From: Candidatus Woesearchaeota archaeon UBA489
GTDB taxonomy: Archaea; Nanobdellota; Nanobdellia; SCGC-AAA011-G17; UBA489
Assembly (NCBI GenBank): GCA_002505585.1
Contig: DAVM01000018.1
Location: 24,717-88,716 of the forward strand
Direction of reading: 5' to 3'
DNA: 64,000 bases
This document shows, piece by piece, positions 1 through 64,000 of the stretch. A program made the translations under genes and the position numbers. The notes under the pieces are model-generated. The model saw only the letters and a list, made by a program, of their open reading frames with translations, was not told the origin of the DNA and did not search any database. The first letter of the stretch is position 1. Each line of letters begins with the position of its first letter.

Positions 1-1072
1 CAGCACCCATCATGTCAATCCCTAATTCTTCACCCATACCTGCAGCTTGCTGAGAAACAGCTTGCCGAGGATTGGTTCTACCCAAGATATAAGGGGAGTT
101 AACACCTGTAACAATAGTCATTACTCTGATGCGACCAGCCATTTTAGGATCAATACGAGCACCCCAGATAACATTAGCATCTACATCTAAAGATTCAGTA
201 ATGATTTCACCAATTGCACTTACTTCGTCCAATTTTAAATCATCTCCACCAGTAACGTGAATCAAAGCACCAGTAGCACCTTCGTAGTTCACGTCTAATA
301 ATGGATTAGTCAAAGCTCTTCTTGTAGCTTCTTCAACTCTTCTTTCAGTATCAGATTCACCAATACCAATAACTGATACGTCACCATTAGCCATAATAGC
401 TCGAACATCGGCATAGTCTAAGTTGACTAATGAAGGTACAGCAATAGTTTCAACAATACCTTTAATCATTGTAGCAATTAATTCATTAGCTACAGCAAAA
501 GCTTGTTGGATAGGTAAGTTACCAGCAATGTTCACTAACCTATTGTTGTCAATAACAATAACAGTATCACAAACATCACGTAATTGTTGTAAACCAAATT
601 CTGCTTTATCAACACGAGCTCTTTCAATATCGAAAGGCATAGTCACTGTTCCAATTACAATAGCGCCAGTTTCTCTAGCTACCTTTGCAACTTCAGGACC
701 ACAACCAGTACCAGTACCGCCACCAAGGCCAGCACAAATAAATACCATGTCAGCATCCTTTAATAAATTTTTAATATCATGCATACTTTCTTTAGCTGCT
801 TCAGCGCCTTTTTGTGGATACCCACCACAACCAAGACCTCTAGTTAATTCTTTACCAATCAATATCTTTGCATCAGCTGAAGTAATATTCAAGTGTTGTA
901 AATCTGTGTTTACTGCGTAAATTTTTGCTCCTGTAATTCCTTTCTTGTGGAGCCAAGAAACCATATTGTTTCCTCCACCACCACACCCCATGACTGCGAT
1001 GTTTGCTTCTCCAACTTTTACCCCTGCATCTGCAGGTTGATTTTGTAATGCATCTTGTACGAGACTTTCCAT
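1..1072 (-). CDS. ftsZ: Cell division GTPase FtsZ (N-terminus complete, 3' end runs off window start)
   Basis: Minus-strand translation from ATG at 1072-1070: MESLVQDALQNQPADAGVKVGEANIAVMGCGGGGNNMVSWLHKKGI...DADMVFICAGLGGGTGTG; FtsZ/tubulin glycine-rich GTP loops; no stop before position 1; + ORF 423..920 is its shadow. Confidence 0.85.
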   Translation of the reverse strand, partial: MESLVQDALQNQPADAGVKVGEANIAVMGCGGGGNNMVSWLHKKGITGAKIYAVNTDLQHLNITSADAKILIGKELTRGLGCGGYPQKGAEAAKESMHDIKNLLKDADMVFICAGLGGGTGTGCGPEVAKVARETGAIVIGTVTMPFDIERARVDKAEFGLQQLRDVCDTVIVIDNNRLVNIAGNLPIQQAFAVANELIATMIKGIVETIAVPSLVNLDYADVRAIMANGDVSVIGIGESDTERRVEEATRRALTNPLLDVNYEGATGALIHVTGGDDLKLDEVSAIGEIITESLDVDANVIWGARIDPKMAGRIRVMTIVTGVNSPYILGRTNPRQAVSQQAAGMGEELGIDMMGA

Positions 1073-1243
1073 TTTTTATTTTCCCCCTTTACGGTTTTTT
1101 GTTTTTTTTTGATTGGTTTTTGTTATATACTGAAGCACCATAAAACTTATATGGTATTGAGTATACTACTCTTTTAGAAATTCGTAAAGTTTACTGATTC
1201 GTGATGTTAACTTGGAAGAAAAGAGTTTCACTACAAAATGTTT

Positions 1244-1319
1244 GTAACGCCAATTACAAGCTGGGACTTACGCCAAATAAGTTCAATCTTAATATTTTAC
1301 TTTTAACGCCAATTAAAAG
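1244..1319. promoter_or_regulatory. Three direct copies of ACGCCAAWTAMAAG-like motif in the divergent ftsZ/gatD promoter region
   Basis: gtaACGCCAATTACAAG (1244-1260), ACGCCAAATAAG (1270-1281), ttaACGCCAATTAAAAG (1303-1319); AT-rich TATA-like elements (tttaaaatata, ctatataaa) follow immediately upstream of gatD ATG. Confidence 0.3.
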
Positions 1320-1406
1320 TTAATGCTAATTTCTTTTTTATCTAAACAACTATATAAACATACTTTTCCTTTAAAATATAGTTTAAACTATATAAATCAT
1401 TAATTA

Positions 1407-2768
1407 ATGCGTTGTAAATTAAACAAAACAATGGGAAAAAAGACATTACTACACTCTTGCGACGAAGTAGAAGTGGAAACAAAAGATCAAAAGTATAAGG
1501 GATTATTAATGCCTAATAGTGATAGCAAAAAAATCATATTAAAATTAAAATCAGGATATAACGTAGGAATATTCAAAAAAGATGTAAAAAAAATGCAAGT
1601 AATAAAGAAAACAAAGAAGAATGCAAAAGCATGTGAAAAAAGCTTAGAACCAAAATTGAAGAAAATAAAACAGAAACATAATAACAAATTACCAACAATA
1701 AGCATCTTACACACAGGAGGAACCATAGCAAGCAAAATAGACTATGCAACAGGAGGAGTAAGCGCAAAATTCACACCAGAAGAGCTCCTAGACCTATTTC
1801 CAGAATTACGAAAAATAGCAAATATCAATTCTAGATTACTTAGCAATATGTGGAGTGGTGATATGCGATTTTACCACCATAATTACATAGCAAAAGAAAT
1901 TAAAAAAGAACTAGCAAAAGGAGTAGATGGAATAATAGTTACTCATGGCACAGATACTATGGGGTATACAGCAGCAGCGTTAAGCTTTATTCTAGAAGGA
2001 TTGTCAATGCCAATTCTCTTAGTAGGCAGTCAAAGAAGTAGTGATAGAGGTAGTAGTGATGCAGCCCTAAACTTACTATGTGCAGCACAATATATAACAA
2101 AAAGTGACTTTGGAGAAGTAGGCATTTGCATGCATGAAGATAGTAGTGACGAAAGTTGTGTTATATTACCAGCAACAAAAACAAGAAAAATGCACACAAG
2201 CAGAAGAGACACCTTCAGAGCAATAAGCACAGATCCTTATGCTACAGTAAGCAAACAAGGAACTATAAACCATTTCAATAAAAACTATACTAAGAAAGAC
2301 AAAAATAAAAAAGTAAAAATAAAACCTATTAAAGAAACACTCAAAATAGGCATGGTAAAATTCAGGCCAAACTTTTATGCGAAGGAACTAGAACATTACA
2401 AAACCTTTGACGGACTAATAATCGAAGGAACAGGATTAGGTAATGGACCAGTAGATGTCATAGATGAAGCAACAAAAGAACATAACAAAATATTGAAAAC
2501 TATTACACAATTATGCCAAAAACTACCAGTAGTAATGACATCACAAACTATTTATGGAAGAGTAAACATGAACGTGTACACCTACGGCAGAAAACTAAAA
2601 GAAGCAGGAGTACTAGGAAACTATAGCGATATGTTGCCAGAAACAGCATACATAAAACTAGCATGGTTATTAAGCAATTACCCAAAAAATAAAGTGAAAG
2701 AGATGGTGCAAGAGAATTTAAGGGGAGAGATTACTAAAAGAAGTTTACAGCACGAATTTACTGAATAG
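1407..2768 (+). CDS. gatD: Glu-tRNA(Gln) amidotransferase subunit D (asparaginase-like)
   Basis: 453 aa; GatD N-domain then L-asparaginase fold motifs ILHTGGTIAS, VTHGTDTMGYTAAAL, SQRSSDRGSSDAALN. Confidence 0.85.
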   Translation: MRCKLNKTMGKKTLLHSCDEVEVETKDQKYKGLLMPNSDSKKIILKLKSGYNVGIFKKDVKKMQVIKKTKKNAKACEKSLEPKLKKIKQKHNNKLPTISILHTGGTIASKIDYATGGVSAKFTPEELLDLFPELRKIANINSRLLSNMWSGDMRFYHHNYIAKEIKKELAKGVDGIIVTHGTDTMGYTAAALSFILEGLSMPILLVGSQRSSDRGSSDAALNLLCAAQYITKSDFGEVGICMHEDSSDESCVILPATKTRKMHTSRRDTFRAISTDPYATVSKQGTINHFNKNYTKKDKNKKVKIKPIKETLKIGMVKFRPNFYAKELEHYKTFDGLIIEGTGLGNGPVDVIDEATKEHNKILKTITQLCQKLPVVMTSQTIYGRVNMNVYTYGRKLKEAGVLGNYSDMLPETAYIKLAWLLSNYPKNKVKEMVQENLRGEITKRSLQHEFTE

Positions 2769-2864
2769 AACCAATTCACTACTTCTTATCTGAACAAAAA
2801 ACCAATACTTATATAAACAAAAAAGAGAGCTAAAAAAATAACATTATATGAAGAGGCAATATAC

Positions 2865-4010
2865 ATGGATAAATCAGCAAAATGGGTACTTTCAATCGTA
2901 GTACTTTTATTAATAGTAGTAGGACTCTTTGTAGCATTCTCACCAAGTCCTGAAGGAAAAGAAACAAGGCCAATAAAGTTAGGAGCAATCATGCCTTTAA
3001 GTGGTGACGCAGCAGCATACGGAATTCCCATACAACAAGCAACAGACTTAGCAATAAAAGAAATTAATGCAGCAGGTGGTGTTGATGGAAGAATGATTAA
3101 AGTTGTTTATGAAAATGGTGCATGTGCAGGAAAAGAAGCAACATCTGCAGCACAAAAATTAATTAATGTTGATAAAATTAAAGTAATCTTAGGAGGATTA
3201 TGTAGTGGAGAAACATTAGGAGCAGCACCAGTTGCAGAAGAAAATAAAGTAATCCTTTTCTCACCTGGATCAGGAAGTCCAGACATAACAAAATCAGGAG
3301 ACTACATCTTTAGAAACTTCCCATCAGATGCAACATCTGGAGGTAAAGTCGCACAAGCAGCAATAGACAATGGACATAAGAAAGTTGCAATTATTGCAGA
3401 ACAAACAGAATACGCACAAGCAGTAAAAGAAGTGTTTAAAACAACCTTTGAAGCAGCAGGTGGAGAAATATTAACAGATGAATCTTATGCATCAGACTCT
3501 AGTGACTTTAGAACACAACTAACAAAAATGAAAGCAACAAACCCTGATGGACTATATGTACTCTCACAAACACCAGCTAAATATGGATTAGTGTTGAAAC
3601 AAATTAGTGAACTAGGAATGAATCAACAAATTTATTCCAATGAGTTTTCAGCAGCAGAAGACATCTTGAAAGATTATAAAGAAGAGATAGAAGGAGCAAT
3701 CTATGCAGAACCCTCATTCGATGACAAAGCACCAAAAGCAAAAGAGCTCTTAGACAAAATACTAGCAGAACACGGAGAGCTCTCAGGAGCATTACCACCA
3801 GTATACTTTGCAACAGCATACGATGCAGTTTATCTCTTAAAAGATGCACTAGTGGAATGTGGAGAAGACACTGATTGTATTAAAAAATTCCTCTACGGAG
3901 TTACAGACAGAGCAGGAACAGCAGGAATGCTAACCATAGATGAAAACGGAGATGCAAGCTTTTCCTATGTCTTGAGAACAATTAAAGACGGAAAAGCAAT
4001 GGATGTGTAA
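2865..4010 (+). CDS. livK: Branched-chain/amino-acid ABC transporter substrate-binding protein (LivJ/K family), N-terminal membrane anchor
   Basis: 381 aa; N-terminal TM/signal segment, periplasmic-binding-protein type I signature KLGAIMPLSGDAAAYGIP...AINAAGGVDGR; first gene of liv-type operon. Confidence 0.8.
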   Translation: MDKSAKWVLSIVVLLLIVVGLFVAFSPSPEGKETRPIKLGAIMPLSGDAAAYGIPIQQATDLAIKEINAAGGVDGRMIKVVYENGACAGKEATSAAQKLINVDKIKVILGGLCSGETLGAAPVAEENKVILFSPGSGSPDITKSGDYIFRNFPSDATSGGKVAQAAIDNGHKKVAIIAEQTEYAQAVKEVFKTTFEAAGGEILTDESYASDSSDFRTQLTKMKATNPDGLYVLSQTPAKYGLVLKQISELGMNQQIYSNEFSAAEDILKDYKEEIEGAIYAEPSFDDKAPKAKELLDKILAEHGELSGALPPVYFATAYDAVYLLKDALVECGEDTDCIKKFLYGVTDRAGTAGMLTIDENGDASFSYVLRTIKDGKAMDV

Positions 4011-4074
4011 AAGCATTCACTCTTTCTTTTTTTCTTTTAACAACCTTTAAGAATCAGTAATTAAGGTTATTTTC

Positions 4075-4956
4075 ATGGCATTACTCCAATTGCTTTTAAA
4101 TGGCATAATAGCAGGAAGTATTTATGCACTAATTGCAGCAAGCTTCTCATTAATTTTTAACATAGTCAAATTTATGGACTTAAGTCCAGGAGCAACATTT
4201 GTAGTAGCAGCATTCTCAGCATATAGTTTTCATATTCTATTAAGCATACCATTTATTCTAGCAATACTTTTAGCATTAGTAGTAACAGTAATAACAGCAC
4301 TCTTAATCAATTTATTAGTGTATAAACCGTTAAGAAAAAGAGGAGCAGATCCATTTACTTTATTACTTTCTTCATTCGGAGTATTCTTAACAGTAACAGG
4401 AATCATTCTACTTATTTTCGGAGCAGAAATACACACTTTTGGATTACCCATAGCAAAAGGTTATGACTTATTCGGAGCAATCATCACACCACTACAAGTT
4501 TGGTTAGTAATAATCTCAGTCTTACTCTTTGTAGTTTTATTCTTCTTTATGAAAACAACAAAGTTAGGAAAAGCAATGCGAGCAGTAGCAGACGAAAAAC
4601 AAGTAGCAGCAACACTAGGAATTAACGTAGAAAAAACAACAACAAAAACATTTGTCATCTCAGCAATACTAGCAGGAATAGCAGGAATATTAGTTGGACT
4701 AGAACAAAACATAGAACACAACATGGGATTCGCAGTAATCTTGAAAGGTATAACAGCAAGTGTAGTAGGAGGAATAGGTAATGTATCAGCAGCATTATTA
4801 GGAGGATTCTTAATTGGCATAGTAGAAAATGTAGGCATATGGTACTTACCCTCAGGCTACAAAGATGGCATAGCATTTGTGATACTCATACTCTTCTTAC
4901 TCCTTAGGCCACAAGGAATACTAGGTACAAGAACAAGAGAGGAAACATCAGGATAA
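4075..4956 (+). CDS. livH: Branched-chain amino-acid ABC transporter permease (LivH-like)
   Basis: 293 aa polytopic membrane protein directly after SBP gene; LivH-type permease architecture. Confidence 0.8.
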   Translation: MALLQLLLNGIIAGSIYALIAASFSLIFNIVKFMDLSPGATFVVAAFSAYSFHILLSIPFILAILLALVVTVITALLINLLVYKPLRKRGADPFTLLLSSFGVFLTVTGIILLIFGAEIHTFGLPIAKGYDLFGAIITPLQVWLVIISVLLFVVLFFFMKTTKLGKAMRAVADEKQVAATLGINVEKTTTKTFVISAILAGIAGILVGLEQNIEHNMGFAVILKGITASVVGGIGNVSAALLGGFLIGIVENVGIWYLPSGYKDGIAFVILILFLLLRPQGILGTRTREETSG

Positions 4957-5843
4957 TGGCACTAGAAGCATACATCATACATATCCTGATAATCATAGGC
5001 ATTTATGTAATCCTAGCATTAAGCTTAGATTTAGCAATAGGCTATACAGGATTATTAAACATAGGACACGTAGCATTCTATGCAGTAGGAGCATACACGT
5101 CAGCACTCTTAGCACTGAATTTTGGAACTCCATTCTTGATAAGTTTTTTAGCAGGAGGAATAATAGCAGGAATATTTAGTTTAGTAGTAGCAATACCAGC
5201 ACTCAAACTCAGAGGAGATTATTTAGCCGTAGCAACATTAGGGTTAGCAATAATAGTAGAAAACATATTAAAAAATTGGACAAGCTTAACAAGAGGACCA
5301 TTAGGATTACCAGGCATACCAAAACCAACAATATTTGGAATAACACTAACAGGAATAACTTACTTAGCATTAGTGATAGTAGTAGGAGTAGTAACTTACT
5401 ATTTGTTACGATATTTAATCAAAACACCATTCGGAAGAATATTACAAGCAATAAGAGAAGACGAACTAGTAGCAAAAAGCTTAGGAAAAAATGTAACCAA
5501 ATACAAAACACAAGCACTCCTAATCTCAGCATTCTTTGCAGGACTAGCAGGAAGTTTATACGCACACTATATAACATTCATAGACCCAACAAGTTTTAGC
5601 ATACTAGAATCAGTCTTGATAATATCCATGATAGTAGTAGGAGGAATAGCAACACTCAAAGGAGCAATCATAGGAGCAATTATTCTAATACTACTACCAG
5701 AAGCATTGAGATTTTTACCCCTACCTTCCTCAATGATAGGAGCATTAAGACAAATCATCTACGCAGTACTTCTAGTAGTGTTGTTGATAAAAAGACCACA
5801 AGGACTCCTAGGAAAGAAAACAGAAGGAGTAGTGACTACTTAA
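4956..5843 (+). CDS. livM: Branched-chain amino-acid ABC transporter permease (LivM-like)
   Basis: 295 aa polytopic membrane protein; start overlaps livH stop (ATGA). Confidence 0.8.
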   Translation: MALEAYIIHILIIIGIYVILALSLDLAIGYTGLLNIGHVAFYAVGAYTSALLALNFGTPFLISFLAGGIIAGIFSLVVAIPALKLRGDYLAVATLGLAIIVENILKNWTSLTRGPLGLPGIPKPTIFGITLTGITYLALVIVVGVVTYYLLRYLIKTPFGRILQAIREDELVAKSLGKNVTKYKTQALLISAFFAGLAGSLYAHYITFIDPTSFSILESVLIISMIVVGGIATLKGAIIGAIILILLPEALRFLPLPSSMIGALRQIIYAVLLVVLLIKRPQGLLGKKTEGVVTT

Positions 5844-5844
5844 A

Positions 5845-6603
5845 ATGCTACACATAAAAAACTTAAACAAACACTTCGGAGGAATCAAAGCAGTAAAAGA
5901 TTGTAGTTTTGAAGTGAAAGAAAATGAAATAGTAGCATTAATAGGACCAAACGGAGCAGGAAAAACAACAGTCTTCAATCTACTAACAGGATTCATAAAA
6001 CCAGACAAAGGACATGTGCACTACAAAGGAACACCACTCTTAGGAGTGAAGCCATACAAAATAAGTAACTTAGGCATAACAAGAACATTCCAACTAATAA
6101 AACTCTTACCGAAGTTAACCTTAGTAGAAAATTTGTTAATAGCAAAACAACAAAGCGGAGAACACTTACTGAACATAATGTTTAAACCGAAATATATAAA
6201 ACACGAAGAAAAAGAAAATAGAAACCATTGCGTAGAACTATTAGACTTAGTAGGACTCAAAGACAAAAGAAACCACTACGCAAAAAACTTAAGTTATGGA
6301 CAACAAAAACTAGTGGAGATAGCAAGAATACTAGCAACAGACGCAGACCTCTTATTACTAGACGAACCAGTAGCAGGAGTCAATCCAGTAATGCGAGCAA
6401 AAATAAAAAATATATTGAAGAAATTGAAAGAACAAGGAAAAACAATCCTATTCATAGAACATGACATGAAATTTGTGATGGACATAGCAGACAGAGTAGT
6501 AGTATTAGATTATGGAACAGAAATAGCAACAGGAACGCCGAAACAAATACAAAAAAACCCAAGAGTGTTACAAGCATACTTAGGAAAGAAGGTGAAATTA
6601 TGA
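5845..6603 (+). CDS. livG: ABC transporter ATP-binding protein (LivG-like)
   Basis: Walker A GPNGAGKTT, ABC signature LSYGQQK, Walker B LLLLDEP. Confidence 0.9.
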   Translation: MLHIKNLNKHFGGIKAVKDCSFEVKENEIVALIGPNGAGKTTVFNLLTGFIKPDKGHVHYKGTPLLGVKPYKISNLGITRTFQLIKLLPKLTLVENLLIAKQQSGEHLLNIMFKPKYIKHEEKENRNHCVELLDLVGLKDKRNHYAKNLSYGQQKLVEIARILATDADLLLLDEPVAGVNPVMRAKIKNILKKLKEQGKTILFIEHDMKFVMDIADRVVVLDYGTEIATGTPKQIQKNPRVLQAYLGKKVKL

Positions 6604-7304
6604 TATTAGAACTCAAAGGTGTGGAGGCAGGCTACGGACCTATAAAAGTATTACATGGAGTAAACATAACAGCGAAGAAAGGAGACATAATAGCAATAGT
6701 AGGACCAAACGGCAGTGGGAAAAGTACGACGATAAAAAGCATCTTCGGATTAGTACAACCAGAAAAAGGACAGATAATCTTCAAAGAGAAAAAATTAGTA
6801 GGCCAAACAGCAGACCAAATAGTACACCATGGAGTCTCTTATGTACCACAAGGAAGAATGGTCTTCCAAACAATGACAGTAGAAGAAAACTTAGAAATGG
6901 GAGCATACATACTGAAAGATAAAAAAGTAATACAAGAAAGGTTGAAAAAAATGTACAACATGTTTCCAATACTAGAAGAGAAAAAAAACCAACAAGCAAC
7001 ATTTTTATCAGGAGGACAACAACAAATGTTATCTATAGCAAGAGCACTTATGTTAGAACCAGAACTATTGTTGTTAGATGAACCAAGCTTAGGGTTAGCT
7101 CCGAACATGATGGTAAATATCTTTAGGACAATAAAAGAGATTAATAAAACAGGAACAACAATAGTATTAGTTGAGCAGAATGCGCACATGGCATTAGAAA
7201 TATGTGACAAAGCTTACGTGTTAGAACAAGGGAAAATTGCTTTAAGTGGCGGATCAGAAATAGCAAAGAAGAAACAAGTAAAAGAATTATATTTAGGTCA
7301 TTAA
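6600..7304 (+). CDS. livF: ABC transporter ATP-binding protein (LivF-like)
   Basis: Walker A GPNGSGKST, signature LSGGQQQM, Walker B LLLLDEP; 4-nt overlap with livG. Confidence 0.9.
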   Translation: MILELKGVEAGYGPIKVLHGVNITAKKGDIIAIVGPNGSGKSTTIKSIFGLVQPEKGQIIFKEKKLVGQTADQIVHHGVSYVPQGRMVFQTMTVEENLEMGAYILKDKKVIQERLKKMYNMFPILEEKKNQQATFLSGGQQQMLSIARALMLEPELLLLDEPSLGLAPNMMVNIFRTIKEINKTGTTIVLVEQNAHMALEICDKAYVLEQGKIALSGGSEIAKKKQVKELYLGH

Positions 7305-7344
7305 ACAGCAGAGCATATATAAATAAGCAAGATATCCTATTTCT

Positions 7345-7581
7345 ATGACTTATATAGGCACTATACTGAACGAGATAAGGTTTGATAAAACAGCAAAACC
7401 AGAAGAATACACTATCACTTACTTTGATAGAATAGCAGAAAAGACAGAAGAAGTCAAATTTATAAGCATAGGAAGAAAAGGAAACTTTATAACAGTACTA
7501 AAAGACGGAAAAGAGTATAGTGTGCCGCTGCATAGAATAAGAAAAATAAAAAAGAAAGGAAAAGTGATTTGGGAACAATGA
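7345..7581 (+). CDS. Small conserved archaeal protein, UPF0248/DUF504-like
   Basis: 78 aa; C-terminal ...SVPLHRIRKIKKKGKVIWEQ resembles the DUF504 family ending (...IPxHRI..V...G.VIW); 13-nt overlap with gatE start. Confidence 0.45.
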   Translation: MTYIGTILNEIRFDKTAKPEEYTITYFDRIAEKTEEVKFISIGRKGNFITVLKDGKEYSVPLHRIRKIKKKGKVIWEQ

Positions 7582-8984
7582 ACTATAAAGAATTACAATT
7601 AAAAATAGGATTAGAAATACACAGACAAATTAACACACACAAACTCTTTTGCCATTGTAAATCAGAACTAGAAGATAGCAAACCAAACCATTTATTGAAA
7701 AGATACTTGCATGATGTCAGTAGTGAAACAGGAGAAAAAGACGTAGTTGCAGCATATGAAAAAGCAAAAAAAAGATATGCTATTTATGAAGTAATGGATG
7801 CAAGCAGTTGTGCGGTAGAAACAGACGAAGAACCACCACACAAAATAAATAGAGATGCATTAGATGCAGTATTAGAAGTAGTACTCTTATTGAATTGCAA
7901 AATAATTAATCCCATACAAGTCATGAGAAAACAAGTATTAGACTTTAGCAACACTGCAGGATTTCAAAGAACAGCAATGGTAGCAATGAATGGATGGGTA
8001 GAAACAAAAAGTGGGAGAGTAGGCATAACAAGCGTTTGCTTAGAAGAAGACTCAGCAAGAAGAATCAAAACAGCAAAAGACCATGTAGTGTTTAGATTAG
8101 ATAGGTTAGGGATTCCATTAATAGAAATAACAACAGAACCAGACATTACAACACCTGAACAAGCACAAGAAGTAGCAACCTACTTAGGAATGGTCTTGAA
8201 ATCAACAGGAAAATTCAAAGCAGGACTAGGAACCATAAGACAAGACATCAATGTAAGTAGTAAAGGACATGTAAGAGTAGAAATCAAAGGCATGCAAAAC
8301 TTAAAGTTAATACCCAAAGCAGTAGACAAAGAAATAGCAAGACAACAAAAAGAAAAGAAAGGTAAAGGAGAAGTAAGAAACGTAAAACCAGACGGAAGCA
8401 CAGAATACTTAAGACCAATGCCAGGTGCAGCAAGAATGTATGTCGAAACAGATCATCCATTAATAGAAATAAGTCAAAAAGAACTAAAAGAAATCAAAAC
8501 AGCAGAATTACTAGATGAAAAAATAGTACAATTAGAAAAGAAATATAACTTAAACGCAGTTGTAGCAAAAGAAGTAATAGGCAATGAACTTTTCTTGAAA
8601 TGTGTGAAGAAATACAAACTAGAACCAACACTCATAGCGAAAGTACTAATAGAAGCTCCAAAAGAAATTAAGACAAGATTTAAGTTAAACGTGGAAAAAA
8701 TAAAAGAAAAAGATTATCACTTTGTGTTGGAACAATTAGAGAAAAAAACCATACCAAAAGAAGCAGCACTAGAAATACTAACCACACTAGCAAAAGGGAA
8801 AAAAGTAGATTTAAATAAATATAAAGGAGTAAGTGCAGACAAGTTAGAGAAAGAGATTAAAGAACTAGTGCAGAAGAAAAAAGGAATAGCACTGAATGCA
8901 TTAATGGGTATTATAATGGGAAAGTACAGAGGCAAAGTAGACGGCAAAAAAGTCATGGAATTATTGAAAAAACACGCTAAATAA
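7569..8984 (+). CDS. gatE: Glu-tRNA(Gln) amidotransferase subunit E, short form lacking the AspRS-like insertion domain
   Basis: 471 aa; GatE signature LKIGLEIHRQINT.KLFCHC, CAVETDEEPPH, SVCLEEDSARR, FRLDRLGIPLIEITTEPDI, GLGTIRQDINVS; C-terminal GatB/YqeY-like helical domain; only a 14-aa linker (QKEKKGKGEVRNVK) where canonical GatE has a ~130-aa insertion. Confidence 0.8.
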   Translation: MGTMNYKELQLKIGLEIHRQINTHKLFCHCKSELEDSKPNHLLKRYLHDVSSETGEKDVVAAYEKAKKRYAIYEVMDASSCAVETDEEPPHKINRDALDAVLEVVLLLNCKIINPIQVMRKQVLDFSNTAGFQRTAMVAMNGWVETKSGRVGITSVCLEEDSARRIKTAKDHVVFRLDRLGIPLIEITTEPDITTPEQAQEVATYLGMVLKSTGKFKAGLGTIRQDINVSSKGHVRVEIKGMQNLKLIPKAVDKEIARQQKEKKGKGEVRNVKPDGSTEYLRPMPGAARMYVETDHPLIEISQKELKEIKTAELLDEKIVQLEKKYNLNAVVAKEVIGNELFLKCVKKYKLEPTLIAKVLIEAPKEIKTRFKLNVEKIKEKDYHFVLEQLEKKTIPKEAALEILTTLAKGKKVDLNKYKGVSADKLEKEIKELVQKKKGIALNALMGIIMGKYRGKVDGKKVMELLKKHAK

Positions 8985-9324
8985 GATTTACAAACTTTTC
9001 TTTTACAACACTCATTGTTTCTTTGTTTACTTTTCCAAGACTTTTACGAATAATTGCTTGTTCAAGAGTAAATAACTTATCAACTTTAATTCTACTAGTA
9101 AAAGGAAGTTCCCCATCACTCAAACTTCTGTCATTAATATAGACACTATGTCTTTCTTCCTTCACATTAGAGGTTATTCCACAAGTAATAATATCATTTG
9201 TTTCTTTATTATAAGATCTCTTGGATAATACTAAAACAGGACGTTGCTTTACTCCACTTAAATCAGAAAAAGGAAAGGGAACTAAGACTATTTCTCCTTG
9301 TTCAAATTTTGTCCCAACGATCAT
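8977..9324 (-). CDS. mazF: Type II toxin, PemK/MazF family (alternative upstream start at 9366)
   Basis: MIVGTKFEQGEIVLVPFPFSDLSGVKQRPVLVLS... matches the PemK/MazF N-terminal core (GEIxLVxFP...KxRPxLVLS); overlaps upstream antitoxin gene. Confidence 0.7.
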   Translation of the reverse strand: MIVGTKFEQGEIVLVPFPFSDLSGVKQRPVLVLSKRSYNKETNDIITCGITSNVKEERHSVYINDRSLSDGELPFTSRIKVDKLFTLEQAIIRKSLGKVNKETMSVVKEKFVNLI

Positions 9325-9535
9325 CCTCTTTGTTACTCCATAGTTTTTTAGCCACATTTTCTGCATGCTTTAATAAATCTTTAAAGCGAGATTTCTTTAC
9401 TTTTTGTATGAGAATATTTTCTCCATCTTCAAGCAAGAGAAGTTCATCACCCCTTCGAATTTTTATAGCATCCCTAATAGTTGTAGGTATAGAAATCTGT
9501 CCTTTGTCCGTTACTTTCACAATTTTAGCACGCAT
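9302..9535 (-). CDS. mazE: AbrB/MazE/SpoVT-family antitoxin
   Basis: 77 aa; VTDKGQISIPTTIRDAIKIRRGDELLL is a swapped-hairpin AbrB/SpoVT DNA-binding domain; immediately upstream of the toxin and overlapping it. Confidence 0.65.
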   Translation of the reverse strand: MRAKIVKVTDKGQISIPTTIRDAIKIRRGDELLLLEDGENILIQKVKKSRFKDLLKHAENVAKKLWSNKEDDRWDKI

Positions 9536-9688
9536 AAAGAGAAGTAAGAATTTCCTTACTTATATAGTTTTCGCCTAAAAAGCCGGAAAAACGGAGGCAC
9601 AAGCCAAAACATTTATGATCTATACTGAATAAAAAAGAGATTTTAAGAATAGCAGGCTTTATATATATACCAAAATTGGAATTCTTCT

Positions 9689-11044
9689 ATGTTAAGAACA
9701 CATACTTGTGGTGAATTAAGAGGAGGAGATGCAGGAAAAAAAGTGAAGCTCTGTGGCTGGGTAGACACAGTCAGAGTACAAGGAAAAATAGGATTTCTAC
9801 TTTTAAGAGATAGATATGGCATAACACAAGTATTTCTCAATAAAACATTAGCAGAAAAATATGGAAGTTTACATAGAGATACAGTAGTGCAAGTAGAAGG
9901 AGAACTGAAAAAAAGACCAGATAATCAAATAAAAAAAGATCAACTAACAGGCGAAGTAGAACTCTCAGCAAATAAAATTACTGTTCTTAATGAAACAAAA
10001 GAATTACCATTAGATACAGATAATGCAACAGAAGAAACAAGACTGAAATATAGATACGTAGATTTACGAAGAGAAAAAATGCAAAAAAACTTAACATTAA
10101 GACATAAAGTTTTAAAAATCATTCACCAAGTATTAGACAAAGAACACTTCTTAGAAATAGAAACACCAATATTAGCAAAATCAACACCAGAAGGAGCAAG
10201 AGATTATTTAGTACCCTCAAGAAAATTTCCAGGAAACTTCTTTGCGTTACCCCAATCACCACAAATATTTAAACAACTCTTAATGACAAGTGGTTATGAT
10301 AAATATTACCAAATAGCAAGATGTTTTAGAGACGAAGACTTAAGAGCAGACAGACAACCAGAATTTACACAACTAGATATAGAAATAAGTTTCGTAGAAG
10401 AAGAAGATATCTACAAACTTTGTGAAGAATTGTTAAAACAAATTTTTAAAGAAGTATTAAATGTAACAATAAAAACACCCTTCTTAAAAATGACTTATGC
10501 AGAAGCAATAAAGAAGCATAAAAGTGACAAGCCAAACTTATCAAAAAAGAAAGGAGATTACCAATTCCTGTGGGTAACAGACTTTCCAATGCTGGATTAT
10601 TCAGAAGAAGAAGGAAGACACGTAGCAGTACACCATCCATTCACAGCACCACAAGAAGGACATATTAAAGATATAGAAAAACACCCAGAAAAAGTACTTT
10701 CAAGAGGCTATGACTTAGTATTAAACGGTTTTGAAATAGCAGGCGGCAGCATCAGGAATCATAATCTAACAACACAAAATAAAATCTTTAAAGCATTAAA
10801 AATAAGTGAGAAAGAAGCACAAGAAAAGTTTGGGTATTTATTAGATGCACTAAACTATGGAGCTCCACCAATGGGAGGAATAGCATTTGGCCTAGACAGA
10901 CTAATAGCAGTCATGTCAGAAGAAGAAAGCATAAGAGAAGTCATAGCATTCCCAAAAAATAAAGATGCAAAAGATTTATTATTAAACTCACCATCAGAAG
11001 TGAAAAAAGAACAACTAACTGAATTAGGACTCAAAACAAAATGA
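9689..11044 (+). CDS. aspS: Aspartyl-tRNA synthetase (archaeal type)
   Basis: 451 aa; N-terminal OB fold MLRTHTCGELRGGDAGKKVKLCGWV, class II motifs FRDEDLRADRQPEFTQLD, GGSIR, GGIAFGLDR. Confidence 0.9.
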   Translation: MLRTHTCGELRGGDAGKKVKLCGWVDTVRVQGKIGFLLLRDRYGITQVFLNKTLAEKYGSLHRDTVVQVEGELKKRPDNQIKKDQLTGEVELSANKITVLNETKELPLDTDNATEETRLKYRYVDLRREKMQKNLTLRHKVLKIIHQVLDKEHFLEIETPILAKSTPEGARDYLVPSRKFPGNFFALPQSPQIFKQLLMTSGYDKYYQIARCFRDEDLRADRQPEFTQLDIEISFVEEEDIYKLCEELLKQIFKEVLNVTIKTPFLKMTYAEAIKKHKSDKPNLSKKKGDYQFLWVTDFPMLDYSEEEGRHVAVHHPFTAPQEGHIKDIEKHPEKVLSRGYDLVLNGFEIAGGSIRNHNLTTQNKIFKALKISEKEAQEKFGYLLDALNYGAPPMGGIAFGLDRLIAVMSEEESIREVIAFPKNKDAKDLLLNSPSEVKKEQLTELGLKTK

Positions 11045-12339
11045 CTTACTTAAGCGTAGAAGAAGCAATAAAAAAAGGAAAAGGAATAGTGAAACTTAGA
11101 GGATGGGTACACAGAGAAAGAGGAAGTAATCAATTCAAATTTATAGTATTAAGAGACAACACAAACATATTGCAATGCGTTTTTAAGAAAGAGAAGTATA
11201 ACAATAAAGAATGGGAAGACATAGACAAACTCCTAGTAGAAAGCTCAGTAGAACTAGAAGGAAAAATACATGAAGACAAAAGAGCACCAACAGGATATGA
11301 AGTGCAAGTAGAAAAATTTAAAGTAATACAAAGATCAGAAGACTTTCCTTTACAAAAAGATCAAAGTGTAGAATTCTTAGCAGACAACAGACACTTATGG
11401 TTGAGAAGTAGAAAAATGACTTCAATGCTTAAAATAAGAAGCACAGTCTTCAGAGCAATACATGATTACTTCAGAAACTTAGGGTATTACGAATACCACT
11501 CACCTATATTCCAAGCAGTACAATGTGAAGGAGGAAGCACCCTCTTTGATGTAGCATACTTCAAACAAAAAGGAGTCTTCCTAGCACAAACATGGCAACT
11601 TTATGCAGAACCAGCAATCTTTGCACTAGAAAAAATTTATACTATATCACCAGCATTCAGAGCAGAAAAAAGCAAGACAAGTAGGCACTTAACAGAACTC
11701 TGGATGGCAGAAATGGAAGCAGCATGGATGGAATTCGATGACTTACTAGACAACGGAGAAGGACTATTAAAATACATCATGAAAGAAGTAGTAACAAAAA
11801 ATAAAGAAGAACTTAAAATACTAGAAAGAGATGTGAAGAAATTAGAACCAACAATAAAAAAACCCTTCACAAGAATGACCTACGACCAAGCACTAGACTT
11901 ACTCAAAAAGAAATGCGGCATGACAATAGAATGGGGAAAAGATTTGAGAACCATAGAAGAAGACAAACTAAGTGCATTATATGACACACCAATCATAGTA
12001 ACAAGATACCCAAAAAAAGTAAAAGCATTCTACATGAAAGAAGACGGAAAAATGAACAAAATAGTACTAGGAGTAGACTTCATAGCACCAGAAGGATACG
12101 GAGAAATCATAGGTGGCAGTGAAAGAGAAAGCAACTTAAAAGAAATAGAAAGAAGACTCAAAGAAGAAGGAGAAAACCCAGAACAATACAAATTCTACTT
12201 AGACACCAGAAGATATGGAAGCGTACCACACAGCGGCTTTGGTATGGGAGTTGAGAGAGTTATAGCATGGATCTGTGGATTAGACAACATAAAAGACGCA
12301 ATAGCATTCCCAAGAACAACAACAAGATTTAAGCCATAA
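11041..12339 (+). CDS. asnS: Asparaginyl-tRNA synthetase
   Basis: 432 aa; FRAEKSKTSRHLTELWMAEMEAAW, GGSERE, GFGMGVERV; 4-nt overlap with aspS. Confidence 0.9.
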   Translation: MTYLSVEEAIKKGKGIVKLRGWVHRERGSNQFKFIVLRDNTNILQCVFKKEKYNNKEWEDIDKLLVESSVELEGKIHEDKRAPTGYEVQVEKFKVIQRSEDFPLQKDQSVEFLADNRHLWLRSRKMTSMLKIRSTVFRAIHDYFRNLGYYEYHSPIFQAVQCEGGSTLFDVAYFKQKGVFLAQTWQLYAEPAIFALEKIYTISPAFRAEKSKTSRHLTELWMAEMEAAWMEFDDLLDNGEGLLKYIMKEVVTKNKEELKILERDVKKLEPTIKKPFTRMTYDQALDLLKKKCGMTIEWGKDLRTIEEDKLSALYDTPIIVTRYPKKVKAFYMKEDGKMNKIVLGVDFIAPEGYGEIIGGSERESNLKEIERRLKEEGENPEQYKFYLDTRRYGSVPHSGFGMGVERVIAWICGLDNIKDAIAFPRTTTRFKP

Positions 12340-12420
12340 TTAAACTCTTTAAAAAGGGGAAGATTTAAAAATAAGTACCTATCCAACAGTTAATAAATAA
12401 AGATTAAAACTTGTTAAAAA

Positions 12421-13350
12421 ATGGATATAGACGAATACTTAAAACAAAAAAAGGCCTTAGAAGAGCAAAAGAAGATCATAGAAGGCAAAGAAAAGATTCA
12501 TGAAAAGAAGCACAAAGTAGAAAAAACACATCATGTAGAACACCCAAAAGAACAACCTCATCATACTTCCCATCATACTCAACCTACTCATTCTAGCAAA
12601 CCTCACCATGAAGGAGGTTCACATATGAAAACCTTAATGATAGTCAACATGGTAATACTCATAGGAGTACTAGCAATAGTAGCAGTATTCTACCTCTTCC
12701 CACCAAACTTCGGAGGAACCATAGATCCTGGAGAAGACAAAGATAAAGACCAAATAAAACCCATTGTAAAAGATAAAGAACCAACAAAAACTAATGAAAC
12801 ACAAAAGAAACTAAAAAACGAAAGCAAAGATAATACAGTTTACTTAGGACCAGAATTTAGTTTAACAATACAAGATATAGATGAAGGACCATTCAAAGAA
12901 AATGGAAAACTCCAACACAGCGGAAGAATACTCAGCATACAAGGTGGAATAAAATACAAAGACTTCAGTATTGCAATACAAAACAAAGAAAAAGACAAAA
13001 TCTTCTGTGAAGTAGATAAAAAAGTAGACTTAGACACAGACTTAGATGGCACACTAGATATAAAAGGAATCTACTCATTAAATAGACAAAGAGTTAAAAT
13101 ACCATCAGCAACGAAAAAAGTATTTCAAGCAGGAATGGAATCATTACCAGGGGATTTACAAACACACGAAAAAGAATATAAAGGTAAAGGAGAAATATGG
13201 GCAGAATATGAAGTGAGATGTTATTTCTGTTTAGATGATAGATGTGATAAACTTGAGAGAAAAGGAGAAGGAAAACAAAAAGCACTTATTAGAGTAAGAA
13301 TAAATGATCATTTATTAATAAAAGATAATAATAAAACCAACAAAAGTTAA
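12421..13350 (+). CDS. Hypothetical single-pass membrane protein with His-rich cytoplasmic N-terminus
   Basis: 309 aa; HHVEHPKEQPHHTSHHTQPTHSSKPHH then TM helix LMIVNMVILIGVLAIVAVFYLF then K/D-rich external domain ending with 4 Cys. Confidence 0.5.
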   Translation: MDIDEYLKQKKALEEQKKIIEGKEKIHEKKHKVEKTHHVEHPKEQPHHTSHHTQPTHSSKPHHEGGSHMKTLMIVNMVILIGVLAIVAVFYLFPPNFGGTIDPGEDKDKDQIKPIVKDKEPTKTNETQKKLKNESKDNTVYLGPEFSLTIQDIDEGPFKENGKLQHSGRILSIQGGIKYKDFSIAIQNKEKDKIFCEVDKKVDLDTDLDGTLDIKGIYSLNRQRVKIPSATKKVFQAGMESLPGDLQTHEKEYKGKGEIWAEYEVRCYFCLDDRCDKLERKGEGKQKALIRVRINDHLLIKDNNKTNKS

Positions 13351-13541
13351 CTTTCAGAAGATTCTTTTTCTTCACTTACACTATTCTCTTCAACAAGAGA
13401 AGTAAAATCTTCCTTAAAACTAATTATTTCGTGCTTAATAACCATGCCAGTCTTTTGCATTAATTCTTTAGTTTCAGCAGTATAAAAATACAAACCAAAA
13501 ACCAACAAGAGCAAAACAATAATAATTAATTTTTTCATCAA
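13347..13541 (-). CDS. Small signal-anchored hypothetical protein
   Basis: 64 aa; MMKKLIIIVLLLLVFGLYFY hydrophobic N-terminus; convergent with previous gene. Confidence 0.3.
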   Translation of the reverse strand: MMKKLIIIVLLLLVFGLYFYTAETKELMQKTGMVIKHEIISFKEDFTSLVEENSVSEEKESSES

Positions 13542-13565
13542 ACAAAAAGAAGAAGAAACACCTAT

Positions 13566-14765
13566 TTAATCTTTTTGCTCAATAATAGTCTCAGTGAAAT
13601 GCTTATGAAAATACTTCTTAACAACTCTTCGAACATCAGCCAAAGAAACCCTCTTCAGAGCAGCCATATACTTCTTATGATCACGACCAAGAAACTCACA
13701 AACAGCATTACGCTCAACACGTTCCAAATTATCCTCATTAGAAAGAATTAAACTTCCCTCTAAATATTGCTTAGCCTCATCTAATTCCTTTTGAGACAAA
13801 GAAGGCAATTGCAATTGCTCTAAAACAACTCTTCTTACACGAGGAACATTCTTTTTGTTAGTAATAACAGAAACAACAAAATACCCATAAGTTAAAGCAT
13901 CTTCATGAGCTGCACCAACAGCATAAGCTAAACCACGTTTAGAACGAATTTCATCAAACAATCTAGAACTTTGTCCACGATCAAGAATAGCACGAACAAC
14001 ATCCAAAACAGGAGCATCTTTATGTTTAGCAGGAGGAGTTTTGTATCCTAACAGAAAATAAGTTTGATTAGTTTTATGCACTTTTTTCTTAGATTCTAAT
14101 TTAGTATGCTTTATTTCAACAGGATTCTTCCAACGACTAACAGGAGAAGAGTTAAGAGAAGAGAATTGTTTTTCAACCAAAGATTTTATGTTTTTTACAT
14201 TACCAGCAACAGAAACAATAATGTTCTTAGAAGAATAATATTTTTTGTAAAAACTGAGTAAAGCATCACGTTTGAGATTACGAATGATTTTTAAATCACC
14301 ATAAACAGGTAAACGAATACGATTCTTCTTGAAAAGAGTCTCTAAAAACAAAATCCATTGGAAAGCCTTAGGGTCATCGTGGAGCATCTTAATTTCGTCA
14401 TGAATAACACCTTTTTCTTTTTGAAAAGACTTAGGAAGGAAAGTAGAGTTAATGAATATATCAGCAAGAGTCTCTAAAGTACGAGAAAAATGTTTTTTAG
14501 GAACAACAGCATACACAAAAGTCTTTTCATTAGTAGTAATAGCATTTGATTCGCCACCAACACCTTCAATAACAGCAGTTAATTCTTGAGAAGATTTAGT
14601 TTTAGTACCTTCAAATAACATGTGCTCCATGAAATGAGCAATACCACGCTCTTTAGGTTTTTCATCATTAGAACCAACCTTGATAAGAATACCAAGAGCA
14701 ACAGCATTAGACTGACGAGGATCAACTAAAAGGGTTAAGCCATTCTTTAGTTTATACCTCTTCAT
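13566..14765 (-). CDS. M16-family (pitrilysin/insulinase-like) zinc peptidase
   Basis: 399 aa; inverted zinc motif HFMEHMLFEGT (HxxEH) near N-terminus. Confidence 0.8.
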   Translation of the reverse strand: MKRYKLKNGLTLLVDPRQSNAVALGILIKVGSNDEKPKERGIAHFMEHMLFEGTKTKSSQELTAVIEGVGGESNAITTNEKTFVYAVVPKKHFSRTLETLADIFINSTFLPKSFQKEKGVIHDEIKMLHDDPKAFQWILFLETLFKKNRIRLPVYGDLKIIRNLKRDALLSFYKKYYSSKNIIVSVAGNVKNIKSLVEKQFSSLNSSPVSRWKNPVEIKHTKLESKKKVHKTNQTYFLLGYKTPPAKHKDAPVLDVVRAILDRGQSSRLFDEIRSKRGLAYAVGAAHEDALTYGYFVVSVITNKKNVPRVRRVVLEQLQLPSLSQKELDEAKQYLEGSLILSNEDNLERVERNAVCEFLGRDHKKYMAALKRVSLADVRRVVKKYFHKHFTETIIEQKD

Positions 14766-14807
14766 GGAATAAATAAGACTAGAAAGTATATAAGTATTGC
14801 TTTTAGC

Positions 14808-16286
14808 CTACCACTTCTGCAATAACTCAACTAATAATCTCACACCAAAACCAGTAGCACCTTTTGCTAAGTAAGCAGTATCTTTGTCACTAAAAGCTTT
14901 ATTAGCAATATCTAAGTGCATCCACTTAGCGTTAGAAGGAACAAATTCTTTTAAGAACATACCAGCAACAATAGAACCAGCTTTTCCATCCCAACCACCA
15001 ATATTCGCAACGTCACCAACAGCACCTTTATTGAGTTCAGCAAATTCTTCGTAAAGAGGAAGTTGCCAAACACGTTCAAAAGTAGAGTCACCAGCAACTT
15101 GCAATTTCTTAATTAAAGCATCATCATTACCCATCACAGCAGCACAAACATTACCTAAAGCAATAGTAACAGCACCAGTCAAAGTAGCTAGATCAATAAC
15201 AACACTAGGTTTGAATTTTTCAGCATAACATAAAGAATCAGTTAAAGTAACTCTTCCTTCAGCATCAGTATGCAAAACTTCAATAGTTTTTCCATTCAAA
15301 GCTTTAATAACATCACCAGGACGATAAGCATTGTTACCAGGCATATTTTCAGCAGTAGCAACTAACCCAACAACATGTAAAGGTAATTGTAATTGAGCAA
15401 TAGCTTGCATAGTTCCAATAACAGCAGCAGAACCAGACATATCATATTTCATATCTTTCATAAAAGATCCAGGTTTAATATTAATACCACCAGAATCAAA
15501 AGTAACCCCTTTGCCAATTAACACGATAGTTTCTTTAGCTTTTTTCCCTTTGTGTTCCATCACAATAAATCTCGGAGGATTAGCACTTCCAGAACCAACA
15601 GCTAAGAGAGCATTCATGTTTAATTTTTTTATTTGCTTTTCGTCAAAAATAGTACATTTAACTCCAGACTTCTTACAAGCATCTTTAGCTTTTTGTGCAA
15701 GAATAGCAGGAGTCATGTCAGCAGCAGGAGTGTTGATTAATTCCCGCGTTAGATTACTAGAAGAAGAGATGATTTCAGCATCATGCAATCCTTGTTTAAC
15801 TTTTGCGTCATCAGAATCGTGACAAAGAGTGATGGATTCTAAAGATTTTTTCTTATCCTTAGTTTTGTAAGTATCAAAAGTGTAATTGGATAAAACAACA
15901 GCTTCAGCAACAACTTTCCCTAAAACGTAAGGTTCTAAAGAAATATGATGAGTGCAAAGAGAAAAGTTAAGAATAGATAAGTTTTTAGCACGCTTAGCAG
16001 CAGAACCAACAGCTTTACGGAATCTTTCTTCAGAAAACTCTTTTTGCTTCCCCAAACCAAGTAAGAATAACCTTTTAGCAGGAAGAAGATTGTTAGTGTT
16101 GAGTAAAAAAGTTTCACCAAGTTCACCTTTGAAGTCTTTAGCTTTAAGAATGGAAAGAAGGACATTATTTAATTTTTTATCAATAATAGCTAACTCTTTA
16201 CTCCCAGAATCATCCTCAAATAAAGGAAAGAAGAGAGCATCATCAACTATATCAACAGCACTTTTAGTGGAAGAGAAAAACTTCAT
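14808..16286 (-). CDS. pepA: Leucyl aminopeptidase, M17 family
   Basis: 492 aa; VLIGKGVTFDSGG, MKYDMSGSAAV, LHTDAEGRVTLTDS (NTDAEGRL-type motif). Confidence 0.85.
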   Translation of the reverse strand: MKFFSSTKSAVDIVDDALFFPLFEDDSGSKELAIIDKKLNNVLLSILKAKDFKGELGETFLLNTNNLLPAKRLFLLGLGKQKEFSEERFRKAVGSAAKRAKNLSILNFSLCTHHISLEPYVLGKVVAEAVVLSNYTFDTYKTKDKKKSLESITLCHDSDDAKVKQGLHDAEIISSSSNLTRELINTPAADMTPAILAQKAKDACKKSGVKCTIFDEKQIKKLNMNALLAVGSGSANPPRFIVMEHKGKKAKETIVLIGKGVTFDSGGINIKPGSFMKDMKYDMSGSAAVIGTMQAIAQLQLPLHVVGLVATAENMPGNNAYRPGDVIKALNGKTIEVLHTDAEGRVTLTDSLCYAEKFKPSVVIDLATLTGAVTIALGNVCAAVMGNDDALIKKLQVAGDSTFERVWQLPLYEEFAELNKGAVGDVANIGGWDGKAGSIVAGMFLKEFVPSNAKWMHLDIANKAFSDKDTAYLAKGATGFGVRLLVELLQKW

Positions 16287-16323
16287 GAAGAAATATTACT
16301 ACAATGTATATAAAAATCTTTCC

Positions 16324-19300
16324 TTAAAAATCACCTAAAGAAACCTGCTTAGAAGCTTTCAAGACATCATCAAAGGTGAGATCAAAAAATATTAAAACAG
16401 CCTCAGCAATAGGCTTAATTTGTTTTTCAACATAATGCTCATAATCCATTTTACTCTTTTGGAAGCCAACAGCCTCAGGACCATCAAGAGTCATGACATA
16501 CTCAAGAATCCCAACTTTTTTGATACCAGCTTTTCGAGCAGCCTTAATGTGAGGAGGAGTAGTTTTTGTGTAAGAGTCAACAGATTTTCTAATACCTTTT
16601 TTGTAAATTAATAATTCATCAAACTTTCCTTTTTTTAGATCAGCAACAAACTCTTTAATGAATTTAGAAGGATTTTTGTTATGAAAAACTTTCCAATGCA
16701 AATCGTATTGAAATTTACGAGCAGCCTCAGTCCAATCACGACGGACGAACTCCAATCCAGTAAACTCTAAAACATCTTTTTTGTCTTTTTCTAACAATCC
16801 ACTATAACGTTTTTTTGCACCTTCAGCAGACTTACGAGCTTTAGGAAGAAATAACTTTTTGTACACTTTTTCAAATTCTAATTCTAAAAAACTTTCTTTT
16901 TTATACTCTTTTTTAACGAAAGACTTGAAGAAAGAATTTATTTCGGTTTCAATAGTTTTCCCAACTTTCAAAGCATTTTTATAATCTTTAGCATTGACAT
17001 TAACAAATAAAGAATCAGTGTCACCATAAATAACTTCAAAACCTTTTTTTTCAATCTCTTCAGCACATTTTTTGATAATTAATTGCCCAAAATGAGTAAT
17101 AGCATTAGCCATTTCTAAAGAATGGAAACGAAAAGTAGGATTTGCCATGACTCCAAAAAAAGATTGTCCACAAAAATGTAATTTTGTATTTCTTCCAGCT
17201 AATACAGTGTGGTTAGGTGATACTTCAACACAATAAACACTTCCTTCATAATCTACTTCGCGAATGTTTTTATATTTTGATATATAAGGTCTAATACCTT
17301 TTCTTTTATTAATCTGCACTCTGTACATAGTGTAATCTTCGCCATCATATTTCTGAGTATCTTCATAGACAAACCCATAATAGCCTAGATGATGAACAAG
17401 TCGCAAAACATCTTCTGCTAAATCCTTATTCTTTGAGGAATATCTCTCTCCATTACTATTCCCATCTCCTAACATAGCCGTTTTGAACAAATTATGAAGT
17501 ATGCTTTGATCTAATTCAAAAACCCAATTAGGAATACGCTTATTATGGCTACCTGCGCCGCACTCTGCAAGCAAAACTTCTGCTAAAATTTGATTAGTGA
17601 CTGTAATACCATTAAACTCCGAAGAGTATTTTAATCCCATTTTTTTTAGTAACTTTATAATTTTTTCTCTTGTTTTTTCCTTCTTTTGACATAGAATTAT
17701 CTTATGAGATACACCCCTCCAAGAAACTTTTCCAGGGTATCTTTTTTCTTTAGAAATATAAATGTAACCTTCAGAAACATACCACCCAATTAATTGCAAC
17801 CAATCACTTAAATGATATCTATTTGGTACTGAACTATGTTTTCTCGCCTTTTGTAATTTTTCCTCTTTTATTCTGAAAGCTATAGCTAATTCATTGCACT
17901 TTTTCTTCAGATCAAACCATTTGATAATCTTTCCTTTGATACTTTTGTGTTTAGGTAACCAGAAATTCTTAGTTGCTTTTTCAAGTAACTCTTGTGCTTC
18001 GAACCATTGATACTTTTTTCCAACTTTTACAAAAAATCTATGATTTGGAGTGACAATAAAATCCACATTTTTGCTTTGTATAGATATCACTTTTCCTTTG
18101 TAAGGATACTTAAATGTCCTCGTTACCTTGTTTAATTCTGTTTTTCTCGTTTTAGGATTAAGAGAATAGACAAGATCTCCTTTCTTAATTTCAGTGATTT
18201 TTTTTATCCCTTGGTCGGTTAAAATATCAGTATCTGGAGTAAAGCAGTTCATGAGAATTTTAATAGCATAAATAGCAAGCTTTTCCTTCCTCTTCTTAGC
18301 TTTATCACGCTGTTCCCACATATGTTGAATAACATCAGGCAAAACTCCATCTTTCCTTTTAAATAAAGCACCATTAGGAGCTTCTAGCAATTCTGAAGAT
18401 TTGAACAATTTAGCATTCTCTTTAGGAACAAAAGAAACAGGATCAATATTAAAAGAACGAATAATAGAAGGGTACAGACTTTTAAAATCAACAATAACAA
18501 TATTATCATAAATCCCAGGCTTAGGATCCATAACAAAACCACCTAAAATACGTTCTTCACGATCCACAATATTAGCAGAAGGAGCAACTAATTTCCTTTT
18601 TTGCAATTCTCTTAGATATAAAGAATCAAAAGAAGCAATAGAAGCGTTGACACGATCAAGTTGCATACGAGTAAGTAAAGAACGGAGAATGGTTAAGTCG
18701 AAAGAACCAGATTTGAAGATAACATCATAAGCAAGAATAGAATCTTTTAAGTTATAGTCAACTAATTTTTGAGGATCCTTATTGTAAGCTTCAGTAATTT
18801 CATCATGCCTTCCAGCTCCTTGAAAAATTTTAGTATCTCCTAAAATATGTTTAGCAGCAGTATTTAATTTATAATCATCAAGTTTAATGAAAGAAGTCTT
18901 CATTAAGTGAATACCATCTAAAACCATACGTCCAGGAAAGTCAGCAGAAGAATCACGAAAGAAAGATTCAGAAATACGCAATTTACAAGGCCAAGGAACA
19001 CGACCAAACAAAAAAGGAACTTTATGTTCTTTAAACTTCTTCTTTAAGTAATCTAAATCAAAATCAATAACATTCCAACCAACTATAACATCAGGATCTA
19101 ATTCTAAAACTAACTCTTGGAAACGTTCTAGAACTTCTTTTTCAGAAGGAAAACATTCAGCATTCTTGAACTTACCCTTTTTTTTAACAAGTAAAACATT
19201 TTTATAAGAACCATCATAGAGAGAAATAGAGTAAAGATCACCTGCATCTTTATCAGTCTCAATATCAAAAGAAAGAACTTTGAGTTTAGGGAAAAAGTCA

Positions 19301-19770
19301 GTAGGCTCAAAATCAGGATTTTTGTAAACACGATCAATATGTTCACCAGTTTCGTAATGACCATCAAGATCTAAAGAACCACGAATATCATGATCAATTA
19401 AAAAACGGTATGGGAAGCGGATGTCAGCTTCATAACAAGCAATATTTTCTTCAAGAAATAATCGTTTAGTTTTAGGAACATCAGCAGGAAGGTTAAGAGT
19501 AACTTTAGTCATCTTTTCGTCGAGGAAATTAGTGAAAGAAGAGTCTTTGAAGGAAGCAGCTTTGATTTTTTCAGCACGCTTACGATGTTTAGTTAAGATA
19601 TAGAAATAAGGCTTGAAATCATGCATAGATAAAAAGCTTTCACCATTCTCTAAACGGCCAAATAAGTAGACAACTGCTTTATCATCATCAATTCTATAAG
19701 TTGGGTAAACAATAAAACCTTTCATAAGAGGAAGAGGAAGAGGGGTTATAAAAAGGTTCTCATACTTCAA
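16324..19770 (-). CDS. polB: Family B DNA polymerase containing one intein (pol-b site)
   Basis: 1148 aa; exonuclease motifs FDIETD, motif A DFKSLYPSII, motif B K..KILMN/SFFGVMANPTFRF split by intein, motif C YGDTDSLFV; extein total ~787 aa. Confidence 0.9.
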   Translation of the reverse strand: MKYENLFITPLPLPLMKGFIVYPTYRIDDDKAVVYLFGRLENGESFLSMHDFKPYFYILTKHRKRAEKIKAASFKDSSFTNFLDEKMTKVTLNLPADVPKTKRLFLEENIACYEADIRFPYRFLIDHDIRGSLDLDGHYETGEHIDRVYKNPDFEPTDFFPKLKVLSFDIETDKDAGDLYSISLYDGSYKNVLLVKKKGKFKNAECFPSEKEVLERFQELVLELDPDVIVGWNVIDFDLDYLKKKFKEHKVPFLFGRVPWPCKLRISESFFRDSSADFPGRMVLDGIHLMKTSFIKLDDYKLNTAAKHILGDTKIFQGAGRHDEITEAYNKDPQKLVDYNLKDSILAYDVIFKSGSFDLTILRSLLTRMQLDRVNASIASFDSLYLRELQKRKLVAPSANIVDREERILGGFVMDPKPGIYDNIVIVDFKSLYPSIIRSFNIDPVSFVPKENAKLFKSSELLEAPNGALFKRKDGVLPDVIQHMWEQRDKAKKRKEKLAIYAIKILMNCFTPDTDILTDQGIKKITEIKKGDLVYSLNPKTRKTELNKVTRTFKYPYKGKVISIQSKNVDFIVTPNHRFFVKVGKKYQWFEAQELLEKATKNFWLPKHKSIKGKIIKWFDLKKKCNELAIAFRIKEEKLQKARKHSSVPNRYHLSDWLQLIGWYVSEGYIYISKEKRYPGKVSWRGVSHKIILCQKKEKTREKIIKLLKKMGLKYSSEFNGITVTNQILAEVLLAECGAGSHNKRIPNWVFELDQSILHNLFKTAMLGDGNSNGERYSSKNKDLAEDVLRLVHHLGYYGFVYEDTQKYDGEDYTMYRVQINKRKGIRPYISKYKNIREVDYEGSVYCVEVSPNHTVLAGRNTKLHFCGQSFFGVMANPTFRFHSLEMANAITHFGQLIIKKCAEEIEKKGFEVIYGDTDSLFVNVNAKDYKNALKVGKTIETEINSFFKSFVKKEYKKESFLELEFEKVYKKLFLPKARKSAEGAKKRYSGLLEKDKKDVLEFTGLEFVRRDWTEAARKFQYDLHWKVFHNKNPSKFIKEFVADLKKGKFDELLIYKKGIRKSVDSYTKTTPPHIKAARKAGIKKVGILEYVMTLDGPEAVGFQKSKMDYEHYVEKQIKPIAEAVLIFFDLTFDDVLKASKQVSLGDF
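17164..18246 (-). mobile_element. Intein with LAGLIDADG homing-endonuclease domain inserted in PolB motif B
   Basis: Residues 509-869: starts CFTPDTDIL (block A Cys after KILMN), LAGLIDADG-like blocks LIGWYVSEGYIYI and FKTAMLGDGNS, block F-like VYCVEVSPNHTVLAG, ends ...KLHFCGQ followed by +1 Ser (SFFGVM). Confidence 0.75.
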
Positions 19771-20419
19771 CCAAACGTTTAGTAACCTTACTCAACACTT
19801 CAACTTTTTTCCCAACATGCATAGTATCTTCAACTCTAATGCCAAACTCTTCTTTTTTATTTTTGATATAAATACCAGGCTCAATAGTAATTACATCACC
19901 ATTTTTTAAGAAGTCAGGAGAAGTAGGACGAATAGTAGGAGAAGTATGCACTTTTTTTCCAACACCATGTCCAAGAGCATGCGTATAAAAACGTTTGTAG
20001 TTTTTTAGTAAAACTCTAGAATGAATATCTAAGTCAGCACAAGAAGCACCAACTTTAACTTTTTTAATAGACTTTTTTTGACAATTTAAAATTAAGTTAT
20101 ACAATTTCTTTTCTTTTTTATTAGGTTTGCCAATGAAGAGAGTTCTAGTAATGTCAGAACACCAACCATTAAATTTACAGCCAAAATCTAAGATTAAGAA
20201 ACCACGAGCTAGTTTTTTGTTTCTTGGTTTAGCATGAATAGTAGCACAATTATTAGCAACAATAGGAGGATAAGCAGGTTTCACTTTATGATCACGAAAA
20301 CGTTTTAAGATGAATTTTTCAACATCTTTTTCAGTTTTGAAAGTGAAGTTAGTAAAGATTTCTTTAAAGATAGAATCAGTAATTTGACAAGCTCTAGCAA
20401 TACAACTCTTTTTAGACAT
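19760..20419 (-). CDS. M24-family metallopeptidase catalytic domain (Xaa-Pro/methionine aminopeptidase-like)
   Basis: 219 aa; pita-bread fold residues DFGCKFNGWCSDITRT, HALGHGVG, EPGIY, IRVED; 11-nt overlap with polB start. Confidence 0.7.
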   Translation of the reverse strand: MSKKSCIARACQITDSIFKEIFTNFTFKTEKDVEKFILKRFRDHKVKPAYPPIVANNCATIHAKPRNKKLARGFLILDFGCKFNGWCSDITRTLFIGKPNKKEKKLYNLILNCQKKSIKKVKVGASCADLDIHSRVLLKNYKRFYTHALGHGVGKKVHTSPTIRPTSPDFLKNGDVITIEPGIYIKNKKEEFGIRVEDTMHVGKKVEVLSKVTKRLVEV

Positions 20420-20500
20420 AAGACTAATAAAAAATAGAGATTTATAAAGTGTTTGGAAAAGGAAAGATTAATAACTTGTTGAAGTAGCACAACTATCACT

Positions 20501-20574
20501 GGGCCCGTCGTCTAGTCTGGATAGGATACAAGGCTTCGGACCTTGGGGCAGGGGTTCAAATCCTCTCGGGCTCA
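20501..20574 (+). tRNA. tRNA-Arg (anticodon TCG)
   Basis: GGGCCCG acceptor pairing with CGGGCTC, anticodon stem CAAGG/CCTTG with loop CTTCGGA (UCG), T-loop GGTTCAAATCC, discriminator A, no encoded CCA. Confidence 0.8.
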
Positions 20575-20612
20575 TCCTACTCATCAATACGAAGTTCTAC
20601 TAAAAAACAAAG

Positions 20613-20783
20613 ATGGAACAACAATTACGAAACCAAATGTGTTCATCAAACATCTTCAATTGTGGTGACTTCAAAAATTGGAAAGAAGCAAAAGCAATGT
20701 TTGACCTCTGTGGTGGAATAAGCAACGATATACACTACTTAGACGGAGATGATGACGGAATACCCTGCGAAACACTACGATAA
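20613..20783 (+). CDS. Small Excalibur (calcium-binding) domain protein
   Basis: 56 aa (not in ORF track, below size cutoff): MEQQLRNQMCSSNIFNCGDFKNWKEAKAMFDLCGGISNDIHYLDGDDDGIPCETLR; matches Excalibur NC.DF...EAQ.F...GG...D...LD.D.DG.ACE; no signal peptide. Confidence 0.45.
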   Translation: MEQQLRNQMCSSNIFNCGDFKNWKEAKAMFDLCGGISNDIHYLDGDDDGIPCETLR

Positions 20784-21182
20784 AAAAAATGAGTTTTGGA
20801 GAATCAATAGGAATTGTAATAAGAGAAAATCCCTCATATGCTTTTGGTTATGCTGTGGGTGTTGCTATTGGGTTTTGGATAATTAAGATTTAATAATATT
20901 AATAAAGCTAAGTTATTAGGATTAAAAGGAGGGGACATAATAAACGTTGAGGCAAGAATAATGGATGTTGATTTTGAAGTTATGATTCCTATATTAGATG
21001 ATGCACTGATAAAATGATTTTATTTCTTTTGCTTTATTCTTACTTGAAACCCTTCCTTGCTCAAAGAACTTAATTGACTAGCACCATACAAAAATCCTTA
21101 TATAAAACAATATTTATTGAGATAAAAAGATACTCTTGTAGATGCAACTCTTATAACCATTTCCCAACATAATTGTATATCA

Positions 21183-21566
21183 ATGTATAATAACGAAAGG
21201 TTTAAATATTACTCCTTCTTTACACAATACATGAAAGAAATATCAATTTTTTTAGACCATGTAGGAGACACTCCACGCATGAGAATATTACAATATTTTA
21301 TAGAAGGACGAGACTTTGATTACATACTCACTGATCTACTCAACGCTGGTGTTAGCTGGGGAACACTTAATAGTCAAGTTCCAAAACTCCTTTCATTAGG
21401 CATCCTTATTACAACACGTAAAATAGGAAGAACAACACTCTACAAAATCAACAAAGATAATTTCGCTGCACAACAACTTATAACACTTTATGATCACCTA
21501 ATTATACAACAATTAGATCAAAAAGAAAAAAGGACAAAGAAAGTAATGATTAAGCAAGTTTCTTAA
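21183..21566 (+). CDS. Putative winged-helix DNA-binding protein / transcriptional regulator
   Basis: 127 aa; GDTPRMRILQYFIEGRDFDYILTDLLNAGVSWGTLNSQVPKLLSLGILITTRKIGRTTLYKIN resembles wHTH (ArsR/HTH_20-like) fold. Confidence 0.45.
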   Translation: MYNNERFKYYSFFTQYMKEISIFLDHVGDTPRMRILQYFIEGRDFDYILTDLLNAGVSWGTLNSQVPKLLSLGILITTRKIGRTTLYKINKDNFAAQQLITLYDHLIIQQLDQKEKRTKKVMIKQVS

Positions 21567-21640
21567 AAATTTCTGGAAAACAATAATACTTAAAAACAAA
21601 GAATTTTTCAAAAAAGAATAAACAACGAGGTGAAATTATA

Positions 21641-21844
21641 ATGGAAGAAAACAAAGAAGAGGTATGGGTGTATAAAATAACAGCACAAGAATTAATTAGT
21701 AAATTAGGATTAAAAGGAAGTGATGTAGATAGTGTAGAAGAAGATGAGGATGAAGATTGTTTTGTAATAAGAACAGTAGTTGAAGCATCAAATGCACAAG
21801 CAAGTGCTGCACCAGCTCAACCACAACCAACACAAAACTATTAA
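21641..21844 (+). CDS. Small acidic hypothetical protein
   Basis: 67 aa; GAGGTGA Shine-Dalgarno 8 nt upstream of ATG; acidic EEDEDED stretch. Confidence 0.35.
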   Translation: MEENKEEVWVYKITAQELISKLGLKGSDVDSVEEDEDEDCFVIRTVVEASNAQASAAPAQPQPTQNY

Positions 21845-22266
21845 GAAGTTAAAGAAGGTTTTTTGTATTCAATTTTGAGAGGATTTCCTTTATGTAATAA
21901 TTGTACAATCCTAGCTTGACCAGAACTACTTATTTTAGCTTCAACAGTAATATTTTCAGTAGGTAAGTCAGCGTTTCTTTCAAAAAAGAATTGTTCAATA
22001 CCATACTCAACAGTCATTTCGCTTCCAGAAACATACTTGCTATTCCCTCTAATAAAAACACCAGAAGGTTTGGAAAGAGAAGCTTCTTCAGCTTCCCAAA
22101 TACCTTTCTCATTAGGAGTGAGTGGAACAAAAACAGTTTGCTCTTCCTTAACATCAGCAATAGCAGGAAGAGTGCTAATTTCGTAATTAATAACTATATA
22201 AAGAGCATCCACTACCACCCTACTATGGAAGAAGCACTGATAAAATTCCTCTTTGAACAAGGGCAA
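21841..22266 (-). CDS. Hypothetical protein
   Basis: 141 aa non-low-complexity ORF convergent with 21641..21844; start overlaps the HD gene start by ~40 nt so true start is uncertain. Confidence 0.3.
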   Translation of the reverse strand: MPLFKEEFYQCFFHSRVVVDALYIVINYEISTLPAIADVKEEQTVFVPLTPNEKGIWEAEEASLSKPSGVFIRGNSKYVSGSEMTVEYGIEQFFFERNADLPTENITVEAKISSSGQARIVQLLHKGNPLKIEYKKPSLTS

Positions 22267-22803
22267 TTGAAACTAATAACAAACTCAAGATTCAGATTAC
22301 TAGGAGTAAAGAATCCAGCAAACATAGGAAGCCATGCCTTGAGAGCAGCACAGATTGGTTACATTTTAGCACACTTAGAAAACTATCCAAACCTAGAAAA
22401 AATAAGTGCAATGTTAGTCTTTCATGAAATGGCAGAAAGTAGAACAGGAGATATAAACAGAGTAGAAGGAAGATATTTAGAAAAAAAGAAAGAACAAGCA
22501 GCACAAGAACAAACAAAACCACTAGGAAAAATAGGAGAAGAAATTTTAGCATTATGGCAAGAAGCAGAAGATGATAAAAGCGCAGCAGGGCAGATAGCAA
22601 AAGATGCAGATATGTTAGAACATTCCTTAACAGCAAAAGAGTATATTGAGAAAGGATATAAGCACGCACAAAACTGGATAGACAATACAGAAAAAGGATT
22701 GAAGACAGAAGCAGCAAAAAAACTAATCAAACAATTACAACAAACAGACTCAAACAGTTGGTGGCAAGGACTAAAAAAAGTACCAAGAAGTGATATAGAC
22801 TAA
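22225..22803 (+). CDS. HD-domain phosphohydrolase (YfbR/5'-deoxynucleotidase-like)
   Basis: Start taken at internal Met (MEEALIKF, nt 22225) of listed ORF 21991..22803; HD motif IGSHALRAAQIGYILAHL...VFHEMAESRTGDI...DADMLEH. Confidence 0.7.
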   Translation: MEEALIKFLFEQGQLKLITNSRFRLLGVKNPANIGSHALRAAQIGYILAHLENYPNLEKISAMLVFHEMAESRTGDINRVEGRYLEKKKEQAAQEQTKPLGKIGEEILALWQEAEDDKSAAGQIAKDADMLEHSLTAKEYIEKGYKHAQNWIDNTEKGLKTEAAKKLIKQLQQTDSNSWWQGLKKVPRSDID

Positions 22804-23418
22804 TTACTCCAAAACAACACTCCTTACTTCTGAAACTAAAGCATTATGCACTTCTTCAATAGTTTTATCACCGTCAAGATTAATAACAAGACTAGGATTG
22901 AATTCATTCAACACAAGATTTTGGAGTTCTACATAAGTTTGCAAACGCTTTCCAATAGTAACAAGATCTTGATCATCTGCTCTCCCAAATTTTTTTCCAC
23001 GCAAAAGCAATCTTTGTTTTAAAGCTTCATCAGGAACAGTAAGACAAATAACTTTTTGAATAGCAACCAAAGCACTCACAGGAGCAACTTGCTCAGCAGT
23101 CCGAGGAATACCATCAAGCACCAAAACTTGAGTAGAAGGATTAAAAATACCTTCAGCAACATATCTTGCAAGAGTTTCTTCAAACAATTGCAAAGTTAAC
23201 TCATCAGAAACAAAACTCCCAGCATCAATCAATTGTTTAACTGTAGCACCAGTAGCAGAAGTAGGATCAAGATTTCTAAACATATCACCAGTAGAAAAAT
23301 GAAAATACCCATCTTTTTCACCAAGCCTCTTCCCTTGCTCACCTTTTCCAGCACCAGGAGGGCCAAAAAGAACAATCCCTTGATATTCTTGATTACTTAA
23401 AGACATAAAAACACCCAC
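22804..23418 (-). CDS. adk: Adenylate kinase
   Basis: 204 aa; P-loop GPPGAGKGEQG, FHFSTGDMFR, LVLDGIPRT. Confidence 0.85.
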   Translation of the reverse strand: MGVFMSLSNQEYQGIVLFGPPGAGKGEQGKRLGEKDGYFHFSTGDMFRNLDPTSATGATVKQLIDAGSFVSDELTLQLFEETLARYVAEGIFNPSTQVLVLDGIPRTAEQVAPVSALVAIQKVICLTVPDEALKQRLLLRGKKFGRADDQDLVTIGKRLQTYVELQNLVLNEFNPSLVINLDGDKTIEEVHNALVSEVRSVVLE

Positions 23419-23488
23419 ACTATTTCCTATTTAAAAAGATTATGGGAACAAAACATATTTAAACTAGCATTCTCTTCTTGAACTTACC

Positions 23489-24550
23489 ATGGTGTTTGGA
23501 GAGGTGATGACTAACCCATACTTACAAAACAAGTATGTACAAGCAATACTCATAATACTAGTATTCTACATCTTATCACACATAACAACCTACATACTTA
23601 AAAAATTTGTAAAAAAAATAACAGACAAAACAAAAACAAAAATAGACGACTTAATACTAGAAAAATCCTACAAACCATTTGTTTGGTCACTCATAATCAT
23701 AGGATTCAAAATAGGAATAACAAGACTAGCACTAAGCGAAAAAGTACAAGGAATATTCCAACACCTCTTTAATTCAATCATAACAATACTAATAATTTAT
23801 TTATTATATGTAATAGTACAAATACTCTTAGAAAGCTGGGGACAAGCATTTGCACAAAAAACAAAATCAACACTAGATGATGACTTATTACCCTTATTAC
23901 ACAAAGTAGTCAAAGTAATCTTCGTAATCTTAGGAGCATTCTTTGTTTTAGGAGAATGGAAAGTAGACATAACAGGATTATTAGCAGGAGTAGGAGTAGC
24001 AGGACTAGCAATAGGATTCGCAGTAAAAGATAGTCTAGCAAACATCTTTGGAGGCATAAGTATTATTTTAGACAAAGCATTCAAAGTAGGAGACGTCATC
24101 CAAACAAGCGGAGGGGATACAGGAACAGTAACAGACATAGGACTAAGAAGCACAAGAATAAGAACTTGGGACAATGAACTCCTAATAATACCCAATGGAG
24201 AACTAGCAAATAACAAAATCCAAAACTTCAAACAACCAGATGAAAGCGTAAGAGCAATAGTACAATTTGGAGTAGAATATGGAAGTAATGTAGGAAAAGT
24301 AAAGAAAGTAGTGAAAGCATGTTTGAAAACACTACCAGAAGTAATAAAAACAGGAGATAAAGCACCAGCAGTACAATTCATGGAAATGGGAGACAGCAGC
24401 TTAAACTTTAGAGCAACCTTCTGGGTAAAAAGTTTTAATGAAAGATTTGGCACAAAAGAAAAAGCGACGTGCTTGATATATGAAACATTGAATAAAAGTA
24501 AAGTAGGCATACCATTCCCAACAAGAACAATATATATGAAAAAAGAGTAA
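23489..24550 (+). CDS. mscS: Small-conductance mechanosensitive channel (MscS family)
   Basis: 353 aa; TM helices then MscS beta domain GLLAGVGVAGLAIGFAVKDSLANIFGGISIILDKAFKVGDVI. Confidence 0.85.
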   Translation: MVFGEVMTNPYLQNKYVQAILIILVFYILSHITTYILKKFVKKITDKTKTKIDDLILEKSYKPFVWSLIIIGFKIGITRLALSEKVQGIFQHLFNSIITILIIYLLYVIVQILLESWGQAFAQKTKSTLDDDLLPLLHKVVKVIFVILGAFFVLGEWKVDITGLLAGVGVAGLAIGFAVKDSLANIFGGISIILDKAFKVGDVIQTSGGDTGTVTDIGLRSTRIRTWDNELLIIPNGELANNKIQNFKQPDESVRAIVQFGVEYGSNVGKVKKVVKACLKTLPEVIKTGDKAPAVQFMEMGDSSLNFRATFWVKSFNERFGTKEKATCLIYETLNKSKVGIPFPTRTIYMKKE

Positions 24551-24552
24551 AC

Positions 24553-27336
24553 TTATTCTTTAATAGGTAACTTCCCATGTACTTTTTCAAACGACTTAAT
24601 AGCTTTAGGAGAACCAAGAAGAATACGTTTTAAAGTATTATAAACACTAGGATTTTTTTCAGGTGAGAGAGCTTCAAGAATAGCAACAATAGATTGTACT
24701 AAAGGAACTTGATGCAATTCATCAATCTTATCCAAAGTGCCAAAAGTTTTAATCATATGCACAGTATTATACTCATTAACCACAGCTAATTTAAGAATAG
24801 ATTCTTGCAAGAATTTCCTTCCTTCTTTAGTTAATAAAGACTTTTTTTTGTTATGAGCAAAAACACCAAAAACAGCACGTTGGTCATTAGCTTGCTCAAT
24901 ACGGAAAGAAGGAGAGGAAATAACACGTTTAATGACGTCTAAATAATCAGTACTATCATTACGCCCAACAGCAACCAAAAAGTTTTCCCAAGACACTAAA
25001 TGAGTTTTAGCTTCTTTTTCATATGATTCTAATAACTGCATTTTATCAGCAGCAGTAGAATTTAAGTACAAACTGAAAGCAACATTTTTATCAGTAGCAT
25101 TAACAGCAGAAGCAAATTGTTTTTTAATCAAAGCATGCACTTCAGGAGTTTCTAAAGTTGAGAGAAGGCCTAAACAAGAATTTTTCACTTGACGATCTTT
25201 TAAAGAAGCAATACGTTGTTCAACTACAGAACCAGCATACTCTTTGTCAGCATAAAAATGATAAAGTTTTGTTAATTCTTTTTCATACTTTGCAGCAATA
25301 GCTTTTAACAATTTCTTTTTCATGTCATAGAGATCTTGATATTTGTGAGCGAAAGCATCATCAGAAACATCTTCAAAAATAGCAACAAAAGAAGAACTAA
25401 CTTCATCCATGAGTTTTTTATCACTTAATAACTTAAAATAAAGTTCAATAATCTTTTCATCAACTTCAGCAGTTGTATCTTTTAATAAGCATAATTTTTC
25501 TTTATCTAACAACTCATAAAAAGCCATATACCGATTAGAAATATCAGTATCATGCAAGACTTGCAAAAATAATTCTTCATCAGAAGGAGAGTACTTTACT
25601 TTTCCATAAAAAGAATACTCATGGTTTAAAGAAAGGAAAGCAGGCTCAGTAATATCTTTGAAAGCAAGAGTAGTAGTCTTGTCCTTAATAAAAACTAATT
25701 CCTCAGCAAGGATTCTGCCATTCTTATCGCAAGCAGCAACAATAAAAGGGAATTGCCATAAAGCACCTTCTTTTTGGCCAGATTGAGTAAGAGTTAAAGT
25801 TAAAGTTTTATCTTTATACTCTTTCTTTACTGCAACAGTAGGAAAACCAGTCTGTTTCAACCAAGACTCAGCCATAGCTTGTAAATCTTTACCAGAAACT
25901 TCTTCCATAGCAGCAATCCAATCTTTACGAGTAGCATTACTATGTTTGAAACGAGAATGATACAAATCTAAACCCTTAACAAAATGTTCTTTGCCAATAG
26001 TAGTCTCAATCATACGAACAAACTCAGGAGCTTTCACATAAGTGACAGAAGAAATTAATTCATCAGTGTGATTAAAGCCATCAGGTTCGATAGGCATAGA
26101 AGCAGGAGTAGTATCAATAGCTAAAGCACCATGAGGAGAAAGTAAAGATAATACTTCACCTAACCTTTGATTGTCTTTGCTAAAAATAAAAGAAAGGAAT
26201 TCACGTTCAATAAAAACAGTAACAGCTTCATTCAACCAAATTTCAAAAGGAGAACGACCAGTCACTTCAGAACCATTCAAGTTATGATAGAACTCATGCA
26301 CTTTAACGTTGAGTAAATATTCGAAACCACCATCACCCATTTGTTTAAAAGGCATAATACGATTAGTAGTAATAGTAGTATTCCCAACATTTTCCATACC
26401 ACCAAAATTAGAATTCTGCATACCAATCTCTCTATACACAGAACCAGTATATTGATAGCCTAAGTGTAATCCTTCAAGTAGAGAATTAATTTCAGATTGT
26501 ACCTCTTTTCCTTCATTTCTTTGTTTGATTAAATGCCAGATTTTAGTACTCTTTTCTACATTTTCATACTTATTAGGACCAGTAAAGAGATGAATCCAAA
26601 GGATAGAATCGTGGAGGATTTCTAAAGCTTGCTCAGCAGCTTCTTTTTCAGCATCAAGAGGAACAAGTAATTCAAGCATGAACTTTTTGCCATCAGCGTA
26701 GATAACTTCTTTCTTAAAAGTAGCATAAGTACCAACACCTAAAAAAAACAGATAAGGAGCCATAGGAGTAATAGTATTGTCATACTTCACTTTAACTCTT
26801 CCTTGATCAACAGAAGAACGACCACCAACCAAATCACCATTAGAAATAATATTAGTATAGTTTTCATCAGCAATAATAGTAGTGGAATAAGTACATTTAG
26901 CAGTCATGTCATCAAAACAAGGAACTAACCGTTGGAATCCCCATTGTTGACACTGAGTAATCATAGTAGGAGGAGCACCTTTAGGAGTTTCATCAAAATA
27001 CATACCTTCCAAAATATTTTTAGTAGGCTTACAAATAGATTTAGTTGAAAGAGTAAAAGTAACACCTTCAGGGATAGATTTATCAAATTTGATTAAGAGT
27101 TTTTTTTCTTTAGGTTTGTAGTCAAAAGAACAGTTACCTTGATCACAAGAAACTTCTTGAATAATTAAGTCATCAGCATCTAGAGCAACTTCTTCAAGAA
27201 CTTTTTTAGCTTTAACTTTTAAAGTAGAAGAAACAATAGAATGATCGTTGAAAACGTCAAATAATAAATCCATATGAAGGACTGTAACTGGAAGTTCACC
27301 AAAACTCTCAGGATAATACTTAAATTCTTTAGCCAT
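24553..27336 (-). CDS. pepN: Aminopeptidase N, M1 family
   Basis: 927 aa; GGMENVG (GAMEN-type exopeptidase motif) and zinc site HEFYHNLNG...WLNEAVT (HExxH-18-E). Confidence 0.85.
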   Translation of the reverse strand: MAKEFKYYPESFGELPVTVLHMDLLFDVFNDHSIVSSTLKVKAKKVLEEVALDADDLIIQEVSCDQGNCSFDYKPKEKKLLIKFDKSIPEGVTFTLSTKSICKPTKNILEGMYFDETPKGAPPTMITQCQQWGFQRLVPCFDDMTAKCTYSTTIIADENYTNIISNGDLVGGRSSVDQGRVKVKYDNTITPMAPYLFFLGVGTYATFKKEVIYADGKKFMLELLVPLDAEKEAAEQALEILHDSILWIHLFTGPNKYENVEKSTKIWHLIKQRNEGKEVQSEINSLLEGLHLGYQYTGSVYREIGMQNSNFGGMENVGNTTITTNRIMPFKQMGDGGFEYLLNVKVHEFYHNLNGSEVTGRSPFEIWLNEAVTVFIEREFLSFIFSKDNQRLGEVLSLLSPHGALAIDTTPASMPIEPDGFNHTDELISSVTYVKAPEFVRMIETTIGKEHFVKGLDLYHSRFKHSNATRKDWIAAMEEVSGKDLQAMAESWLKQTGFPTVAVKKEYKDKTLTLTLTQSGQKEGALWQFPFIVAACDKNGRILAEELVFIKDKTTTLAFKDITEPAFLSLNHEYSFYGKVKYSPSDEELFLQVLHDTDISNRYMAFYELLDKEKLCLLKDTTAEVDEKIIELYFKLLSDKKLMDEVSSSFVAIFEDVSDDAFAHKYQDLYDMKKKLLKAIAAKYEKELTKLYHFYADKEYAGSVVEQRIASLKDRQVKNSCLGLLSTLETPEVHALIKKQFASAVNATDKNVAFSLYLNSTAADKMQLLESYEKEAKTHLVSWENFLVAVGRNDSTDYLDVIKRVISSPSFRIEQANDQRAVFGVFAHNKKKSLLTKEGRKFLQESILKLAVVNEYNTVHMIKTFGTLDKIDELHQVPLVQSIVAILEALSPEKNPSVYNTLKRILLGSPKAIKSFEKVHGKLPIKE

Positions 27337-27433
27337 AAAGAAAAAGGGAAGGAAAGACTATATAAGGATTATTGTAAAATAGCGCAATTATTAAGCCGAA
27401 AAGGTTAAATAAACAAATTCTTTAAGAAAAACA

Positions 27434-28873
27434 ATGGCAAAAGAAACAAAAGAAGGGATAACAGTAAGTAAAGAAAAAGACTTCTCAGAATGGTACACAC
27501 AAGTAGTTACCAAAAGCGATTTGGCAGATTATTCACCAGTATCAGGATGCATGATATTTAAACCCTATGCCTACGCAATATGGGAGAAGATAGTAGCAAC
27601 AGTAGATAAAAAAATAAAAAAAATGGGAGTACAAAACGCTTACTTCCCATTATTAATACCAGAGAAGTTGTTGAATAAAGAAAAGGAGCATGTAGAAGGA
27701 TTCAGTCCAGAAGTAGCATGGGTAACACACACTGGAAAAAGCAAATTAGAAGAAAGACTAGCAATAAGACCAACATCAGAAACCATAATGTATGAAGCAT
27801 ATGCAAGATGGATAAGATCTTGGAGAGATTTACCATTAAGATTGAATCAATTCAACTCCGTAATCCGTTGGGAATTTAAAAATCCTGTGTTATTCTTAAG
27901 AACAAGAGAATTTTTGTGGAATGAAGGACACACAGCATTTGCAACAAAAAAAGAAGCAGAAAAAGAATGTACAGACATACTCAACACGTACTATGATGTG
28001 TTAAAAGATTTATTAGCATTACACTCAGTTAAAGGAAAGAAAACAGAAAAAGAAAAATTCGCAGGAGCAGAATACACCATAAGCACAGAATTATTTATGC
28101 CACATGGAAGAGCAATACAAGGACCAGATGCGCATCACGACGGACAAAACTTTGCAAAAGCATTTGGCATAGAATTCTTAGATGAAAAAGAAAAAAAACA
28201 ACACGTATGGCAGAACACCTGGGCAATAAGTACGAGAGTAATAGGAATCCTAATAGCAGCACACGGAGACGACAAAGGACTAGTACTACCTCCAAATATA
28301 GCACCAAATCAAATAGTAATAGTACCAATCATCTTCAAGAAAGAAGGAGAAAAAGTACTGAAGAAAGCGAAAGAACTAGTTAAACAATTGAAAGAACATA
28401 ATGTCATACTAGACGACAGAGACTATAGTCCAGGATGGAAATACAACGAATGGGAATTAAAAGGAGTACCACTAAGAATAGAAATAGGACCAAATGACTT
28501 AAAGAAGAAGCAAGTAATCATAGTAAGAAGAGACACAGGAAAGAAAGAAATAGTGAAAGAAAATAAAGTAAAAGAAGTAGTACACAAATTACTAGAAGAC
28601 ATGCAAAAAAACTTGTATAAACAATCAGAAAAAATCTTCACAAGCAAAAAAACAAAAGCAGCAACAATGAGTGCATTACAGAAAGTGATTAAGCAAAAGA
28701 AATTTGCAGAAGTACACTGGTGCGGAGAAACAACATGCGAAGAAACAATAAAAGACAAAACAGAAGGAGCAAAGATATTAAATATTCCATTTGAACAACC
28801 AAAAAAAGTAAGCAATTGTGTATGTTGTAAAAAACAAGGAAAACATCAAGTCATAGTAGCAAAAAGTTACTAA
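27434..28873 (+). CDS. proS: Prolyl-tRNA synthetase (archaeal/eukaryotic type with C-terminal zinc domain)
   Basis: 479 aa; DFSEWYTQVVTKSDLADYSPVSGCMIFKPYAYAIWE, class II motifs, C-terminal CGETTCEE...CVCCKK. Confidence 0.9.
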   Translation: MAKETKEGITVSKEKDFSEWYTQVVTKSDLADYSPVSGCMIFKPYAYAIWEKIVATVDKKIKKMGVQNAYFPLLIPEKLLNKEKEHVEGFSPEVAWVTHTGKSKLEERLAIRPTSETIMYEAYARWIRSWRDLPLRLNQFNSVIRWEFKNPVLFLRTREFLWNEGHTAFATKKEAEKECTDILNTYYDVLKDLLALHSVKGKKTEKEKFAGAEYTISTELFMPHGRAIQGPDAHHDGQNFAKAFGIEFLDEKEKKQHVWQNTWAISTRVIGILIAAHGDDKGLVLPPNIAPNQIVIVPIIFKKEGEKVLKKAKELVKQLKEHNVILDDRDYSPGWKYNEWELKGVPLRIEIGPNDLKKKQVIIVRRDTGKKEIVKENKVKEVVHKLLEDMQKNLYKQSEKIFTSKKTKAATMSALQKVIKQKKFAEVHWCGETTCEETIKDKTEGAKILNIPFEQPKKVSNCVCCKKQGKHQVIVAKSY

Positions 28874-30834
28874 AAAATATTTCTAACCCACTTAGCAAAT
28901 CTAGCATACCAAGGAACATCCTCAACCTTAATAGGAACAGCAATATTTTGTTGATGCTTCTCACCTTTTTCATCAGTAAAAGAAGCAGAGAACTTCAAAC
29001 CCTGCATAAACAAAGACTTCCCATCAGTCTCAATCTTCATTAAACGAGCACCCTGGAACTTATCTAAATTAAGATCACCAAAAATAAACGCTAAATGCAC
29101 ATCTTTAATCTCACTATCAGAATTAACATTAAAAGACAAATCAACCTTATCTTTATAGTTCACAACATCAGGAACCACCTCAGAAACATACAATTCAGGA
29201 AGAGAAACCAAATCAATAGTAACATAAGAAGAAACAACACCAGCACCAGTCTCAGCAGTAATAGGAATACGACCACTAGAAGACAATTGCACATCAAACT
29301 GTACATCTTGAGAAGCAGCAGCATTCAAAGCAATCTCTTGACACTCAGCACGAACACAAACATTAATAGTTGCAGTAGAAGAACCACTATTTTTAACAGC
29401 ACAAGAAATAACAGCAGACTCATTAGAATAATACAACTCTTGATCAGTAGAACAAGATAATTGTATAGTAGACAACACTTGTTTTTCTTCACGCTTCTCT
29501 AAATTATACAACACCTTCTCAGCAAGAGCTTGTTTATAAACAGGATACTCCTTAGCATACATCACCTTAGAAGAAGCAACATCACCAAAAGAAGACTCAA
29601 CCTCTAAAGCACCAGTATAAATGTAGTTTGCTTCTAAATTAGAATCAATCTCAACAATCCAACCAACAGTCTTAGCCTCATTAGGCTTCAACAACACCTC
29701 TTTAGCATTACCCTCAGTTAACTCAGGAGCTTTTTTAACAACTATAGAAGTAGAAACATAATAATTTTCATTATTTTCAACAGTAACCAACATAGGAACG
29801 AAGCTGCCGAAGCCAACATTTTGGCTAACAGGCTCAACAGACAAAGATAAAGGAGAAGTAAAAACAGCTCCTTTTTTAATCAAAGAAACCTTAGGAGCTA
29901 ATTCCTTTAATTTAATATCAACACCAGAAGCACGCCAACTATACTCAGCAGAAGGAGAACCAGAATCAACACTATCCTTTAATTTAATATGTGAAGCATC
30001 AACCCAACCATACTGACCAAAAGTAACATCAAAAGGAACCCAACCAAACTCAGGAAAATAAACCTCAGCCCAACCATGAGGACCCCAAGCATAATCCAAA
30101 TTAGTATACACCATACCAGAAACAAAACGAGCAGGAATACCAACAGAACGAGTAAAAGAAATAAACAAATTAGTCATTTCATCACAAACACCCTCACGAT
30201 TATCCAAAACCCAACTACTCTTTTGCACAGCCTCAGCAGTCAAAGTATTCAAATCATACTTAATATTCCTCTTAGTCCAATCAGCAAGCTTAAACATAAC
30301 TTTATACAAATCATCCTCTCCACCAATAATATCATAAGCTTTCTTCTCAATAGCAGGATTCAAATCAATAAACTCAGAAGGTTGCGTATAAGTCAACACT
30401 TTACTATCAACAACCTTCACAGGAAACTTAATAGGAGAACGCATTTTACTTACAACATTCTTAGTAGAAACAGTAGCATCAACAGAAAAAGATAAAGAAT
30501 CACCAGCCTTAGCCTTTATCCATTTATAAGAAGTAAACTTATCATCAGCAACAACCTTAGCATCATGCGAAGCAACAGCATTAAAATTAGCAACAGACTG
30601 CAAATGAGAATCTTTAGGAAAAAAAGACAAATCAGCCTGAACAAAATCAACAGAAGTCTTAGCCTCAACCTGATTAATATCCATACCAGAAGTTAAAGAA
30701 AAAGCTAAATCTAAAGAACTAAACTTGTTAAAACTCTCAATATTTTCTTGAGCAAGAACAAGAGAACTAAGAAGTAAGAGGAAAACAAAGAATAAACAAA
30801 GTCTTTTCATGGAATAAAAAAGAAGAAGGAGCAT
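28870..30834 (-). CDS. Secreted transglutaminase-like cysteine protease domain protein
   Basis: 654 aa; N-terminal signal/anchor MKRLCLFFVFLLLLSSLVLA; transglutaminase-like triad context GVCDEMTNLFISFTRSVGIPARFVSG (Cys), GPHGWAEVYF (His), WVPFDVT (Asp). Confidence 0.7.
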   Translation of the reverse strand: MLLLLFYSMKRLCLFFVFLLLLSSLVLAQENIESFNKFSSLDLAFSLTSGMDINQVEAKTSVDFVQADLSFFPKDSHLQSVANFNAVASHDAKVVADDKFTSYKWIKAKAGDSLSFSVDATVSTKNVVSKMRSPIKFPVKVVDSKVLTYTQPSEFIDLNPAIEKKAYDIIGGEDDLYKVMFKLADWTKRNIKYDLNTLTAEAVQKSSWVLDNREGVCDEMTNLFISFTRSVGIPARFVSGMVYTNLDYAWGPHGWAEVYFPEFGWVPFDVTFGQYGWVDASHIKLKDSVDSGSPSAEYSWRASGVDIKLKELAPKVSLIKKGAVFTSPLSLSVEPVSQNVGFGSFVPMLVTVENNENYYVSTSIVVKKAPELTEGNAKEVLLKPNEAKTVGWIVEIDSNLEANYIYTGALEVESSFGDVASSKVMYAKEYPVYKQALAEKVLYNLEKREEKQVLSTIQLSCSTDQELYYSNESAVISCAVKNSGSSTATINVCVRAECQEIALNAAASQDVQFDVQLSSSGRIPITAETGAGVVSSYVTIDLVSLPELYVSEVVPDVVNYKDKVDLSFNVNSDSEIKDVHLAFIFGDLNLDKFQGARLMKIETDGKSLFMQGLKFSASFTDEKGEKHQQNIAVPIKVEDVPWYARFAKWVRNIF

Positions 30835-30863
30835 TTAAATACTTTCTCCTTAATAATTGTAGT

Positions 30864-31493
30864 ATGGGAAAAACATTATCAGAACAAGAAGCAGAAAAAT
30901 TTCTAGAACAACAAGGATTCCCCATAGTAGACAGAGAACTAGTCAAAACAAGCAAACAAGCATTAGAAGTGGCAGAAGACATAGGTTATCCAATAGCAAT
31001 GAAAGTGTACTCACCACATATATTACATAAATCAGACATAGGAGGAGTACACCTAGACATAAGAAACGAAAAAGAAGTAGAAAAAATATTTAAAAAATTA
31101 ATGCAAATAAAACACGCAAAAGGAGTAATCATACAAGAATACACAAAAGGCATAAGCTTATTATTAGGACTCAAAGAAGACCCAAGCTTTGGCCATGCAC
31201 TAGTAGTAGGAAGTGGTGGAATATATACAGAAATCATGAAAGACGTAAGTTTTAGAGTATGTCCTATAACACCAAAAGACGCACAAGAAATGTTACAAGA
31301 ACTCAAAATGTATCCACTACTAGAAGGAGCAAGAGGGAAAAAGAAAATAAACAAAAAGAAACTATGCAAACTATTAGTAAAATTATCAACACTAGTTAAG
31401 AAATATCCAACAATAGCAGAACTAGACATAAACCCTTTGTTAGTAAACGAAAAAGAATCACTAATAGTAGACGCGAGAATAAAATTTAATTAA
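30864..31493 (+). CDS. ATP-grasp domain protein (ADP-forming acetyl-CoA synthetase beta-subunit-like)
   Basis: 209 aa; GYPIAMKVYSPHILHKSDIGGVHLDI...ALVVGSGGIYTEI...IAELDINPLLV typical of ACD/SCS-like ATP-grasp domains; no alpha-subunit partner in window. Confidence 0.55.
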   Translation: MGKTLSEQEAEKFLEQQGFPIVDRELVKTSKQALEVAEDIGYPIAMKVYSPHILHKSDIGGVHLDIRNEKEVEKIFKKLMQIKHAKGVIIQEYTKGISLLLGLKEDPSFGHALVVGSGGIYTEIMKDVSFRVCPITPKDAQEMLQELKMYPLLEGARGKKKINKKKLCKLLVKLSTLVKKYPTIAELDINPLLVNEKESLIVDARIKFN

Positions 31494-32523
31494 GCTTTAA
31501 TTTAGCAAACTCTTTTTGCATCTCAACAACAAACTTAGGAAACTCTTCCTTAGCAATAACAGCACCACAAGCACGAACATGACCACCACCATGTCCATTA
31601 ATAGTCTTAAGAACCTTTTCTAACATAGGAAGCACATCAACAGTTTTTCCACGAATACTAGTAACCATCTCATCATGCTCATTTTCACGAGCAATAATAA
31701 ACACATCCTTATTTAAACGATGAAGAAGTTCATTACTTAAACCACTACTAAAACTATTCTTTCCAGTAGGATAAGTAAAAATAAACATTCTTCCTTCCTC
31801 AACATGGTCTAAAGCATTCTTTAACAAAGCTTCATACTCTTTATTGATTTGTTCAAACTTCTTCCAAAGAAACTTTCCCTTAGAAGACTCTTGCCTAAGA
31901 ATTTCAAGAGGAGACTGAATTTTTTCTAAAACAGACACATTCTTTCTACTCTCAGAAGAAGAACCCTTCAAAATAAAATTAAACACTTTGATAAGTTTCC
32001 CGAACTCAGAATCAAACAAAATCTCAGGAGGAGTCTTTTTCTTATTAAACAACTCTTGATGCTCAAACTTATCCAAAAAATCAGGAATCTGCCAATCACC
32101 AATACAACCAACCAAAGCAATCCACAAATCTTGCTGCACAACTTGATAAACCCAAAAACTAGTAGAACGATTATCACCAGGAGTATTCACCATAGGATTA
32201 TAATACTTCACACCCAAACGCTTGACAGGCTTATGATGATCAATCCACAAAACAGGACACTTAGCACCATCAAGAACCTCTTGCGCAACATCAGGACGAT
32301 CAAGAAAAACAATTAAGTCAGGATCAATTTCTCTAATTTTACGTAAGTAAAACTCATGATCACCACTACGAGGCTTAGCAGGAATACCACGACCCTTTTG
32401 ATACTTACGTTTTAGTAAAAGAAAAGCACTTAAGCCGTCCTGATCATCATCATAAAAAAATAAAGGGTTTAAAGACTTCTCTAAATGGTCACGAATCTCT
32501 TGCAATTGTTCATCAGTTACCAT
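31486..32523 (-). CDS. DHH/DHHA1-family phosphoesterase (NrnA/RecJ-like)
   Basis: 345 aa; motif I FYDDDQDGLSA, motif III IDHHKP, DHHA1 GGGH (GHGGGHVRACG). Confidence 0.75.
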   Translation of the reverse strand: MVTDEQLQEIRDHLEKSLNPLFFYDDDQDGLSAFLLLKRKYQKGRGIPAKPRSGDHEFYLRKIREIDPDLIVFLDRPDVAQEVLDGAKCPVLWIDHHKPVKRLGVKYYNPMVNTPGDNRSTSFWVYQVVQQDLWIALVGCIGDWQIPDFLDKFEHQELFNKKKTPPEILFDSEFGKLIKVFNFILKGSSSESRKNVSVLEKIQSPLEILRQESSKGKFLWKKFEQINKEYEALLKNALDHVEEGRMFIFTYPTGKNSFSSGLSNELLHRLNKDVFIIARENEHDEMVTSIRGKTVDVLPMLEKVLKTINGHGGGHVRACGAVIAKEEFPKFVVEMQKEFAKLKLN

Positions 32524-32555
32524 AAAAAGAAATAATAAAGAAGTATTTATAAAAG

Positions 32556-32580
32556 CTCTTATTTAAAGAAAAAAAAGAAA
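32556..32580 (-). terminator. Oligo-T terminator-like element after small basic protein gene A (exact 25-nt copy also at 32787..32811)
   Basis: Plus-strand ctcttatttaaagaaaaaaaagaaa = minus-strand TTTCTTTTTTTTCTTTAAATAAGAG just after the stop codon; archaeal termination at T-runs. Confidence 0.4.
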
Positions 32581-32739
32581 CTATTTTTTCGTTCTTCTAC
32601 CAAGTATTTTTTGATTAGCAGAATGCTTCTTAGCAGCAAGGGCAATAGACCTTCCTCTTTGTCTTTGTCTAGCTTCAAGTGCTTTTTTAGAAGCTCCAAC
32701 TTCACGAGACCTTTGTGTTCTTGTTCGTCCTAAAGGCAT
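32581..32739 (-). CDS. Small Arg/Lys-rich protein, paralog A of a five-gene tandem family
   Basis: 52 aa MPLGRTRTQRSREVGASKKALEARQRQRGRSIALAAKKHSANQKILGRRTKK; GAGGAT SD 7 nt upstream, TATA-like TTATAAATA ~40 nt upstream, T-run downstream; not in ORF track (<60 aa). Confidence 0.6.
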   Translation of the reverse strand: MPLGRTRTQRSREVGASKKALEARQRQRGRSIALAAKKHSANQKILGRRTKK

Positions 32740-32786
32740 TTTTCACATCCTCACTATTTGATTTACTCTAAAATTATTTATAACAA

Positions 32787-32811
32787 CTCTTATTTAAAGA
32801 AAAAAAAGAAA
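32787..32811 (-). terminator. Oligo-T terminator-like element after small basic protein gene B (copy of 32556..32580)
   Basis: Identical 25-nt sequence ctcttatttaaagaaaaaaaagaaa. Confidence 0.4.
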
Positions 32812-32843
32812 AAAATTATCTTCTTTTGCTTCTTGCAGTTTGT

Positions 32844-33002
32844 TTATTTTCTTGGACCATCAGGCAATCTTTGACTCTCAGAATGAGCCCTATTACGTAT
32901 AATAGCTCTATCAACTCTTTTTTTAGCCCTCTTCTTTCTTGCATCTCCAGCAGCAGCAAGTCCACGAGTTTTTTGACTCCTAGTTTTAGCATAGTTACCC
33001 AT
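32844..33002 (-). CDS. Small Arg/Lys-rich protein, paralog B
   Basis: 52 aa MGNYAKTRSQKTRGLAAAGDARKKRAKKRVDRAIIRNRAHSESQRLPDGPRK; start chosen at Met preceded by AAAAAAGGAGGT SD (listed ORF 32844..33029 starts 9 codons earlier without SD). Confidence 0.6.
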   Translation of the reverse strand: MGNYAKTRSQKTRGLAAAGDARKKRAKKRVDRAIIRNRAHSESQRLPDGPRK

Positions 33003-33040
33003 GTTTTTTACCTCCTTTTTTGTTTGCAAAAATACAATTA

Positions 33041-33211
33041 TTAAGCTCTTATTCTCCTTTCTTCACTTGGAGGACGTCTTGTTCTTTTATTAGTTCTAGT
33101 TGCCTTACCTTTAGAACTTAAAGCACGTCTTAATCCAGCCTTACTCACTTTTTGAGTTCCTAAACTTCTTCCCATAACTCTTCTTTTTTGTTGTCCTCGG
33201 CTTCCAACCAT
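33041..33211 (-). CDS. Small Arg/Lys-rich protein, paralog C
   Basis: 56 aa MVGSRGQQKRRVMGRSLGTQKVSKAGLRRALSSKGKATRTNKRTRRPPSEERRIRA; AAAAAGGAGGA SD upstream. Confidence 0.55.
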   Translation of the reverse strand: MVGSRGQQKRRVMGRSLGTQKVSKAGLRRALSSKGKATRTNKRTRRPPSEERRIRA

Positions 33212-33266
33212 TTACTATTCCTCCTTTTTAAAAATAAAAAAATACTCTTTAATTTAAAAGAGCAAA

Positions 33267-33440
33267 TTATCTTTTAGCTCCAGCTCCTTTCTTAGATCCC
33301 TTTGCTCGAGGAACTTTTCTTATTCTTCCTGTAGAGAGAGTTCTATACCTACTAAATCCTGATTGTCCACGAGTAGACCCACTACCAGTAGCAGTTCTTC
33401 TTGTCTTTGGAGCTTTCCTTGGTGCTCTTCTTTGTCCCAT
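33267..33440 (-). CDS. Small Arg/Lys-rich protein, paralog D
   Basis: 57 aa MGQRRAPRKAPKTRRTATGSGSTRGQSGFSRYRTLSTGRIRKVPRAKGSKKGAGAKR; AAAAAGGAGGTG SD upstream. Confidence 0.55.
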   Translation of the reverse strand: MGQRRAPRKAPKTRRTATGSGSTRGQSGFSRYRTLSTGRIRKVPRAKGSKKGAGAKR

Positions 33441-33482
33441 ATTTTTACACCTCCTTTTTGTTTTTTTAAAAATTTAAAAATA

Positions 33483-33638
33483 TTAGATAGTTCTTCTTCT
33501 TCTCTTTCTTTCTACTCTTGCAGCTTTTGTTCCAGCTAATTGTCTTTTATCAGCATCTCGTTTAACCATTCTACGCCCTTGACTAGGTCGTGTTTTTTCT
33601 AGTGATCCTACTTTTCTCTTAACACGTGCTCTTGACAT
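33483..33638 (-). CDS. Small Arg/Lys-rich protein, paralog E
   Basis: 51 aa MSRARVKRKVGSLEKTRPSQGRRMVKRDADKRQLAGTKAARVERKRRRRTI; AAGAGGAGGGA SD upstream. Confidence 0.55.
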   Translation of the reverse strand: MSRARVKRKVGSLEKTRPSQGRRMVKRDADKRQLAGTKAARVERKRRRRTI

Positions 33639-33842
33639 GTTCTATCCCTCCTCTTATTTCTTTTTTTTAATAATAATAATATATAGCTCTAAGCCAATCC
33701 CTAAGTAGTTTTTAAGCACTTTTATCTATTTAAACTTTTAGGTAGTATATGCATTATTTTTACTCCATACACATTCAATCGCAATGTTTTTATAGCAACA
33801 CCCCAATAAAACAAAGGTAGGGGGAAACAAAAAAGAGGTACT

Positions 33843-34679
33843 ATGGGAATATATTTATTCTGGAAAAGAATACAAGCCAGCTTTCTTTGTCAATGGGATG
33901 AATTCTGGACTTTCAAAATAGATCTCTGGATCAACATTCTGAATACCATATTAGAAGTAGCCATGTGGTTTTTCCTAGCAAAAATAGTAGATCCAGCAAC
34001 CTTAGGTTATGCAGAAGTAGGGTATTTACCTTTTGTCTTAGTAGGAAGCGTAGCAATATTTTTTGTAGATAATGTTTATAGCAACTTCACAGAAAAATTT
34101 AGTAGTGATAGAGACAGTGGCATCTACAAAATGAGCTATCTCTCAAACATGGGAATCTTACAATATTTCTTTATTAACTTTTTAACCTCAATAGTCTTTG
34201 ATATCATAACAGTATTCATACCAATGATAGCAACTTTCTCCATATTACTCCAGTTTGTAACAGAAAACACCATATTCTATTTAGGCATGAGTAATGTAGT
34301 AACCATCTTAGTAGCCTTAGCAATCTTTATCTTAGGAAACTTAGGATTCCAACTCATGACAGTAGGAAGCACCCTTTTCTTGAAAGAAGGAGACCCAGTA
34401 GGATTCTTCATGGAGCAATTCAACAGACTCTTCTCAGGACAACTCTTTCCAACAACATTCCTACCAAACTTCTTATTATTCTTACCAAAAATACTACCAG
34501 CAGCATACATCATTTTAATCTGGAGAGAAACACTCTTCAAGAACCAAACCATCTTTGACCCAGGAGTAATAAACTTAGTCATAGCAGGATTTGTAGTCAA
34601 CATCATAATCTTCTTCATAGGCATGTATGTCTTTTATTACGGAATAAATAGAGCGAAAATAGAAGGAAGGTGGTTCTGA
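33843..34679 (+). CDS. ABC-2 type transporter permease
   Basis: 278 aa, ~6 TM helices; stop TGA immediately abuts GTG start of the ATPase gene (translational coupling). Confidence 0.6.
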   Translation: MGIYLFWKRIQASFLCQWDEFWTFKIDLWINILNTILEVAMWFFLAKIVDPATLGYAEVGYLPFVLVGSVAIFFVDNVYSNFTEKFSSDRDSGIYKMSYLSNMGILQYFFINFLTSIVFDIITVFIPMIATFSILLQFVTENTIFYLGMSNVVTILVALAIFILGNLGFQLMTVGSTLFLKEGDPVGFFMEQFNRLFSGQLFPTTFLPNFLLFLPKILPAAYIILIWRETLFKNQTIFDPGVINLVIAGFVVNIIIFFIGMYVFYYGINRAKIEGRWF

Positions 34680-36272
34680 GTGAAGAAAAACATTATAGAA
34701 GTAAACAACCTTTACAAAGAATACTACCAATACAAAGTTTTTAAGAAAGGAAAATTATTAACAAAAGCACTAAACAACATCTCTTTCAAAGTAAAAGAAG
34801 GAGACTTCTTCGGATTACTAGGACAAAATGGAGCAGGAAAAACAACACTCCTAAAATTATTAACAACAAACTTACAAAAAACAGCAGGAAGCATACATAT
34901 AGACGGGATAAACATAGAAGAAAACATTAGGAAAGTAAAACCAAATATATCATGGATGTTTGGAGTAGACTATGAAGGATATGGATGGAGTAGTATAGAA
35001 AGAAATTTGAAACTAGCAGCCTACTATTTAGGCATGAAACAAAACCAAGCAGAAAAAAGAATAAAAGAATTATTAGAATACTTTGGATTGTACCATAAAA
35101 GGAAATTAGATGTATGGAGAATGAGTGCAGGAATGCAAGCAAAATACAGCCTAGCAGCAGCAATGCTCAAAAAACCAAAAATATTATTCTTAGACGAACC
35201 ACTCCTAGGATTAGATGTACCAGCAAAAGAAACACTAAGAAACTTTTTAGTAGAACTAAACAAAGAAGGAACAACAATAGTCTACACAGACCACCAACTC
35301 CAAGAAATGGAGAAAGTGTGTAATAACTTAATAATCATAGAACAAGGAAACAAAATGTATGATGGAAGCCTAGATAACTTAAAACAACAATACAGAGATG
35401 CACAAGTACTAGAATTAACCTGCCAATCACCAACAATAAATAAAATATTGTTAAGTTTAACAAAAAAAGTGAAGACAGTAACTGACTACGAAATAATAGA
35501 CAGCAACGAAGGAATACACCAAGTAAAAGTTTATACAACAATAGACAGCAAAAAAGCATTATTACCTGTAGGAAATTATTTGAAAAGAAACAAAGTAATC
35601 ATAGAAACATTAAACGCAGGATTACTCAGTTTAGAAGACGTATTCAAAAAATTCTTGAAAAAGAATAATCATCACAAAACAAAAAAACAATTACAAGGAT
35701 TTCACAAAACAAAAGAACAACCACTACAAAGACATACAACTTATTTAAAACACAAACATCATGATGTAAGAGAAGCAGCATGTCAACTCCTGCATCAAAA
35801 GAAACAACAACAAGTAGAAAGAGTACTCAGAAATATGAGCAAAATGAGCAAACCCATGCAAATAAGCAGTTTAAATGTCATAGGAAACACTAGAAACATA
35901 GGGTTATTGCAAAGAATAAAAAAACATTTACAAACAAGAGACAAAGACATACAAGTACACTTAACCATAGCACAAGCAAAAATAGGAGATACAGGAACAA
36001 CAACAAAATTATTACACTACTTATTAACAGAAAAAACAACACAATTGTTACTAACACACCTACCACACTTTCACAAAAATGTATTGAATATTTTAAGCAA
36101 GTTACTCCATAAATTAAACAAACATAACTTAAAATATTTAATCTACCAAATAGAAAAAAACAAACACACACAAGCACTATACAATGCACTAGACATCAAA
36201 TACAAAGAACAAAGAAACAGAAAAACACATATGAAACAAACAAAACTAATCATACATGGAAAAGTTAGATAA
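34680..36272 (+). CDS. ABC transporter ATP-binding protein with C-terminal HEAT-like (PBS-lyase type) repeat extension
   Basis: 530 aa, GTG start; Walker A LGQNGAGKTTLLKLL, signature MSAGMQAKYSL, Walker B ILFLDEP; residues ~330-530 are His/Lys/Gln-rich with HDVREAACQLL and KDIQVHLTIAQAKIGDTGT..LLHYL repeats (D..VR..A..aLg.iG pattern). Confidence 0.75.
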   Translation: MKKNIIEVNNLYKEYYQYKVFKKGKLLTKALNNISFKVKEGDFFGLLGQNGAGKTTLLKLLTTNLQKTAGSIHIDGINIEENIRKVKPNISWMFGVDYEGYGWSSIERNLKLAAYYLGMKQNQAEKRIKELLEYFGLYHKRKLDVWRMSAGMQAKYSLAAAMLKKPKILFLDEPLLGLDVPAKETLRNFLVELNKEGTTIVYTDHQLQEMEKVCNNLIIIEQGNKMYDGSLDNLKQQYRDAQVLELTCQSPTINKILLSLTKKVKTVTDYEIIDSNEGIHQVKVYTTIDSKKALLPVGNYLKRNKVIIETLNAGLLSLEDVFKKFLKKNNHHKTKKQLQGFHKTKEQPLQRHTTYLKHKHHDVREAACQLLHQKKQQQVERVLRNMSKMSKPMQISSLNVIGNTRNIGLLQRIKKHLQTRDKDIQVHLTIAQAKIGDTGTTTKLLHYLLTEKTTQLLLTHLPHFHKNVLNILSKLLHKLNKHNLKYLIYQIEKNKHTQALYNALDIKYKEQRNRKTHMKQTKLIIHGKVR

Positions 36273-36274
36273 AA

Positions 36275-36844
36275 TTATCTGCCCTGTCTCTTATGAGCTT
36301 TTTGACTAGGGCGATGTTTCTCAACACCCTTACCCTTTTGGTGTAATCCTCTAGAACGTTTACCAGAAGAAGTTAACCCTCTAAACACACGACCAGTATT
36401 CTTCCCATTAGCAACCCAACCAGAACGTTTATCTTTCTTAATAGAAGGATGAGCACGATCAATAAGAATACATTCATACCAATAATGTAATCCATCCTTA
36501 GCAACATAATAACTATTCAACACTTCACAATTCAAGAACTTTTTATTAGCACGCTCTTCAGCAATAGTCTGATAACTCTTAGCAACAACCTTCTTTCTAC
36601 GCATAGTTTTAGAACGACGACCAGCTTTCATTTGTTCACGCATACGACCACCACGCTTCAAACGAACACGAACCAAAATGTAACCAAGTTTAGCTTTATA
36701 CCCCAAAGAACGAGCACGATCTAAACGAGTAGCATGATCAATACGAATAACAACAGGCTCACGACGCCACTTAATTAAGCGAGATCTCAAAATAGCAGGA
36801 TCTAACTTTTTCCAAGTTTCTCTCAAATGTTTCATCAATGCCAT
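36275..36844 (-). CDS. rpl15e: Ribosomal protein eL15
   Basis: 189 aa; MALMKHLRETWKK...LRSRLIKWRREPVVIRIDHATRLDRARSLGYKAKLGYILVRVR matches L15e. Confidence 0.85.
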   Translation of the reverse strand: MALMKHLRETWKKLDPAILRSRLIKWRREPVVIRIDHATRLDRARSLGYKAKLGYILVRVRLKRGGRMREQMKAGRRSKTMRRKKVVAKSYQTIAEERANKKFLNCEVLNSYYVAKDGLHYWYECILIDRAHPSIKKDKRSGWVANGKNTGRVFRGLTSSGKRSRGLHQKGKGVEKHRPSQKAHKRQGR

Positions 36845-37002
36845 GTTTAAGCTTCCATGTCAAGAATACAGAGTATTCAGGCATTACGTGTTCAGGTAAG
36901 CAACTACCCACATCCACGGAAGAATAGAAGGAGAAAAAGGGGTTTATAAGGTTTTTGGGGGGTTTGAAAATACTTAAATACTTGAAGAGATTATACAAAG
37001 CT

Positions 37003-37341
37003 ATGAAAACAATACTTTTACTTGGAATTCTAACATCATTACTACTCACTGGCTGTGTAGATTCAACACCAGACCCAAAAAATCAAGAGAAGGACTGCCA
37101 AGAGAAAAAAGGAGAATTAATACCTTGTTTAACAGACACAGGTTATGCTTGTAGTGAGCCAACAAAAGATGGTGGAAAGAGTTGTAAGAATTCAGAAGAA
37201 TGCGAAGCGGAATGCGTAGCACCGGACAATTGTGCAATAGGGAAAGAAACAACAGGAAAATGTGCTGAAAGAACCATGTTAGTATGTCAAGGTGTAGCAA
37301 CAGTCGAAGATGGCAAATGCGGGCCAATGATGATAACTTGA
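37003..37341 (+). CDS. Small Cys-rich secreted lipoprotein-like protein
   Basis: Start at internal Met of ORF 36955..37341: MKTILLLGILTSLLLTGC (signal peptide plus lipobox-like LTGC) followed by a 12-Cys mature domain. Confidence 0.45.
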   Translation: MKTILLLGILTSLLLTGCVDSTPDPKNQEKDCQEKKGELIPCLTDTGYACSEPTKDGGKSCKNSEECEAECVAPDNCAIGKETTGKCAERTMLVCQGVATVEDGKCGPMMIT

Positions 37342-37465
37342 GAAAATTTTTAAAGAAAAAACAGGAAACTTTATGAAAGATCCGGAAAACCTCTAGATAT
37401 ACATTAAACAAGTAGTTTACTTCTCACCTACCCTCCAAGCGTTTATAAATAAGTAGAGTTTAGTA

Positions 37466-38299
37466 GTGGTTATGACAAATAAACTAGCATTCTTTGAAGG
37501 AAAGGAAATAAGAAAAACATGGCATAATGAAGAGTGGTATTTCTCTATTATTGATGTAGTTGAAGTTTTAACAGGTTCCTCAAACCCCAGGAATTACTGG
37601 AGTATGCTCAAAAAAAGAGAGTCAGATCATGAAGTTGAGTTGTCCACATTTTGTGTACGACTGAAATTAGCTTCTGCTGATGGAAAATCCTACTTAACTG
37701 ACTGTGCAAATACTGAATCTTTATTCAGAATCATCCAATCAATCCCCTCCAAAAAAGCAGAACCTTTCAAACTCTGGCTTGCTAAAGTTGGTTATGAACG
37801 TATTCAAGAAATTGAAAATCCTGAACTAGCACAAGAACGTATGAAACAACTCTATGAACAAAAGGGTTATTCTAAAGAATGGATTGAAAAAAGATTAAGA
37901 GGTATTGCAATAAGACAAGAACTAACAGACGAATGGAAAAATAGAAAAGTAGATGAAAAGAGAGAATATGCAATACTTACAAATGAAATAGCTAAAGCAA
38001 CTTTTGGAAAAACTGTAGAAGACTACAAAAAACATAAACAACTCAACAAAGAAAATTTAAGAGATCACATGAATGATCTAGAGCTCATCTTTACAATGTT
38101 AGGGGAAAAGGTAACAACAGAAATCACAAAGAATAAAAATGCGCAAGGATTCCAAGAAAATAAACAAACTGCAAGAGAAGGAGGAACAGTTGCAGGAAAC
38201 GCTCGTCGTGAAGCAGAAGAAAAAATAGGCAAAACAGTAGTCTCAGATGAAAACTATTTGAGCACATCAGAAAAAGAAAAAAGAAAGCGATTAACATGA
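37466..38299 (+). CDS. Bro-N domain protein (phage antirepressor / DinD-like)
   Basis: 277 aa; NKLAFFEGKEIRKTWHNEEWYFSIIDVVEVLTGSSNPRNYW...AEPFKLWLAKVGYERIQE matches Bro-N (F.FEG.EIR....dGEpWFva.DVaeaLG..NPr...; pF..Wl...V); C-terminal K/E-rich region. Confidence 0.55.
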   Translation: MVMTNKLAFFEGKEIRKTWHNEEWYFSIIDVVEVLTGSSNPRNYWSMLKKRESDHEVELSTFCVRLKLASADGKSYLTDCANTESLFRIIQSIPSKKAEPFKLWLAKVGYERIQEIENPELAQERMKQLYEQKGYSKEWIEKRLRGIAIRQELTDEWKNRKVDEKREYAILTNEIAKATFGKTVEDYKKHKQLNKENLRDHMNDLELIFTMLGEKVTTEITKNKNAQGFQENKQTAREGGTVAGNARREAEEKIGKTVVSDENYLSTSEKEKRKRLT

Positions 38300-38394
38300 A
38301 CAGAAAAGGACGCACATTCTGGGATTACCTAGCATGGATAGTGCTTGCATTAATTACGCTCTGGCTTATTTTAAAAGTACTAAGAGCCATATAA
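38296..38394 (+). CDS. Tiny hydrophobic peptide overlapping stop of Bro-N gene (ATGA)
   Basis: 32 aa MNRKGRTFWDYLAWIVLALITLWLILKVLRAI; single TM helix; speculative. Confidence 0.2.
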   Translation: MNRKGRTFWDYLAWIVLALITLWLILKVLRAI

Positions 38395-38448
38395 TTCTAC
38401 CTATACATTCTAGCACAACTATGTTTATATATTCGTCACAACTTTTGA

Positions 38449-38640
38449 GTGTATACAAAAATGAAAGGGTTAGTACAAATAATCATAGGACTTATTTTTT
38501 GGGTAGCAGTACTCTACATAAGCACATTTAACAATTGGCTCTTAGCAGCATGGCACTTACTCCAAGGAGGAATAGTTTGGGGACTCTTCTTTGTAGGACT
38601 AGGATTATTGTTGTTAGGATTAAGTGAATTAAAAGGTTAA
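38449..38640 (+). CDS. Small 2-TM membrane protein
   Basis: 63 aa; two hydrophobic helices LVQIIIGLIFWVAVLYI and GGIVWGLFFVGLGLLLLGL. Confidence 0.3.
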   Translation: MYTKMKGLVQIIIGLIFWVAVLYISTFNNWLLAAWHLLQGGIVWGLFFVGLGLLLLGLSELKG

Positions 38641-39860
38641 AAGAATTGTTGTAATCTAGATTGAGATTTAACTTTTTCTAACAACTTACTTTTCTTCAAG
38701 AAAGGATCAATATCAAAAGCTAAAGTTTTTTTAATATAATTACGAGCAAAATCAAGCATAGCATCTTTAGACTCAAAAGTGGAAGGAGTAGATTGCATAG
38801 TTTTCTTCATAGATTCTAAAACAACCCAAACACCTAACGAAGCCCAATAACTAAGGGTTTCAAAACGCAAAACTAAAACAGAAGCTTGTTTCTTTAACTC
38901 TTTCAACTTATTCACAACAGGTAAACGATTAGTAAAATAGCCACCAGCAGTAGCAATAGGATAGCCTTTTAATCCATCATACCATTCTAAATTAGTAGCA
39001 GCTTCTAAAGCTCCAGAAAAGTTCCAAGAACTGCCAGGCATGTACATTTCAAATAATTCAAAACTCCAAACATCAGGAAAAGTTAAAACTAAAAAATAAT
39101 TACCTAAATAACCACCAAAATAAACTTGATAATCAGAAATAGGTTCAAATTGTTTAATTTGTTTAATCACTTCCTTCCCTAACATATCTTGCACAGCAGT
39201 GATACTCCATTTAGTAGGTACTAATTTTCTTCCTTTTTTCAAACCAAGAACGCCAATAGAAAGAATTTTAGATAAAGTATGCTCATCAAACTTGTTTTTG
39301 TATAAATATCTAATAGCATCATTAGCTTTTAAGTCAGTATCTGAAACAACCTTATCAACTTTAGTATCAACTTTCGTATTCTCAGTAATACGAACTTTTT
39401 TCAGAGGAGCACGAGGACCCATTGGCATAGTCACTTTATCAGTATCAAAAGAAATCTTTATCTTCTTTTTTAATTCAATCTCAATATCAACAGGCTTAGC
39501 AGCCATACCAATTTCTTGAGATAATTCAACAAACTTCGTAGACATACTACGAGCTTGGTCAACACGAGTTTTGAAACGAGAATTGATTAAACTACTACGC
39601 AATTGCATAATAGTTTTAATATCAAAATTTTGTTCAGCCCAAAAATGCTCAGCACTATAGATCCAACTTTCATCAACTTTATCAGGAGGAGACAAAATAC
39701 CCATATTCACATTAGGATACTTTAATTTGCTACCAATAAACACTTGAGGAGGAGAATTACCAAAAAAACCATTAGTAATCTTGTTCACTTCCTTAAACAT
39801 AACAGCATTAGTATGAGCAAAATCAGGCACTTTCTTACGAAAAACAGGTGTTGGTTGCAT
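38637..39860 (-). CDS. Nre-like protein (archaeal DNA-repair-associated family, DUF650/DUF651-like)
   Basis: 407 aa; GFFGNSPPQVFIGSKLKYPNVNMGILSPP and VPTKWSITAVQD resemble conserved Nre family segments; recognition from memory only. Confidence 0.4.
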   Translation of the reverse strand: MQPTPVFRKKVPDFAHTNAVMFKEVNKITNGFFGNSPPQVFIGSKLKYPNVNMGILSPPDKVDESWIYSAEHFWAEQNFDIKTIMQLRSSLINSRFKTRVDQARSMSTKFVELSQEIGMAAKPVDIEIELKKKIKISFDTDKVTMPMGPRAPLKKVRITENTKVDTKVDKVVSDTDLKANDAIRYLYKNKFDEHTLSKILSIGVLGLKKGRKLVPTKWSITAVQDMLGKEVIKQIKQFEPISDYQVYFGGYLGNYFLVLTFPDVWSFELFEMYMPGSSWNFSGALEAATNLEWYDGLKGYPIATAGGYFTNRLPVVNKLKELKKQASVLVLRFETLSYWASLGVWVVLESMKKTMQSTPSTFESKDAMLDFARNYIKKTLAFDIDPFLKKSKLLEKVKSQSRLQQFF

Positions 39861-39882
39861 GAACTAACTATATTTTAAAAGT

Positions 39883-40557
39883 TTATAAACTTCGTGGGGG
39901 AAGGTGAGAAGTGACTTCTTTGAATGAAGGAATCAACACATCCATTGTTTCTTGAATTTTTATTTGATCTTGTACACGTTCTTCATGTGACAAATTTTGC
40001 CAACTAGAACCGCCAGTACCACTAACACCTTTTTGTGCAAAAAACATGCGATAACTCAAATGAGGATTAAATCTGATAGTTTCAGGATCTAAATGAGTAA
40101 TATGACAATAGTACAAATTACCACTATTCTCAATACTACAATACCCTTTTTCTTTTTTGTATAACTCTCTTAATTGTTCTCTTGAAACTCTTTCAACAAC
40201 AAAATTACCACCTTTTACCATTTCATCAACAACACTTTTCACTTCGTACTGCTCATTCTTCATAGGAATAATATGCATATGTGCATGAGGAACACTTTGG
40301 CCCCAATTACCATACTCAATCAAAAAAGGTTTAGCAAATAACTGAGTAATCTTGGCTACAAGTAACTCTTTTAGTGACAAGAACTCAGCTTCCAACTCAT
40401 TCGGAAGATCACCAAAACAAACAAAATGTTGCTTCGGAATAATCATCACCTGACCAGCAGTAATTAGCCCTATACCAACTTTTACTACGAAATGTTTTGT
40501 TTCATGTACTATATTTTTCCGTACACGACTAGTATCACAAAAAGCACAAGATTCCAT
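39883..40557 (-). CDS. HIT-family (histidine triad) hydrolase with C-terminal extension
   Basis: 224 aa; HIT motif VPHAHMHIIP (HxHxHxx). Confidence 0.75.
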   Translation of the reverse strand: MESCAFCDTSRVRKNIVHETKHFVVKVGIGLITAGQVMIIPKQHFVCFGDLPNELEAEFLSLKELLVAKITQLFAKPFLIEYGNWGQSVPHAHMHIIPMKNEQYEVKSVVDEMVKGGNFVVERVSREQLRELYKKEKGYCSIENSGNLYYCHITHLDPETIRFNPHLSYRMFFAQKGVSGTGGSSWQNLSHEERVQDQIKIQETMDVLIPSFKEVTSHLPPRSL

Positions 40558-40655
40558 AGTACCATCAACAAACTCAAGCCTTTTATCTCTTTATAAGCCT
40601 GGTGCTTTTATAGCACATAGAAATTCTTTTAAATAAGTCTATATTCACTATTCTG

Positions 40656-41219
40656 ATGGTACTCTTTACAGGGCAAGAACTATTAGAACTAGTAATCATG
40701 ACCTTAGCACTAGGCTACATTTTCATGATTTATGTACAAAGACCATCAACACACTTAGATCTTTTAGGTGGGAAGAACTTAGCATGGGAAGATTTTAAGT
40801 TTGCTATTTTAATAACAGCACCAGCAGTAGTGTTACATGAATTAGCACATAAATTTGCAGCATTAACAATGGGGTTAGCAGCAACATTTCATGCATCATA
40901 TTTTGGATTAGGAATAGGAGTGTTATTAAGATTTTTTAGTTCACCATTTATTGTCTTTGTCCCTGGATTTGTAGAAATACATGGAGCGACAGCACTACAA
41001 TCAGCACTCACTGCATTCATGGGACCTGGAACAAATTTGTTGTTGTTTCTTATAGCAGCAGGAATCTTAAAAAGAGCAAAAAAGTTAACACAAAAACAAC
41101 TAGTTTTTTTACATTTAACAAAACAAATTAATTTATTTTTATTCTTATTTAATATGATACCACTTGCACCTTTTGATGGAGGGCATGTTTTTGGTGGATT
41201 ATTAAAAACTATCTTCTAA
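40656..41219 (+). CDS. M50-family (site-2-protease-like) membrane metalloprotease, minimal form
   Basis: 187 aa; HELAHKF (HExxH in TM helix) and NMIPLAPFDGGHVF (LDG-type motif). Confidence 0.6.
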   Translation: MVLFTGQELLELVIMTLALGYIFMIYVQRPSTHLDLLGGKNLAWEDFKFAILITAPAVVLHELAHKFAALTMGLAATFHASYFGLGIGVLLRFFSSPFIVFVPGFVEIHGATALQSALTAFMGPGTNLLLFLIAAGILKRAKKLTQKQLVFLHLTKQINLFLFLFNMIPLAPFDGGHVFGGLLKTIF

Positions 41220-42099
41220 AGAATCCTTTCTTTACTTTTCTCAGAAATCCTTTTTTCTTAGGAGTTTTTTGATGGATTTTATTTTTAACAACCTTCTTTT
41301 TATTCCTAGGAGAGGGCTTCTTCTTATGTTTTACAACTTTTTTCTTAGGAATAAACTTCTTCTTATGTTTTTTGAAAGGTTTTTTCTTAAGAACGTTCTT
41401 TTTAGCAAATTTCTTCTTAACAAACTTTTTCTTGACAACCTTCTTCTTTGCAACCTTTTTCTTTTTTTGTTTTTTCTTAAGAACTTTCTTAGGTTTCTTC
41501 TTAACAAATTTCTTCTTAACAATCTTTTTCTTAACAACTTTCTTTGCACTTTTTTTCTTTGGTTCTAAATCTTGAGGAATTTCTTCTGCTTCTAATGCTG
41601 CATGTAAATCAGATAATAGTTTTTTCATTTGTTCATTCATTTCTTTTTTTCTTAACTCTGTATCTTCTTGTTGGAGAACTTCATCACATTCACGACAAGT
41701 GAATTGATATTCTAAGGCTTCTTCACCACTCATGCGCAAACACTTACCAGGACAATAATAATAATCTTGTTCTCTTTCTTCTTTGAGTATTTTTCTTAAA
41801 CGACTCATTTTTTCACGCTTCATGTCGATAATTAATAGTCGTGCTTTTACTAAATTAATAGTCCAATAATATTCATACCAACCTTTTATCTTGTCTTTTT
41901 TTCTTATGAAAGAAACTAAGTTATGTTCATCTAAACGGTACAAAAGGTTTCTAACTTGATTTACTGTTATGTCTAAATTGTCAGCAAGTTTAAATTCAGA
42001 TATGTGCTTTTTGTCATACAAATAATGCACTAAAGGAACAGTTTCTTCGCCAGCAATCTCCTTAATCAAGTCATCAATTAATTCCGTAGAGAGACGCAT
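41209..42099 (-). CDS. tfe: Transcription factor E (TFE/TFIIE-alpha homolog) with ~115-aa lysine-repeat C-terminal tail
   Basis: 296 aa; N-terminal winged helix ...KLADNLDITVNQVRNLLYRLDEHNLVSF...WYEYYWTIN, zinc ribbon CPGKC...CREC; residues 181-296 KKKVVKKKFVKKK-type repeats. Confidence 0.75.
   Translation of the reverse strand: MRLSTELIDDLIKEIAGEETVPLVHYLYDKKHISEFKLADNLDITVNQVRNLLYRLDEHNLVSFIRKKDKIKGWYEYYWTINLVKARLLIIDMKREKMSRLRKILKEEREQDYYYCPGKCLRMSGEEALEYQFTCRECDEVLQQEDTELRKKEMNEQMKKLLSDLHAALEAEEIPQDLEPKKKSAKKVVKKKIVKKKFVKKKPKKVLKKKQKKKKVAKKKVVKKKFVKKKFAKKNVLKKKPFKKHKKKFIPKKKVVKHKKKPSPRNKKKVVKNKIHQKTPKKKGFLRKVKKGFFRR
41212..41559 (-). repeat. Intragenic low-complexity tandem repeat encoding K-rich KKKxVKKKF units (tfe tail)
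   Basis: Repeated ttcttcttaacaaa / tttcttcttgacaacc-type units on plus strand; minus-strand reading is (AAG)n-rich. Confidence 0.6.
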
Positions 42100-42236
42100 A
42101 GAAACTATACTTTGGAGAGATCCCTTAAAAAAGCTTTCGCATAAAAATACTTACATAATAAGTAGTTATCATTACATGATAGAATTTTAAAACAAAAGCT
42201 ATATAAATAAAACAGTAAAGATACTTACATAATCAG

Positions 42237-42737
42237 TTGACTATCATGACACAAACACCAACCTACCTAGAAACATTAAGCAAAAAAGACCTCATAAACA
42301 CAATCCAAACACTCCAAAAACACCACCAAGTAACACCACACCAAATAAAACACCTAGTAGAAAAACACAAAACCATACAACTCCCCTCCTACATCTTCAC
42401 AAAAAAATTAAGCGCACTAGAAAGCATAGTAAAATACCTAAAAGAAAAAAAACTAAGCAACCACGAAATAGGACAATTACTCAACAGAAACGATAGAACT
42501 ATATGGACAACAAACAGAAACGCACAAAGAAAAAACAAAGAACCATTCCAAGAAAAAAAAATACTTTTCACCATACCCCTAAACATCTTCAAAAAAAGAA
42601 CACTAAGCATTCTAGAAACATTAGTTACCTACCTAAAAGAACAATACGAAATGAACTACCATGACATAGGACAAGCACTAGAAAGAAACGAAAGAACCAT
42701 CTGGACAGTATACCAAAGAGGAAAGAAAAAACAATGA
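42237..42737 (+). CDS. Protein with two tandem sigma-70 region-4/LuxR-like HTH repeats
   Basis: 166 aa; internal duplication LSALESIVKYLKEKKLSNHEIGQLLNRNDRTIWTTNR / LSILETLVTYLKEQYEMNYHDIGQALERNERTIWTVYQR. Confidence 0.4.
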   Translation: MTIMTQTPTYLETLSKKDLINTIQTLQKHHQVTPHQIKHLVEKHKTIQLPSYIFTKKLSALESIVKYLKEKKLSNHEIGQLLNRNDRTIWTTNRNAQRKNKEPFQEKKILFTIPLNIFKKRTLSILETLVTYLKEQYEMNYHDIGQALERNERTIWTVYQRGKKKQ

Positions 42738-43759
42738 ACTTACCAAAACCAATAAGAGACGCACTCTTCTTAATACTAGTATTACTAGCATTACTCTTTC
42801 TTTTTTCAATGCAAGGAATACTACAACAAGTAGAACATTATAGTGGAGGAGAAAAAATAACAGGAGAAGACGTTAGAATAGGATCAAAAACACCACCACC
42901 CACAACACCACCAAAAATCACACCACCAAAAAAAGGAGAACCAACAAACAAAAATTTAAGATGTTGGACAAAAGCAGGAATACAACAACAAGACCTCAAA
43001 ATAGTAAGAACCTTACTACAAACAACAACATGTACTGAAACAAAAGACAAAAAAGAAGTCAAAGCAAGCATACAAGACCAATGCCTAAAATTTGATATAG
43101 AACAACAAATAACAACCAACATTTGTGTAGACAAAAAAACACCACACTTAGAATTAACCATACCAACACAAGGACAAGGAACAGTAGAAGTACCAACAGC
43201 AAAAAGAAATTATTTACCAGCAATACTCTTCATACTCATACTCTTCATAGTCTTCGGCATATGGAGCTGGGACGAAATGAGAAGCACCTTCAACAAAACA
43301 TTAGACTTAAAAAAATACGACGAACTAGAACTTTTTTATGGAGCAAATAGAATACCAGACTACACACTCACAAAAGAAAAAGAAACACCACCAAACAAAA
43401 TAAACGAAATATACGAAAACCTATTAAAAGAAAAACAAAAAAGAAACAACAAAAACATTTTAAACAAAAAAGAAGCAAAAAAAACAATTACACTGTTTAA
43501 TAAACAAACAGATCAACTCTACAAAATACTAAAAAGAAACGACATTGCAACAGCAAAAAAAAGCTACGACCAACTCTTCAAAACATTCCTAAAAATATAC
43601 AACTCAGTACAAGAAAACAACAAAAAAACCCTACTAAAAATAATGCTCTATTTCGACAAACAAATAAAACTCTTAAAGAAAAGCACAAAAATCTCACACT
43701 TAATAAAAGAAGCATACAAAGATGTAAATAAACACAAAGTAACAAAACAGCATTTATAA
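42734..43759 (+). CDS. Hypothetical membrane protein (two TM segments, Pro/Thr-rich linker, Cys-containing external domain, K-rich cytoplasmic tail)
   Basis: 341 aa; TM1 LFLILVLLALLFLFS, PPPTTPPKITPPKK linker, TM2 LPAILFILILFIVFGIW; 4-nt overlap with upstream gene. Confidence 0.5.
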   Translation: MNLPKPIRDALFLILVLLALLFLFSMQGILQQVEHYSGGEKITGEDVRIGSKTPPPTTPPKITPPKKGEPTNKNLRCWTKAGIQQQDLKIVRTLLQTTTCTETKDKKEVKASIQDQCLKFDIEQQITTNICVDKKTPHLELTIPTQGQGTVEVPTAKRNYLPAILFILILFIVFGIWSWDEMRSTFNKTLDLKKYDELELFYGANRIPDYTLTKEKETPPNKINEIYENLLKEKQKRNNKNILNKKEAKKTITLFNKQTDQLYKILKRNDIATAKKSYDQLFKTFLKIYNSVQENNKKTLLKIMLYFDKQIKLLKKSTKISHLIKEAYKDVNKHKVTKQHL

Positions 43760-43870
43760 TTAACAAAAAAAGGAGAAACAAGAAACATGGAAAAATATTT
43801 ACTACACAAAAATAACAAGAAAACCTTAATAAAGAGAACAAGTGTAACAAGAGAGGGGTTAAAGTAAACA

Positions 43871-44605
43871 ATGGGATGGTTCAGCAAAAAAAAGAAACAA
43901 GTACCAAGAGCAGAATTACCAACAATACCAAGATTTCCACAACAAGGACAAATGCCTAACTATCAAAGAGAAAGGCAAGTACCATCACCAACACAACAAC
44001 CACAATTTCCAGACATAGCAGAACACCCAGTAGAATACAAACCAGAAGAAAATAGACACCCAGAACTACAACACCACGAAGACCCACTAGCAAAGCCACC
44101 AGAAACAGGAATAATGCAACATGATACGCCAGAAAGAGGATTAATGCATAGAGAAGCACCAGAACCAATACAACAACCAACAATGGGAGACATACCCAAA
44201 AGAGAACCAGGATTTATGAACAGATACTCACAAAGAGAAGCAATAGTCAATGGAACAGAAGAAGACATCCCCCTAACAGACCCAGCAGCACAAGCACTAC
44301 AAGAAAGAAGAGAAAAAAACAAAAACCAAAGAATTCCACCAAGACAACTAAACAAACCACCACAAACACAAATGCAACCAAGCACAACAGAAGACAAACC
44401 ACTCTTCGTCAAAATAGGCCAATACAGAGAAGCAACAACCAACATCGCACAGCTAAAACAAAAAATAAGTGCTATAGAACAACTCTTAACACAACTAGAA
44501 ACCATAAAAACACAAGAACAAACAGAAATAGACAACGTAAAAAACGAATTAAACCAAATCAGAGAAAAACTCCTAACCATAGACAAACAACTCTTTGAAG
44601 TATAA
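43871..44605 (+). CDS. Pro/Gln/Glu-rich disordered protein with C-terminal coiled coil
   Basis: 244 aa; shadow ORF on opposite strand is Cys/Ser-rich junk, supporting + strand as coding. Confidence 0.5.
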   Translation: MGWFSKKKKQVPRAELPTIPRFPQQGQMPNYQRERQVPSPTQQPQFPDIAEHPVEYKPEENRHPELQHHEDPLAKPPETGIMQHDTPERGLMHREAPEPIQQPTMGDIPKREPGFMNRYSQREAIVNGTEEDIPLTDPAAQALQERREKNKNQRIPPRQLNKPPQTQMQPSTTEDKPLFVKIGQYREATTNIAQLKQKISAIEQLLTQLETIKTQEQTEIDNVKNELNQIREKLLTIDKQLFEV

Positions 44606-44931
44606 TGGCAGAAGTCCACACACAACTAGAACAACCAAAAGAACTAAGAAAACTAGTCCTAGACACAGCATTAGAAACAGCAGAAGCAGGGAAAAAACTC
44701 AATGCCCTAACAACAGTACAAAAACAAAAAACACAAATAAAAACAAAAATAGGAACAACACTCAAAGAACTCCAAAAACAACTAGAAACATTCAAAAAAA
44801 GCATACCACCACTACCAACAGAATTCATAGAAAAACAAACACGAATAATCAAAAGACAAAAAGAACCAACAGTACCACACCATCTAACAAAAGACATCAC
44901 AGAAATAAAACAAAGATTGAACAAAATATAA
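44605..44931 (+). CDS. Small coiled-coil protein
   Basis: 108 aa; start overlaps stop of previous gene; heptad-like K/E/Q-rich sequence. Confidence 0.4.
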   Translation: MAEVHTQLEQPKELRKLVLDTALETAEAGKKLNALTTVQKQKTQIKTKIGTTLKELQKQLETFKKSIPPLPTEFIEKQTRIIKRQKEPTVPHHLTKDITEIKQRLNKI

Positions 44932-45004
44932 AAAAGCTATTAAAAATAGGGAAATAAGCCCTTTTCACAACATATTTAAATAACCATATACTCCTTCTGA
45001 AACT

Positions 45005-47515
45005 ATGCTTACAGATAAACAATTAAAAGAGAAGTACAAAAAGACCTTCTGGAAAGACCCTCATAAATACTATCCAACACAAGCACTTGAAGAACAAGGG
45101 TTTACAAGAGCAATTTGCAAGAAATGTAGAAAACCCTATTGGAGTACTGAAAAAAGAACAAGCTGTGGAGACCCACAATGTAACACAGAAGAAAGCTTTG
45201 GATTTATAGGGAAAAGTCCAGCAAAAAACAAATTAAGCTATTTGGAAGTTTGGACAAAATTTTCTAAGTTATTTAAAAAATTTGGGTACACCACAGTAGA
45301 TAGGTATCCAATAGTTGCAAGATGGAATCCAACAATGGAGTACACAAATGCATCAATAGCAGCATTCCAACCATTTGTAATAAGTGGAGAAGTAGAACCA
45401 CCAGCAAAAAAAGTAACTATACCACAATTTAGTTTTAGAACAGTAGACATAGACAATGTAGGAATAACAGGATCACATTTAACAGTCTTTAATATGATAG
45501 GACAATTACAATTTTTAGATAAAAAAGAATGGGATCAACAACAAGCATTTAGAGAAATATATGAATGGGTAAATAAAGGAATTGGGTTACATAAAAAAGA
45601 TGTAACTTTCATAGAAGACTCTTGGGCAGGAGGAGGAAACTTTGGTTGTTGTTTAGAATTTTTTAGCAAAGGATGTGAATTAGGTAATCAAGTTTATATG
45701 TTATATGAACAAACACCAAATGGAGTGCAAGACTTAAAGAAAAGAGTATTAGATATGGGTATGGGAATGGAAAGAAATGCCTGGTTTAGTCAAGGGAATA
45801 ATACAATCTATGATGCAACATTTCCAGAAGTAAATAAGAAGTTGTTGAAGTTAACAGGCTATAAAATAAATGACAAATTAATAAAAAAATATGTACCTTA
45901 CGCAGGGATGTTAAATATAGATGAAGTAGCAGATATCAATAAAACTTGGAAAGTAGTGGCAAAGAAAGTAGGAGTAGAAGTAAAAGAACTAAGAAAAGAA
46001 CTATTACCCTTAGCAGCAATCTACAGCATAGCAGAACATAGTAGAGGGTTATTAATCACATTAACAGATGGAGCCTTGCCAAGCAATGTAGGAGGAGGCT
46101 ATAATCTAAGAGTAATGTATAGAAGAGCATTAAGCTTCATAGACCAATATAAGTGGAATATAGATTTAAATGAAGTAGTAAGTTGGCATGCAAAAACCCT
46201 CAAAAAAGTATGGCCAGAATTTGAAGAAAACTTAGAAGATGTGAAAAATATTTTAGAAGTAGAGAAGAGGAAGTACAAAAATACAGTAGAAAAATCAAAA
46301 CATGTAATACAGAAGTTGTTGACTAAAAAAATAACAGAAAAAGACTTGTTGCAACTCTATGACTCACAAGGCATTAATCCAGAATTAGTGCAAAAAGAAG
46401 CGAAGAAACAAAAGAAAGAAGTAAAAGTACCAGATAATTTTTATGGAAAAGTAGCAGAATTACATGAAAAAAAAGAACAGAAACATACAACACAAAAAGA
46501 ACTAGTACTAAATTTAGAAGGAGTACATGAAACAAAAATATTGTACTATAATGACACTAAAAAAACAAGCTTTAAAGCGAAAATAGTAAAACAACTAGGG
46601 AAGTTTATAGTGTTAAATGAAACTTATTTCTATCCAACAAGTGGAGGACAAATGCATGATAAAGGAACAATACAAGGAGAAGAAGTAGTAGATATTTTTA
46701 AACAAGGAAAAGTAGTAGTGCATATGTTACAAACAGAACATGTCTTTCCAGAAGGAGAAGAAGTTACATGTGAAATAGATAAAGAAAGAAGATTGCAATT
46801 AAGTCAAAACCATACAGGAGCACATATCTTAAACGCAGCAGCAAAAAGAGTATTAGGAAATCACATAAATCAAGCAGGAGCATTTAAAGATGTGGATAAA
46901 TCAAGACTAGACATAACACACTATCAAGGATTAACAGAAGAAGAGTTAAAGAAAATAGAGAAAGAAGCGAATAAAATAATTAGTGACAAAATACCTATTT
47001 ACAAGAGTTTTATGAATAGAAGTGAAGCAGAAAAAACTCATGGCATGGCAATCTATCAAGGAGGAGTGCCAATAGGCAAAGAATTGAGGATAGTGGATAT
47101 AGCAGGAGTAGACGTAGAATGTTGTGGAGGAACACACTTAGATAATACTTTTGAAGTAGCGTTGATAAAGTTACTAAAATCAAGCAAAATATCAGATAGC
47201 ATAGTAAGACTAGAATACGTAGCAGGAAAAGGAGCAAGTAAAGAAATTGATAAAGAAAAAGTGTTGTTAGCAGATGCAGCAAGCATATTAAAAGTAGAGA
47301 AGAATCAAGTGCCAGCAAGAGCACAAGAACTCTTTAAATTATGGAAAGCAAACGTAAAAAAAGGTAAAGAGTTATCAACTAAATTAACAAGTGATGAAGA
47401 AATGAAAGGAAGAGATAAAGAGTTATTAGAAAAGACAGCAGAGTTGTTGAAAACACAACCAGAGCATGTACCAAAAACATTAAGAAGATTTAAGAAAGAG
47501 TTAAATATAAAATAA
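45005..47515 (+). CDS. alaS: Alanyl-tRNA synthetase (archaeal type)
   Basis: 836 aa; WNPTMEYTNASIAAFQPF, editing-domain HTGAHILNAA, C-terminal CCGGTH. Confidence 0.9.
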   Translation: MLTDKQLKEKYKKTFWKDPHKYYPTQALEEQGFTRAICKKCRKPYWSTEKRTSCGDPQCNTEESFGFIGKSPAKNKLSYLEVWTKFSKLFKKFGYTTVDRYPIVARWNPTMEYTNASIAAFQPFVISGEVEPPAKKVTIPQFSFRTVDIDNVGITGSHLTVFNMIGQLQFLDKKEWDQQQAFREIYEWVNKGIGLHKKDVTFIEDSWAGGGNFGCCLEFFSKGCELGNQVYMLYEQTPNGVQDLKKRVLDMGMGMERNAWFSQGNNTIYDATFPEVNKKLLKLTGYKINDKLIKKYVPYAGMLNIDEVADINKTWKVVAKKVGVEVKELRKELLPLAAIYSIAEHSRGLLITLTDGALPSNVGGGYNLRVMYRRALSFIDQYKWNIDLNEVVSWHAKTLKKVWPEFEENLEDVKNILEVEKRKYKNTVEKSKHVIQKLLTKKITEKDLLQLYDSQGINPELVQKEAKKQKKEVKVPDNFYGKVAELHEKKEQKHTTQKELVLNLEGVHETKILYYNDTKKTSFKAKIVKQLGKFIVLNETYFYPTSGGQMHDKGTIQGEEVVDIFKQGKVVVHMLQTEHVFPEGEEVTCEIDKERRLQLSQNHTGAHILNAAAKRVLGNHINQAGAFKDVDKSRLDITHYQGLTEEELKKIEKEANKIISDKIPIYKSFMNRSEAEKTHGMAIYQGGVPIGKELRIVDIAGVDVECCGGTHLDNTFEVALIKLLKSSKISDSIVRLEYVAGKGASKEIDKEKVLLADAASILKVEKNQVPARAQELFKLWKANVKKGKELSTKLTSDEEMKGRDKELLEKTAELLKTQPEHVPKTLRRFKKELNIK

Positions 47516-49987
47516 CTATTCTAAATAAATAGAAGGTCTACCAGGCTTAGCTTTTTTAGCTTTCTTTTCAGGGTCAACAATATCTTTAGCATTACTAGCA
47601 AACACTTTAACAAATTTAGAGCCAGTAACAGAAGTTAAGAACTCTTGTTGTTCTTCAAATATTTTAACTTCAGGAGGAATACAATAAATATACACTTTAG
47701 GCTTTTCTAACTTTAATAATCCTTTAACATGAACAATATCTCTTTGAGTTTTACTAATCAATTCTTCTTCTTGCTCAAATTTTTTATCAATTTTCTTCTC
47801 ATTACATTTAGGCCAATCAGCTAAAGAAATAAAAGGTTTATTCCCAATCTTTCCCCACAATTCTTCAGTAAGATGAGGACAGAAAGGATGGAATATCTTC
47901 AAAAAAGACTCAGCATCAGCTTTAGCCATCTCATCAACTTGAGAAAAATCTTCAATTAATTTTCTTAATTTAATAACAGCAAGATTATAATCAAAACTAG
48001 TAATATCCTCAGAGATCTCCTTAATAGCCTTATTAATCTTGCTCTCAACCTTCTTATTAGAATTCCCTAACTTCAGATTTTCGAATAATAAAGGAATACG
48101 CTTAATGATTTTAGCAATACTCTCCAAACCAGAACTACTCCAAGCAAAATCTTTATCAGGAGCAGCAACAGAAACTAAAAATAATCTTAAAGCATCAGCA
48201 CCAACCTGTTTAGTAATATCCAAAGGATTAATCACATTCCCTCTAGACTTAGCCATGACATGACCATCTTCACCATGCAACATACCTTGATTAAATAATT
48301 TAGTAAAAGGTTCATCACATTTAACAAAACCAAGATCACGTAGAGCTTTAGTAAAAAAACGAGCATACATTAAATGCATACAAGCATGTTCAGCACCACC
48401 AATATATACATCAACAGGCATCCAATAATTACCTTTCTTTTTGTCAAAAGGAAGCTTTTTATTTAAGTTATCAGTGTAACGTAAAAAATACCAAGAAGAA
48501 TCAAAAAAAGTATCCATAGTATCAGTTTCTCTTCTAGCTTTCCCTTTACATTTAGGACAAGAAGTGTTAACAAATTCTTCATTACTAGCTAAAGGATTAC
48601 CTTCACCAAACTTAACTTTTTCAGGCAAGACAATAGGTAAGTCTTTTTCTAGAACAGGAAGCACACCACAATCATCACAATACACTATAGGAATTGGAGT
48701 ACCCCAATATCTTTGACGAGAAACAAGCCAATCACGCAATTTGTATTGCACAGCTTTCTTACCCATTTTTTGTTTATCCAAAAAAGTAGTTATTTCTTCA
48801 ATAGCAACATCTTTTTTTAACCCATCAAACTTACCAGAATTAACTAAAACACCATCATTAACAAAAGCACTATCCATATCTTCAGGATCCACTTCTTTAG
48901 CACCAGGTTGAATAACAACCTTAATAGAGATTTCATACTTTTTAGCGAACTCAAAATCACGTTGATCATGAGCAGGAACAGCCATAACCATACCAGAACC
49001 ATATTCAGCAATCACAAAATTACCAGCCCATATAGGAATTTTTTCTTCAGTTATAGGATGAATAGCATAACTACCAGTAAAAACACCATCTTTCTCTAAA
49101 ACATCAAGATCAGCATCACTAGTAGAATGAATCTTATGCAAAAACTTTTCAACAGTAGGCTTTTGTTCAGCAGTAACTAAATCCATTAATTGAGAGTGTT
49201 GTGCAGAAATAACCATAAAAGTAACACCAAACAAAGTATCAGGACGAGTTGTAAAAATTTTCCAAGATTTATCATTAATTAAAAAATTAATCTCTGTACC
49301 AAAGCTCTTGCCAATCCAATTCTCTTGCATACTCTTAATGCGATCAGGCCAGTCTAATTTAGGAATAGTATCAAGCAATTCATCAGCATAAGCAGTAGTT
49401 TTGATAAACCATTGTTCTAATTGTTTAATTACAACAGGAGTAGAAGCATGACGCCAACACATACCACTATGCACTTGCTCATTAGCCAAAACAGTATTAC
49501 ATTCAGAACACCAATTCACAGGAGCATTTTTTCTATACACTAAATCTTTCTCAAATAATTTTAAGAAAAAATATTGATTCCACTTATAATACTCAACATC
49601 ACAAGTTCTTAAAACTCTAGACCAATCATAACTTAAGCCCAAAGCTTTTTGTTGCGTAATAAAATTTTTAATAGCATCATCAGTAAATTTTTTAGGATGA
49701 GACTTAGCCTTAATAGCAGCATTTTCTGCTGGCAAACCTAAAGCATCATACCCTATAGGATACAAAATATTAAAACCTAACATACGTTGAAACCTTGCAA
49801 AAATATCACCAATAGTATAATTTAAAGCATGCCCCATGTGCAAACCAGAACCACTAGGATAAGGAAACATTTCAAGAATGTATTTTTTTTTCTTAGAAGA
49901 CTCAGTGACCTTGAAAGTTTTTTTAGCATCCCAAGCAGCTTGCCACTTCTTCTCGATAGCCTTGTGGTTATAAGTCATAAAGAACAA
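47516..49987 (-). CDS. leuS: Leucyl-tRNA synthetase, bacterial-type
   Basis: 823 aa; MFPYPSGSGLHMGHALNYTIGDIFARFQRMLGFNILYPIGYDALGLPAENAA and VNWCSECNTVLANEQV match bacterial LeuRS HIGH/CP1 regions; KMSKS-like VMAKSRGN; size typical of bacterial (not ~950-aa archaeal) LeuRS. Confidence 0.85.
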   Translation of the reverse strand: MFFMTYNHKAIEKKWQAAWDAKKTFKVTESSKKKKYILEMFPYPSGSGLHMGHALNYTIGDIFARFQRMLGFNILYPIGYDALGLPAENAAIKAKSHPKKFTDDAIKNFITQQKALGLSYDWSRVLRTCDVEYYKWNQYFFLKLFEKDLVYRKNAPVNWCSECNTVLANEQVHSGMCWRHASTPVVIKQLEQWFIKTTAYADELLDTIPKLDWPDRIKSMQENWIGKSFGTEINFLINDKSWKIFTTRPDTLFGVTFMVISAQHSQLMDLVTAEQKPTVEKFLHKIHSTSDADLDVLEKDGVFTGSYAIHPITEEKIPIWAGNFVIAEYGSGMVMAVPAHDQRDFEFAKKYEISIKVVIQPGAKEVDPEDMDSAFVNDGVLVNSGKFDGLKKDVAIEEITTFLDKQKMGKKAVQYKLRDWLVSRQRYWGTPIPIVYCDDCGVLPVLEKDLPIVLPEKVKFGEGNPLASNEEFVNTSCPKCKGKARRETDTMDTFFDSSWYFLRYTDNLNKKLPFDKKKGNYWMPVDVYIGGAEHACMHLMYARFFTKALRDLGFVKCDEPFTKLFNQGMLHGEDGHVMAKSRGNVINPLDITKQVGADALRLFLVSVAAPDKDFAWSSSGLESIAKIIKRIPLLFENLKLGNSNKKVESKINKAIKEISEDITSFDYNLAVIKLRKLIEDFSQVDEMAKADAESFLKIFHPFCPHLTEELWGKIGNKPFISLADWPKCNEKKIDKKFEQEEELISKTQRDIVHVKGLLKLEKPKVYIYCIPPEVKIFEEQQEFLTSVTGSKFVKVFASNAKDIVDPEKKAKKAKPGRPSIYLE

Positions 49988-50055
49988 GTTAAAAAGCGGT
50001 TATAAAAAGCTTTTGCAAAAGTTTAAATATGTACAATCTCGAAAAAGTGCTATAA

Positions 50056-50130
50056 GGACCCGTAGCTCAGTTTGGATAGAGCGTTTGCCTTCTAAGCAAA
50101 AGGTCGCAGGTTCAAATCCTGTCGGGTCCG
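50056..50130 (+). tRNA. tRNA-Arg (anticodon TCT)
   Basis: GGACCCG/CGGGTCC acceptor, D-arm GCTCAGTTTGGATAGAGC, anticodon stem TTTGC/GCAAA loop CTTCTAA, T-loop GGTTCAAATCC, discriminator G, no CCA. Confidence 0.8.
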
Positions 50131-50175
50131 CTTATATCTGAAACGTTTAAATAACAACCAAAATAATGAAAAACA

Positions 50176-50802
50176 ATGGAAAAAATAACTAAAGTACTTC
50201 AAATTTTAACAATCTTCTTACTTCTAAGTTTTACTACAGCAGCACTAGAAGACACAGAAAAAGACTATGAAAGTGATTATGAACCAGTAGACATTGTAGA
50301 AACAGCAGCAGAAAAAAAAGAAAGAATGTTAGAAGCATTTGATAATTCAGAAATAGTACAAGGACAGATGACCTTTTCATTCACCTCAACCACTACTAAA
50401 GAAGAAGCAATAAAGATATTGAAAAAATATGATTTAGAATTACAACAATATGAAGTATGTAGTGGTGCACAAGACCCAGATGGAAAAGCAACAGACTTAG
50501 GTTGTGAAACAGAAGATTCTTGGAATGATATGATACAAATAGCAACAGTAACAGTACCAAAAGGAAAAGAAAAAGACTTAGCAGAAGAAATAGTAGATAA
50601 AGAAACAAACGTAGAATGGGCAGAACCAGAATTTGTTATGACAACAGATGATGGAGCAGTTGCTGTGCCAGGAGTATTAGAACCATTAGAATCAGGAGAA
50701 CCAGGCAACTACGAAAGTAATGTAGAAGATACTGATATAGATACTGGCTGGTTAGAAGGCATATCAACAGGTATATTAGATTGGTTTAAAAGCTGGTTTT
50801 AG
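50176..50802 (+). CDS. Secreted acidic hypothetical protein
   Basis: 208 aa; signal peptide ILTIFLLLSFTTAA; Asp/Glu-rich mature part. Confidence 0.5.
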   Translation: MEKITKVLQILTIFLLLSFTTAALEDTEKDYESDYEPVDIVETAAEKKERMLEAFDNSEIVQGQMTFSFTSTTTKEEAIKILKKYDLELQQYEVCSGAQDPDGKATDLGCETEDSWNDMIQIATVTVPKGKEKDLAEEIVDKETNVEWAEPEFVMTTDDGAVAVPGVLEPLESGEPGNYESNVEDTDIDTGWLEGISTGILDWFKSWF

Positions 50803-50841
50803 TTAAACTTAAATAAGGAAAACAAACTCTTCTCTCTAGAT

Positions 50842-50914
50842 GGCACTGTGCCCAAGTGGTTAAGGGGACCGCCTGCAGAGCGGTTATGCGCAGGTTCGAA
50901 TCCTGCCAGTGCCT
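50842..50914 (+). tRNA. tRNA-Cys (anticodon GCA)
   Basis: GGCACTG/CAGTGCC acceptor, anticodon stem ACCGC/GCGGT loop CTGCAGA, T-loop GGTTCGAATCC, discriminator U (universal for tRNA-Cys). Confidence 0.8.
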
Positions 50915-50935
50915 TTTACTTTTAAGAGGTGCAAC

Positions 50936-51121
50936 ATGACAAAAGAAGAAATAGGTGTACATTTTAAGAGAGGAGAACATAAGTGTTTACAACCAGGAGA
51001 AGCATTAGCACTCTTACAAAAGCTCTACAGTTGTGGCTATCTATGTAAAGGATGTTTGCCAAGAGTGTTAAAGCACATAGAAGAGAAAGGAAAGAAGAAA
51101 GTTAATTATGTTATTGAATAA
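50936..51121 (+). CDS. Small Cys-containing hypothetical protein
   Basis: 61 aa from internal Met of ORF 50909..51121 (upstream part overlaps tRNA-Cys); CGYLCKGC motif. Confidence 0.3.
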   Translation: MTKEEIGVHFKRGEHKCLQPGEALALLQKLYSCGYLCKGCLPRVLKHIEEKGKKKVNYVIE

Positions 51122-51938
51122 GGCTTTGCAAATACTCTTTCTTTAATTGAAACCCATTTTTCTTAGCTAATCTTTGAATTGCACGATCAAACTTACTAGA
51201 ATACTGAGCAGCAATCTTCTTTCTAAAAGCAACCTCTTTAGGTAATCCTAATTCTAAAGCAACTTCCCTTAAAATAATTTTTCTTCGTTCATTATTCATC
51301 TTTAAAGAAGGATCAATTTGCATAGCATACTTTACTAACTCTTTATCTAAAAAAGGAGCAGCTAAAGTAATATTGAAATGGTTAGCAATTGGTAAATCAC
51401 GAGCGAAATCACGAACTTCCATGTCTTTTAACCCATCCCATAAACGTTCATGAATGTTAGTTAAGTCATTCCCATACTCAATGTGCCGTTTGTATCCGCC
51501 AAAGATTTCTTCAGCACCTAAACCACCAAGGACAGTAGTAATACCATCTTCTTTTGCCATTTCCAAAACTGAAAAAACAACACACCCGATACCTACATGT
51601 GTTACATCAGTAGAATTAAGTAAAGTAACAACCTTCTTGATAACTTCTTCAGCTTCATCCAAAGAAAGAATCTTAGTCTTGATAGGTAAATTAAGTTGTT
51701 GAGCAACTTGCTTAGACCAAGAAACATCATCAGAATTCGCTAAAGCAACAGAATAGAGAGTGGGAGTAGTAGCTAATAAAGCAATTAAAGCAGAATCAAC
51801 ACCACCAGAGAAAGCAATACCAGGAGAAGGATACTTCTGAATAGCTTTTTGTAATAAAGGCTTCAGAGAAGCAATAATTTTAGCTTTATCAGTAAGGAAA
51901 GGATGATCTTGTAATTCTTTACGGAGAGATTCAAACAT
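51111..51938 (-). CDS. Asparagine synthase C-terminal-domain-like PP-loop ATP pyrophosphatase (stand-alone)
   Basis: 275 aa; PP-loop IAFSGGVDSALIA (SGGxDS); no glutamine amidotransferase N-domain. Confidence 0.65.
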   Translation of the reverse strand: MFESLRKELQDHPFLTDKAKIIASLKPLLQKAIQKYPSPGIAFSGGVDSALIALLATTPTLYSVALANSDDVSWSKQVAQQLNLPIKTKILSLDEAEEVIKKVVTLLNSTDVTHVGIGCVVFSVLEMAKEDGITTVLGGLGAEEIFGGYKRHIEYGNDLTNIHERLWDGLKDMEVRDFARDLPIANHFNITLAAPFLDKELVKYAMQIDPSLKMNNERRKIILREVALELGLPKEVAFRKKIAAQYSSKFDRAIQRLAKKNGFQLKKEYLQSLIQ

Positions 51939-52002
51939 AGGAAAAAGATAAGAAAATTAGTTTAAAAATGTTAAGGAAAATAAAAGAAAAAAAGAAGAGA
52001 AG

Positions 52003-53781
52003 TTATTTTCTCTTTTTTGTAGCACTAGCTTCATAATCAGCCATTCTTTTAGCTTTCGCAGCTTTTCTGCCACGACCGCCAGTGAAAATGAGCTTTATGA
52101 AAAAGATAGCTACAATGATTAAGATAATATCTCCAATAATCCAGAAGACTTTGGAATCACTATCTCCACCAAAGAGGTTAAACCCACCATTCTTACCACT
52201 AGTTTTACCAGCAGCTTCAACAGTGAAACTTCTTGTTTCTAAAGTGTTTCCTTTGTTATCTTTTAACACAACACTACCACTGTACATTCCAGCAGCAACA
52301 TTTTCTTTAGATTTTAAGTTCAAGAAAACAGTGCTTTCTTGACCAGCATTTAAGAACACTTTTTTACTTGAAGCTGTTTCAGCAAAATCTTCAGTGTTTT
52401 CAAGACTAACTATGTATTCAACAGTTGCATCTTCTTTGTTCACTACCTTTACTGCAAGACTTGCAAGACTATCTTTAGCTAAATTAATCTTTTCTGAACT
52501 AATCACTAAAGCATTTCTTGTAGTTGTAGGTGTTTTAGTTTTTTTACCATTGCTTGCAGGAGCACCTTCTGAACAAAGATTGTCCACAGTGTACGTTGCA
52601 GTATCACTTAATTTGTTGTTATCATAGAACGTTTGTATTTGGAATACAGAAGGTCCTTGCTTGAGTTCTCTTGGACTAACAGGTACTAAGAAAGTTTTCT
52701 CATCTCTGTCGTCTTCATCCAATTCAAATCCAGCAATTCTTTCTTGGTAACCAAAGAGTTTAGAAGTTACTTCTATAGCAACTCTATCTTCATTGGAACG
52801 TCCTAAGTTGATGAAATCAACACGAAGATTGATTGTAGTATCATCACAACTTAAAGAGGTTGGATTTGCATTAATACTCTTAATGAGTAAGTCGTGATTT
52901 TTACGTTCAACTTCTACATCGAAAGAGATCATTTCACCATGTAGTGCGCCGTTTTCGTCTTCACCACTAACTGAAAGTTCACAGTTACTAGTTTCATCTT
53001 TAGCGTCTTCTTCTACATCAAAGTTAATTGATTCTGTTTCTTCGTCTTCAGTACCGATGTCACCGATTTCTTCAGTTTTATCGTCGAAGTCAAAATTATC
53101 TTCTTCATCACAAGATATTTCTAAATCAACATCATTGATGTCTAAATTAGTACGATCATCAAATTCGTTTGAAGCTTCTACTTCTATTTCAATTCTATCT
53201 CCTGGGACGATGTTTTCTAAATTATCATCATCATCTATGCTTTGTTTTCCTTTACCATTAATAATAGCATCACTGTCTGAGATTTCTAATTGATTTTCTC
53301 TTTGCATGAATACTTGTAAATCAGCACTTATTGCAGTTGTACTAGAACTATCTTTTAATTTGATAGTTGCAACAATTAAAGCTTGTTTTTCAAAAGTAGT
53401 ATCATCAACAGCATCTAACTGCTCAGGAATTCTAGCTTTTAATTGTACATCTTTTGTAGAAGATGCAGGTATACTAACTGAATCACCAACAATAGTAAAT
53501 TGTAAATCACTAGTTTTAAAACCAGATGCAGTACTTACTTCAATAGTATCAACTGTCACAGCAGTTGTATCTGTATTCTTTACCTTAAGAGTTACTGTAT
53601 CAAAGATATCATGTTTTTCAGATTCATCATGTTCAGGGTTACTTGCTTCTTGACCGTCATCTCCGAAAGTAGGAGTATCTTTATTGAAAGATTCTGTAAT
53701 TTCTAATGCTGCGCTTGCTGTATTCATTGCAAATGCAACTGATAAAATGATTAATATATTCCATAACATAAATTTTTTCAT
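52003..53781 (-). CDS. Cell-surface protein paralog 1 (signal peptide, acidic D/E-rich module, C-terminal FWII-motif/TM/basic tail)
   Basis: Start at MKKFMLWNILIILSVAFAMNTASA (Met 22 of listed ORF); ~60% identity over ~500 aa to the C-terminal half of the 1471-aa protein (RIPEQLDAVDD, VFMQRENQLEI, CDEEDNFDFDDKTEEIGD, FDVEVERKNHDL); ends KVFWIIGDIILIIVAIFFIKLIFTGGRGRKAAKAKR... Confidence 0.7.
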   Translation of the reverse strand: MKKFMLWNILIILSVAFAMNTASAALEITESFNKDTPTFGDDGQEASNPEHDESEKHDIFDTVTLKVKNTDTTAVTVDTIEVSTASGFKTSDLQFTIVGDSVSIPASSTKDVQLKARIPEQLDAVDDTTFEKQALIVATIKLKDSSSTTAISADLQVFMQRENQLEISDSDAIINGKGKQSIDDDDNLENIVPGDRIEIEVEASNEFDDRTNLDINDVDLEISCDEEDNFDFDDKTEEIGDIGTEDEETESINFDVEEDAKDETSNCELSVSGEDENGALHGEMISFDVEVERKNHDLLIKSINANPTSLSCDDTTINLRVDFINLGRSNEDRVAIEVTSKLFGYQERIAGFELDEDDRDEKTFLVPVSPRELKQGPSVFQIQTFYDNNKLSDTATYTVDNLCSEGAPASNGKKTKTPTTTRNALVISSEKINLAKDSLASLAVKVVNKEDATVEYIVSLENTEDFAETASSKKVFLNAGQESTVFLNLKSKENVAAGMYSGSVVLKDNKGNTLETRSFTVEAAGKTSGKNGGFNLFGGDSDSKVFWIIGDIILIIVAIFFIKLIFTGGRGRKAAKAKRMADYEASATKKRK

Positions 53782-53892
53782 ACTGTTTGACCCCCGGTAT
53801 ACAACACAAGTATCCTGTGTTGCTATTGCATAGTTACAACCCATATATAAAGCTTGTGGTCTAACCTATATAATCAAGCCTAAATATGAGTT

Positions 53893-55500
53893 TTAGCGCT
53901 TTAGCGCTGTTATCACAACCTTTATACACAAAATTACAATCGCTAGTAAAAAAACATTAATTACAATCCAAATACTAGTAGGAATATCACTAATTAAAGG
54001 AAAATTAGTACTAGAAGGTTTACTATCTTCTTTAGGACTAATTTGCACTTGCACATTAGAAGAAGCAAGTACTTTAGCACCCTCCTTCACAAAAATAGTA
54101 GCACTATACTTACCAGATAAAGCAGACTCTCTAACAACAAGATCTAAGAAAACAGTAGTTTTAGATAAAGGATTAAGAGTAATAGTTTTAGTAGAAGCAT
54201 CAGCAAAATCTTCAATATTAGCAACACTAATAGCAAAAACACCTTTATTGAATTGATTATTAGTAACAACAACAGGAAGAGAAATAACTTTTCCTTGTTG
54301 AGAAACAAAATTATCTTCAACAGGTTTTATAGTAACAGCATCAGTTGCTCCACGGAATTGAAGTTGTATACGACAACTAGAAACTTCTAAAGGCAAACGT
54401 AAAGAATCAGAACCACCATCAAAATTAACTTTGACACTTAGATCATATTTTTTAGGCTTAGCATCAGCAGGCAATTTTAGTTGAAATTGACGAATAGCAC
54501 TATTTTCTTCAGCAGAATTAAAACTTTCTAAATCAAAACGTTCAGATTTTTCATTAATACGTAACTCTTTATTTGTAACAGAAACTGTAACATCATCATT
54601 ATCATCATCACCAATATTCATAACACGAATAGAAGCAGAGACAATATCTCCACAAGCCGCTACAGAAGGGAATAAGCGTGATTCAGACTCATCAATAATA
54701 ATATCATCATCTTCTAATTGAATATCAACCTTTTGTTTAGCTTGCACACAATTTAATTCTTCAAACTCATCATCAAAAGCTTTAATGAACAAAGTTAATT
54801 CATCATCTTCATCAAAATCTTCAGACTCTAAAGGAACACGTAAACGTAAATCAAAAGTTTCATCCTCATCTTCATCAATACGTTTAGTAGCTGAAGAAGT
54901 ATCAGCAATATTGCGATTATCATTAAACAAGAAAGCTTCAACTTGAGTACGAATTTCATTTTGTCCTTCATTGCTTACTTCAACTTCAATAGGAATTACA
55001 TCACCAGGTTTGAACTCATCAGAATTATCAGGCTCATCAACATCAATTTTCAAAGCAGTCCCAACTTGACCAAAGTCACAAATATCAAGATCAATATCTA
55101 TAGTAAATTTAACAGTATCTTTAGCAGTACTATTAGTTGTAGAATCTTTAACAGTTAAAGTTCCACCAAAACGTTCAAAACTAATCTTTGCATCAGGACT
55201 AACAGTAACATCAATTTTCTTAGAAGCATTTAGTGATAAAGTAGGAGCTGAAGGAGAAAAAGATAAAGTAATCTTTTCACCACGACTATCAGTCAAATCT
55301 AACTGAGAAATATCAAAATCTAGAGTAATAGGAGTAGTACCAGTATTTTGGACATTAAAAGAGACAATTTTATCTTTATTAGGAGCTACAGAAACACTTA
55401 CAGTATCTTCAAGAATATTTAGAGAAGGTACAGCAGATACAGCAGCTAGAGTAGTAATGAATAAGAATAAAGCTACAATCCAACTTTCTTTGATGCGCAT
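53893..55500 (-). CDS. Cell-surface protein paralog 2 (signal peptide, acidic module, C-terminal SIWIVIN-TM-KR)
   Basis: 535 aa; signal MRIKESWIVALFLFITTLAAVSA; diverged copy of the acidic module (ICDFGQVGTALKIDVDEPDNSDEFKPGDVIPIEVEVSNE); ends PTSIWIVINVFLLAIVILCIKVVITALKR. Confidence 0.7.
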   Translation of the reverse strand: MRIKESWIVALFLFITTLAAVSAVPSLNILEDTVSVSVAPNKDKIVSFNVQNTGTTPITLDFDISQLDLTDSRGEKITLSFSPSAPTLSLNASKKIDVTVSPDAKISFERFGGTLTVKDSTTNSTAKDTVKFTIDIDLDICDFGQVGTALKIDVDEPDNSDEFKPGDVIPIEVEVSNEGQNEIRTQVEAFLFNDNRNIADTSSATKRIDEDEDETFDLRLRVPLESEDFDEDDELTLFIKAFDDEFEELNCVQAKQKVDIQLEDDDIIIDESESRLFPSVAACGDIVSASIRVMNIGDDDNDDVTVSVTNKELRINEKSERFDLESFNSAEENSAIRQFQLKLPADAKPKKYDLSVKVNFDGGSDSLRLPLEVSSCRIQLQFRGATDAVTIKPVEDNFVSQQGKVISLPVVVTNNQFNKGVFAISVANIEDFADASTKTITLNPLSKTTVFLDLVVRESALSGKYSATIFVKEGAKVLASSNVQVQISPKEDSKPSSTNFPLISDIPTSIWIVINVFLLAIVILCIKVVITALKR

Positions 55501-55576
55501 TGTTTGAAAACTACTCCATACATTTATTGTTATTCAAGAGTGGTAATAACCCTATATAAAGGTTTTGGTTAAAAAC

Positions 55577-58500
55577 CTAATACTTTCGAATAACAAACTT
55601 ATCCAAAAAGAAAATTAAAAGAATAATAATAACAAAGTTCACAATAATCCAGAAAGCAGTAGAACTGGAGCCAGAACTTTTCTTACCATCAATAAGAACA
55701 TTCACAGCCTCAGAAGCAATAACAGCACCATTAGATCTAACAAGAACAGAAACACTCTGCTTCCTAGGAGGAGCATCCTCTAAAACTTTCAAGTTCAAGA
55801 AAATAGTAGAAGATTGACCAGGATTCAAAAACACTTGCTTCCTAGAAGAAGACTCAGCAAAATCACCAGTATTAGCCAACTCCACAACAAACTCTTCAGG
55901 AACATCAGCAGGATTAGTTAAACGAACAGGAAGAGAAACAAACTCACCACGTTGCACATCTAAAGAAGACTGCCCAACATCTAAAACAACAGCACTCTTC
56001 TTCACAACTTGAGGACCTTTAGTAGCAATAGATTTCCTAGCACCACACTCATTAGTAACTTGTAATACTTCAGCACTACCAGTTTTAGTATTATCATAAA
56101 AAGTCTTAATTTGCACAGCCAAAGCACCAGCTTCAAGATCTTGAGGGACAGGAATAATAAAAGTAAAATCCTCAGTATCATCTTCATCCAACTCAAAAGA
56201 AGGAATTCTTTGTTGGAAACCCAAACTCTTACTAACAATTTCAACAACAGCCTCATCTTCATTAGACTTCCCTAAATTACGAACAGTAGTTATCAAAGTA
56301 AGAGACTCAGTCTGACAAGTAACCACACTAGGATTAATAGAACTAGCTTCAATTTGTAAATCATGACTCTTCCGTTCAACTTCAATAGTAAAAGCTAAAG
56401 ACTCACCATGACGAGCACCATTTTCATCAACACCAAGAACCATAAGATCACAAGTAATATCTTCATCCTCAGCATCCTCTTCAACATCAAACAGTAAAGA
56501 CTCAATTTCTTCATCTTCAGTACCAACATCACCAATCTCTTCAGTCTTATCATCAAAATCAAGATTATCTTCATTATCACACTCAATAGACAGATCAACA
56601 TCTTCAACATCAACATTCTCTTCATCATCAAACTTATTCTCAACCTCAACAACTAACTCAATACGATTATTAGGCTTAATCTTTTTGAGATCATCACCAT
56701 CATCAAGACTCTTCCCACCCTTATCATTCACAGAAGCATCAATATCATTAATGTCCAACTCATTAGCACGCTGCATGAATACTTGGAAAGACTTCTTTAA
56801 AGGAGCATTTAAAGAATCTTTAGCCTCAAGAGAAATAGAAGCAACAATGAAAGCAACAACTTCACCCTCATCATCAACAGCATCTAACTGCTCAGGAACA
56901 CGAGCACGCAAAGTAATAGAACCAGAAGCTTGAGAAGCTAAAGAGTTAGGAGAACTAACTAAAGAAATATTCAAATCTTTATCAGAAAAACCATTAACAG
57001 GAGAAACAACTATCTTGAAATCAGATAAAGACAAAGGACCACCATTCTTAATAGATAAGTCAGCAGTTAAGAAAACATTTTCATCTTTTTCTTTGTCACT
57101 CAAAGGATTACTAGCCTTTTGTTTTTCGTCACCAAATAAAGGATTAATTTTAGAAAATTGATCAACAATAATAATAGCACCAGCACCAAGCTCACCAACT
57201 TCCACATCATACTTTTGCATTGCAGTTGCACCAATCTTATCTTTAACAACAACTTCAACAGCATGTTTCCCTAATTGAGAAAGATTAGGAATCCAAGAAA
57301 TTTGAGCAGAAGTATTACTAATTTTGGAAAGAGTCATATTAGCAGGGAAAGTTGTTAGAGAAAAATTAAGTTCATCACCAAATTGCAAATCAGGATCAGA
57401 AGCAATTACCGTATAAGCATAAGGAACATTTACAGTAGCCTTAGTAACAGGAGTAGAAGTAATAGAAGGTTTGTCATTAGTGTTAGCTACCTTAATAGTG
57501 AAGCTCTTTTTATCAGAAGCACCAACAAGATCAGTAACAGTAAGAGTTACGAAAAGTTCTCCAACATCAGCATTAGTAGGCGTGAAGGAAACAGTTGCAG
57601 CAGAAGCATTCTTTTTAGTAATAGTTATTTTAGGAGTGTTAGCACTGAAAGTTAAGACATCATTAAATTGTAAGTCAGGATCAGAAGCTGTGACATCAAA
57701 TTCTAATTTAGTATCTTGAGTAGCAGATTTATTAGCAATTGCATCTAATACAGGATTACGATTAACATTAGTCACAGTCACTTTGAAAGAGACAGAACTT
57801 GATTTGTTAGTTGCATCAGTAGCAGTGAAAGTAATGTTATGGACTCCACTATCTCCAAATGAAGGAGTGAAAGCAAAAGTACTAATTAAAGTACTATCAT
57901 TAGGTTGTTCAGATTTTCCAACACTCTTATTCTTCACAGACCAAGCAATAATCTTAATGTGATCACTATCAGGATCAGTCACATTTACTTCAAATTCTAA
58001 AGTTTCGTTTTCTTTAATTGAAGGAGTTAAAGTACTAGGTTTGAGTACAGTAATAATAGGAGGGTTAAAGAAAGAAGTGGTGAAAGAGGAAAGATTACTA
58101 GAAACATTTACTTTGCCATCAGTTGCAACAACTTTCCAGGAATAAGTTTGTAAGTCCTTAAGATTAACAGTTGTAGTAGTGGAGGAAGTTGTAGTTAACA
58201 AAGCTAAATTAGCACTAGTATTTTTGAGGAATACAAAATAACTAACAGTATCATTCACATCAGGATCAATAGAAGCAGTCCAACTTAGAAGTACAGAAGG
58301 GTCATTAACAATAGAGTTATGCACAGGACTAATTAATTGAGGAGAGGAAGGAGGATCATTAACATTAGTAACAGTTAAAGTGAAAGGCTGGAGATCGCTC
58401 CCATTAAATTTGTCAATAACTTTAACTTTAACATTATGAGCACCAACTTGATTAGGTTGAGGCACCCAAGCAATAACACCAGTAGAAGGATTAATACCCA

Positions 58501-59992
58501 TACGTTCAGGAGCTTCAACTAAACTAAAAGTAAGTTTATCTCCTAAAGGAAGATCAGGATCATCAGCAGTAACAGTATAGACATAAGATTCATTTTGTTT
58601 AGCAATTGTAATAGGAGTAGAATTAATCTTAGGAGCATCATTCACATTAGAAACATTTAGAATAAAGTTTTGTTCAGTAGAAGCATTAAAGCTATCAGTT
58701 ACTTTAATACTAACATTTGTAAGCATTACTTGAGTATTATTAGGAGTCCAAGTTACTTTACCTGTAGGAGTTATACTCATACCACTAGGAGCAAGGGCTA
58801 ACTCAAAAGTAAAAGAATCATTTTCCACATCAAAAGCAATGACATCATAAGTATATTTCTCATCTTGTTTAGCAGAAAGATTAGGAGAAGAATTAATTCT
58901 AGGAGCATCATTCACAGGAGTAATAGTAACCTTAGCAACTTGTGAAGCCTGAGCTAAAGAAGGATCTTGCACAATAAAACTAACATTACGTGATCCAAAG
59001 AAATCATTATCAGGAGCAAAAGCAGCAACACTAGTCTTATTAATTAAAATAGTAAGGTTAGCAACAGGAACAACTAAAAATTTCAAAGAATCATTATCAG
59101 GATCAGAAGCATACAAAGAAAGATCTACAAATCCAAGAGTGTCCTCAGAGAAGTTTATAAGAGGAATAGGATTAAAAACAGGGTCACGATTTACGTGAAG
59201 CACAGTAAGAATAATCTCTTCAGTATCAGAAAATTGACCATCAGAAACGTTGAAAGTTATAGTATACTCTCCATCATCATCAAAAGTAGGAGTCCAACCA
59301 AAAGCACCGGAAGAAGTGTTGAAAGTGAAAGGAGACGGAAGGACAGAAGCAGCATTAGTGCTGAAAGTTACAATATCCTTATTAGGATCAGAAGCATTTA
59401 GTCGGATGGATAAAACTTGGTTTTCATTTACAGTTTTATTCCCAATAAACTCAAGAGTAGGAGGATGATTATTTCTTACCCCAGGAGAACCACTCTTTAA
59501 TTCGCTTTGTACAAATGCAGAACTAGAAGGAAGGACTCTTTCCAAAGAGAAATCTTTTGTAGTTTTTTGGAAAGCAGTAAGATTAACAGTATCCAAAACA
59601 GAACCAGTATTATTCCTAAAAGCAATATAATCATTATGAGTAAGTCCATTACCCAACTTAGCATCTACTTCATAAATAGAGACATCACCAGGAATAGCAA
59701 CAATACTCTCATTATTTACAATTACTGCAAATTTGCTAGATGCATTAAATACTTTACTTGTTAAAGTGTCATTACTATTACTATCTGCAATACTAAAACC
59801 AGATAAATTTACAGCACCATTAGGCATGAAAATTTCAACAAACTCTTTATCAGCAGCAGGAGTAGAAGTTTCATACATTACTTCATTAATAATAATAGAT
59901 TGTGCAAAAACACTAGTAGCTCCAACACTAAAAAAGAGTAAACTCAACAAAAACACTAGATTTCTTTTAGATTTACAGCCCCCAAAATCCAT
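55577..59992 (-). CDS. Large cell-surface protein paralog 3: lamin-tail domain, multiple cadherin-like repeats, acidic module, C-terminal AFWIIVN-TM-RKY
   Basis: 1471 aa; signal peptide; LTD-like IIINEVMYETSTPAADKEFVEIFMPNGAVNLSGFSIAD; repeated ..TNVNDAP.I / VTNVNRNPV / NTNDKP cadherin-like calcium motifs; C-terminal 500 aa paralogous to 52003..53781; ends TAFWIIVNFVIIILLIFFLDKFVIRKY. Confidence 0.75.
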   Translation of the reverse strand: MDFGGCKSKRNLVFLLSLLFFSVGATSVFAQSIIINEVMYETSTPAADKEFVEIFMPNGAVNLSGFSIADSNSNDTLTSKVFNASSKFAVIVNNESIVAIPGDVSIYEVDAKLGNGLTHNDYIAFRNNTGSVLDTVNLTAFQKTTKDFSLERVLPSSSAFVQSELKSGSPGVRNNHPPTLEFIGNKTVNENQVLSIRLNASDPNKDIVTFSTNAASVLPSPFTFNTSSGAFGWTPTFDDDGEYTITFNVSDGQFSDTEEIILTVLHVNRDPVFNPIPLINFSEDTLGFVDLSLYASDPDNDSLKFLVVPVANLTILINKTSVAAFAPDNDFFGSRNVSFIVQDPSLAQASQVAKVTITPVNDAPRINSSPNLSAKQDEKYTYDVIAFDVENDSFTFELALAPSGMSITPTGKVTWTPNNTQVMLTNVSIKVTDSFNASTEQNFILNVSNVNDAPKINSTPITIAKQNESYVYTVTADDPDLPLGDKLTFSLVEAPERMGINPSTGVIAWVPQPNQVGAHNVKVKVIDKFNGSDLQPFTLTVTNVNDPPSSPQLISPVHNSIVNDPSVLLSWTASIDPDVNDTVSYFVFLKNTSANLALLTTTSSTTTTVNLKDLQTYSWKVVATDGKVNVSSNLSSFTTSFFNPPIITVLKPSTLTPSIKENETLEFEVNVTDPDSDHIKIIAWSVKNKSVGKSEQPNDSTLISTFAFTPSFGDSGVHNITFTATDATNKSSSVSFKVTVTNVNRNPVLDAIANKSATQDTKLEFDVTASDPDLQFNDVLTFSANTPKITITKKNASAATVSFTPTNADVGELFVTLTVTDLVGASDKKSFTIKVANTNDKPSITSTPVTKATVNVPYAYTVIASDPDLQFGDELNFSLTTFPANMTLSKISNTSAQISWIPNLSQLGKHAVEVVVKDKIGATAMQKYDVEVGELGAGAIIIVDQFSKINPLFGDEKQKASNPLSDKEKDENVFLTADLSIKNGGPLSLSDFKIVVSPVNGFSDKDLNISLVSSPNSLASQASGSITLRARVPEQLDAVDDEGEVVAFIVASISLEAKDSLNAPLKKSFQVFMQRANELDINDIDASVNDKGGKSLDDGDDLKKIKPNNRIELVVEVENKFDDEENVDVEDVDLSIECDNEDNLDFDDKTEEIGDVGTEDEEIESLLFDVEEDAEDEDITCDLMVLGVDENGARHGESLAFTIEVERKSHDLQIEASSINPSVVTCQTESLTLITTVRNLGKSNEDEAVVEIVSKSLGFQQRIPSFELDEDDTEDFTFIIPVPQDLEAGALAVQIKTFYDNTKTGSAEVLQVTNECGARKSIATKGPQVVKKSAVVLDVGQSSLDVQRGEFVSLPVRLTNPADVPEEFVVELANTGDFAESSSRKQVFLNPGQSSTIFLNLKVLEDAPPRKQSVSVLVRSNGAVIASEAVNVLIDGKKSSGSSSTAFWIIVNFVIIILLIFFLDKFVIRKY

Positions 59993-60249
59993 GATACAAC
60001 TCCTGAGTGGTTAAACATTTATAAGCATTATTGTTATCTACACTATACAATATGCCTATCAGAACTCAACAAAAACCTAAATGAACATAAAAAGAAACAG
60101 ACCCTCCCAAAGAAGGGTTCTGGTTTCATTTTGCAAAGTTTGGTGCAAACGGAGGTCTCGTCTTGACGAAGAATTACTATAACTATTAGTTAGACAATAT
60201 ATAAACATACTGCAAAAAATAGTGAAAAATAGTGAAAAAAAGTACAAAA

Positions 60250-61836
60250 TTATTCTTTACTAACAGCCTCAGCACCCTTATCAGTAAGTTCAATAAGTTT
60301 ATTCCTACCCTGCTTCACAATACGCAACAACCCAAGATGATACAACTCATGCACACGCTTCTGAGTAGTAGGAGCAGTAATATTAAACTTCTGACCAATA
60401 TCCTTAAAAGAAACTTGCTCACCCAAATGCCTACGAGACTCAATGAAACTCAAAACACTCACTAAATCACGAGGCACATCAACACCAGAAGAACCATTAT
60501 CCAATTCCTGCATCTCCTTACTCAAAAAAGACAACTCCTTAGCCTTCATCAAAGAAGGATCAATAGGAACAAGCAAAACAGCCCTAGTCAACATAATCTT
60601 ATCATTAATCTTAACCATAAACTTCATCACCTCATCAAAACCATGCTTAGCAATCAAATAATCCACACGATCAAGCAAAATAATAGCACTCTTACTCTTC
60701 ACCAAAAAATCCGTAATCAACTTCCCAATAATCAACAAATCAGAAGAAGAAAAAATATTACTCTCCTTAGCATCAGACAACCACAAAATAGGAGTCTTCT
60801 CCAACTTATACTGCTTCCTAATAAGAAGAGGATTAGTCCTACTTAAACACAATCCCTGAGAACCATGCATAACCTTATCCACAAACAACTCAAAAGCCCT
60901 CTTAGAATCAACACCCTTCAACACATAACTAGTACCAAAACTCAAAGAAGCAAACTTTTCAGGAGAAGAAGAAGACTTTTCAGCAGAAGGCATAAGTTGC
61001 ATAAACCTCTTTAATCGAGGACTCTCTTCAACCATATTACGAAGACTAACAACCATCTTATTGAAAGTATTAGCCAAATGATTCAACTCATCATTAGACT
61101 TAGATTCTTTTACTTTTACATCAAAATTACCCTCACTCACCTTAGTAGCAGCAGAAGCAAGCTCATTCACAGGACGCACAATAAGTTTAGTGAAGAAAAA
61201 GCCAATAGCAATAGCAAGAAACAAACCAATAACAGTAATAAAACCCAAAATAGCACGAGTATTACGCACAGCAGCAACAGATTCTTTGTTAGCAGCAGCA
61301 TTCAAAGCACTAACATCAACAGCAATCTCTTGCAAAATCTCAATAGCATCATCAGAATCATCATCCACTTGTTTTAACAAAGCAGCCTTAACTTCATTAT
61401 ACCTAGTCTTTTCAGCATCATTACTTTCAGCAATCTCAGCCTTATGAGTAGAAATAACTTTTTCAGACTTATCTTTGAAACCATCATACTTTTTAGAAGC
61501 AAGATTTAAACGATCAATAACCTCTTCATCTTCAATAAGCTTTCTTAAACTCCGTTCAGACTCATCAAAAACATCATTTTGCTTATCAAACAAACGACGC
61601 AAATCTGATAGATCAGCACTATTAAACTCAGAAGCATAAGCATGAATTAACTTATTAGATTGCACTAAAGAGATGGTTAACCCATTCACTAAAGCAACAG
61701 TAGGAGAAGTAACTTGAGTAACTAACTCAACACGCTCACTAATACTGCCAGTAGCAATCATACCAATGGCTCCAGTTAACACTACAAAAAAGCCAACCAA
61801 GAAAAAACCTAGCATAATTTTATGAGTAATTTTCAC
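60250..61836 (-). CDS. Membrane-bound one-component regulator: sensor loop, HAMP, DUF835, C-terminal winged HTH
   Basis: 528 aa; TM1 IMLGFFLVGFFVVLTGAIGMIA, ~170-aa external region, TM2 ILGFITVIGLFLAIAIGFFF, HAMP (RPVNELASAATKVSEGNFDVKV...NHLANTFNKMVVSLR), DUF835-like GLCLSRTNP...ILWLSD...AIILLDRVDYLI...AVLLVPIDP, wHTH SFKDIGQKFNITAPTTQKRVHELYHLGLLR. Confidence 0.65.
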   Translation of the reverse strand: MKITHKIMLGFFLVGFFVVLTGAIGMIATGSISERVELVTQVTSPTVALVNGLTISLVQSNKLIHAYASEFNSADLSDLRRLFDKQNDVFDESERSLRKLIEDEEVIDRLNLASKKYDGFKDKSEKVISTHKAEIAESNDAEKTRYNEVKAALLKQVDDDSDDAIEILQEIAVDVSALNAAANKESVAAVRNTRAILGFITVIGLFLAIAIGFFFTKLIVRPVNELASAATKVSEGNFDVKVKESKSNDELNHLANTFNKMVVSLRNMVEESPRLKRFMQLMPSAEKSSSSPEKFASLSFGTSYVLKGVDSKRAFELFVDKVMHGSQGLCLSRTNPLLIRKQYKLEKTPILWLSDAKESNIFSSSDLLIIGKLITDFLVKSKSAIILLDRVDYLIAKHGFDEVMKFMVKINDKIMLTRAVLLVPIDPSLMKAKELSFLSKEMQELDNGSSGVDVPRDLVSVLSFIESRRHLGEQVSFKDIGQKFNITAPTTQKRVHELYHLGLLRIVKQGRNKLIELTDKGAEAVSKE

Positions 61837-61867
61837 TATCTTTCACTATATTTTATCAAGTGTTTAA

Positions 61868-62455
61868 ATGTTTTATGAAAGTAGAGTAGTTGCAAGAAGA
61901 GAAATAAAACCTTTTATACCAGCAAACCATTCTAAAACTATGAAAGAATTGAAGTGGATACTTCTCAGATGGATACTAGCAGGACTAGTCACAACAAGTT
62001 ATTCCTTAATTTATGCAATCATAGGACCAATAACTCTACAGATTAGCCAAGGCATACTTAATCTTTTCACAGAAACCATATTGCGAGGCAATTTGTTGTA
62101 TGTAGGAGGGAAAACATTAGAATTCATACCATCATGCGCAGCAATAAGTGCCTATATATTATTAGGAATACTGATCTTATTAACAAGAGGAATAAACATC
62201 AAAACAAGAATAGTGATGGCACTCTACGGAAGTGTTTTAATACTAGCAGCAAACATCTTAAGAATAGAAGTGTTAATCTATGTACTCTTACAATGGGGAA
62301 AGAATTACTTCGATACATTGCATCTCTTCATATGGCAAATAGTATCAAGTATGTATGTAGCATTAGTTTGGGTGTATCTAACATGGAGATTCAAAGTAAA
62401 AGGAATACCATTGTATTCAGATATGCGATATGTTTGGAAGAAATTTAGGCGCTAG
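61868..62455 (+). CDS. Small polytopic membrane protein with exosortase/archaeosortase-like Cys...N-x-x-R arrangement (alternative start 61940)
   Basis: 195 aa, ~5 TM helices; Cys90 in TM (EFIPSCAAISAYIL), 42 residues later AANILRIEV (N-x-x-R), later Arg in TWRFK; spacing mirrors the catalytic Cys/Arg of archaeosortase ArtA (C173/R214); divergent from the regulator gene. Confidence 0.35.
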   Translation: MFYESRVVARREIKPFIPANHSKTMKELKWILLRWILAGLVTTSYSLIYAIIGPITLQISQGILNLFTETILRGNLLYVGGKTLEFIPSCAAISAYILLGILILLTRGINIKTRIVMALYGSVLILAANILRIEVLIYVLLQWGKNYFDTLHLFIWQIVSSMYVALVWVYLTWRFKVKGIPLYSDMRYVWKKFRR

Positions 62456-63038
62456 AATTCTTCTTATGATTTTTGTACAAGAAAAAACCACCAACTAATA
62501 ACACTATAGAAATAACAATTATTAAAATCTCATGCTGAGCAATAGTATCCATAACAACAGACCCAAATTGAGCAACAAGGAAAGCGAGTAAGAAATAACG
62601 TAAACCACGACCTAAAATTGAAGCAACAACAAATTTCTTGAAATCAATATAAAAAACACCAGCAGCAATAGTAAAAATTTTGTAAGGAATAGGAGTAAAG
62701 CCAGAAATAAACACAGCCCAAGCACCAAAACGATCAAACAAACGATGTACTCGATCAATCTTACTATGACTAAAAAAACGCTCTAAAATAACACGCTCAC
62801 CAGCCAAACCAATACCATACCCAAATATACCACCAAGAACACTACCAACAGTACAAACAAGAGCTAACAACAACCATAATTTAGGAGTGGAGAGAGTGAA
62901 AATAACTAACAAAATATCAGGAGGAATAGGGAAAAAAGAAGATTCAATAAAAGCAAGAAAAAACAACCCCCACATTCCTAAAGGTTCAAAAGTACGTTGT
63001 GTCCATTCAGTTAATTGTACAACAATGCTCATAAACAA
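62445..63038 (-). CDS. DedA/TVP38-family membrane protein
   Basis: 197 aa; FIESSFFPIPPD signature of DedA/SNARE-associated family. Confidence 0.8.
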   Translation of the reverse strand: MFMSIVVQLTEWTQRTFEPLGMWGLFFLAFIESSFFPIPPDILLVIFTLSTPKLWLLLALVCTVGSVLGGIFGYGIGLAGERVILERFFSHSKIDRVHRLFDRFGAWAVFISGFTPIPYKIFTIAAGVFYIDFKKFVVASILGRGLRYFLLAFLVAQFGSVVMDTIAQHEILIIVISIVLLVGGFFLYKNHKKNSSA

Positions 63039-63043
63039 TCACC

Positions 63044-63925
63044 TTACTTCTTTTGTTGAAAAACTAACAAATCTTGAGTAGTTAATTTTTTCCTCTTTTT
63101 TAGTTTCTCTTCAACCAAAACAGCCTTTTCCTGCATTAATCTATCATCAATCTTCTTCTTTTGCTCAAAACGAACCTTTTTTTGCTCTTGCAATTTACTA
63201 ACAACAACATTCACTTCAGACAATTCCTTCTTTAACTCACTATTCTTCTTAGAAAACCTCTTCTTAGCATCCCAAAAATGTTTCTGAGCATCATCATGAG
63301 AAAGTTTCTGTGCATTAATCTCCTTAGAAAGAGCAATGAACTGCTTATAATTATCCTTCTTTTTCTTAAACTCATCCTTTAATTTATTATGAAACTCATT
63401 AGCCTTTTTCTTAACCCCATCAATCTCTTTAGAAAGAATGTTTAATTTTTTTGTAACATCATACACACCCTTATTCTCTTTAATTTTTTTCTTTAAATCC
63501 TTAATTTGTACCATAACCTTTTTTTCTTGAGAAAGAGATAAAGCCTCAGTCTCAATCTTCATATCTAATTTATCAACCATCTCCTGCATTCTTTGAGGAT
63601 TACCTTTACCACTCTGCTTTTTAGATAACTTCAAACGTTCCTTATTTAATTCCTTAGCTTGCTTCACTAACTCTTGACACTTCTTATTCCACTTATCACG
63701 CTCAGCCTTTAATTTATTTTGAGTAGAATTAGTACGATCTAAATCTCTCTTTACTTCACGAATCTTTTTAATAGAAGGAGATAAAGAATCTTGCAATTTT
63801 TTCTTCTTAGCAAACCAATCTTCTTTTTCTTTATCCAAAAGATTCAAATCATCACGAACAGACCTAATTTTAGTCTTCAGATTAGACAGATTGCTACCTA
63901 CTACATTCTTTCCTTTGCTATCCAT
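63044..63925 (-). CDS. Lys/Glu-rich coiled-coil protein (archaeal coiled-coil protein, COG1340-like)
   Basis: 293 aa; continuous heptad-like K/E/L-rich sequence; SD-less. Confidence 0.45.
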   Translation of the reverse strand: MDSKGKNVVGSNLSNLKTKIRSVRDDLNLLDKEKEDWFAKKKKLQDSLSPSIKKIREVKRDLDRTNSTQNKLKAERDKWNKKCQELVKQAKELNKERLKLSKKQSGKGNPQRMQEMVDKLDMKIETEALSLSQEKKVMVQIKDLKKKIKENKGVYDVTKKLNILSKEIDGVKKKANEFHNKLKDEFKKKKDNYKQFIALSKEINAQKLSHDDAQKHFWDAKKRFSKKNSELKKELSEVNVVVSKLQEQKKVRFEQKKKIDDRLMQEKAVLVEEKLKKRKKLTTQDLLVFQQKK

Positions 63926-64000
63926 TGTAAGAATTAAACCACTCCGTTTGCGATAGATAGTGAGGAAAAGGAGTATAAAAAGGTTATTATGCTAGAGTAT

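Follow-up and report, generated by a model that had tools for sequence, protein, structure and literature searches.

The window analysed here, a 64-kb stretch of DNA from a marine DPANN (Woesearchaeota-type) archaeon of the 0.1-0.22 μm size fraction, contains five tiny open reading frames, A to E, which are genuine protein-coding genes with Shine-Dalgarno (SD) sites. We judge the case about evenly balanced that these real genes form a clade-specific, fast-turnover cluster whose products are intracellular polycations binding RNA or DNA. The five ATG-initiated frames span 32581-33638 without overlap. An earlier interpretation made from the letters alone (the sequence-only reading) had described five head-to-tail minus-strand genes for products of 51-57 aa between a DHH gene and an ABC-2 transporter gene, and this arrangement was confirmed, with the following coordinates:

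31486-32523, minus strand: DHH/DHHA1 phosphoesterase (RecJ/NrnA-like), conserved downstream neighbour in the orientation of the array
32581-32739, minus strand: gene E, 52 aa, paralogue of D, weaker SD (GAGG)
32844-33002, minus strand: gene D, 52 aa, paralogue of E, open reading frame with GGAGG
33041-33211, minus strand: gene C, 56 aa, open reading frame with GGAGG
33267-33440, minus strand: gene B, 57 aa, rich in Gly/Ser/Thr and in Arg, with F29 and Y32
33483-33638, minus strand: gene A, 51 aa (MSRARVKRKV...RKRRRRTI), 41% Arg+Lys, net charge +17, open reading frame with GGAGG
33843-34679, plus strand: membrane permease, divergent from the array, no Pfam or NCBIfam match
34680-36272, plus strand: DrrA-type ABC ATPase, directly after the permease gene

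In a composition-matched first-order Markov simulation of the array region (2000 trials), open reading frames of at least 50 aa arose by chance with a mean of 0.13, as compared to six observed, five of them with an SD; five such frames occurred in none of the 2000 trials. The Tara, ENA and Logan assemblies each include a gene call for A; one NCBI MAG has no gene calls anywhere in the 1.17-kb array. The frame that the sequence-only reading had listed as B with a wrong start is gene D in the present labels; the mechanical frame indeed begins with TTG at 33029 (61 aa, 32844-33029), identically to the ENA call, and this start is probably wrong. Among the contigs from Tara, ENA, JGI and Logan that contain the window's own genes, identity across the array is 100%, save one 1-nt insertion in a T-run, so that there is no polymorphism from which to estimate dN/dS. 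Non-coding RNA was discarded after an Rfam scan of the window, which returned three tRNAs only, and integron cassettes were dismissed because there are no attC-like inverted repeats between the genes, the neighbours are core genes, and an integrase is missing. A difference in L15e between the window and L003 turned out to be a differing start-codon call on identical DNA.

Genes A to D are preceded by a perfect GGAGG beginning 13-14 nt 5' of the ATG (gap of 8-9 nt), gene E by GAGG only. GGAGG at the array spacing was found at no other credible gene start of the window; its other matches with long frames lie within larger frames or belong to a frame running past the window end. The motif AAAAAGGAGG occurs exactly three times in the 64 kb, always in the array (B, C and D). 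The earlier claim of a strong SD on every gene, rare elsewhere, holds for A to D and for the rarity, the SD of E being weaker. The signals discussed below are:

33727-33734, minus strand: TTTAAATA, TATA-like box 96 nt 5' of gene A, candidate promoter
33647-33651, minus strand: SD of gene A, GGAGG
33450-33459, minus strand: SD of gene B, AAAAAGGAGG
33220-33229, minus strand: SD of gene C, AAAAAGGAGG
33011-33020, minus strand: SD of gene D, AAAAAGGAGG, 8 nt before the ATG at 33002
32772-32811, minus strand: copy 2 of a 40-nt direct repeat, in the D/E gap, T-run followed by TTTAAATA and TTATAAATA
32541-32580, minus strand: copy 1 of the repeat, in the E/DHH gap, T-run terminator and TATA box of the DHH gene (TTATAAATA at -29)

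Five monocistronic units with their own promoters, as proposed earlier, find no support in the spacing. The intergenic spacers measure 38-104 nt in the window array and 19-33 nt in that of a relative, L008, and those of 38-55 nt and 19-33 nt, respectively, are too short for promoters. Neither does each gene possess the TTATAAATA box ascribed to it; the motif occurs at just two places, 44 nt upstream of E and 29 nt upstream of the DHH gene. Promoter-like elements otherwise comprise TTTAAATA at -96 of gene A and, for B and C, only A/T runs in spacers of 42-55 nt, and D has none. Spacers without room for promoters point to one or two SD-dependent operons, and we infer that the array is transcribed in this way rather than as five single-gene units; TTTAAATA at -96 is a candidate for the promoter of one transcript from A to D (or to E), which would carry the SD in its leader. 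At least five T do follow all five stop codons, in agreement with the sequence-only reading, and a consensus scan for bacterial-type intrinsic terminators found none, only T-runs. The exact 25-nt terminator copies pointed out earlier are real and nested in the 40-nt direct repeat, the two copies of which are 93% identical; copy 2 (32772-32811) is a candidate for both the terminator of D and the promoter of E.

The five proteins had been thought to be clearly related to each other; however, D and E alone align above shuffled sequences (z = 4.2-4.4), the other nine pairs having z < 1. A single paralogous family A-E was rejected, as shuffle statistics, phmmer searches against 1050 decoys, and alignment all argue against it. 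An alignment of 13 proteins has no conserved column apart from Met1. D and E share 71% DNA identity across the unit and the common 40-nt downstream repeat, the duplicated unit having taken in the downstream T-run and TATA segment. The array grows through local tandem duplication, of which D/E is the visible case.

The cluster was also found, at the same locus, in other genomes. In seven other Woesearchaeota-type genomes the permease-DHH gap harbors tiny genes for basic proteins, led by an SD, in numbers that range from two (L009) through four (L022), five (L008) and about five (L004, L019 and L021 each) to about seven (L020), and strong SDs are kept before nearly every array member in the eight genomes. 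From the locus of more distant relatives the array is absent. Orthologues within a sister clade are recognisable above 1050 composition-matched decoys and show pN < pS, with dN/dS of about 0.24-0.5. Their identity is 40-57%, compared to 77-81% for the DHH protein and 84-87% for the permease; sequence turnover in the array is about three times that of the neighbouring genes. Between A-E and the arrays of L008, L009 and L022 nothing is recognisable, although the DHH proteins are 63-72% identical. In the sister clade we defined a small-protein family by the motif D-x-G-G-[LIV]-x-[AS]-R (alignments A5/A6), whose profile retrieved its own members only; hhalign comparison of the D+E profile with profile A5 gave P = 0.00068 and a probability of 27%, and A, B and C did not match A5 in profile-profile comparison.

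Arginine accounts for 22% of residues in the window array (19-27% among A-E) versus 3.2% in 37 large open reading frames of the window, and the R/K ratio is 1.74 versus 0.30 (L15e, 1.12). In the seven other arrays, Arg amounts to 12-22% versus 3.5-4% in neighbouring proteins, net charge per residue to +0.17 to +0.35 versus about 0, and hydrophobic residues to 15-20% versus 35-41%; with a net charge of +0.17 to +0.21 per residue and about 9-11% acidic residues, the proteins of the sister clade are less basic, a point against the polycation interpretation. What selection keeps is a composition high in Arg and net charge and low in hydrophobicity, not the sequence. Another point against that interpretation is that composition-only conservation is also expected for other functions of disordered proteins. 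In detail, the proteins A-E depart somewhat from their first description: Arg+Lys is 33-41% instead of 35-45%, and aromatic residues, said to be absent, are present in B (F and Y) and D (Y), whereas the absence of Cys was borne out.

An exhaustive D+E profile search of 1.84 billion proteins recovered D and E only; with E as the query, a word-index search returned no homologue other than E. This lack of homologues would suit young, nearly neutral frames or cis-acting uORFs, of which the translation and not the product matters, for example in tuning the DHH gene, and which originated in a purine-rich, stop-poor spacer. The coding strand is indeed purine-rich, and open frames overlap on the two strands. 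The array always lies immediately upstream of the DHH gene and in its orientation, and its Arg codons are dominated by AGA (38 of 59), as in bulk genes. We nevertheless consider this origin very improbable, given the dN/dS of about 0.24 in sister-clade orthologues, the strong SDs of nearly every member in eight genomes, and an Arg-rich composition kept against a Lys-rich background. Moreover, the DHH gene is served by a separate TATA box (TTATAAATA at -29), is apparently leaderless, and is separated from the array by a T-run.

A-E match no family of Pfam or NCBIfam; searches against the two did not reveal any ribosomal family at E ≤ 10, and 35 array proteins from the eight genomes likewise matched no ribosomal protein family. 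When every chain in the PDB was searched by phmmer, B, D and E found nothing at E ≤ 10, gene A matched eL24 at E = 9.8, and the only hits of gene C, to the basic uS13 tail, were not significant (E = 0.5). That no named ribosomal protein family matches thus agrees with the sequence-only reading for Pfam, NCBIfam and the PDB including its ribosomes; the S30e and L34 resemblances were not recovered, and a likeness to S30e, L34 or L39e was rejected for want of Pfam, NCBIfam or PDB support across the 35 proteins. We take the N-terminus MP[ST][HY]G of some relatives to resemble that of archaeal eS30. The suggestion of an undescribed family is upheld in every library searched, but not as one family, only D and E being demonstrably paralogous. 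A literature search did not find a description of such arrays. Viral or phage origin was dismissed: PHROGs matches reached E = 0.018 at best, to different unknown families per protein, and IMG/VR contains no relatives of A or B. PADLOC gave no match for A-E, and a defence system was set aside on that result.

The products may alternatively be bona fide lineage-specific ribosomal proteins or hibernation factors, stoichiometric and filling rRNA pockets. Small basic proteins of this kind occur in other lineages (bTHX, bS22, bL37, aL45-47, Sra, RMF). The array resembles the set bL34, bTHX, bS22, eL41, aL45-47, Sra and RMF in size (30-60 aa), pI (11-12), Arg enrichment, and a single-helix or extended form with no globular core, the composition of A-E being next to that of bL34; it differs in having no sequence or profile match, in its variable-copy tandem arrangement, in its very fast divergence, and in codon usage unlike that of the L15e gene. 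Size, a pI of about 12, Arg enrichment, a ribosomal-protein-like R/K ratio, strong translation signals, and an L15e gene 2.6 kb from the array would all fit, as would the AlphaFold2 model of E (from the D+E alignment), a single long helix (residues 7-51, pLDDT 87) which we take to be comparable to eL41-type proteins. The model of B is mostly coil with a small hairpin (residues 32-42, pLDDT 70); neither model has a globular core, which suggests that both proteins need a partner. We regard a ribosomal identity as quite unlikely: besides the missing matches to families and to chains of solved ribosomes, close relatives differ in copy number, between 2 and about 7, and their sequences become unrecognisable at 63-72% DHH identity, both unlike stoichiometric components, and more distant relatives lack the array at the locus. 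Arg codon usage also differs; the L15e gene is CGT-rich (19 of 28), and the AGA-dominated codons of the array argue against expression at ribosomal-protein level. For the abundance of the products suggested earlier, SD strength is the sole indication, and the codon usage speaks mildly against it.

The neighbours on the other side of the array invite a different interpretation. From its context, the permease appears to be an ABC-2 component, and the permease-ATPase pair adjoins the array divergently in all eight array-bearing genomes. In L026, the DHH gene directly follows L15e, and neither the ABC pair nor the array is present. The divergent DrrA-type pair, always alongside and absent together with the array in L026, fits an export module equally well. 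The ABC-2 pair and the array would then constitute one module for polycationic peptides secreted without a signal peptide onto host or competitors, where they would bind envelopes, act as non-lytic antimicrobials or mediate interaction between symbiont and host. Lower-ranking matches of the ATPase include the lantibiotic-protection, bacteriocin-export and PSM-export (PmtA) ABC families. Antimicrobial or effector peptides are typically encoded in tandem arrays, vary in copy number and change quickly in sequence, all of which is seen here. Leaderless multi-peptide bacteriocins (aureocin A70, enterocin L50) and the PSM/Pmt system share with the array tandem, tiny, leaderless genes, cationic products and an adjacent ABC-2/DrrA-type exporter, but the array products are far too hydrophilic and weakly amphipathic, have no match to bacteriocin families (nor to PADLOC), and are linked to the exporter by position only. 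A-E contain 11-18% ILVFMWY and have maximum hydrophobic moments of 0.33-0.52, well below the 32-50% and 0.56-0.89 which we take to be representative of membrane-active references (leaderless bacteriocins, PSMs, cecropin, LL-37); their physical chemistry is presumably that of small rRNA-binding proteins with bL34-like values rather than of membrane-active peptides. Furthermore, co-occurrence with the ABC pair may be mere clade synteny, as the L15e, ATP-grasp, transglutaminase and ProRS genes are conserved in the neighbourhood to the same degree, and the C-terminal tail of the ATPase is itself basic (net +29 over residues 331-530) and not a polycation-binding surface. We regard export as an unlikely function.

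Nucleic-acid binding is the most plausible activity of A-E. As very small, Arg-rich, hydrophilic polycations, predicted to be a single long helix or disordered, the products would remain in the cell and bind polyanions such as rRNA, ribosomes, other RNA and/or DNA; they might act mainly by bulk electrostatics as counter-ions, condensers or chaperones, and the 2 to about 7 copies per genome would set the dosage. A further-reaching version, about which we are doubtful, regards this battery of Arg-rich micro-proteins as the main nucleic-acid counter-ions or condensers of the cell, protamine-like but prokaryotic, or as new lineage-variable ribosome components. Protamines, protamine-like proteins and Chlamydia Hc1/Hc2 are likewise small polycations of kept composition and fast-evolving sequence, and by analogy with such protamine/H1-like condensers a shared role in nucleic acid compaction in very small cells is plausible. 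However, the Arg+Lys content of the array products is well under that of true protamines (more than about 50%), and Cys and Arg-tract motifs are missing; only one of the 35 array proteins hit a protamine profile, Pfam Protamine_3 at E = 2.5. The minor ssp genes of Bacillus, for small acid-soluble spore proteins (SASPs), are numerous and tiny; they have strong ribosome-binding sites and end in T-rich terminators, and their abundant products associate with nucleic acids. We take the array to resemble them in gene size, ribosome-binding sites and terminators; they differ in being dispersed and monocistronic, SASPs are not polycationic, and they belong to another domain of life and are not homologous.

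Genes such as these are easily missed and are part of the large unexplained share of DPANN genomes. The strong SD sites of the array contrast with the other gene starts of this archaeon in the window, which are without GGAGG. If its products are abundant polycations, they would bear on how RNA and DNA are neutralised and packed in sub-0.2-μm cells, and also on whether DPANN ribosomes contain lineage-specific proteins; if the battery interpretation is true, charge and Arg content would be kept by 2 to about 7 genes at a fixed locus while sequence and copy number drift. If exported, the products would represent a hydrophilic class of peptides new among archaea, perhaps with a part in contacts between symbiont and host. 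In both cases, the array is a clean natural case of selection acting on composition and dosage, not on sequence.

Five ATG-initiated ORFs follow one another without overlap on the minus strand of the window region 32300–33900, and their products are Arg-rich proteins of 51–57 aa. The array and its neighbours are as follows.

33483–33638 (−): gene A, ATG ORF, 51 aa
33267–33440 (−): gene B, ATG ORF, 57 aa
33041–33211 (−): gene C, ATG ORF, 56 aa
32844–33002 (−): gene D, ATG ORF, 52 aa
32581–32739 (−): gene E, ATG ORF, 52 aa
31486–32523 (−): DHH/DHHA1 phosphoesterase gene, downstream of the array
33843–34679 (+): membrane protein, 278 aa, upstream of the array, divergent
34680–36272 (+): DrrA-type ABC ATPase, upstream of the array, divergent

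In a Markov simulation matched to local composition (n = 2000 trials), the mean number of ORFs of at least 50 aa was 0.13, and five were never reached. The gene annotated with a wrong start, labelled B in the sequence-only reading, is gene D here; both the mechanical and the ENA call begin at a TTG (32844–33029, −, 61 aa), while the true start is likely the ATG at 33002, 8 nt past AAAAAGGAGG. Antisense or alternative-frame ORFs of 58–72 aa within the array (32816–32992, −; 32826–33044, +; 33363–33539, +), none of the three preceded by a Shine-Dalgarno (SD) sequence, are a by-product of the purine-rich, stop-poor composition and are not regarded as genes.

The window (G+C ~33%) is archaeal, since it encodes L15e, Nre and TFE. 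The nearest named relatives of the DHH protein belong to Woesearchaeota and Nanoarchaeota MAGs, and A–E are all present verbatim in Tara Oceans mesopelagic 0.1–0.22 μm assemblies. The DrrA-type ATPase carries a basic, His/Lys/Gln-rich C-terminal extension of 200 residues (residues ~331–530, net +29), which matched no family and is conserved in length in relatives. A Bro-N domain protein of 277 aa (37466–38299, +) has a full-length match to PDC-S13, a candidate-defence family of PADLOC (E = 1.6e-124), which is notable for a DPANN archaeon.

In A–D, GGAGG begins 13–14 nt ahead of the ATG, and gene E is preceded by GAGG alone. The 64-kb window contains three copies of AAAAAGGAGG, all of them within the array. 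The starts of A–D are the sole credible gene starts in the window with GGAGG at SD spacing, bearing out the claim that such signals are exceptional here. Over the whole window, GGAGG is strongly strand-asymmetric (52 plus vs 12 minus), and AT skew is positive nearly throughout. A TATA-like box had been reported before each gene; TTATAAATA, however, is confined to positions 44 nt ahead of E and 29 nt ahead of the apparently leaderless DHH gene, TTTAAATA lies at −96 of gene A, and the 38–55-nt spacers preceding B, C and D contain T-runs but no clear TATA box. Given these spacers, and those of 19–33 nt between the small genes of the related locus L008, we infer one or two operons rather than five monocistronic units: A–D followed by E, or A–E with leaky T-run terminators. 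Arginine codons of the small genes (32581–33638) are dominated by AGA (38/59), as in the bulk genes of the window (291/546) and unlike the L15e gene (36275–36844, −; CGT, 19/28); codon choice thus gives no support for very high expression.

The cluster grows through local duplication. The D and E units align with 71% DNA identity, and the exact 25-nt terminator copy reported earlier is real, lying inside a 93% identical 40-nt repeat (32541–32580 and 32772–32811) that includes a T-run and TATA boxes; D and E therefore represent a tandem duplication in which the terminator and promoter lying downstream were copied as well. The DNA beyond the stop of D still aligns with the C-terminal codons of E, which suggests that D was truncated by an indel and a new stop. 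At the protein level, D and E are demonstrably related (z = 4.2–4.4 against shuffled sequences), but the claim of five paralogs does not extend to the other nine pairs (z < 1), and an alignment of 13 proteins from the window's clade contained no conserved column beyond Met1.

Syntenic loci were fetched with the DHH protein as anchor. Where this protein is 63–72% identical to that of the window, the order L15e / ABC ATPase / permease / small genes / DHH / ATP-grasp / transglutaminase / ProRS is kept, with five small genes in L008 (57–63 aa), two in L009 (56 and 57 aa; 909,730-bp contig) and four in L022 (45–52 aa). In L022, a Hainich groundwater relative, permease and array are separated by an inserted gene (1891–2328, +) for a CARDB-like protein of 145 aa that has a hydrophobic segment at its N-terminus. 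A sister clade (L004, L019, L020 and L021), whose DHH proteins are 53–56% identical to those of the window's clade and 77–81% among themselves, has ~5–7 genes of 31–47 aa in the same permease–DHH gap. An AAGGAGG-type SD sequence precedes the ATG of almost every small gene of the relatives by 6–9 nt. In L020 (NCBI MAG GCA_016177265.1, JACOVP010000056.1; 2330–3500), a 1.17-kb gap without any gene call contains ~7 tiny, SD-led homologues of the L004 and L021 ORFs, the whole array having been overlooked by standard annotation. More distant relatives (L001, L002, L005, L025 and L026; DHH 43–51%) have no array at the locus and no SD-led small basic ORF in the ~35 kb fetched.

In L026, DHH directly follows L15e (1594–3526, compared with 31486–36844 in the window), and so the permease–ATPase pair and the array look like one block gained or lost between the two genes. 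This joint absence, together with the divergent adjacency of the pair to the array in 8/8 array-bearing genomes, would fit the main rival interpretation, export of the peptides by the adjoining DrrA-type ABC-2 transporter. The co-occurrence may nevertheless be plain synteny, and the peptides are far too hydrophilic when set against known leaderless bacteriocins or PSMs; we regard export as unlikely.

All contigs carrying the window's own array are identical, and no polymorphism was found in its genes. Sister-clade orthologues were recognisable over 1050 composition-matched decoys, with dN/dS of ~0.24 in two pairs and 0.5 in a third; the remaining pairs were saturated, with pN < pS. Non-synonymous changes are thus fewer than synonymous ones, which marks the small ORFs of these syntenic loci as translated genes subject to purifying selection. 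Both dN/dS and the conserved SD sequences disfavour nearly neutral or cis-acting ORFs, an improbable reading. Turnover is fast: the sister-clade proteins are 40–57% identical, compared with 77–81% for DHH and 84–87% for the permease, and nothing recognisable links the window's array to the small proteins of L008, L009 and L022. The sister clade shares the motif D-x-G-G-[LIV]-x-[AS]-R-[DE], to which a D+E profile gave a weak hhalign match (P = 0.0007, probability 27%) and A, B and C none. The array is a clade-specific cluster of real, SD-led genes for tiny Arg-rich polycations.

What is conserved across arrays is composition rather than sequence, and it is composition on which selection acts. 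Arg makes up 22% of the window array vs 3.2% of 37 large ORFs, Lys 12.7% vs 10.8%, and R/K is 1.74 vs 0.30 (L15e, 1.12). Arg+Lys amounts to 33–41%, not the 35–45% first stated, and aromatic residues, said to be absent, occur in B (F and Y) and D (Y). In seven other arrays, Arg is 12–22% (neighbours, 3.5–4%), net charge +0.17 to +0.35 per residue (neighbours, ~0) and hydrophobic residues 15–20% (neighbours, 35–41%). Of 38 array proteins, 35 have a small second residue (V, G, P, A, S or T). AlphaFold2 predicted a single helix for E (residues 7–51, pLDDT 87) and mainly coil for B (pLDDT 70), a globular core being predicted in neither. In hydrophobicity and hydrophobic moment, A–E lie near bL34, Sra and RMF, whereas cecropin, LL-37, PSM and lacticin Q are distant.

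Judged by sequence comparison, A–E fall outside every family in the libraries searched. Pfam and NCBIfam (E ≤ 10) gave nothing relevant, PADLOC no match, and PHROGs only scattered matches to differing unknown families (E ≥ 0.018). A word-index search with E returned E alone, and when the D+E profile was run by hmmsearch exhaustively over 1.84 billion representatives, D and E were the sole matches. In IMG/VR, A and B had no relatives; Rfam identified tRNAs alone in the window. Pfam ribosomal families matched none of 35 array proteins from eight genomes. Among PDB chains, including all solved ribosomes, B, D and E had no match, A aligned with eL24 (E = 9.8) and C with the basic tail of uS13 (E = 0.5). 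True lineage-specific ribosomal or hibernation proteins are a rather improbable reading, since neither 2 to ~7 copies nor such rapid divergence is expected of stoichiometric ribosomal proteins.

Small basic proteins of prokaryotes are already familiar as a kind, and a literature search found no paper on such arrays. Unusual are the fixed locus, at which fast-evolving genes vary in number, the strong SD sequences in a window where other starts lack GGAGG, and the seven-fold Arg enrichment on a Lys-rich background. With roughly even confidence, we propose that the products would be intracellular and bind polyanions (RNA, ribosomes or DNA), mostly through electrostatics, and that copy number would determine their dosage. 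More speculatively, and with rather low probability, ultra-small archaea may possess in them a battery of micro-proteins that is protamine-like or associated with ribosomes.

What the first reader, a model, noticed from the sequence alone, without database searches (positions are those of the whole stretch)
52003..62455. Candidate novel archaeosortase-like sorting system: three paralogous surface proteins sharing an 'FWII'-motif/TM/basic-tail C-terminus, next to a small Cys...NxxR membrane protein and a HAMP-DUF835-wHTH regulator
Three consecutive minus-strand genes (613, 535 and 1471 aa) all carry an N-terminal signal peptide. All end with the same tripartite arrangement: a short conserved motif ((V/S/A)(F/I)WI(I/V)), one hydrophobic helix and a Lys/Arg-rich tail (KVFWIIGD...RGRKAAKAKR; SIWIVIN...ITALKR; AFWIIVN...FVIRKY). 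This is the architecture of exosortase/archaeosortase substrates (PEP-CTERM, PGF-CTERM and similar), but the motif is not one of the named ones. Immediately upstream is a divergent pair. One is a membrane one-component regulator (HAMP + DUF835 + wHTH). The other is a 195-aa polytopic membrane protein with an intramembrane Cys and, 42 residues later, an A-N-x-x-R motif. That spacing matches the catalytic Cys/Arg of archaeosortase A, though the protein is about 100 aa shorter than known archaeosortases. Together they could be a minimal sortase-like transpeptidase with a new C-terminal sorting signal, plus its substrates and a regulator.
Basis: partly seen in the sequence, partly recalled or inferred. 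Interest (0 to 1): 0.75.

Follow-up and report, generated by a model that had tools for sequence, protein, structure and literature searches.

The report
Pacearchaeosortase with its S-layer-like substrates

Summary
Three consecutive minus-strand genes encode signal-peptide proteins that end in (F/I)WI(I/V), one hydrophobic helix and a basic tail. Upstream lie a HAMP-DUF835 membrane regulator and, divergently, a small polytopic membrane protein with an invariant Cys, NxxR and His.

The small protein scores 115.8 bits (cutoff 80) on NCBIfam NF033505 "pacearchaeosortase". It also passes the exosortase/archaeosortase signature TIGR04178 and Pfam PF09721. Its true length is about 171 aa, not 195.

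All three surface proteins carry the NF033506 "PACE-CTERM-PROT, putative S-layer protein" module. NCBI already names homologues "pacearchaeosortase" and "putative S-layer protein". Small exosortase-family enzymes of 150-170 aa (ArtD, ArtE, XrtH) are also already known.

In every other locus with enough upstream flank, a sortase homologue sits near one or two NF033506 proteins with the same kind of tail. This is a dedicated enzyme-target arrangement. The tail was found only on this one protein family, and its Trp is not universal. Cleavage is therefore inferred, not shown.

The regulator sits divergent to the sortase in 6 of 13 distinct sortase loci. A PAP2 phosphatase takes that place in 6 others. 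No paper describing the system was found.

The parts
61940..62455 (+). Pacearchaeosortase gene (171 aa; the ORF is open from 61868, but Met25 is the likely start).
   Evidence: NF033505 115.8 bits against a cutoff of 80; TIGR04178 44.2 against 23; PF09721 29.3 against 25.7. P0001 is 100% identical and 171 aa. The AF2 model is a helix bundle with a short beta hairpin (pLDDT 69).
62135..62137 (+). Codon of Cys66, the only Cys in the protein and the predicted nucleophile.
   Evidence: Invariant in 19 homologues and in all locus-derived homologues. Codon coordinates.
62252..62263 (+). Asn105-x-x-Arg108 (ANILR), the predicted catalytic Arg.
   Evidence: N105 and R108 are invariant.
62321..62323 (+). 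Codon of His128, the only His in the protein and the predicted third triad residue.
   Evidence: Invariant.
61837..61939 (.). Divergent intergenic region between regulator and sortase. It holds a TATA-like CCTTTTATAC at 61910-61919. A tandem TTTCACTAT x2 lies at 61830-61848.
   Evidence: Read directly from the sequence. Any function is inferred only.
60250..61836 (-). Membrane one-component regulator: 4HB_MCP-like sensor, TM, HAMP, DUF835 (inactivated KaiC-like) and a probable wHTH.
   Evidence: PF00672 52.8 bits, PF05763 101.5 bits, PF12729 27.2 bits; wHTH hits are sub-threshold only. DUF835 is classed as iKaiC in PMC5847659. Orthologues sit next to the sortase in L003, L008, L009, L015 and L017.
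55577..59992 (-). 1471-aa surface protein: signal peptide, about 900 aa of He_PIG/Big_9/cadherin-like repeats, then the NF033506 module (55577-57190).
   Evidence: Pfam repeats. The C-terminal 537 aa score 116.8 bits on NF033506, cutoff 110. A 1480-aa orthologue is present in L014.
55580..55660 (-). C-terminal tail TAFWIIVNFVIIILLIFFLDKFVIRKY, the putative sorting signal.
53893..55500 (-). 535-aa NF033506 (PACE-CTERM-PROT) putative S-layer protein.
   Evidence: 183.2 bits against a cutoff of 110. Homologues are named "putative S-layer protein" by NCBI.
53896..53979 (-). C-terminal tail TSIWIVINVFLLAIVILCIKVVITALKR, the putative sorting signal.
52003..53781 (-). 592-aa (or 588-aa) NF033506-related surface protein. 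The ORF is open to 53844.
   Evidence: 82.2 bits on NF033506 (E 3e-23, below the cutoff of 110). It is 44% identical to the module of the 1471-aa protein.
52006..52152 (-). C-terminal tail KVFWIIGDIILIIVAIFFIKLIFTGGRGRKAAKAKR..., the putative sorting signal with a long basic tail.
62445..63038 (-). VTT/DedA-family membrane protein (UptA-like), convergent with the sortase and overlapping it by 11 nt. It is a possible accessory, not a proven part.
   Evidence: PF09335 62.3 bits; UptA 42 bits, far below its cutoff. It is adjacent to the sortase in the window, L001, L003, L004, L010 and L016.

Best explanation
This is a dedicated archaeosortase sorting locus of the catalogued pacearchaeosortase / PACE-CTERM type, in a low-GC DPANN-like archaeon.

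Proposed mechanism:
1. The three acidic surface proteins are exported through Sec using their N-terminal signal peptides.
2. They are first held in the membrane by the C-terminal helix, with the basic tail in the cytoplasm.
3. The 171-aa polytopic enzyme has Cys66 and His128 at the outer ends of two helices and Arg108 within a third. It recognises the start of the substrate helix (Phi-W-I-I/V-x-N/D) inside the membrane.
4. It cleaves there through a thioacyl intermediate on Cys66.
5. By analogy with ArtA of Haloferax volcanii, it hands the new C-terminus to a membrane lipid. The protein, probably an S-layer subunit, then stays lipid-anchored without its helix.

The 1471-aa paralogue would display a long glycosylated adhesin-like arm on the same anchor module. 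The HAMP-DUF835-wHTH protein probably regulates transcription of this envelope locus in the lineages that have it.

Shown here: family membership of the enzyme, conservation of the triad, membership of the targets, the tripartite tails, and the enzyme-target neighbourhood.

Inferred: topology, cleavage, cleavage site, lipid acceptor, S-layer role and regulation.
For: Enzyme:
- NF033505 115.8 bits against 80, TIGR04178 44.2 against 23, PF09721 29.3 against 25.7.
- C66, N105, R108 and H128 are invariant in 19 homologues and in 13 locus-derived homologues down to 35-39% identity.
- C66 and H128 are the only Cys and His in the protein.
- Homologues are named pacearchaeosortase by NCBI.
- The family holds 274 clusters (50% identity) at E<=1e-10, nearly all 165-195 aa.

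Targets:
- NF033506 scores are 183.2, 116.8 and 82.2 bits.
- Signal peptides and tails are as described.
- W511 and I512 are 2 of only 13 invariant columns in a 10-sequence family alignment.
- The 22 tail columns show 43% pairwise identity against 30% for the body, ranking 26th of 470 windows.

Linkage:
- In L001, L003, L004, L008, L010, L011, L015, L016 and L017 a sortase homologue lies within about 0.4-6 kb of one or two NF033506 proteins with the same kind of tail.
- In the most divergent case (L016, a Pacearchaeota MAG) the order is target, sortase, DedA on one strand, while the rest of the synteny is different.
- This matches Haft's criterion for dedicated sorting systems (bioRxiv 10.1101/2023.06.07.544157).

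Mechanistic analogy: ArtA, reviewed in PMC6098224.
Against: - No experimental evidence exists for any member of this family. No paper mentions it.
- The tail was found only on NF033506-family proteins, so it cannot be separated from a family-specific membrane anchor by distribution.
- The signature is weak. Trp is replaced in L015, where the sortase is present and both tails read LVILN, and also in P0028. It is absent in distant homologues P0035, P0037 and P0040.
- A Trp at a helix start is also normal for plain TM anchors.
- Much of the neighbourhood (L1-L10-P1 / DUF7121 / sortase / S-layer / AsnS-like / LeuRS) is conserved synteny among related genomes, which weakens adjacency as evidence of function.
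- L014 has three paralogues and no sortase within 21 kb.
- The AF2 model has only moderate confidence (pLDDT 69). No solved exosortase structure exists to compare it with.
Confidence: 0.7

Rival explanations
1. The tail is a permanent membrane anchor. The shared C-terminus is simply the transmembrane anchor of one paralogous surface-protein family. The sortase neighbour processes something else or nothing here, and the adjacency reflects conserved gene order among related small genomes.
For: - The tail occurs only on NF033506-family bodies in the window and in about 250 kb of related loci.
- The Trp is not universal even where the sortase is present (L015).
- There is long conserved synteny around the locus.
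- L014 lacks a sortase within 21 kb.
Against: - The enzyme keeps an intact Cys/Arg/His triad across a large, divergent family.
- No other protein with a C-terminal helix plus basic tail lies near it in any locus.
- Target-sortase adjacency survives in L016, where the surrounding synteny does not.
- The tail is more conserved than the protein body, including a polar N/D inside the helix. That is unexpected for a passive anchor.
Confidence: 0.18
2. Cleavage without re-anchoring. The sortase acts as an intramembrane endopeptidase that releases the surface proteins from the membrane. They would then be shed, or join a lattice held by other contacts, rather than being transferred to a lipid.
For: - Whether exosortase-family enzymes perform one-step transpeptidation is unresolved even for ArtA (Haft preprint).
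- DPANN archaea often lack lipid synthesis (general knowledge, not tested here).
- The NF033506 module is strongly acidic (pI 4.4), so it could be held by cations.
Against: - The Cys/Arg/His triad is the same as in true transpeptidase sortases.
- In H. volcanii, ArtA-dependent cleavage is coupled to lipid attachment (PMC6098224).
- Lipid-handling genes (PAP2, DedA) recur beside the sortase.
Confidence: 0.1
3. One reading: a previously unrecognised minimal sortase-like transpeptidase with a new, unnamed sorting signal.
For: - The motif is not PEP, PGF, VPXXXP or any other published signal.
- No paper describes it.
Against: - The enzyme passes the curated cutoff of NF033505, and two of the three targets pass that of NF033506.
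- NCBI annotation already applies both names.
- Equally small exosortase-family enzymes are already modelled.
Confidence: 0.02

Closest known systems
Pacearchaeosortase (NCBIfam NF033505) with PACE-CTERM-PROT putative S-layer protein (NF033506)
   Same: - The enzyme is above the curated cutoff over the full model length (4-166 of 167).
- The target module is matched to the end of its model, which includes the tail.
- Enzyme and target are neighbours, as in a bona fide Pacearchaeota MAG (L016: sortase 204.5 bits, target named by NCBI).
   Different: - The window enzyme is a divergent member (115.8 bits against 204.5 for L016).
- There are three tandem targets instead of one. One scores below the curated cutoff and one is fused to about 900 aa of adhesin-like repeats.
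- A HAMP-DUF835 regulator lies between targets and enzyme.
ArtA / PGF-CTERM system of Haloferax volcanii (the only archaeosortase studied experimentally)
   Same: - Same superfamily and the same Cys/Arg/His triad. Cys-to-Arg spacing is 42 residues here, against 41 in ArtA (C173/R214, recalled from the literature, not tested here).
- The main substrate is an S-layer protein.
- The signal is tripartite, with the motif abutting the helix.
   Different: - ArtA is about 300 aa with more helices.
- Its motif is PGF.
- It has many unrelated substrates per genome.
- Its cleavage and lipid attachment are shown experimentally.
- No ArtA model hit appeared at E<=1.
Small exosortase-family enzymes: ArtE (TIGR04124), ArtD (TIGR04175), XrtH (TIGR04177), XrtM, XrtX
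   Same: A similar minimal size (150-168 model positions) and the same core signature domain. Weak cross-hits score 20-29 bits.
   Different: All score far below their own cutoffs. Their cognate signals (for example VPXXXP-CTERM for ArtE) are different.
Dedicated one-enzyme/one-target sorting systems (for example JDVT-CTERM with MrtJ; Haft 2023 preprint)
   Same: - Enzyme and target are encoded side by side.
- There are few targets per genome.
- Conserved residues lie inside the target's TM helix.
   Different: The enzyme fold and chemistry are unrelated (Rce1/CPBP-type glutamic proteases, with an invariant Cys in the signal).

Membership tests
Exosortase/archaeosortase superfamily | Match to the signature domain model (TIGR04178) and Pfam PF09721 above their curated cutoffs | tested here: met
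   TIGR04178 44.2 bits against 23; PF09721 29.3 against 25.7.
Exosortase/archaeosortase superfamily | Invariant Cys, Arg and His (putative catalytic triad) | tested here: met
   C66, R108 and H128 are invariant in A1 (19 sequences) and in 13 locus-derived homologues. They include the only Cys and the only His in the protein.
Exosortase/archaeosortase superfamily | Polytopic integral membrane protein | tested here: met
   The AF2 model has five long helices plus a beta hairpin. Hydrophobic segments are visible in the sequence. The topology itself is inferred from the positive-inside rule.
Exosortase/archaeosortase superfamily | Endopeptidase or transpeptidase activity on the C-terminal signal | not testable with these tools
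   Needs biochemistry or proteomics.
Pacearchaeosortase (NF033505) | Score at or above the curated cutoff (80 bits), full length about 167 aa | tested here: met
   115.8 bits, model positions 4-166 of 167. The likely true length is 171 aa.
Pacearchaeosortase (NF033505) | Encoded near an NF033506 target protein | tested here: met
   Seen in the window and in 9 other distinct loci.
PACE-CTERM-PROT putative S-layer protein (NF033506) | Score at or above the curated cutoff (110 bits): the 535-aa protein | tested here: met
   183.2 bits.
PACE-CTERM-PROT putative S-layer protein (NF033506) | Score at or above the curated cutoff: the C-terminal module of the 1471-aa protein | tested here: met
   116.8 bits when residues 935-1471 are scanned alone. 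No hit was listed for the whole protein.
PACE-CTERM-PROT putative S-layer protein (NF033506) | Score at or above the curated cutoff: the 592-aa protein | tested here: not met
   82.2 bits against 110. It is clearly homologous (E 3e-23; 44% identical to the 1471-aa module), so it is a diverged relative rather than a cutoff-passing member.
PACE-CTERM-PROT putative S-layer protein (NF033506) | Actually forms an S-layer | not testable with these tools
   There is no solved relative (only a weak hit to 5ow4). The name is a curator's inference.
Tripartite C-terminal sorting signal (criteria of Haft) | Criteria 1, 4, 5 and 6: at the C-terminus, a hydrophobic helix, a basic cluster, and an N-terminal signal peptide | tested here: met
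Tripartite C-terminal sorting signal (criteria of Haft) | [quoted passage not shown] | tested here: inconclusive
   W-I-(I/V), with N/D at +4 or +5, is invariant or nearly so among the 10 closest family members. W is lost in L015, P0028 and P0035, and the motif is absent in P0037 and P0040.
Tripartite C-terminal sorting signal (criteria of Haft) | Criterion 7: carried by proteins that are otherwise unrelated | tested here: not met
   Every carrier found contains the NF033506 module. The tail-only database search gave nothing.
Tripartite C-terminal sorting signal (criteria of Haft) | [quoted passage not shown] | tested here: met
   Nine other distinct loci besides the window show it. L014 is the one locus with targets but no sortase within 21 kb.
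Archaeosortase A (ArtA) / PGF-CTERM | Match to an ArtA model and a PGF motif on the targets | tested here: not met
   No ArtA model appears among the hits at E<=1. There is no PGF in the tails.

The most novel reading that the evidence does not exclude
The pacearchaeosortase locus may be more than enzyme plus target. It could be a regulated envelope module. In that reading, a membrane HAMP-iKaiC(DUF835)-wHTH one-component sensor, divergently transcribed with the sortase, tunes anchoring or shedding of the surface layer. A PAP2 phosphatase and a DedA flippase would supply or recycle the lipid acceptor. For DPANN archaea that scavenge lipids from hosts, this would link surface-layer attachment to sensing of the host or envelope state. 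None of these accessory links is described anywhere I could search.
Probability: 0.12. Interest if true: 0.55.

Novelty: already known. Interest (0 to 1): 0.25.

Why it matters
As it stands, this confirms that a careful reading of raw sequence can recover a real sorting system. It adds little new, because enzyme and target families are already curated in NCBIfam and applied automatically to genomes.

Three modest additions come from this work:
- Some lineages carry two or three tandem targets, including a giant glycosylation-rich adhesin fusion.
- A HAMP-DUF835 regulator, a PAP2 phosphatase and a DedA protein recur next to the enzyme.

The system has never been tested experimentally, and DPANN surface layers are essentially unstudied. 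The locus would therefore be a reasonable entry point for such work, but it is not a surprise to a specialist.

Tried and rejected
1. A tail-only profile (A3: 14 tails, 45 columns) searched against the 5.8-billion-protein collection, to find the signal on unrelated proteins. Of 1284 word-sharing candidates, none scored E<=10. The profile is too short for that database, so the result is uninformative.
3. Foldseek against afdb50, which would have held ArtA/XrtA models, was not available on the machine.
4. The genome-contig scan returned only 2 loci and the metagenome scan only 6, because the back-translated patterns were narrow. Context therefore came mainly from exact-protein look-ups.
5. Literature searches found nothing on this system: "pacearchaeosortase" gave 0 papers. 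Archaeosortase combined with DPANN, Pacearchaeota, Woesearchaeota or Nanoarchaeota gave nothing relevant.
6. The PDB search with the S-layer profile gave only a weak hit to an uncharacterised protein (5ow4, E 0.0013).
7. The wHTH of the regulator has only sub-threshold support, so I treat it as probable, not shown.
8. I considered and rejected the idea that the Asn-synthase-like neighbour is the PEP-CTERM system amidotransferase. It scores 47 bits against a cutoff of 817.

Full report
**What is there.** The ORF list confirms the five genes at the stated coordinates. Three are consecutive minus-strand genes of 613, 535 and 1471 aa. Then comes a 528-aa minus-strand gene, and a divergent plus-strand ORF of 195 aa.

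The window is uniformly low in GC, about 33%. It otherwise carries archaeal housekeeping genes: a family-B DNA polymerase with an intein, AlaRS, ProRS, LeuRS, GatB, M1 and M17 peptidases, and three tRNAs.

A scan of all ORFs in the 64 kb found the tail ([FI]WI[IV], a hydrophobic helix, then K/R) on these three proteins only. Each has a plain Sec-type signal peptide that can be read from the sequence.

The three proteins are paralogues over their whole C-terminal ~530 aa, not just the tail. The first protein is 44% identical to residues 936-1463 of the 1471-aa protein (E 3e-129). The 535-aa protein is 23-27% identical to the other two.

Gene starts need correction:
- All 22 homologues of the small protein are 166-178 aa. 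One is 100% identical and 171 aa. A TATA-like CCTTTTATAC sits about 21 bp before the ATG at 61940. The enzyme is therefore 171 aa, not 195.
- Gene callers start the first surface protein at 588 aa and the regulator at 521 aa.

**What the small protein is.** It scores 115.8 bits on NCBIfam NF033505 "pacearchaeosortase" (cutoff 80) over nearly the whole model. It scores 44.2 bits on the exosortase/archaeosortase signature TIGR04178 (cutoff 23) and 29.3 bits on Pfam PF09721 (cutoff 25.7).

In a 19-sequence alignment, Cys66, Asn105, Arg108 and His128 are invariant. They stay invariant in homologues recovered from 13 loci, down to 35-39% identity. Cys66 and His128 are the only Cys and His in the protein.

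NCBI already names homologues "pacearchaeosortase". An exhaustive profile search finds 274 clusters (50% identity) at E<=1e-10, almost all 165-195 aa. This is a sizeable, established family.

The claim that the protein is unusually small does not hold. The curated models for ArtD, ArtE, XrtH and XrtM are 150-158 positions long.

**What the surface proteins are.** All three contain the NCBIfam NF033506 module, "PACE-CTERM-PROT, putative S-layer protein".

| Protein | NF033506 score | Cutoff 110 |
|---|---|---|
| 535 aa | 183.2 bits | passed |
| 1471 aa, last 537 aa scanned alone | 116.8 bits | passed |
| 592 aa | 82.2 bits (E 3e-23) | not passed |

Homologues are named "putative S-layer protein" by NCBI.

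The 1471-aa protein adds about 900 aa of He_PIG, Big_9 and cadherin-like repeats in front of the module. A 1480-aa orthologue with the same layout exists in L014.

**Is the enzyme linked to these proteins?** I approached this from both sides, looking up sortase homologues and S-layer homologues. I then mapped all loci with local HMMs.

Every locus with enough flank on the right side pairs a sortase homologue with one or two NF033506 proteins about 0.4-6 kb away. These loci are L001, L003, L004, L008, L010, L011, L015, L016 and L017. The exception is L014, which has three paralogues but no sortase within 21 kb.

Much of the wider gene order is simply conserved synteny among related small genomes. 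That order runs ribosomal L1-L10-P1, a DUF7121-like coiled-coil protein, DedA, sortase, S-layer genes, an Asn-synthase-like gene and LeuRS. This weakens adjacency as an argument.

L016 is a genuine Pacearchaeota MAG whose sortase scores 204.5 bits. There the surrounding genes are different, yet target, sortase and DedA are co-directional and contiguous. This fits the criterion Haft gives for dedicated sorting systems: enzyme and target as nearby genes, replacing the "many unrelated carriers" criteria.

**How good is the signal?** In a 10-sequence family alignment with 36% mean column identity, W and the following I are 2 of only 13 invariant columns. The 22 columns from the motif onward show 43% pairwise identity against 30% for the body. 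They rank 26th of 470 windows. A polar N or D four to five residues into the helix is also conserved, which is unusual for a passive anchor.

The signal is nonetheless loose:
- In L015, where the sortase is present, both tails read LVILN without Trp.
- P0028 has LLVIGN.
- Distant homologues P0035, P0037 and P0040 lack the motif.
- Every carrier found has the NF033506 body.
- A tail-only profile search of the large protein collection returned nothing usable.

Processing of the tail is therefore a well-founded inference from family membership, triad conservation and dedicated neighbourhood. It is not demonstrated. The rival reading, a family-specific permanent anchor, keeps some weight.

**Mechanism proposed.**
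1. Sec export through the N-terminal signal peptides.
2. Transient anchoring by the C-terminal helix, with the basic tail in the cytoplasm.
3. Recognition of the start of the helix within the membrane by the enzyme. Under the positive-inside rule, its Cys66 and His128 lie at the outer ends of helices and Arg108 lies within a helix.
4. Cleavage through a thioacyl intermediate.
5. Transfer to a lipid acceptor, by analogy with ArtA of Haloferax volcanii. For ArtA, triad-dependent cleavage and coupled lipid attachment of the S-layer glycoprotein are established (review PMC6098224).

Whether transfer happens in one step is unresolved even for ArtA. Simple release is therefore a live alternative.

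**The regulator and other neighbours.** The 528-aa protein has a borderline 4HB_MCP-type sensor, HAMP (52.8 bits) and DUF835 (101.5 bits). Galperin and colleagues class DUF835 as an inactivated KaiC-like output domain (PMC5847659). The C-terminal wHTH is supported only by sub-threshold hits.

The regulator lies divergent to the sortase in 6 of 13 distinct sortase loci: the window, L003, L008, L009, L015 and L017. In 6 others (L001, L004, L010, L011, L012, L013) a PAP2 phosphatase resembling undecaprenyl-diphosphatases takes that position. L008 and L009 have both.

A DedA/VTT protein (UptA-like) adjoins the sortase in 6 loci. These recurrences suggest an envelope-biogenesis neighbourhood. They do not show that the regulator controls the sortase.

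**Comparison and verdict.** The locus is a member of the catalogued pacearchaeosortase / PACE-CTERM system. It works like ArtA/PGF-CTERM but is not ArtA: no ArtA model hit appeared and there is no PGF motif. It resembles other dedicated sorting systems in organisation.

The novelty claim fails. No publication on this family was found. The knowledge resides in curated models and automatic annotation, and the biochemistry is untested.

No exosortase structure is in the PDB and the AlphaFold-database library was unavailable.

I rate interest as low to moderate.

Noticed in passing
window 55577-59992, 53893-55500 and 52003-53781 (minus strand): N-glycosylation sequons are spread very unevenly. The adhesin-like N-terminal 935 aa of the 1471-aa protein have 41 N-x-S/T (about 18 expected from composition). 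Its NF033506 module has 1 (about 4 expected), the 592-aa paralogue 0 (about 6 expected) and the 535-aa paralogue 2 (about 5 expected). The lattice-type module looks sequon-depleted and the arm sequon-enriched.
   Followed up: partly
window 62445-63038 (-); L001 2975-3511, L004 6983-7519, L008 6782-7360, L011 5222-5797 and others: A DedA/VTT protein (UptA-like) and a PAP2 phosphatase (undecaprenyl-diphosphatase-like, SepP 43.7 bits) recur right next to the sortase gene across loci. Together they look like a polyprenyl-phosphate recycling pair, or possibly suppliers of a lipid acceptor. The window has DedA but no PAP2.
   Followed up: partly
window 51111-51938 (-): A 275-aa protein has only the synthetase (C-terminal) domain of asparagine synthase and no glutaminase domain. 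It is syntenic just downstream of the S-layer genes in the window, L001, L004, L010, L014, L015 and L017. Its resemblance to the XrtA/PEP-CTERM system amidotransferase is weak (47 bits against a cutoff of 817).
   Followed up: partly
window 61830-61848 and 61910-61919: A tandem TTTCACTAT x2 straddles the regulator's GTG start. A TATA-like CCTTTTATAC lies about 21 bp upstream of the sortase ATG at 61940. These are possible operator and promoter elements of the divergent pair.
   Followed up: no
window 16324-19770 (-): The family-B DNA polymerase is interrupted by an intein with a LAGLIDADG homing-endonuclease domain (Intein_splicing 44.9 bits, residues 516-857).
   Followed up: no
L017 3626-4162 (-): A clear pacearchaeosortase ORF (114.5 bits on NF033505) was not called as a gene in the source annotation of this 387-kb JGI contig. 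Counts of the family taken from predicted proteomes will therefore be underestimates.
   Followed up: yes
L015 6086-9594 (marine Tara contig): Both NF033506 paralogues next to a bona fide sortase (96.8 bits) have tails without the Trp (TNLVILNLL and LPLVILNIAL). The signature residue of the signal varies by lineage. The enzyme was not examined for matching changes.
   Followed up: partly
window 50176-50802 (+), between tRNA-Arg (50056-50131) and tRNA-Cys (50842-50914): A 208-aa acidic protein with a signal peptide has no match in Pfam or NCBIfam at E<=1. It is flanked by two tRNA genes.
   Followed up: no
window 63044-63925 (-): A 293-aa, very Lys/Glu-rich coiled-coil protein is orthologous to proteins that hit Pfam DUF7121 in related loci. 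It is conserved between the DedA or sortase genes and the ribosomal P1-L10-L1 genes in all related loci. It has only weak SMC/Rad50-like coiled-coil hits.
   Followed up: no
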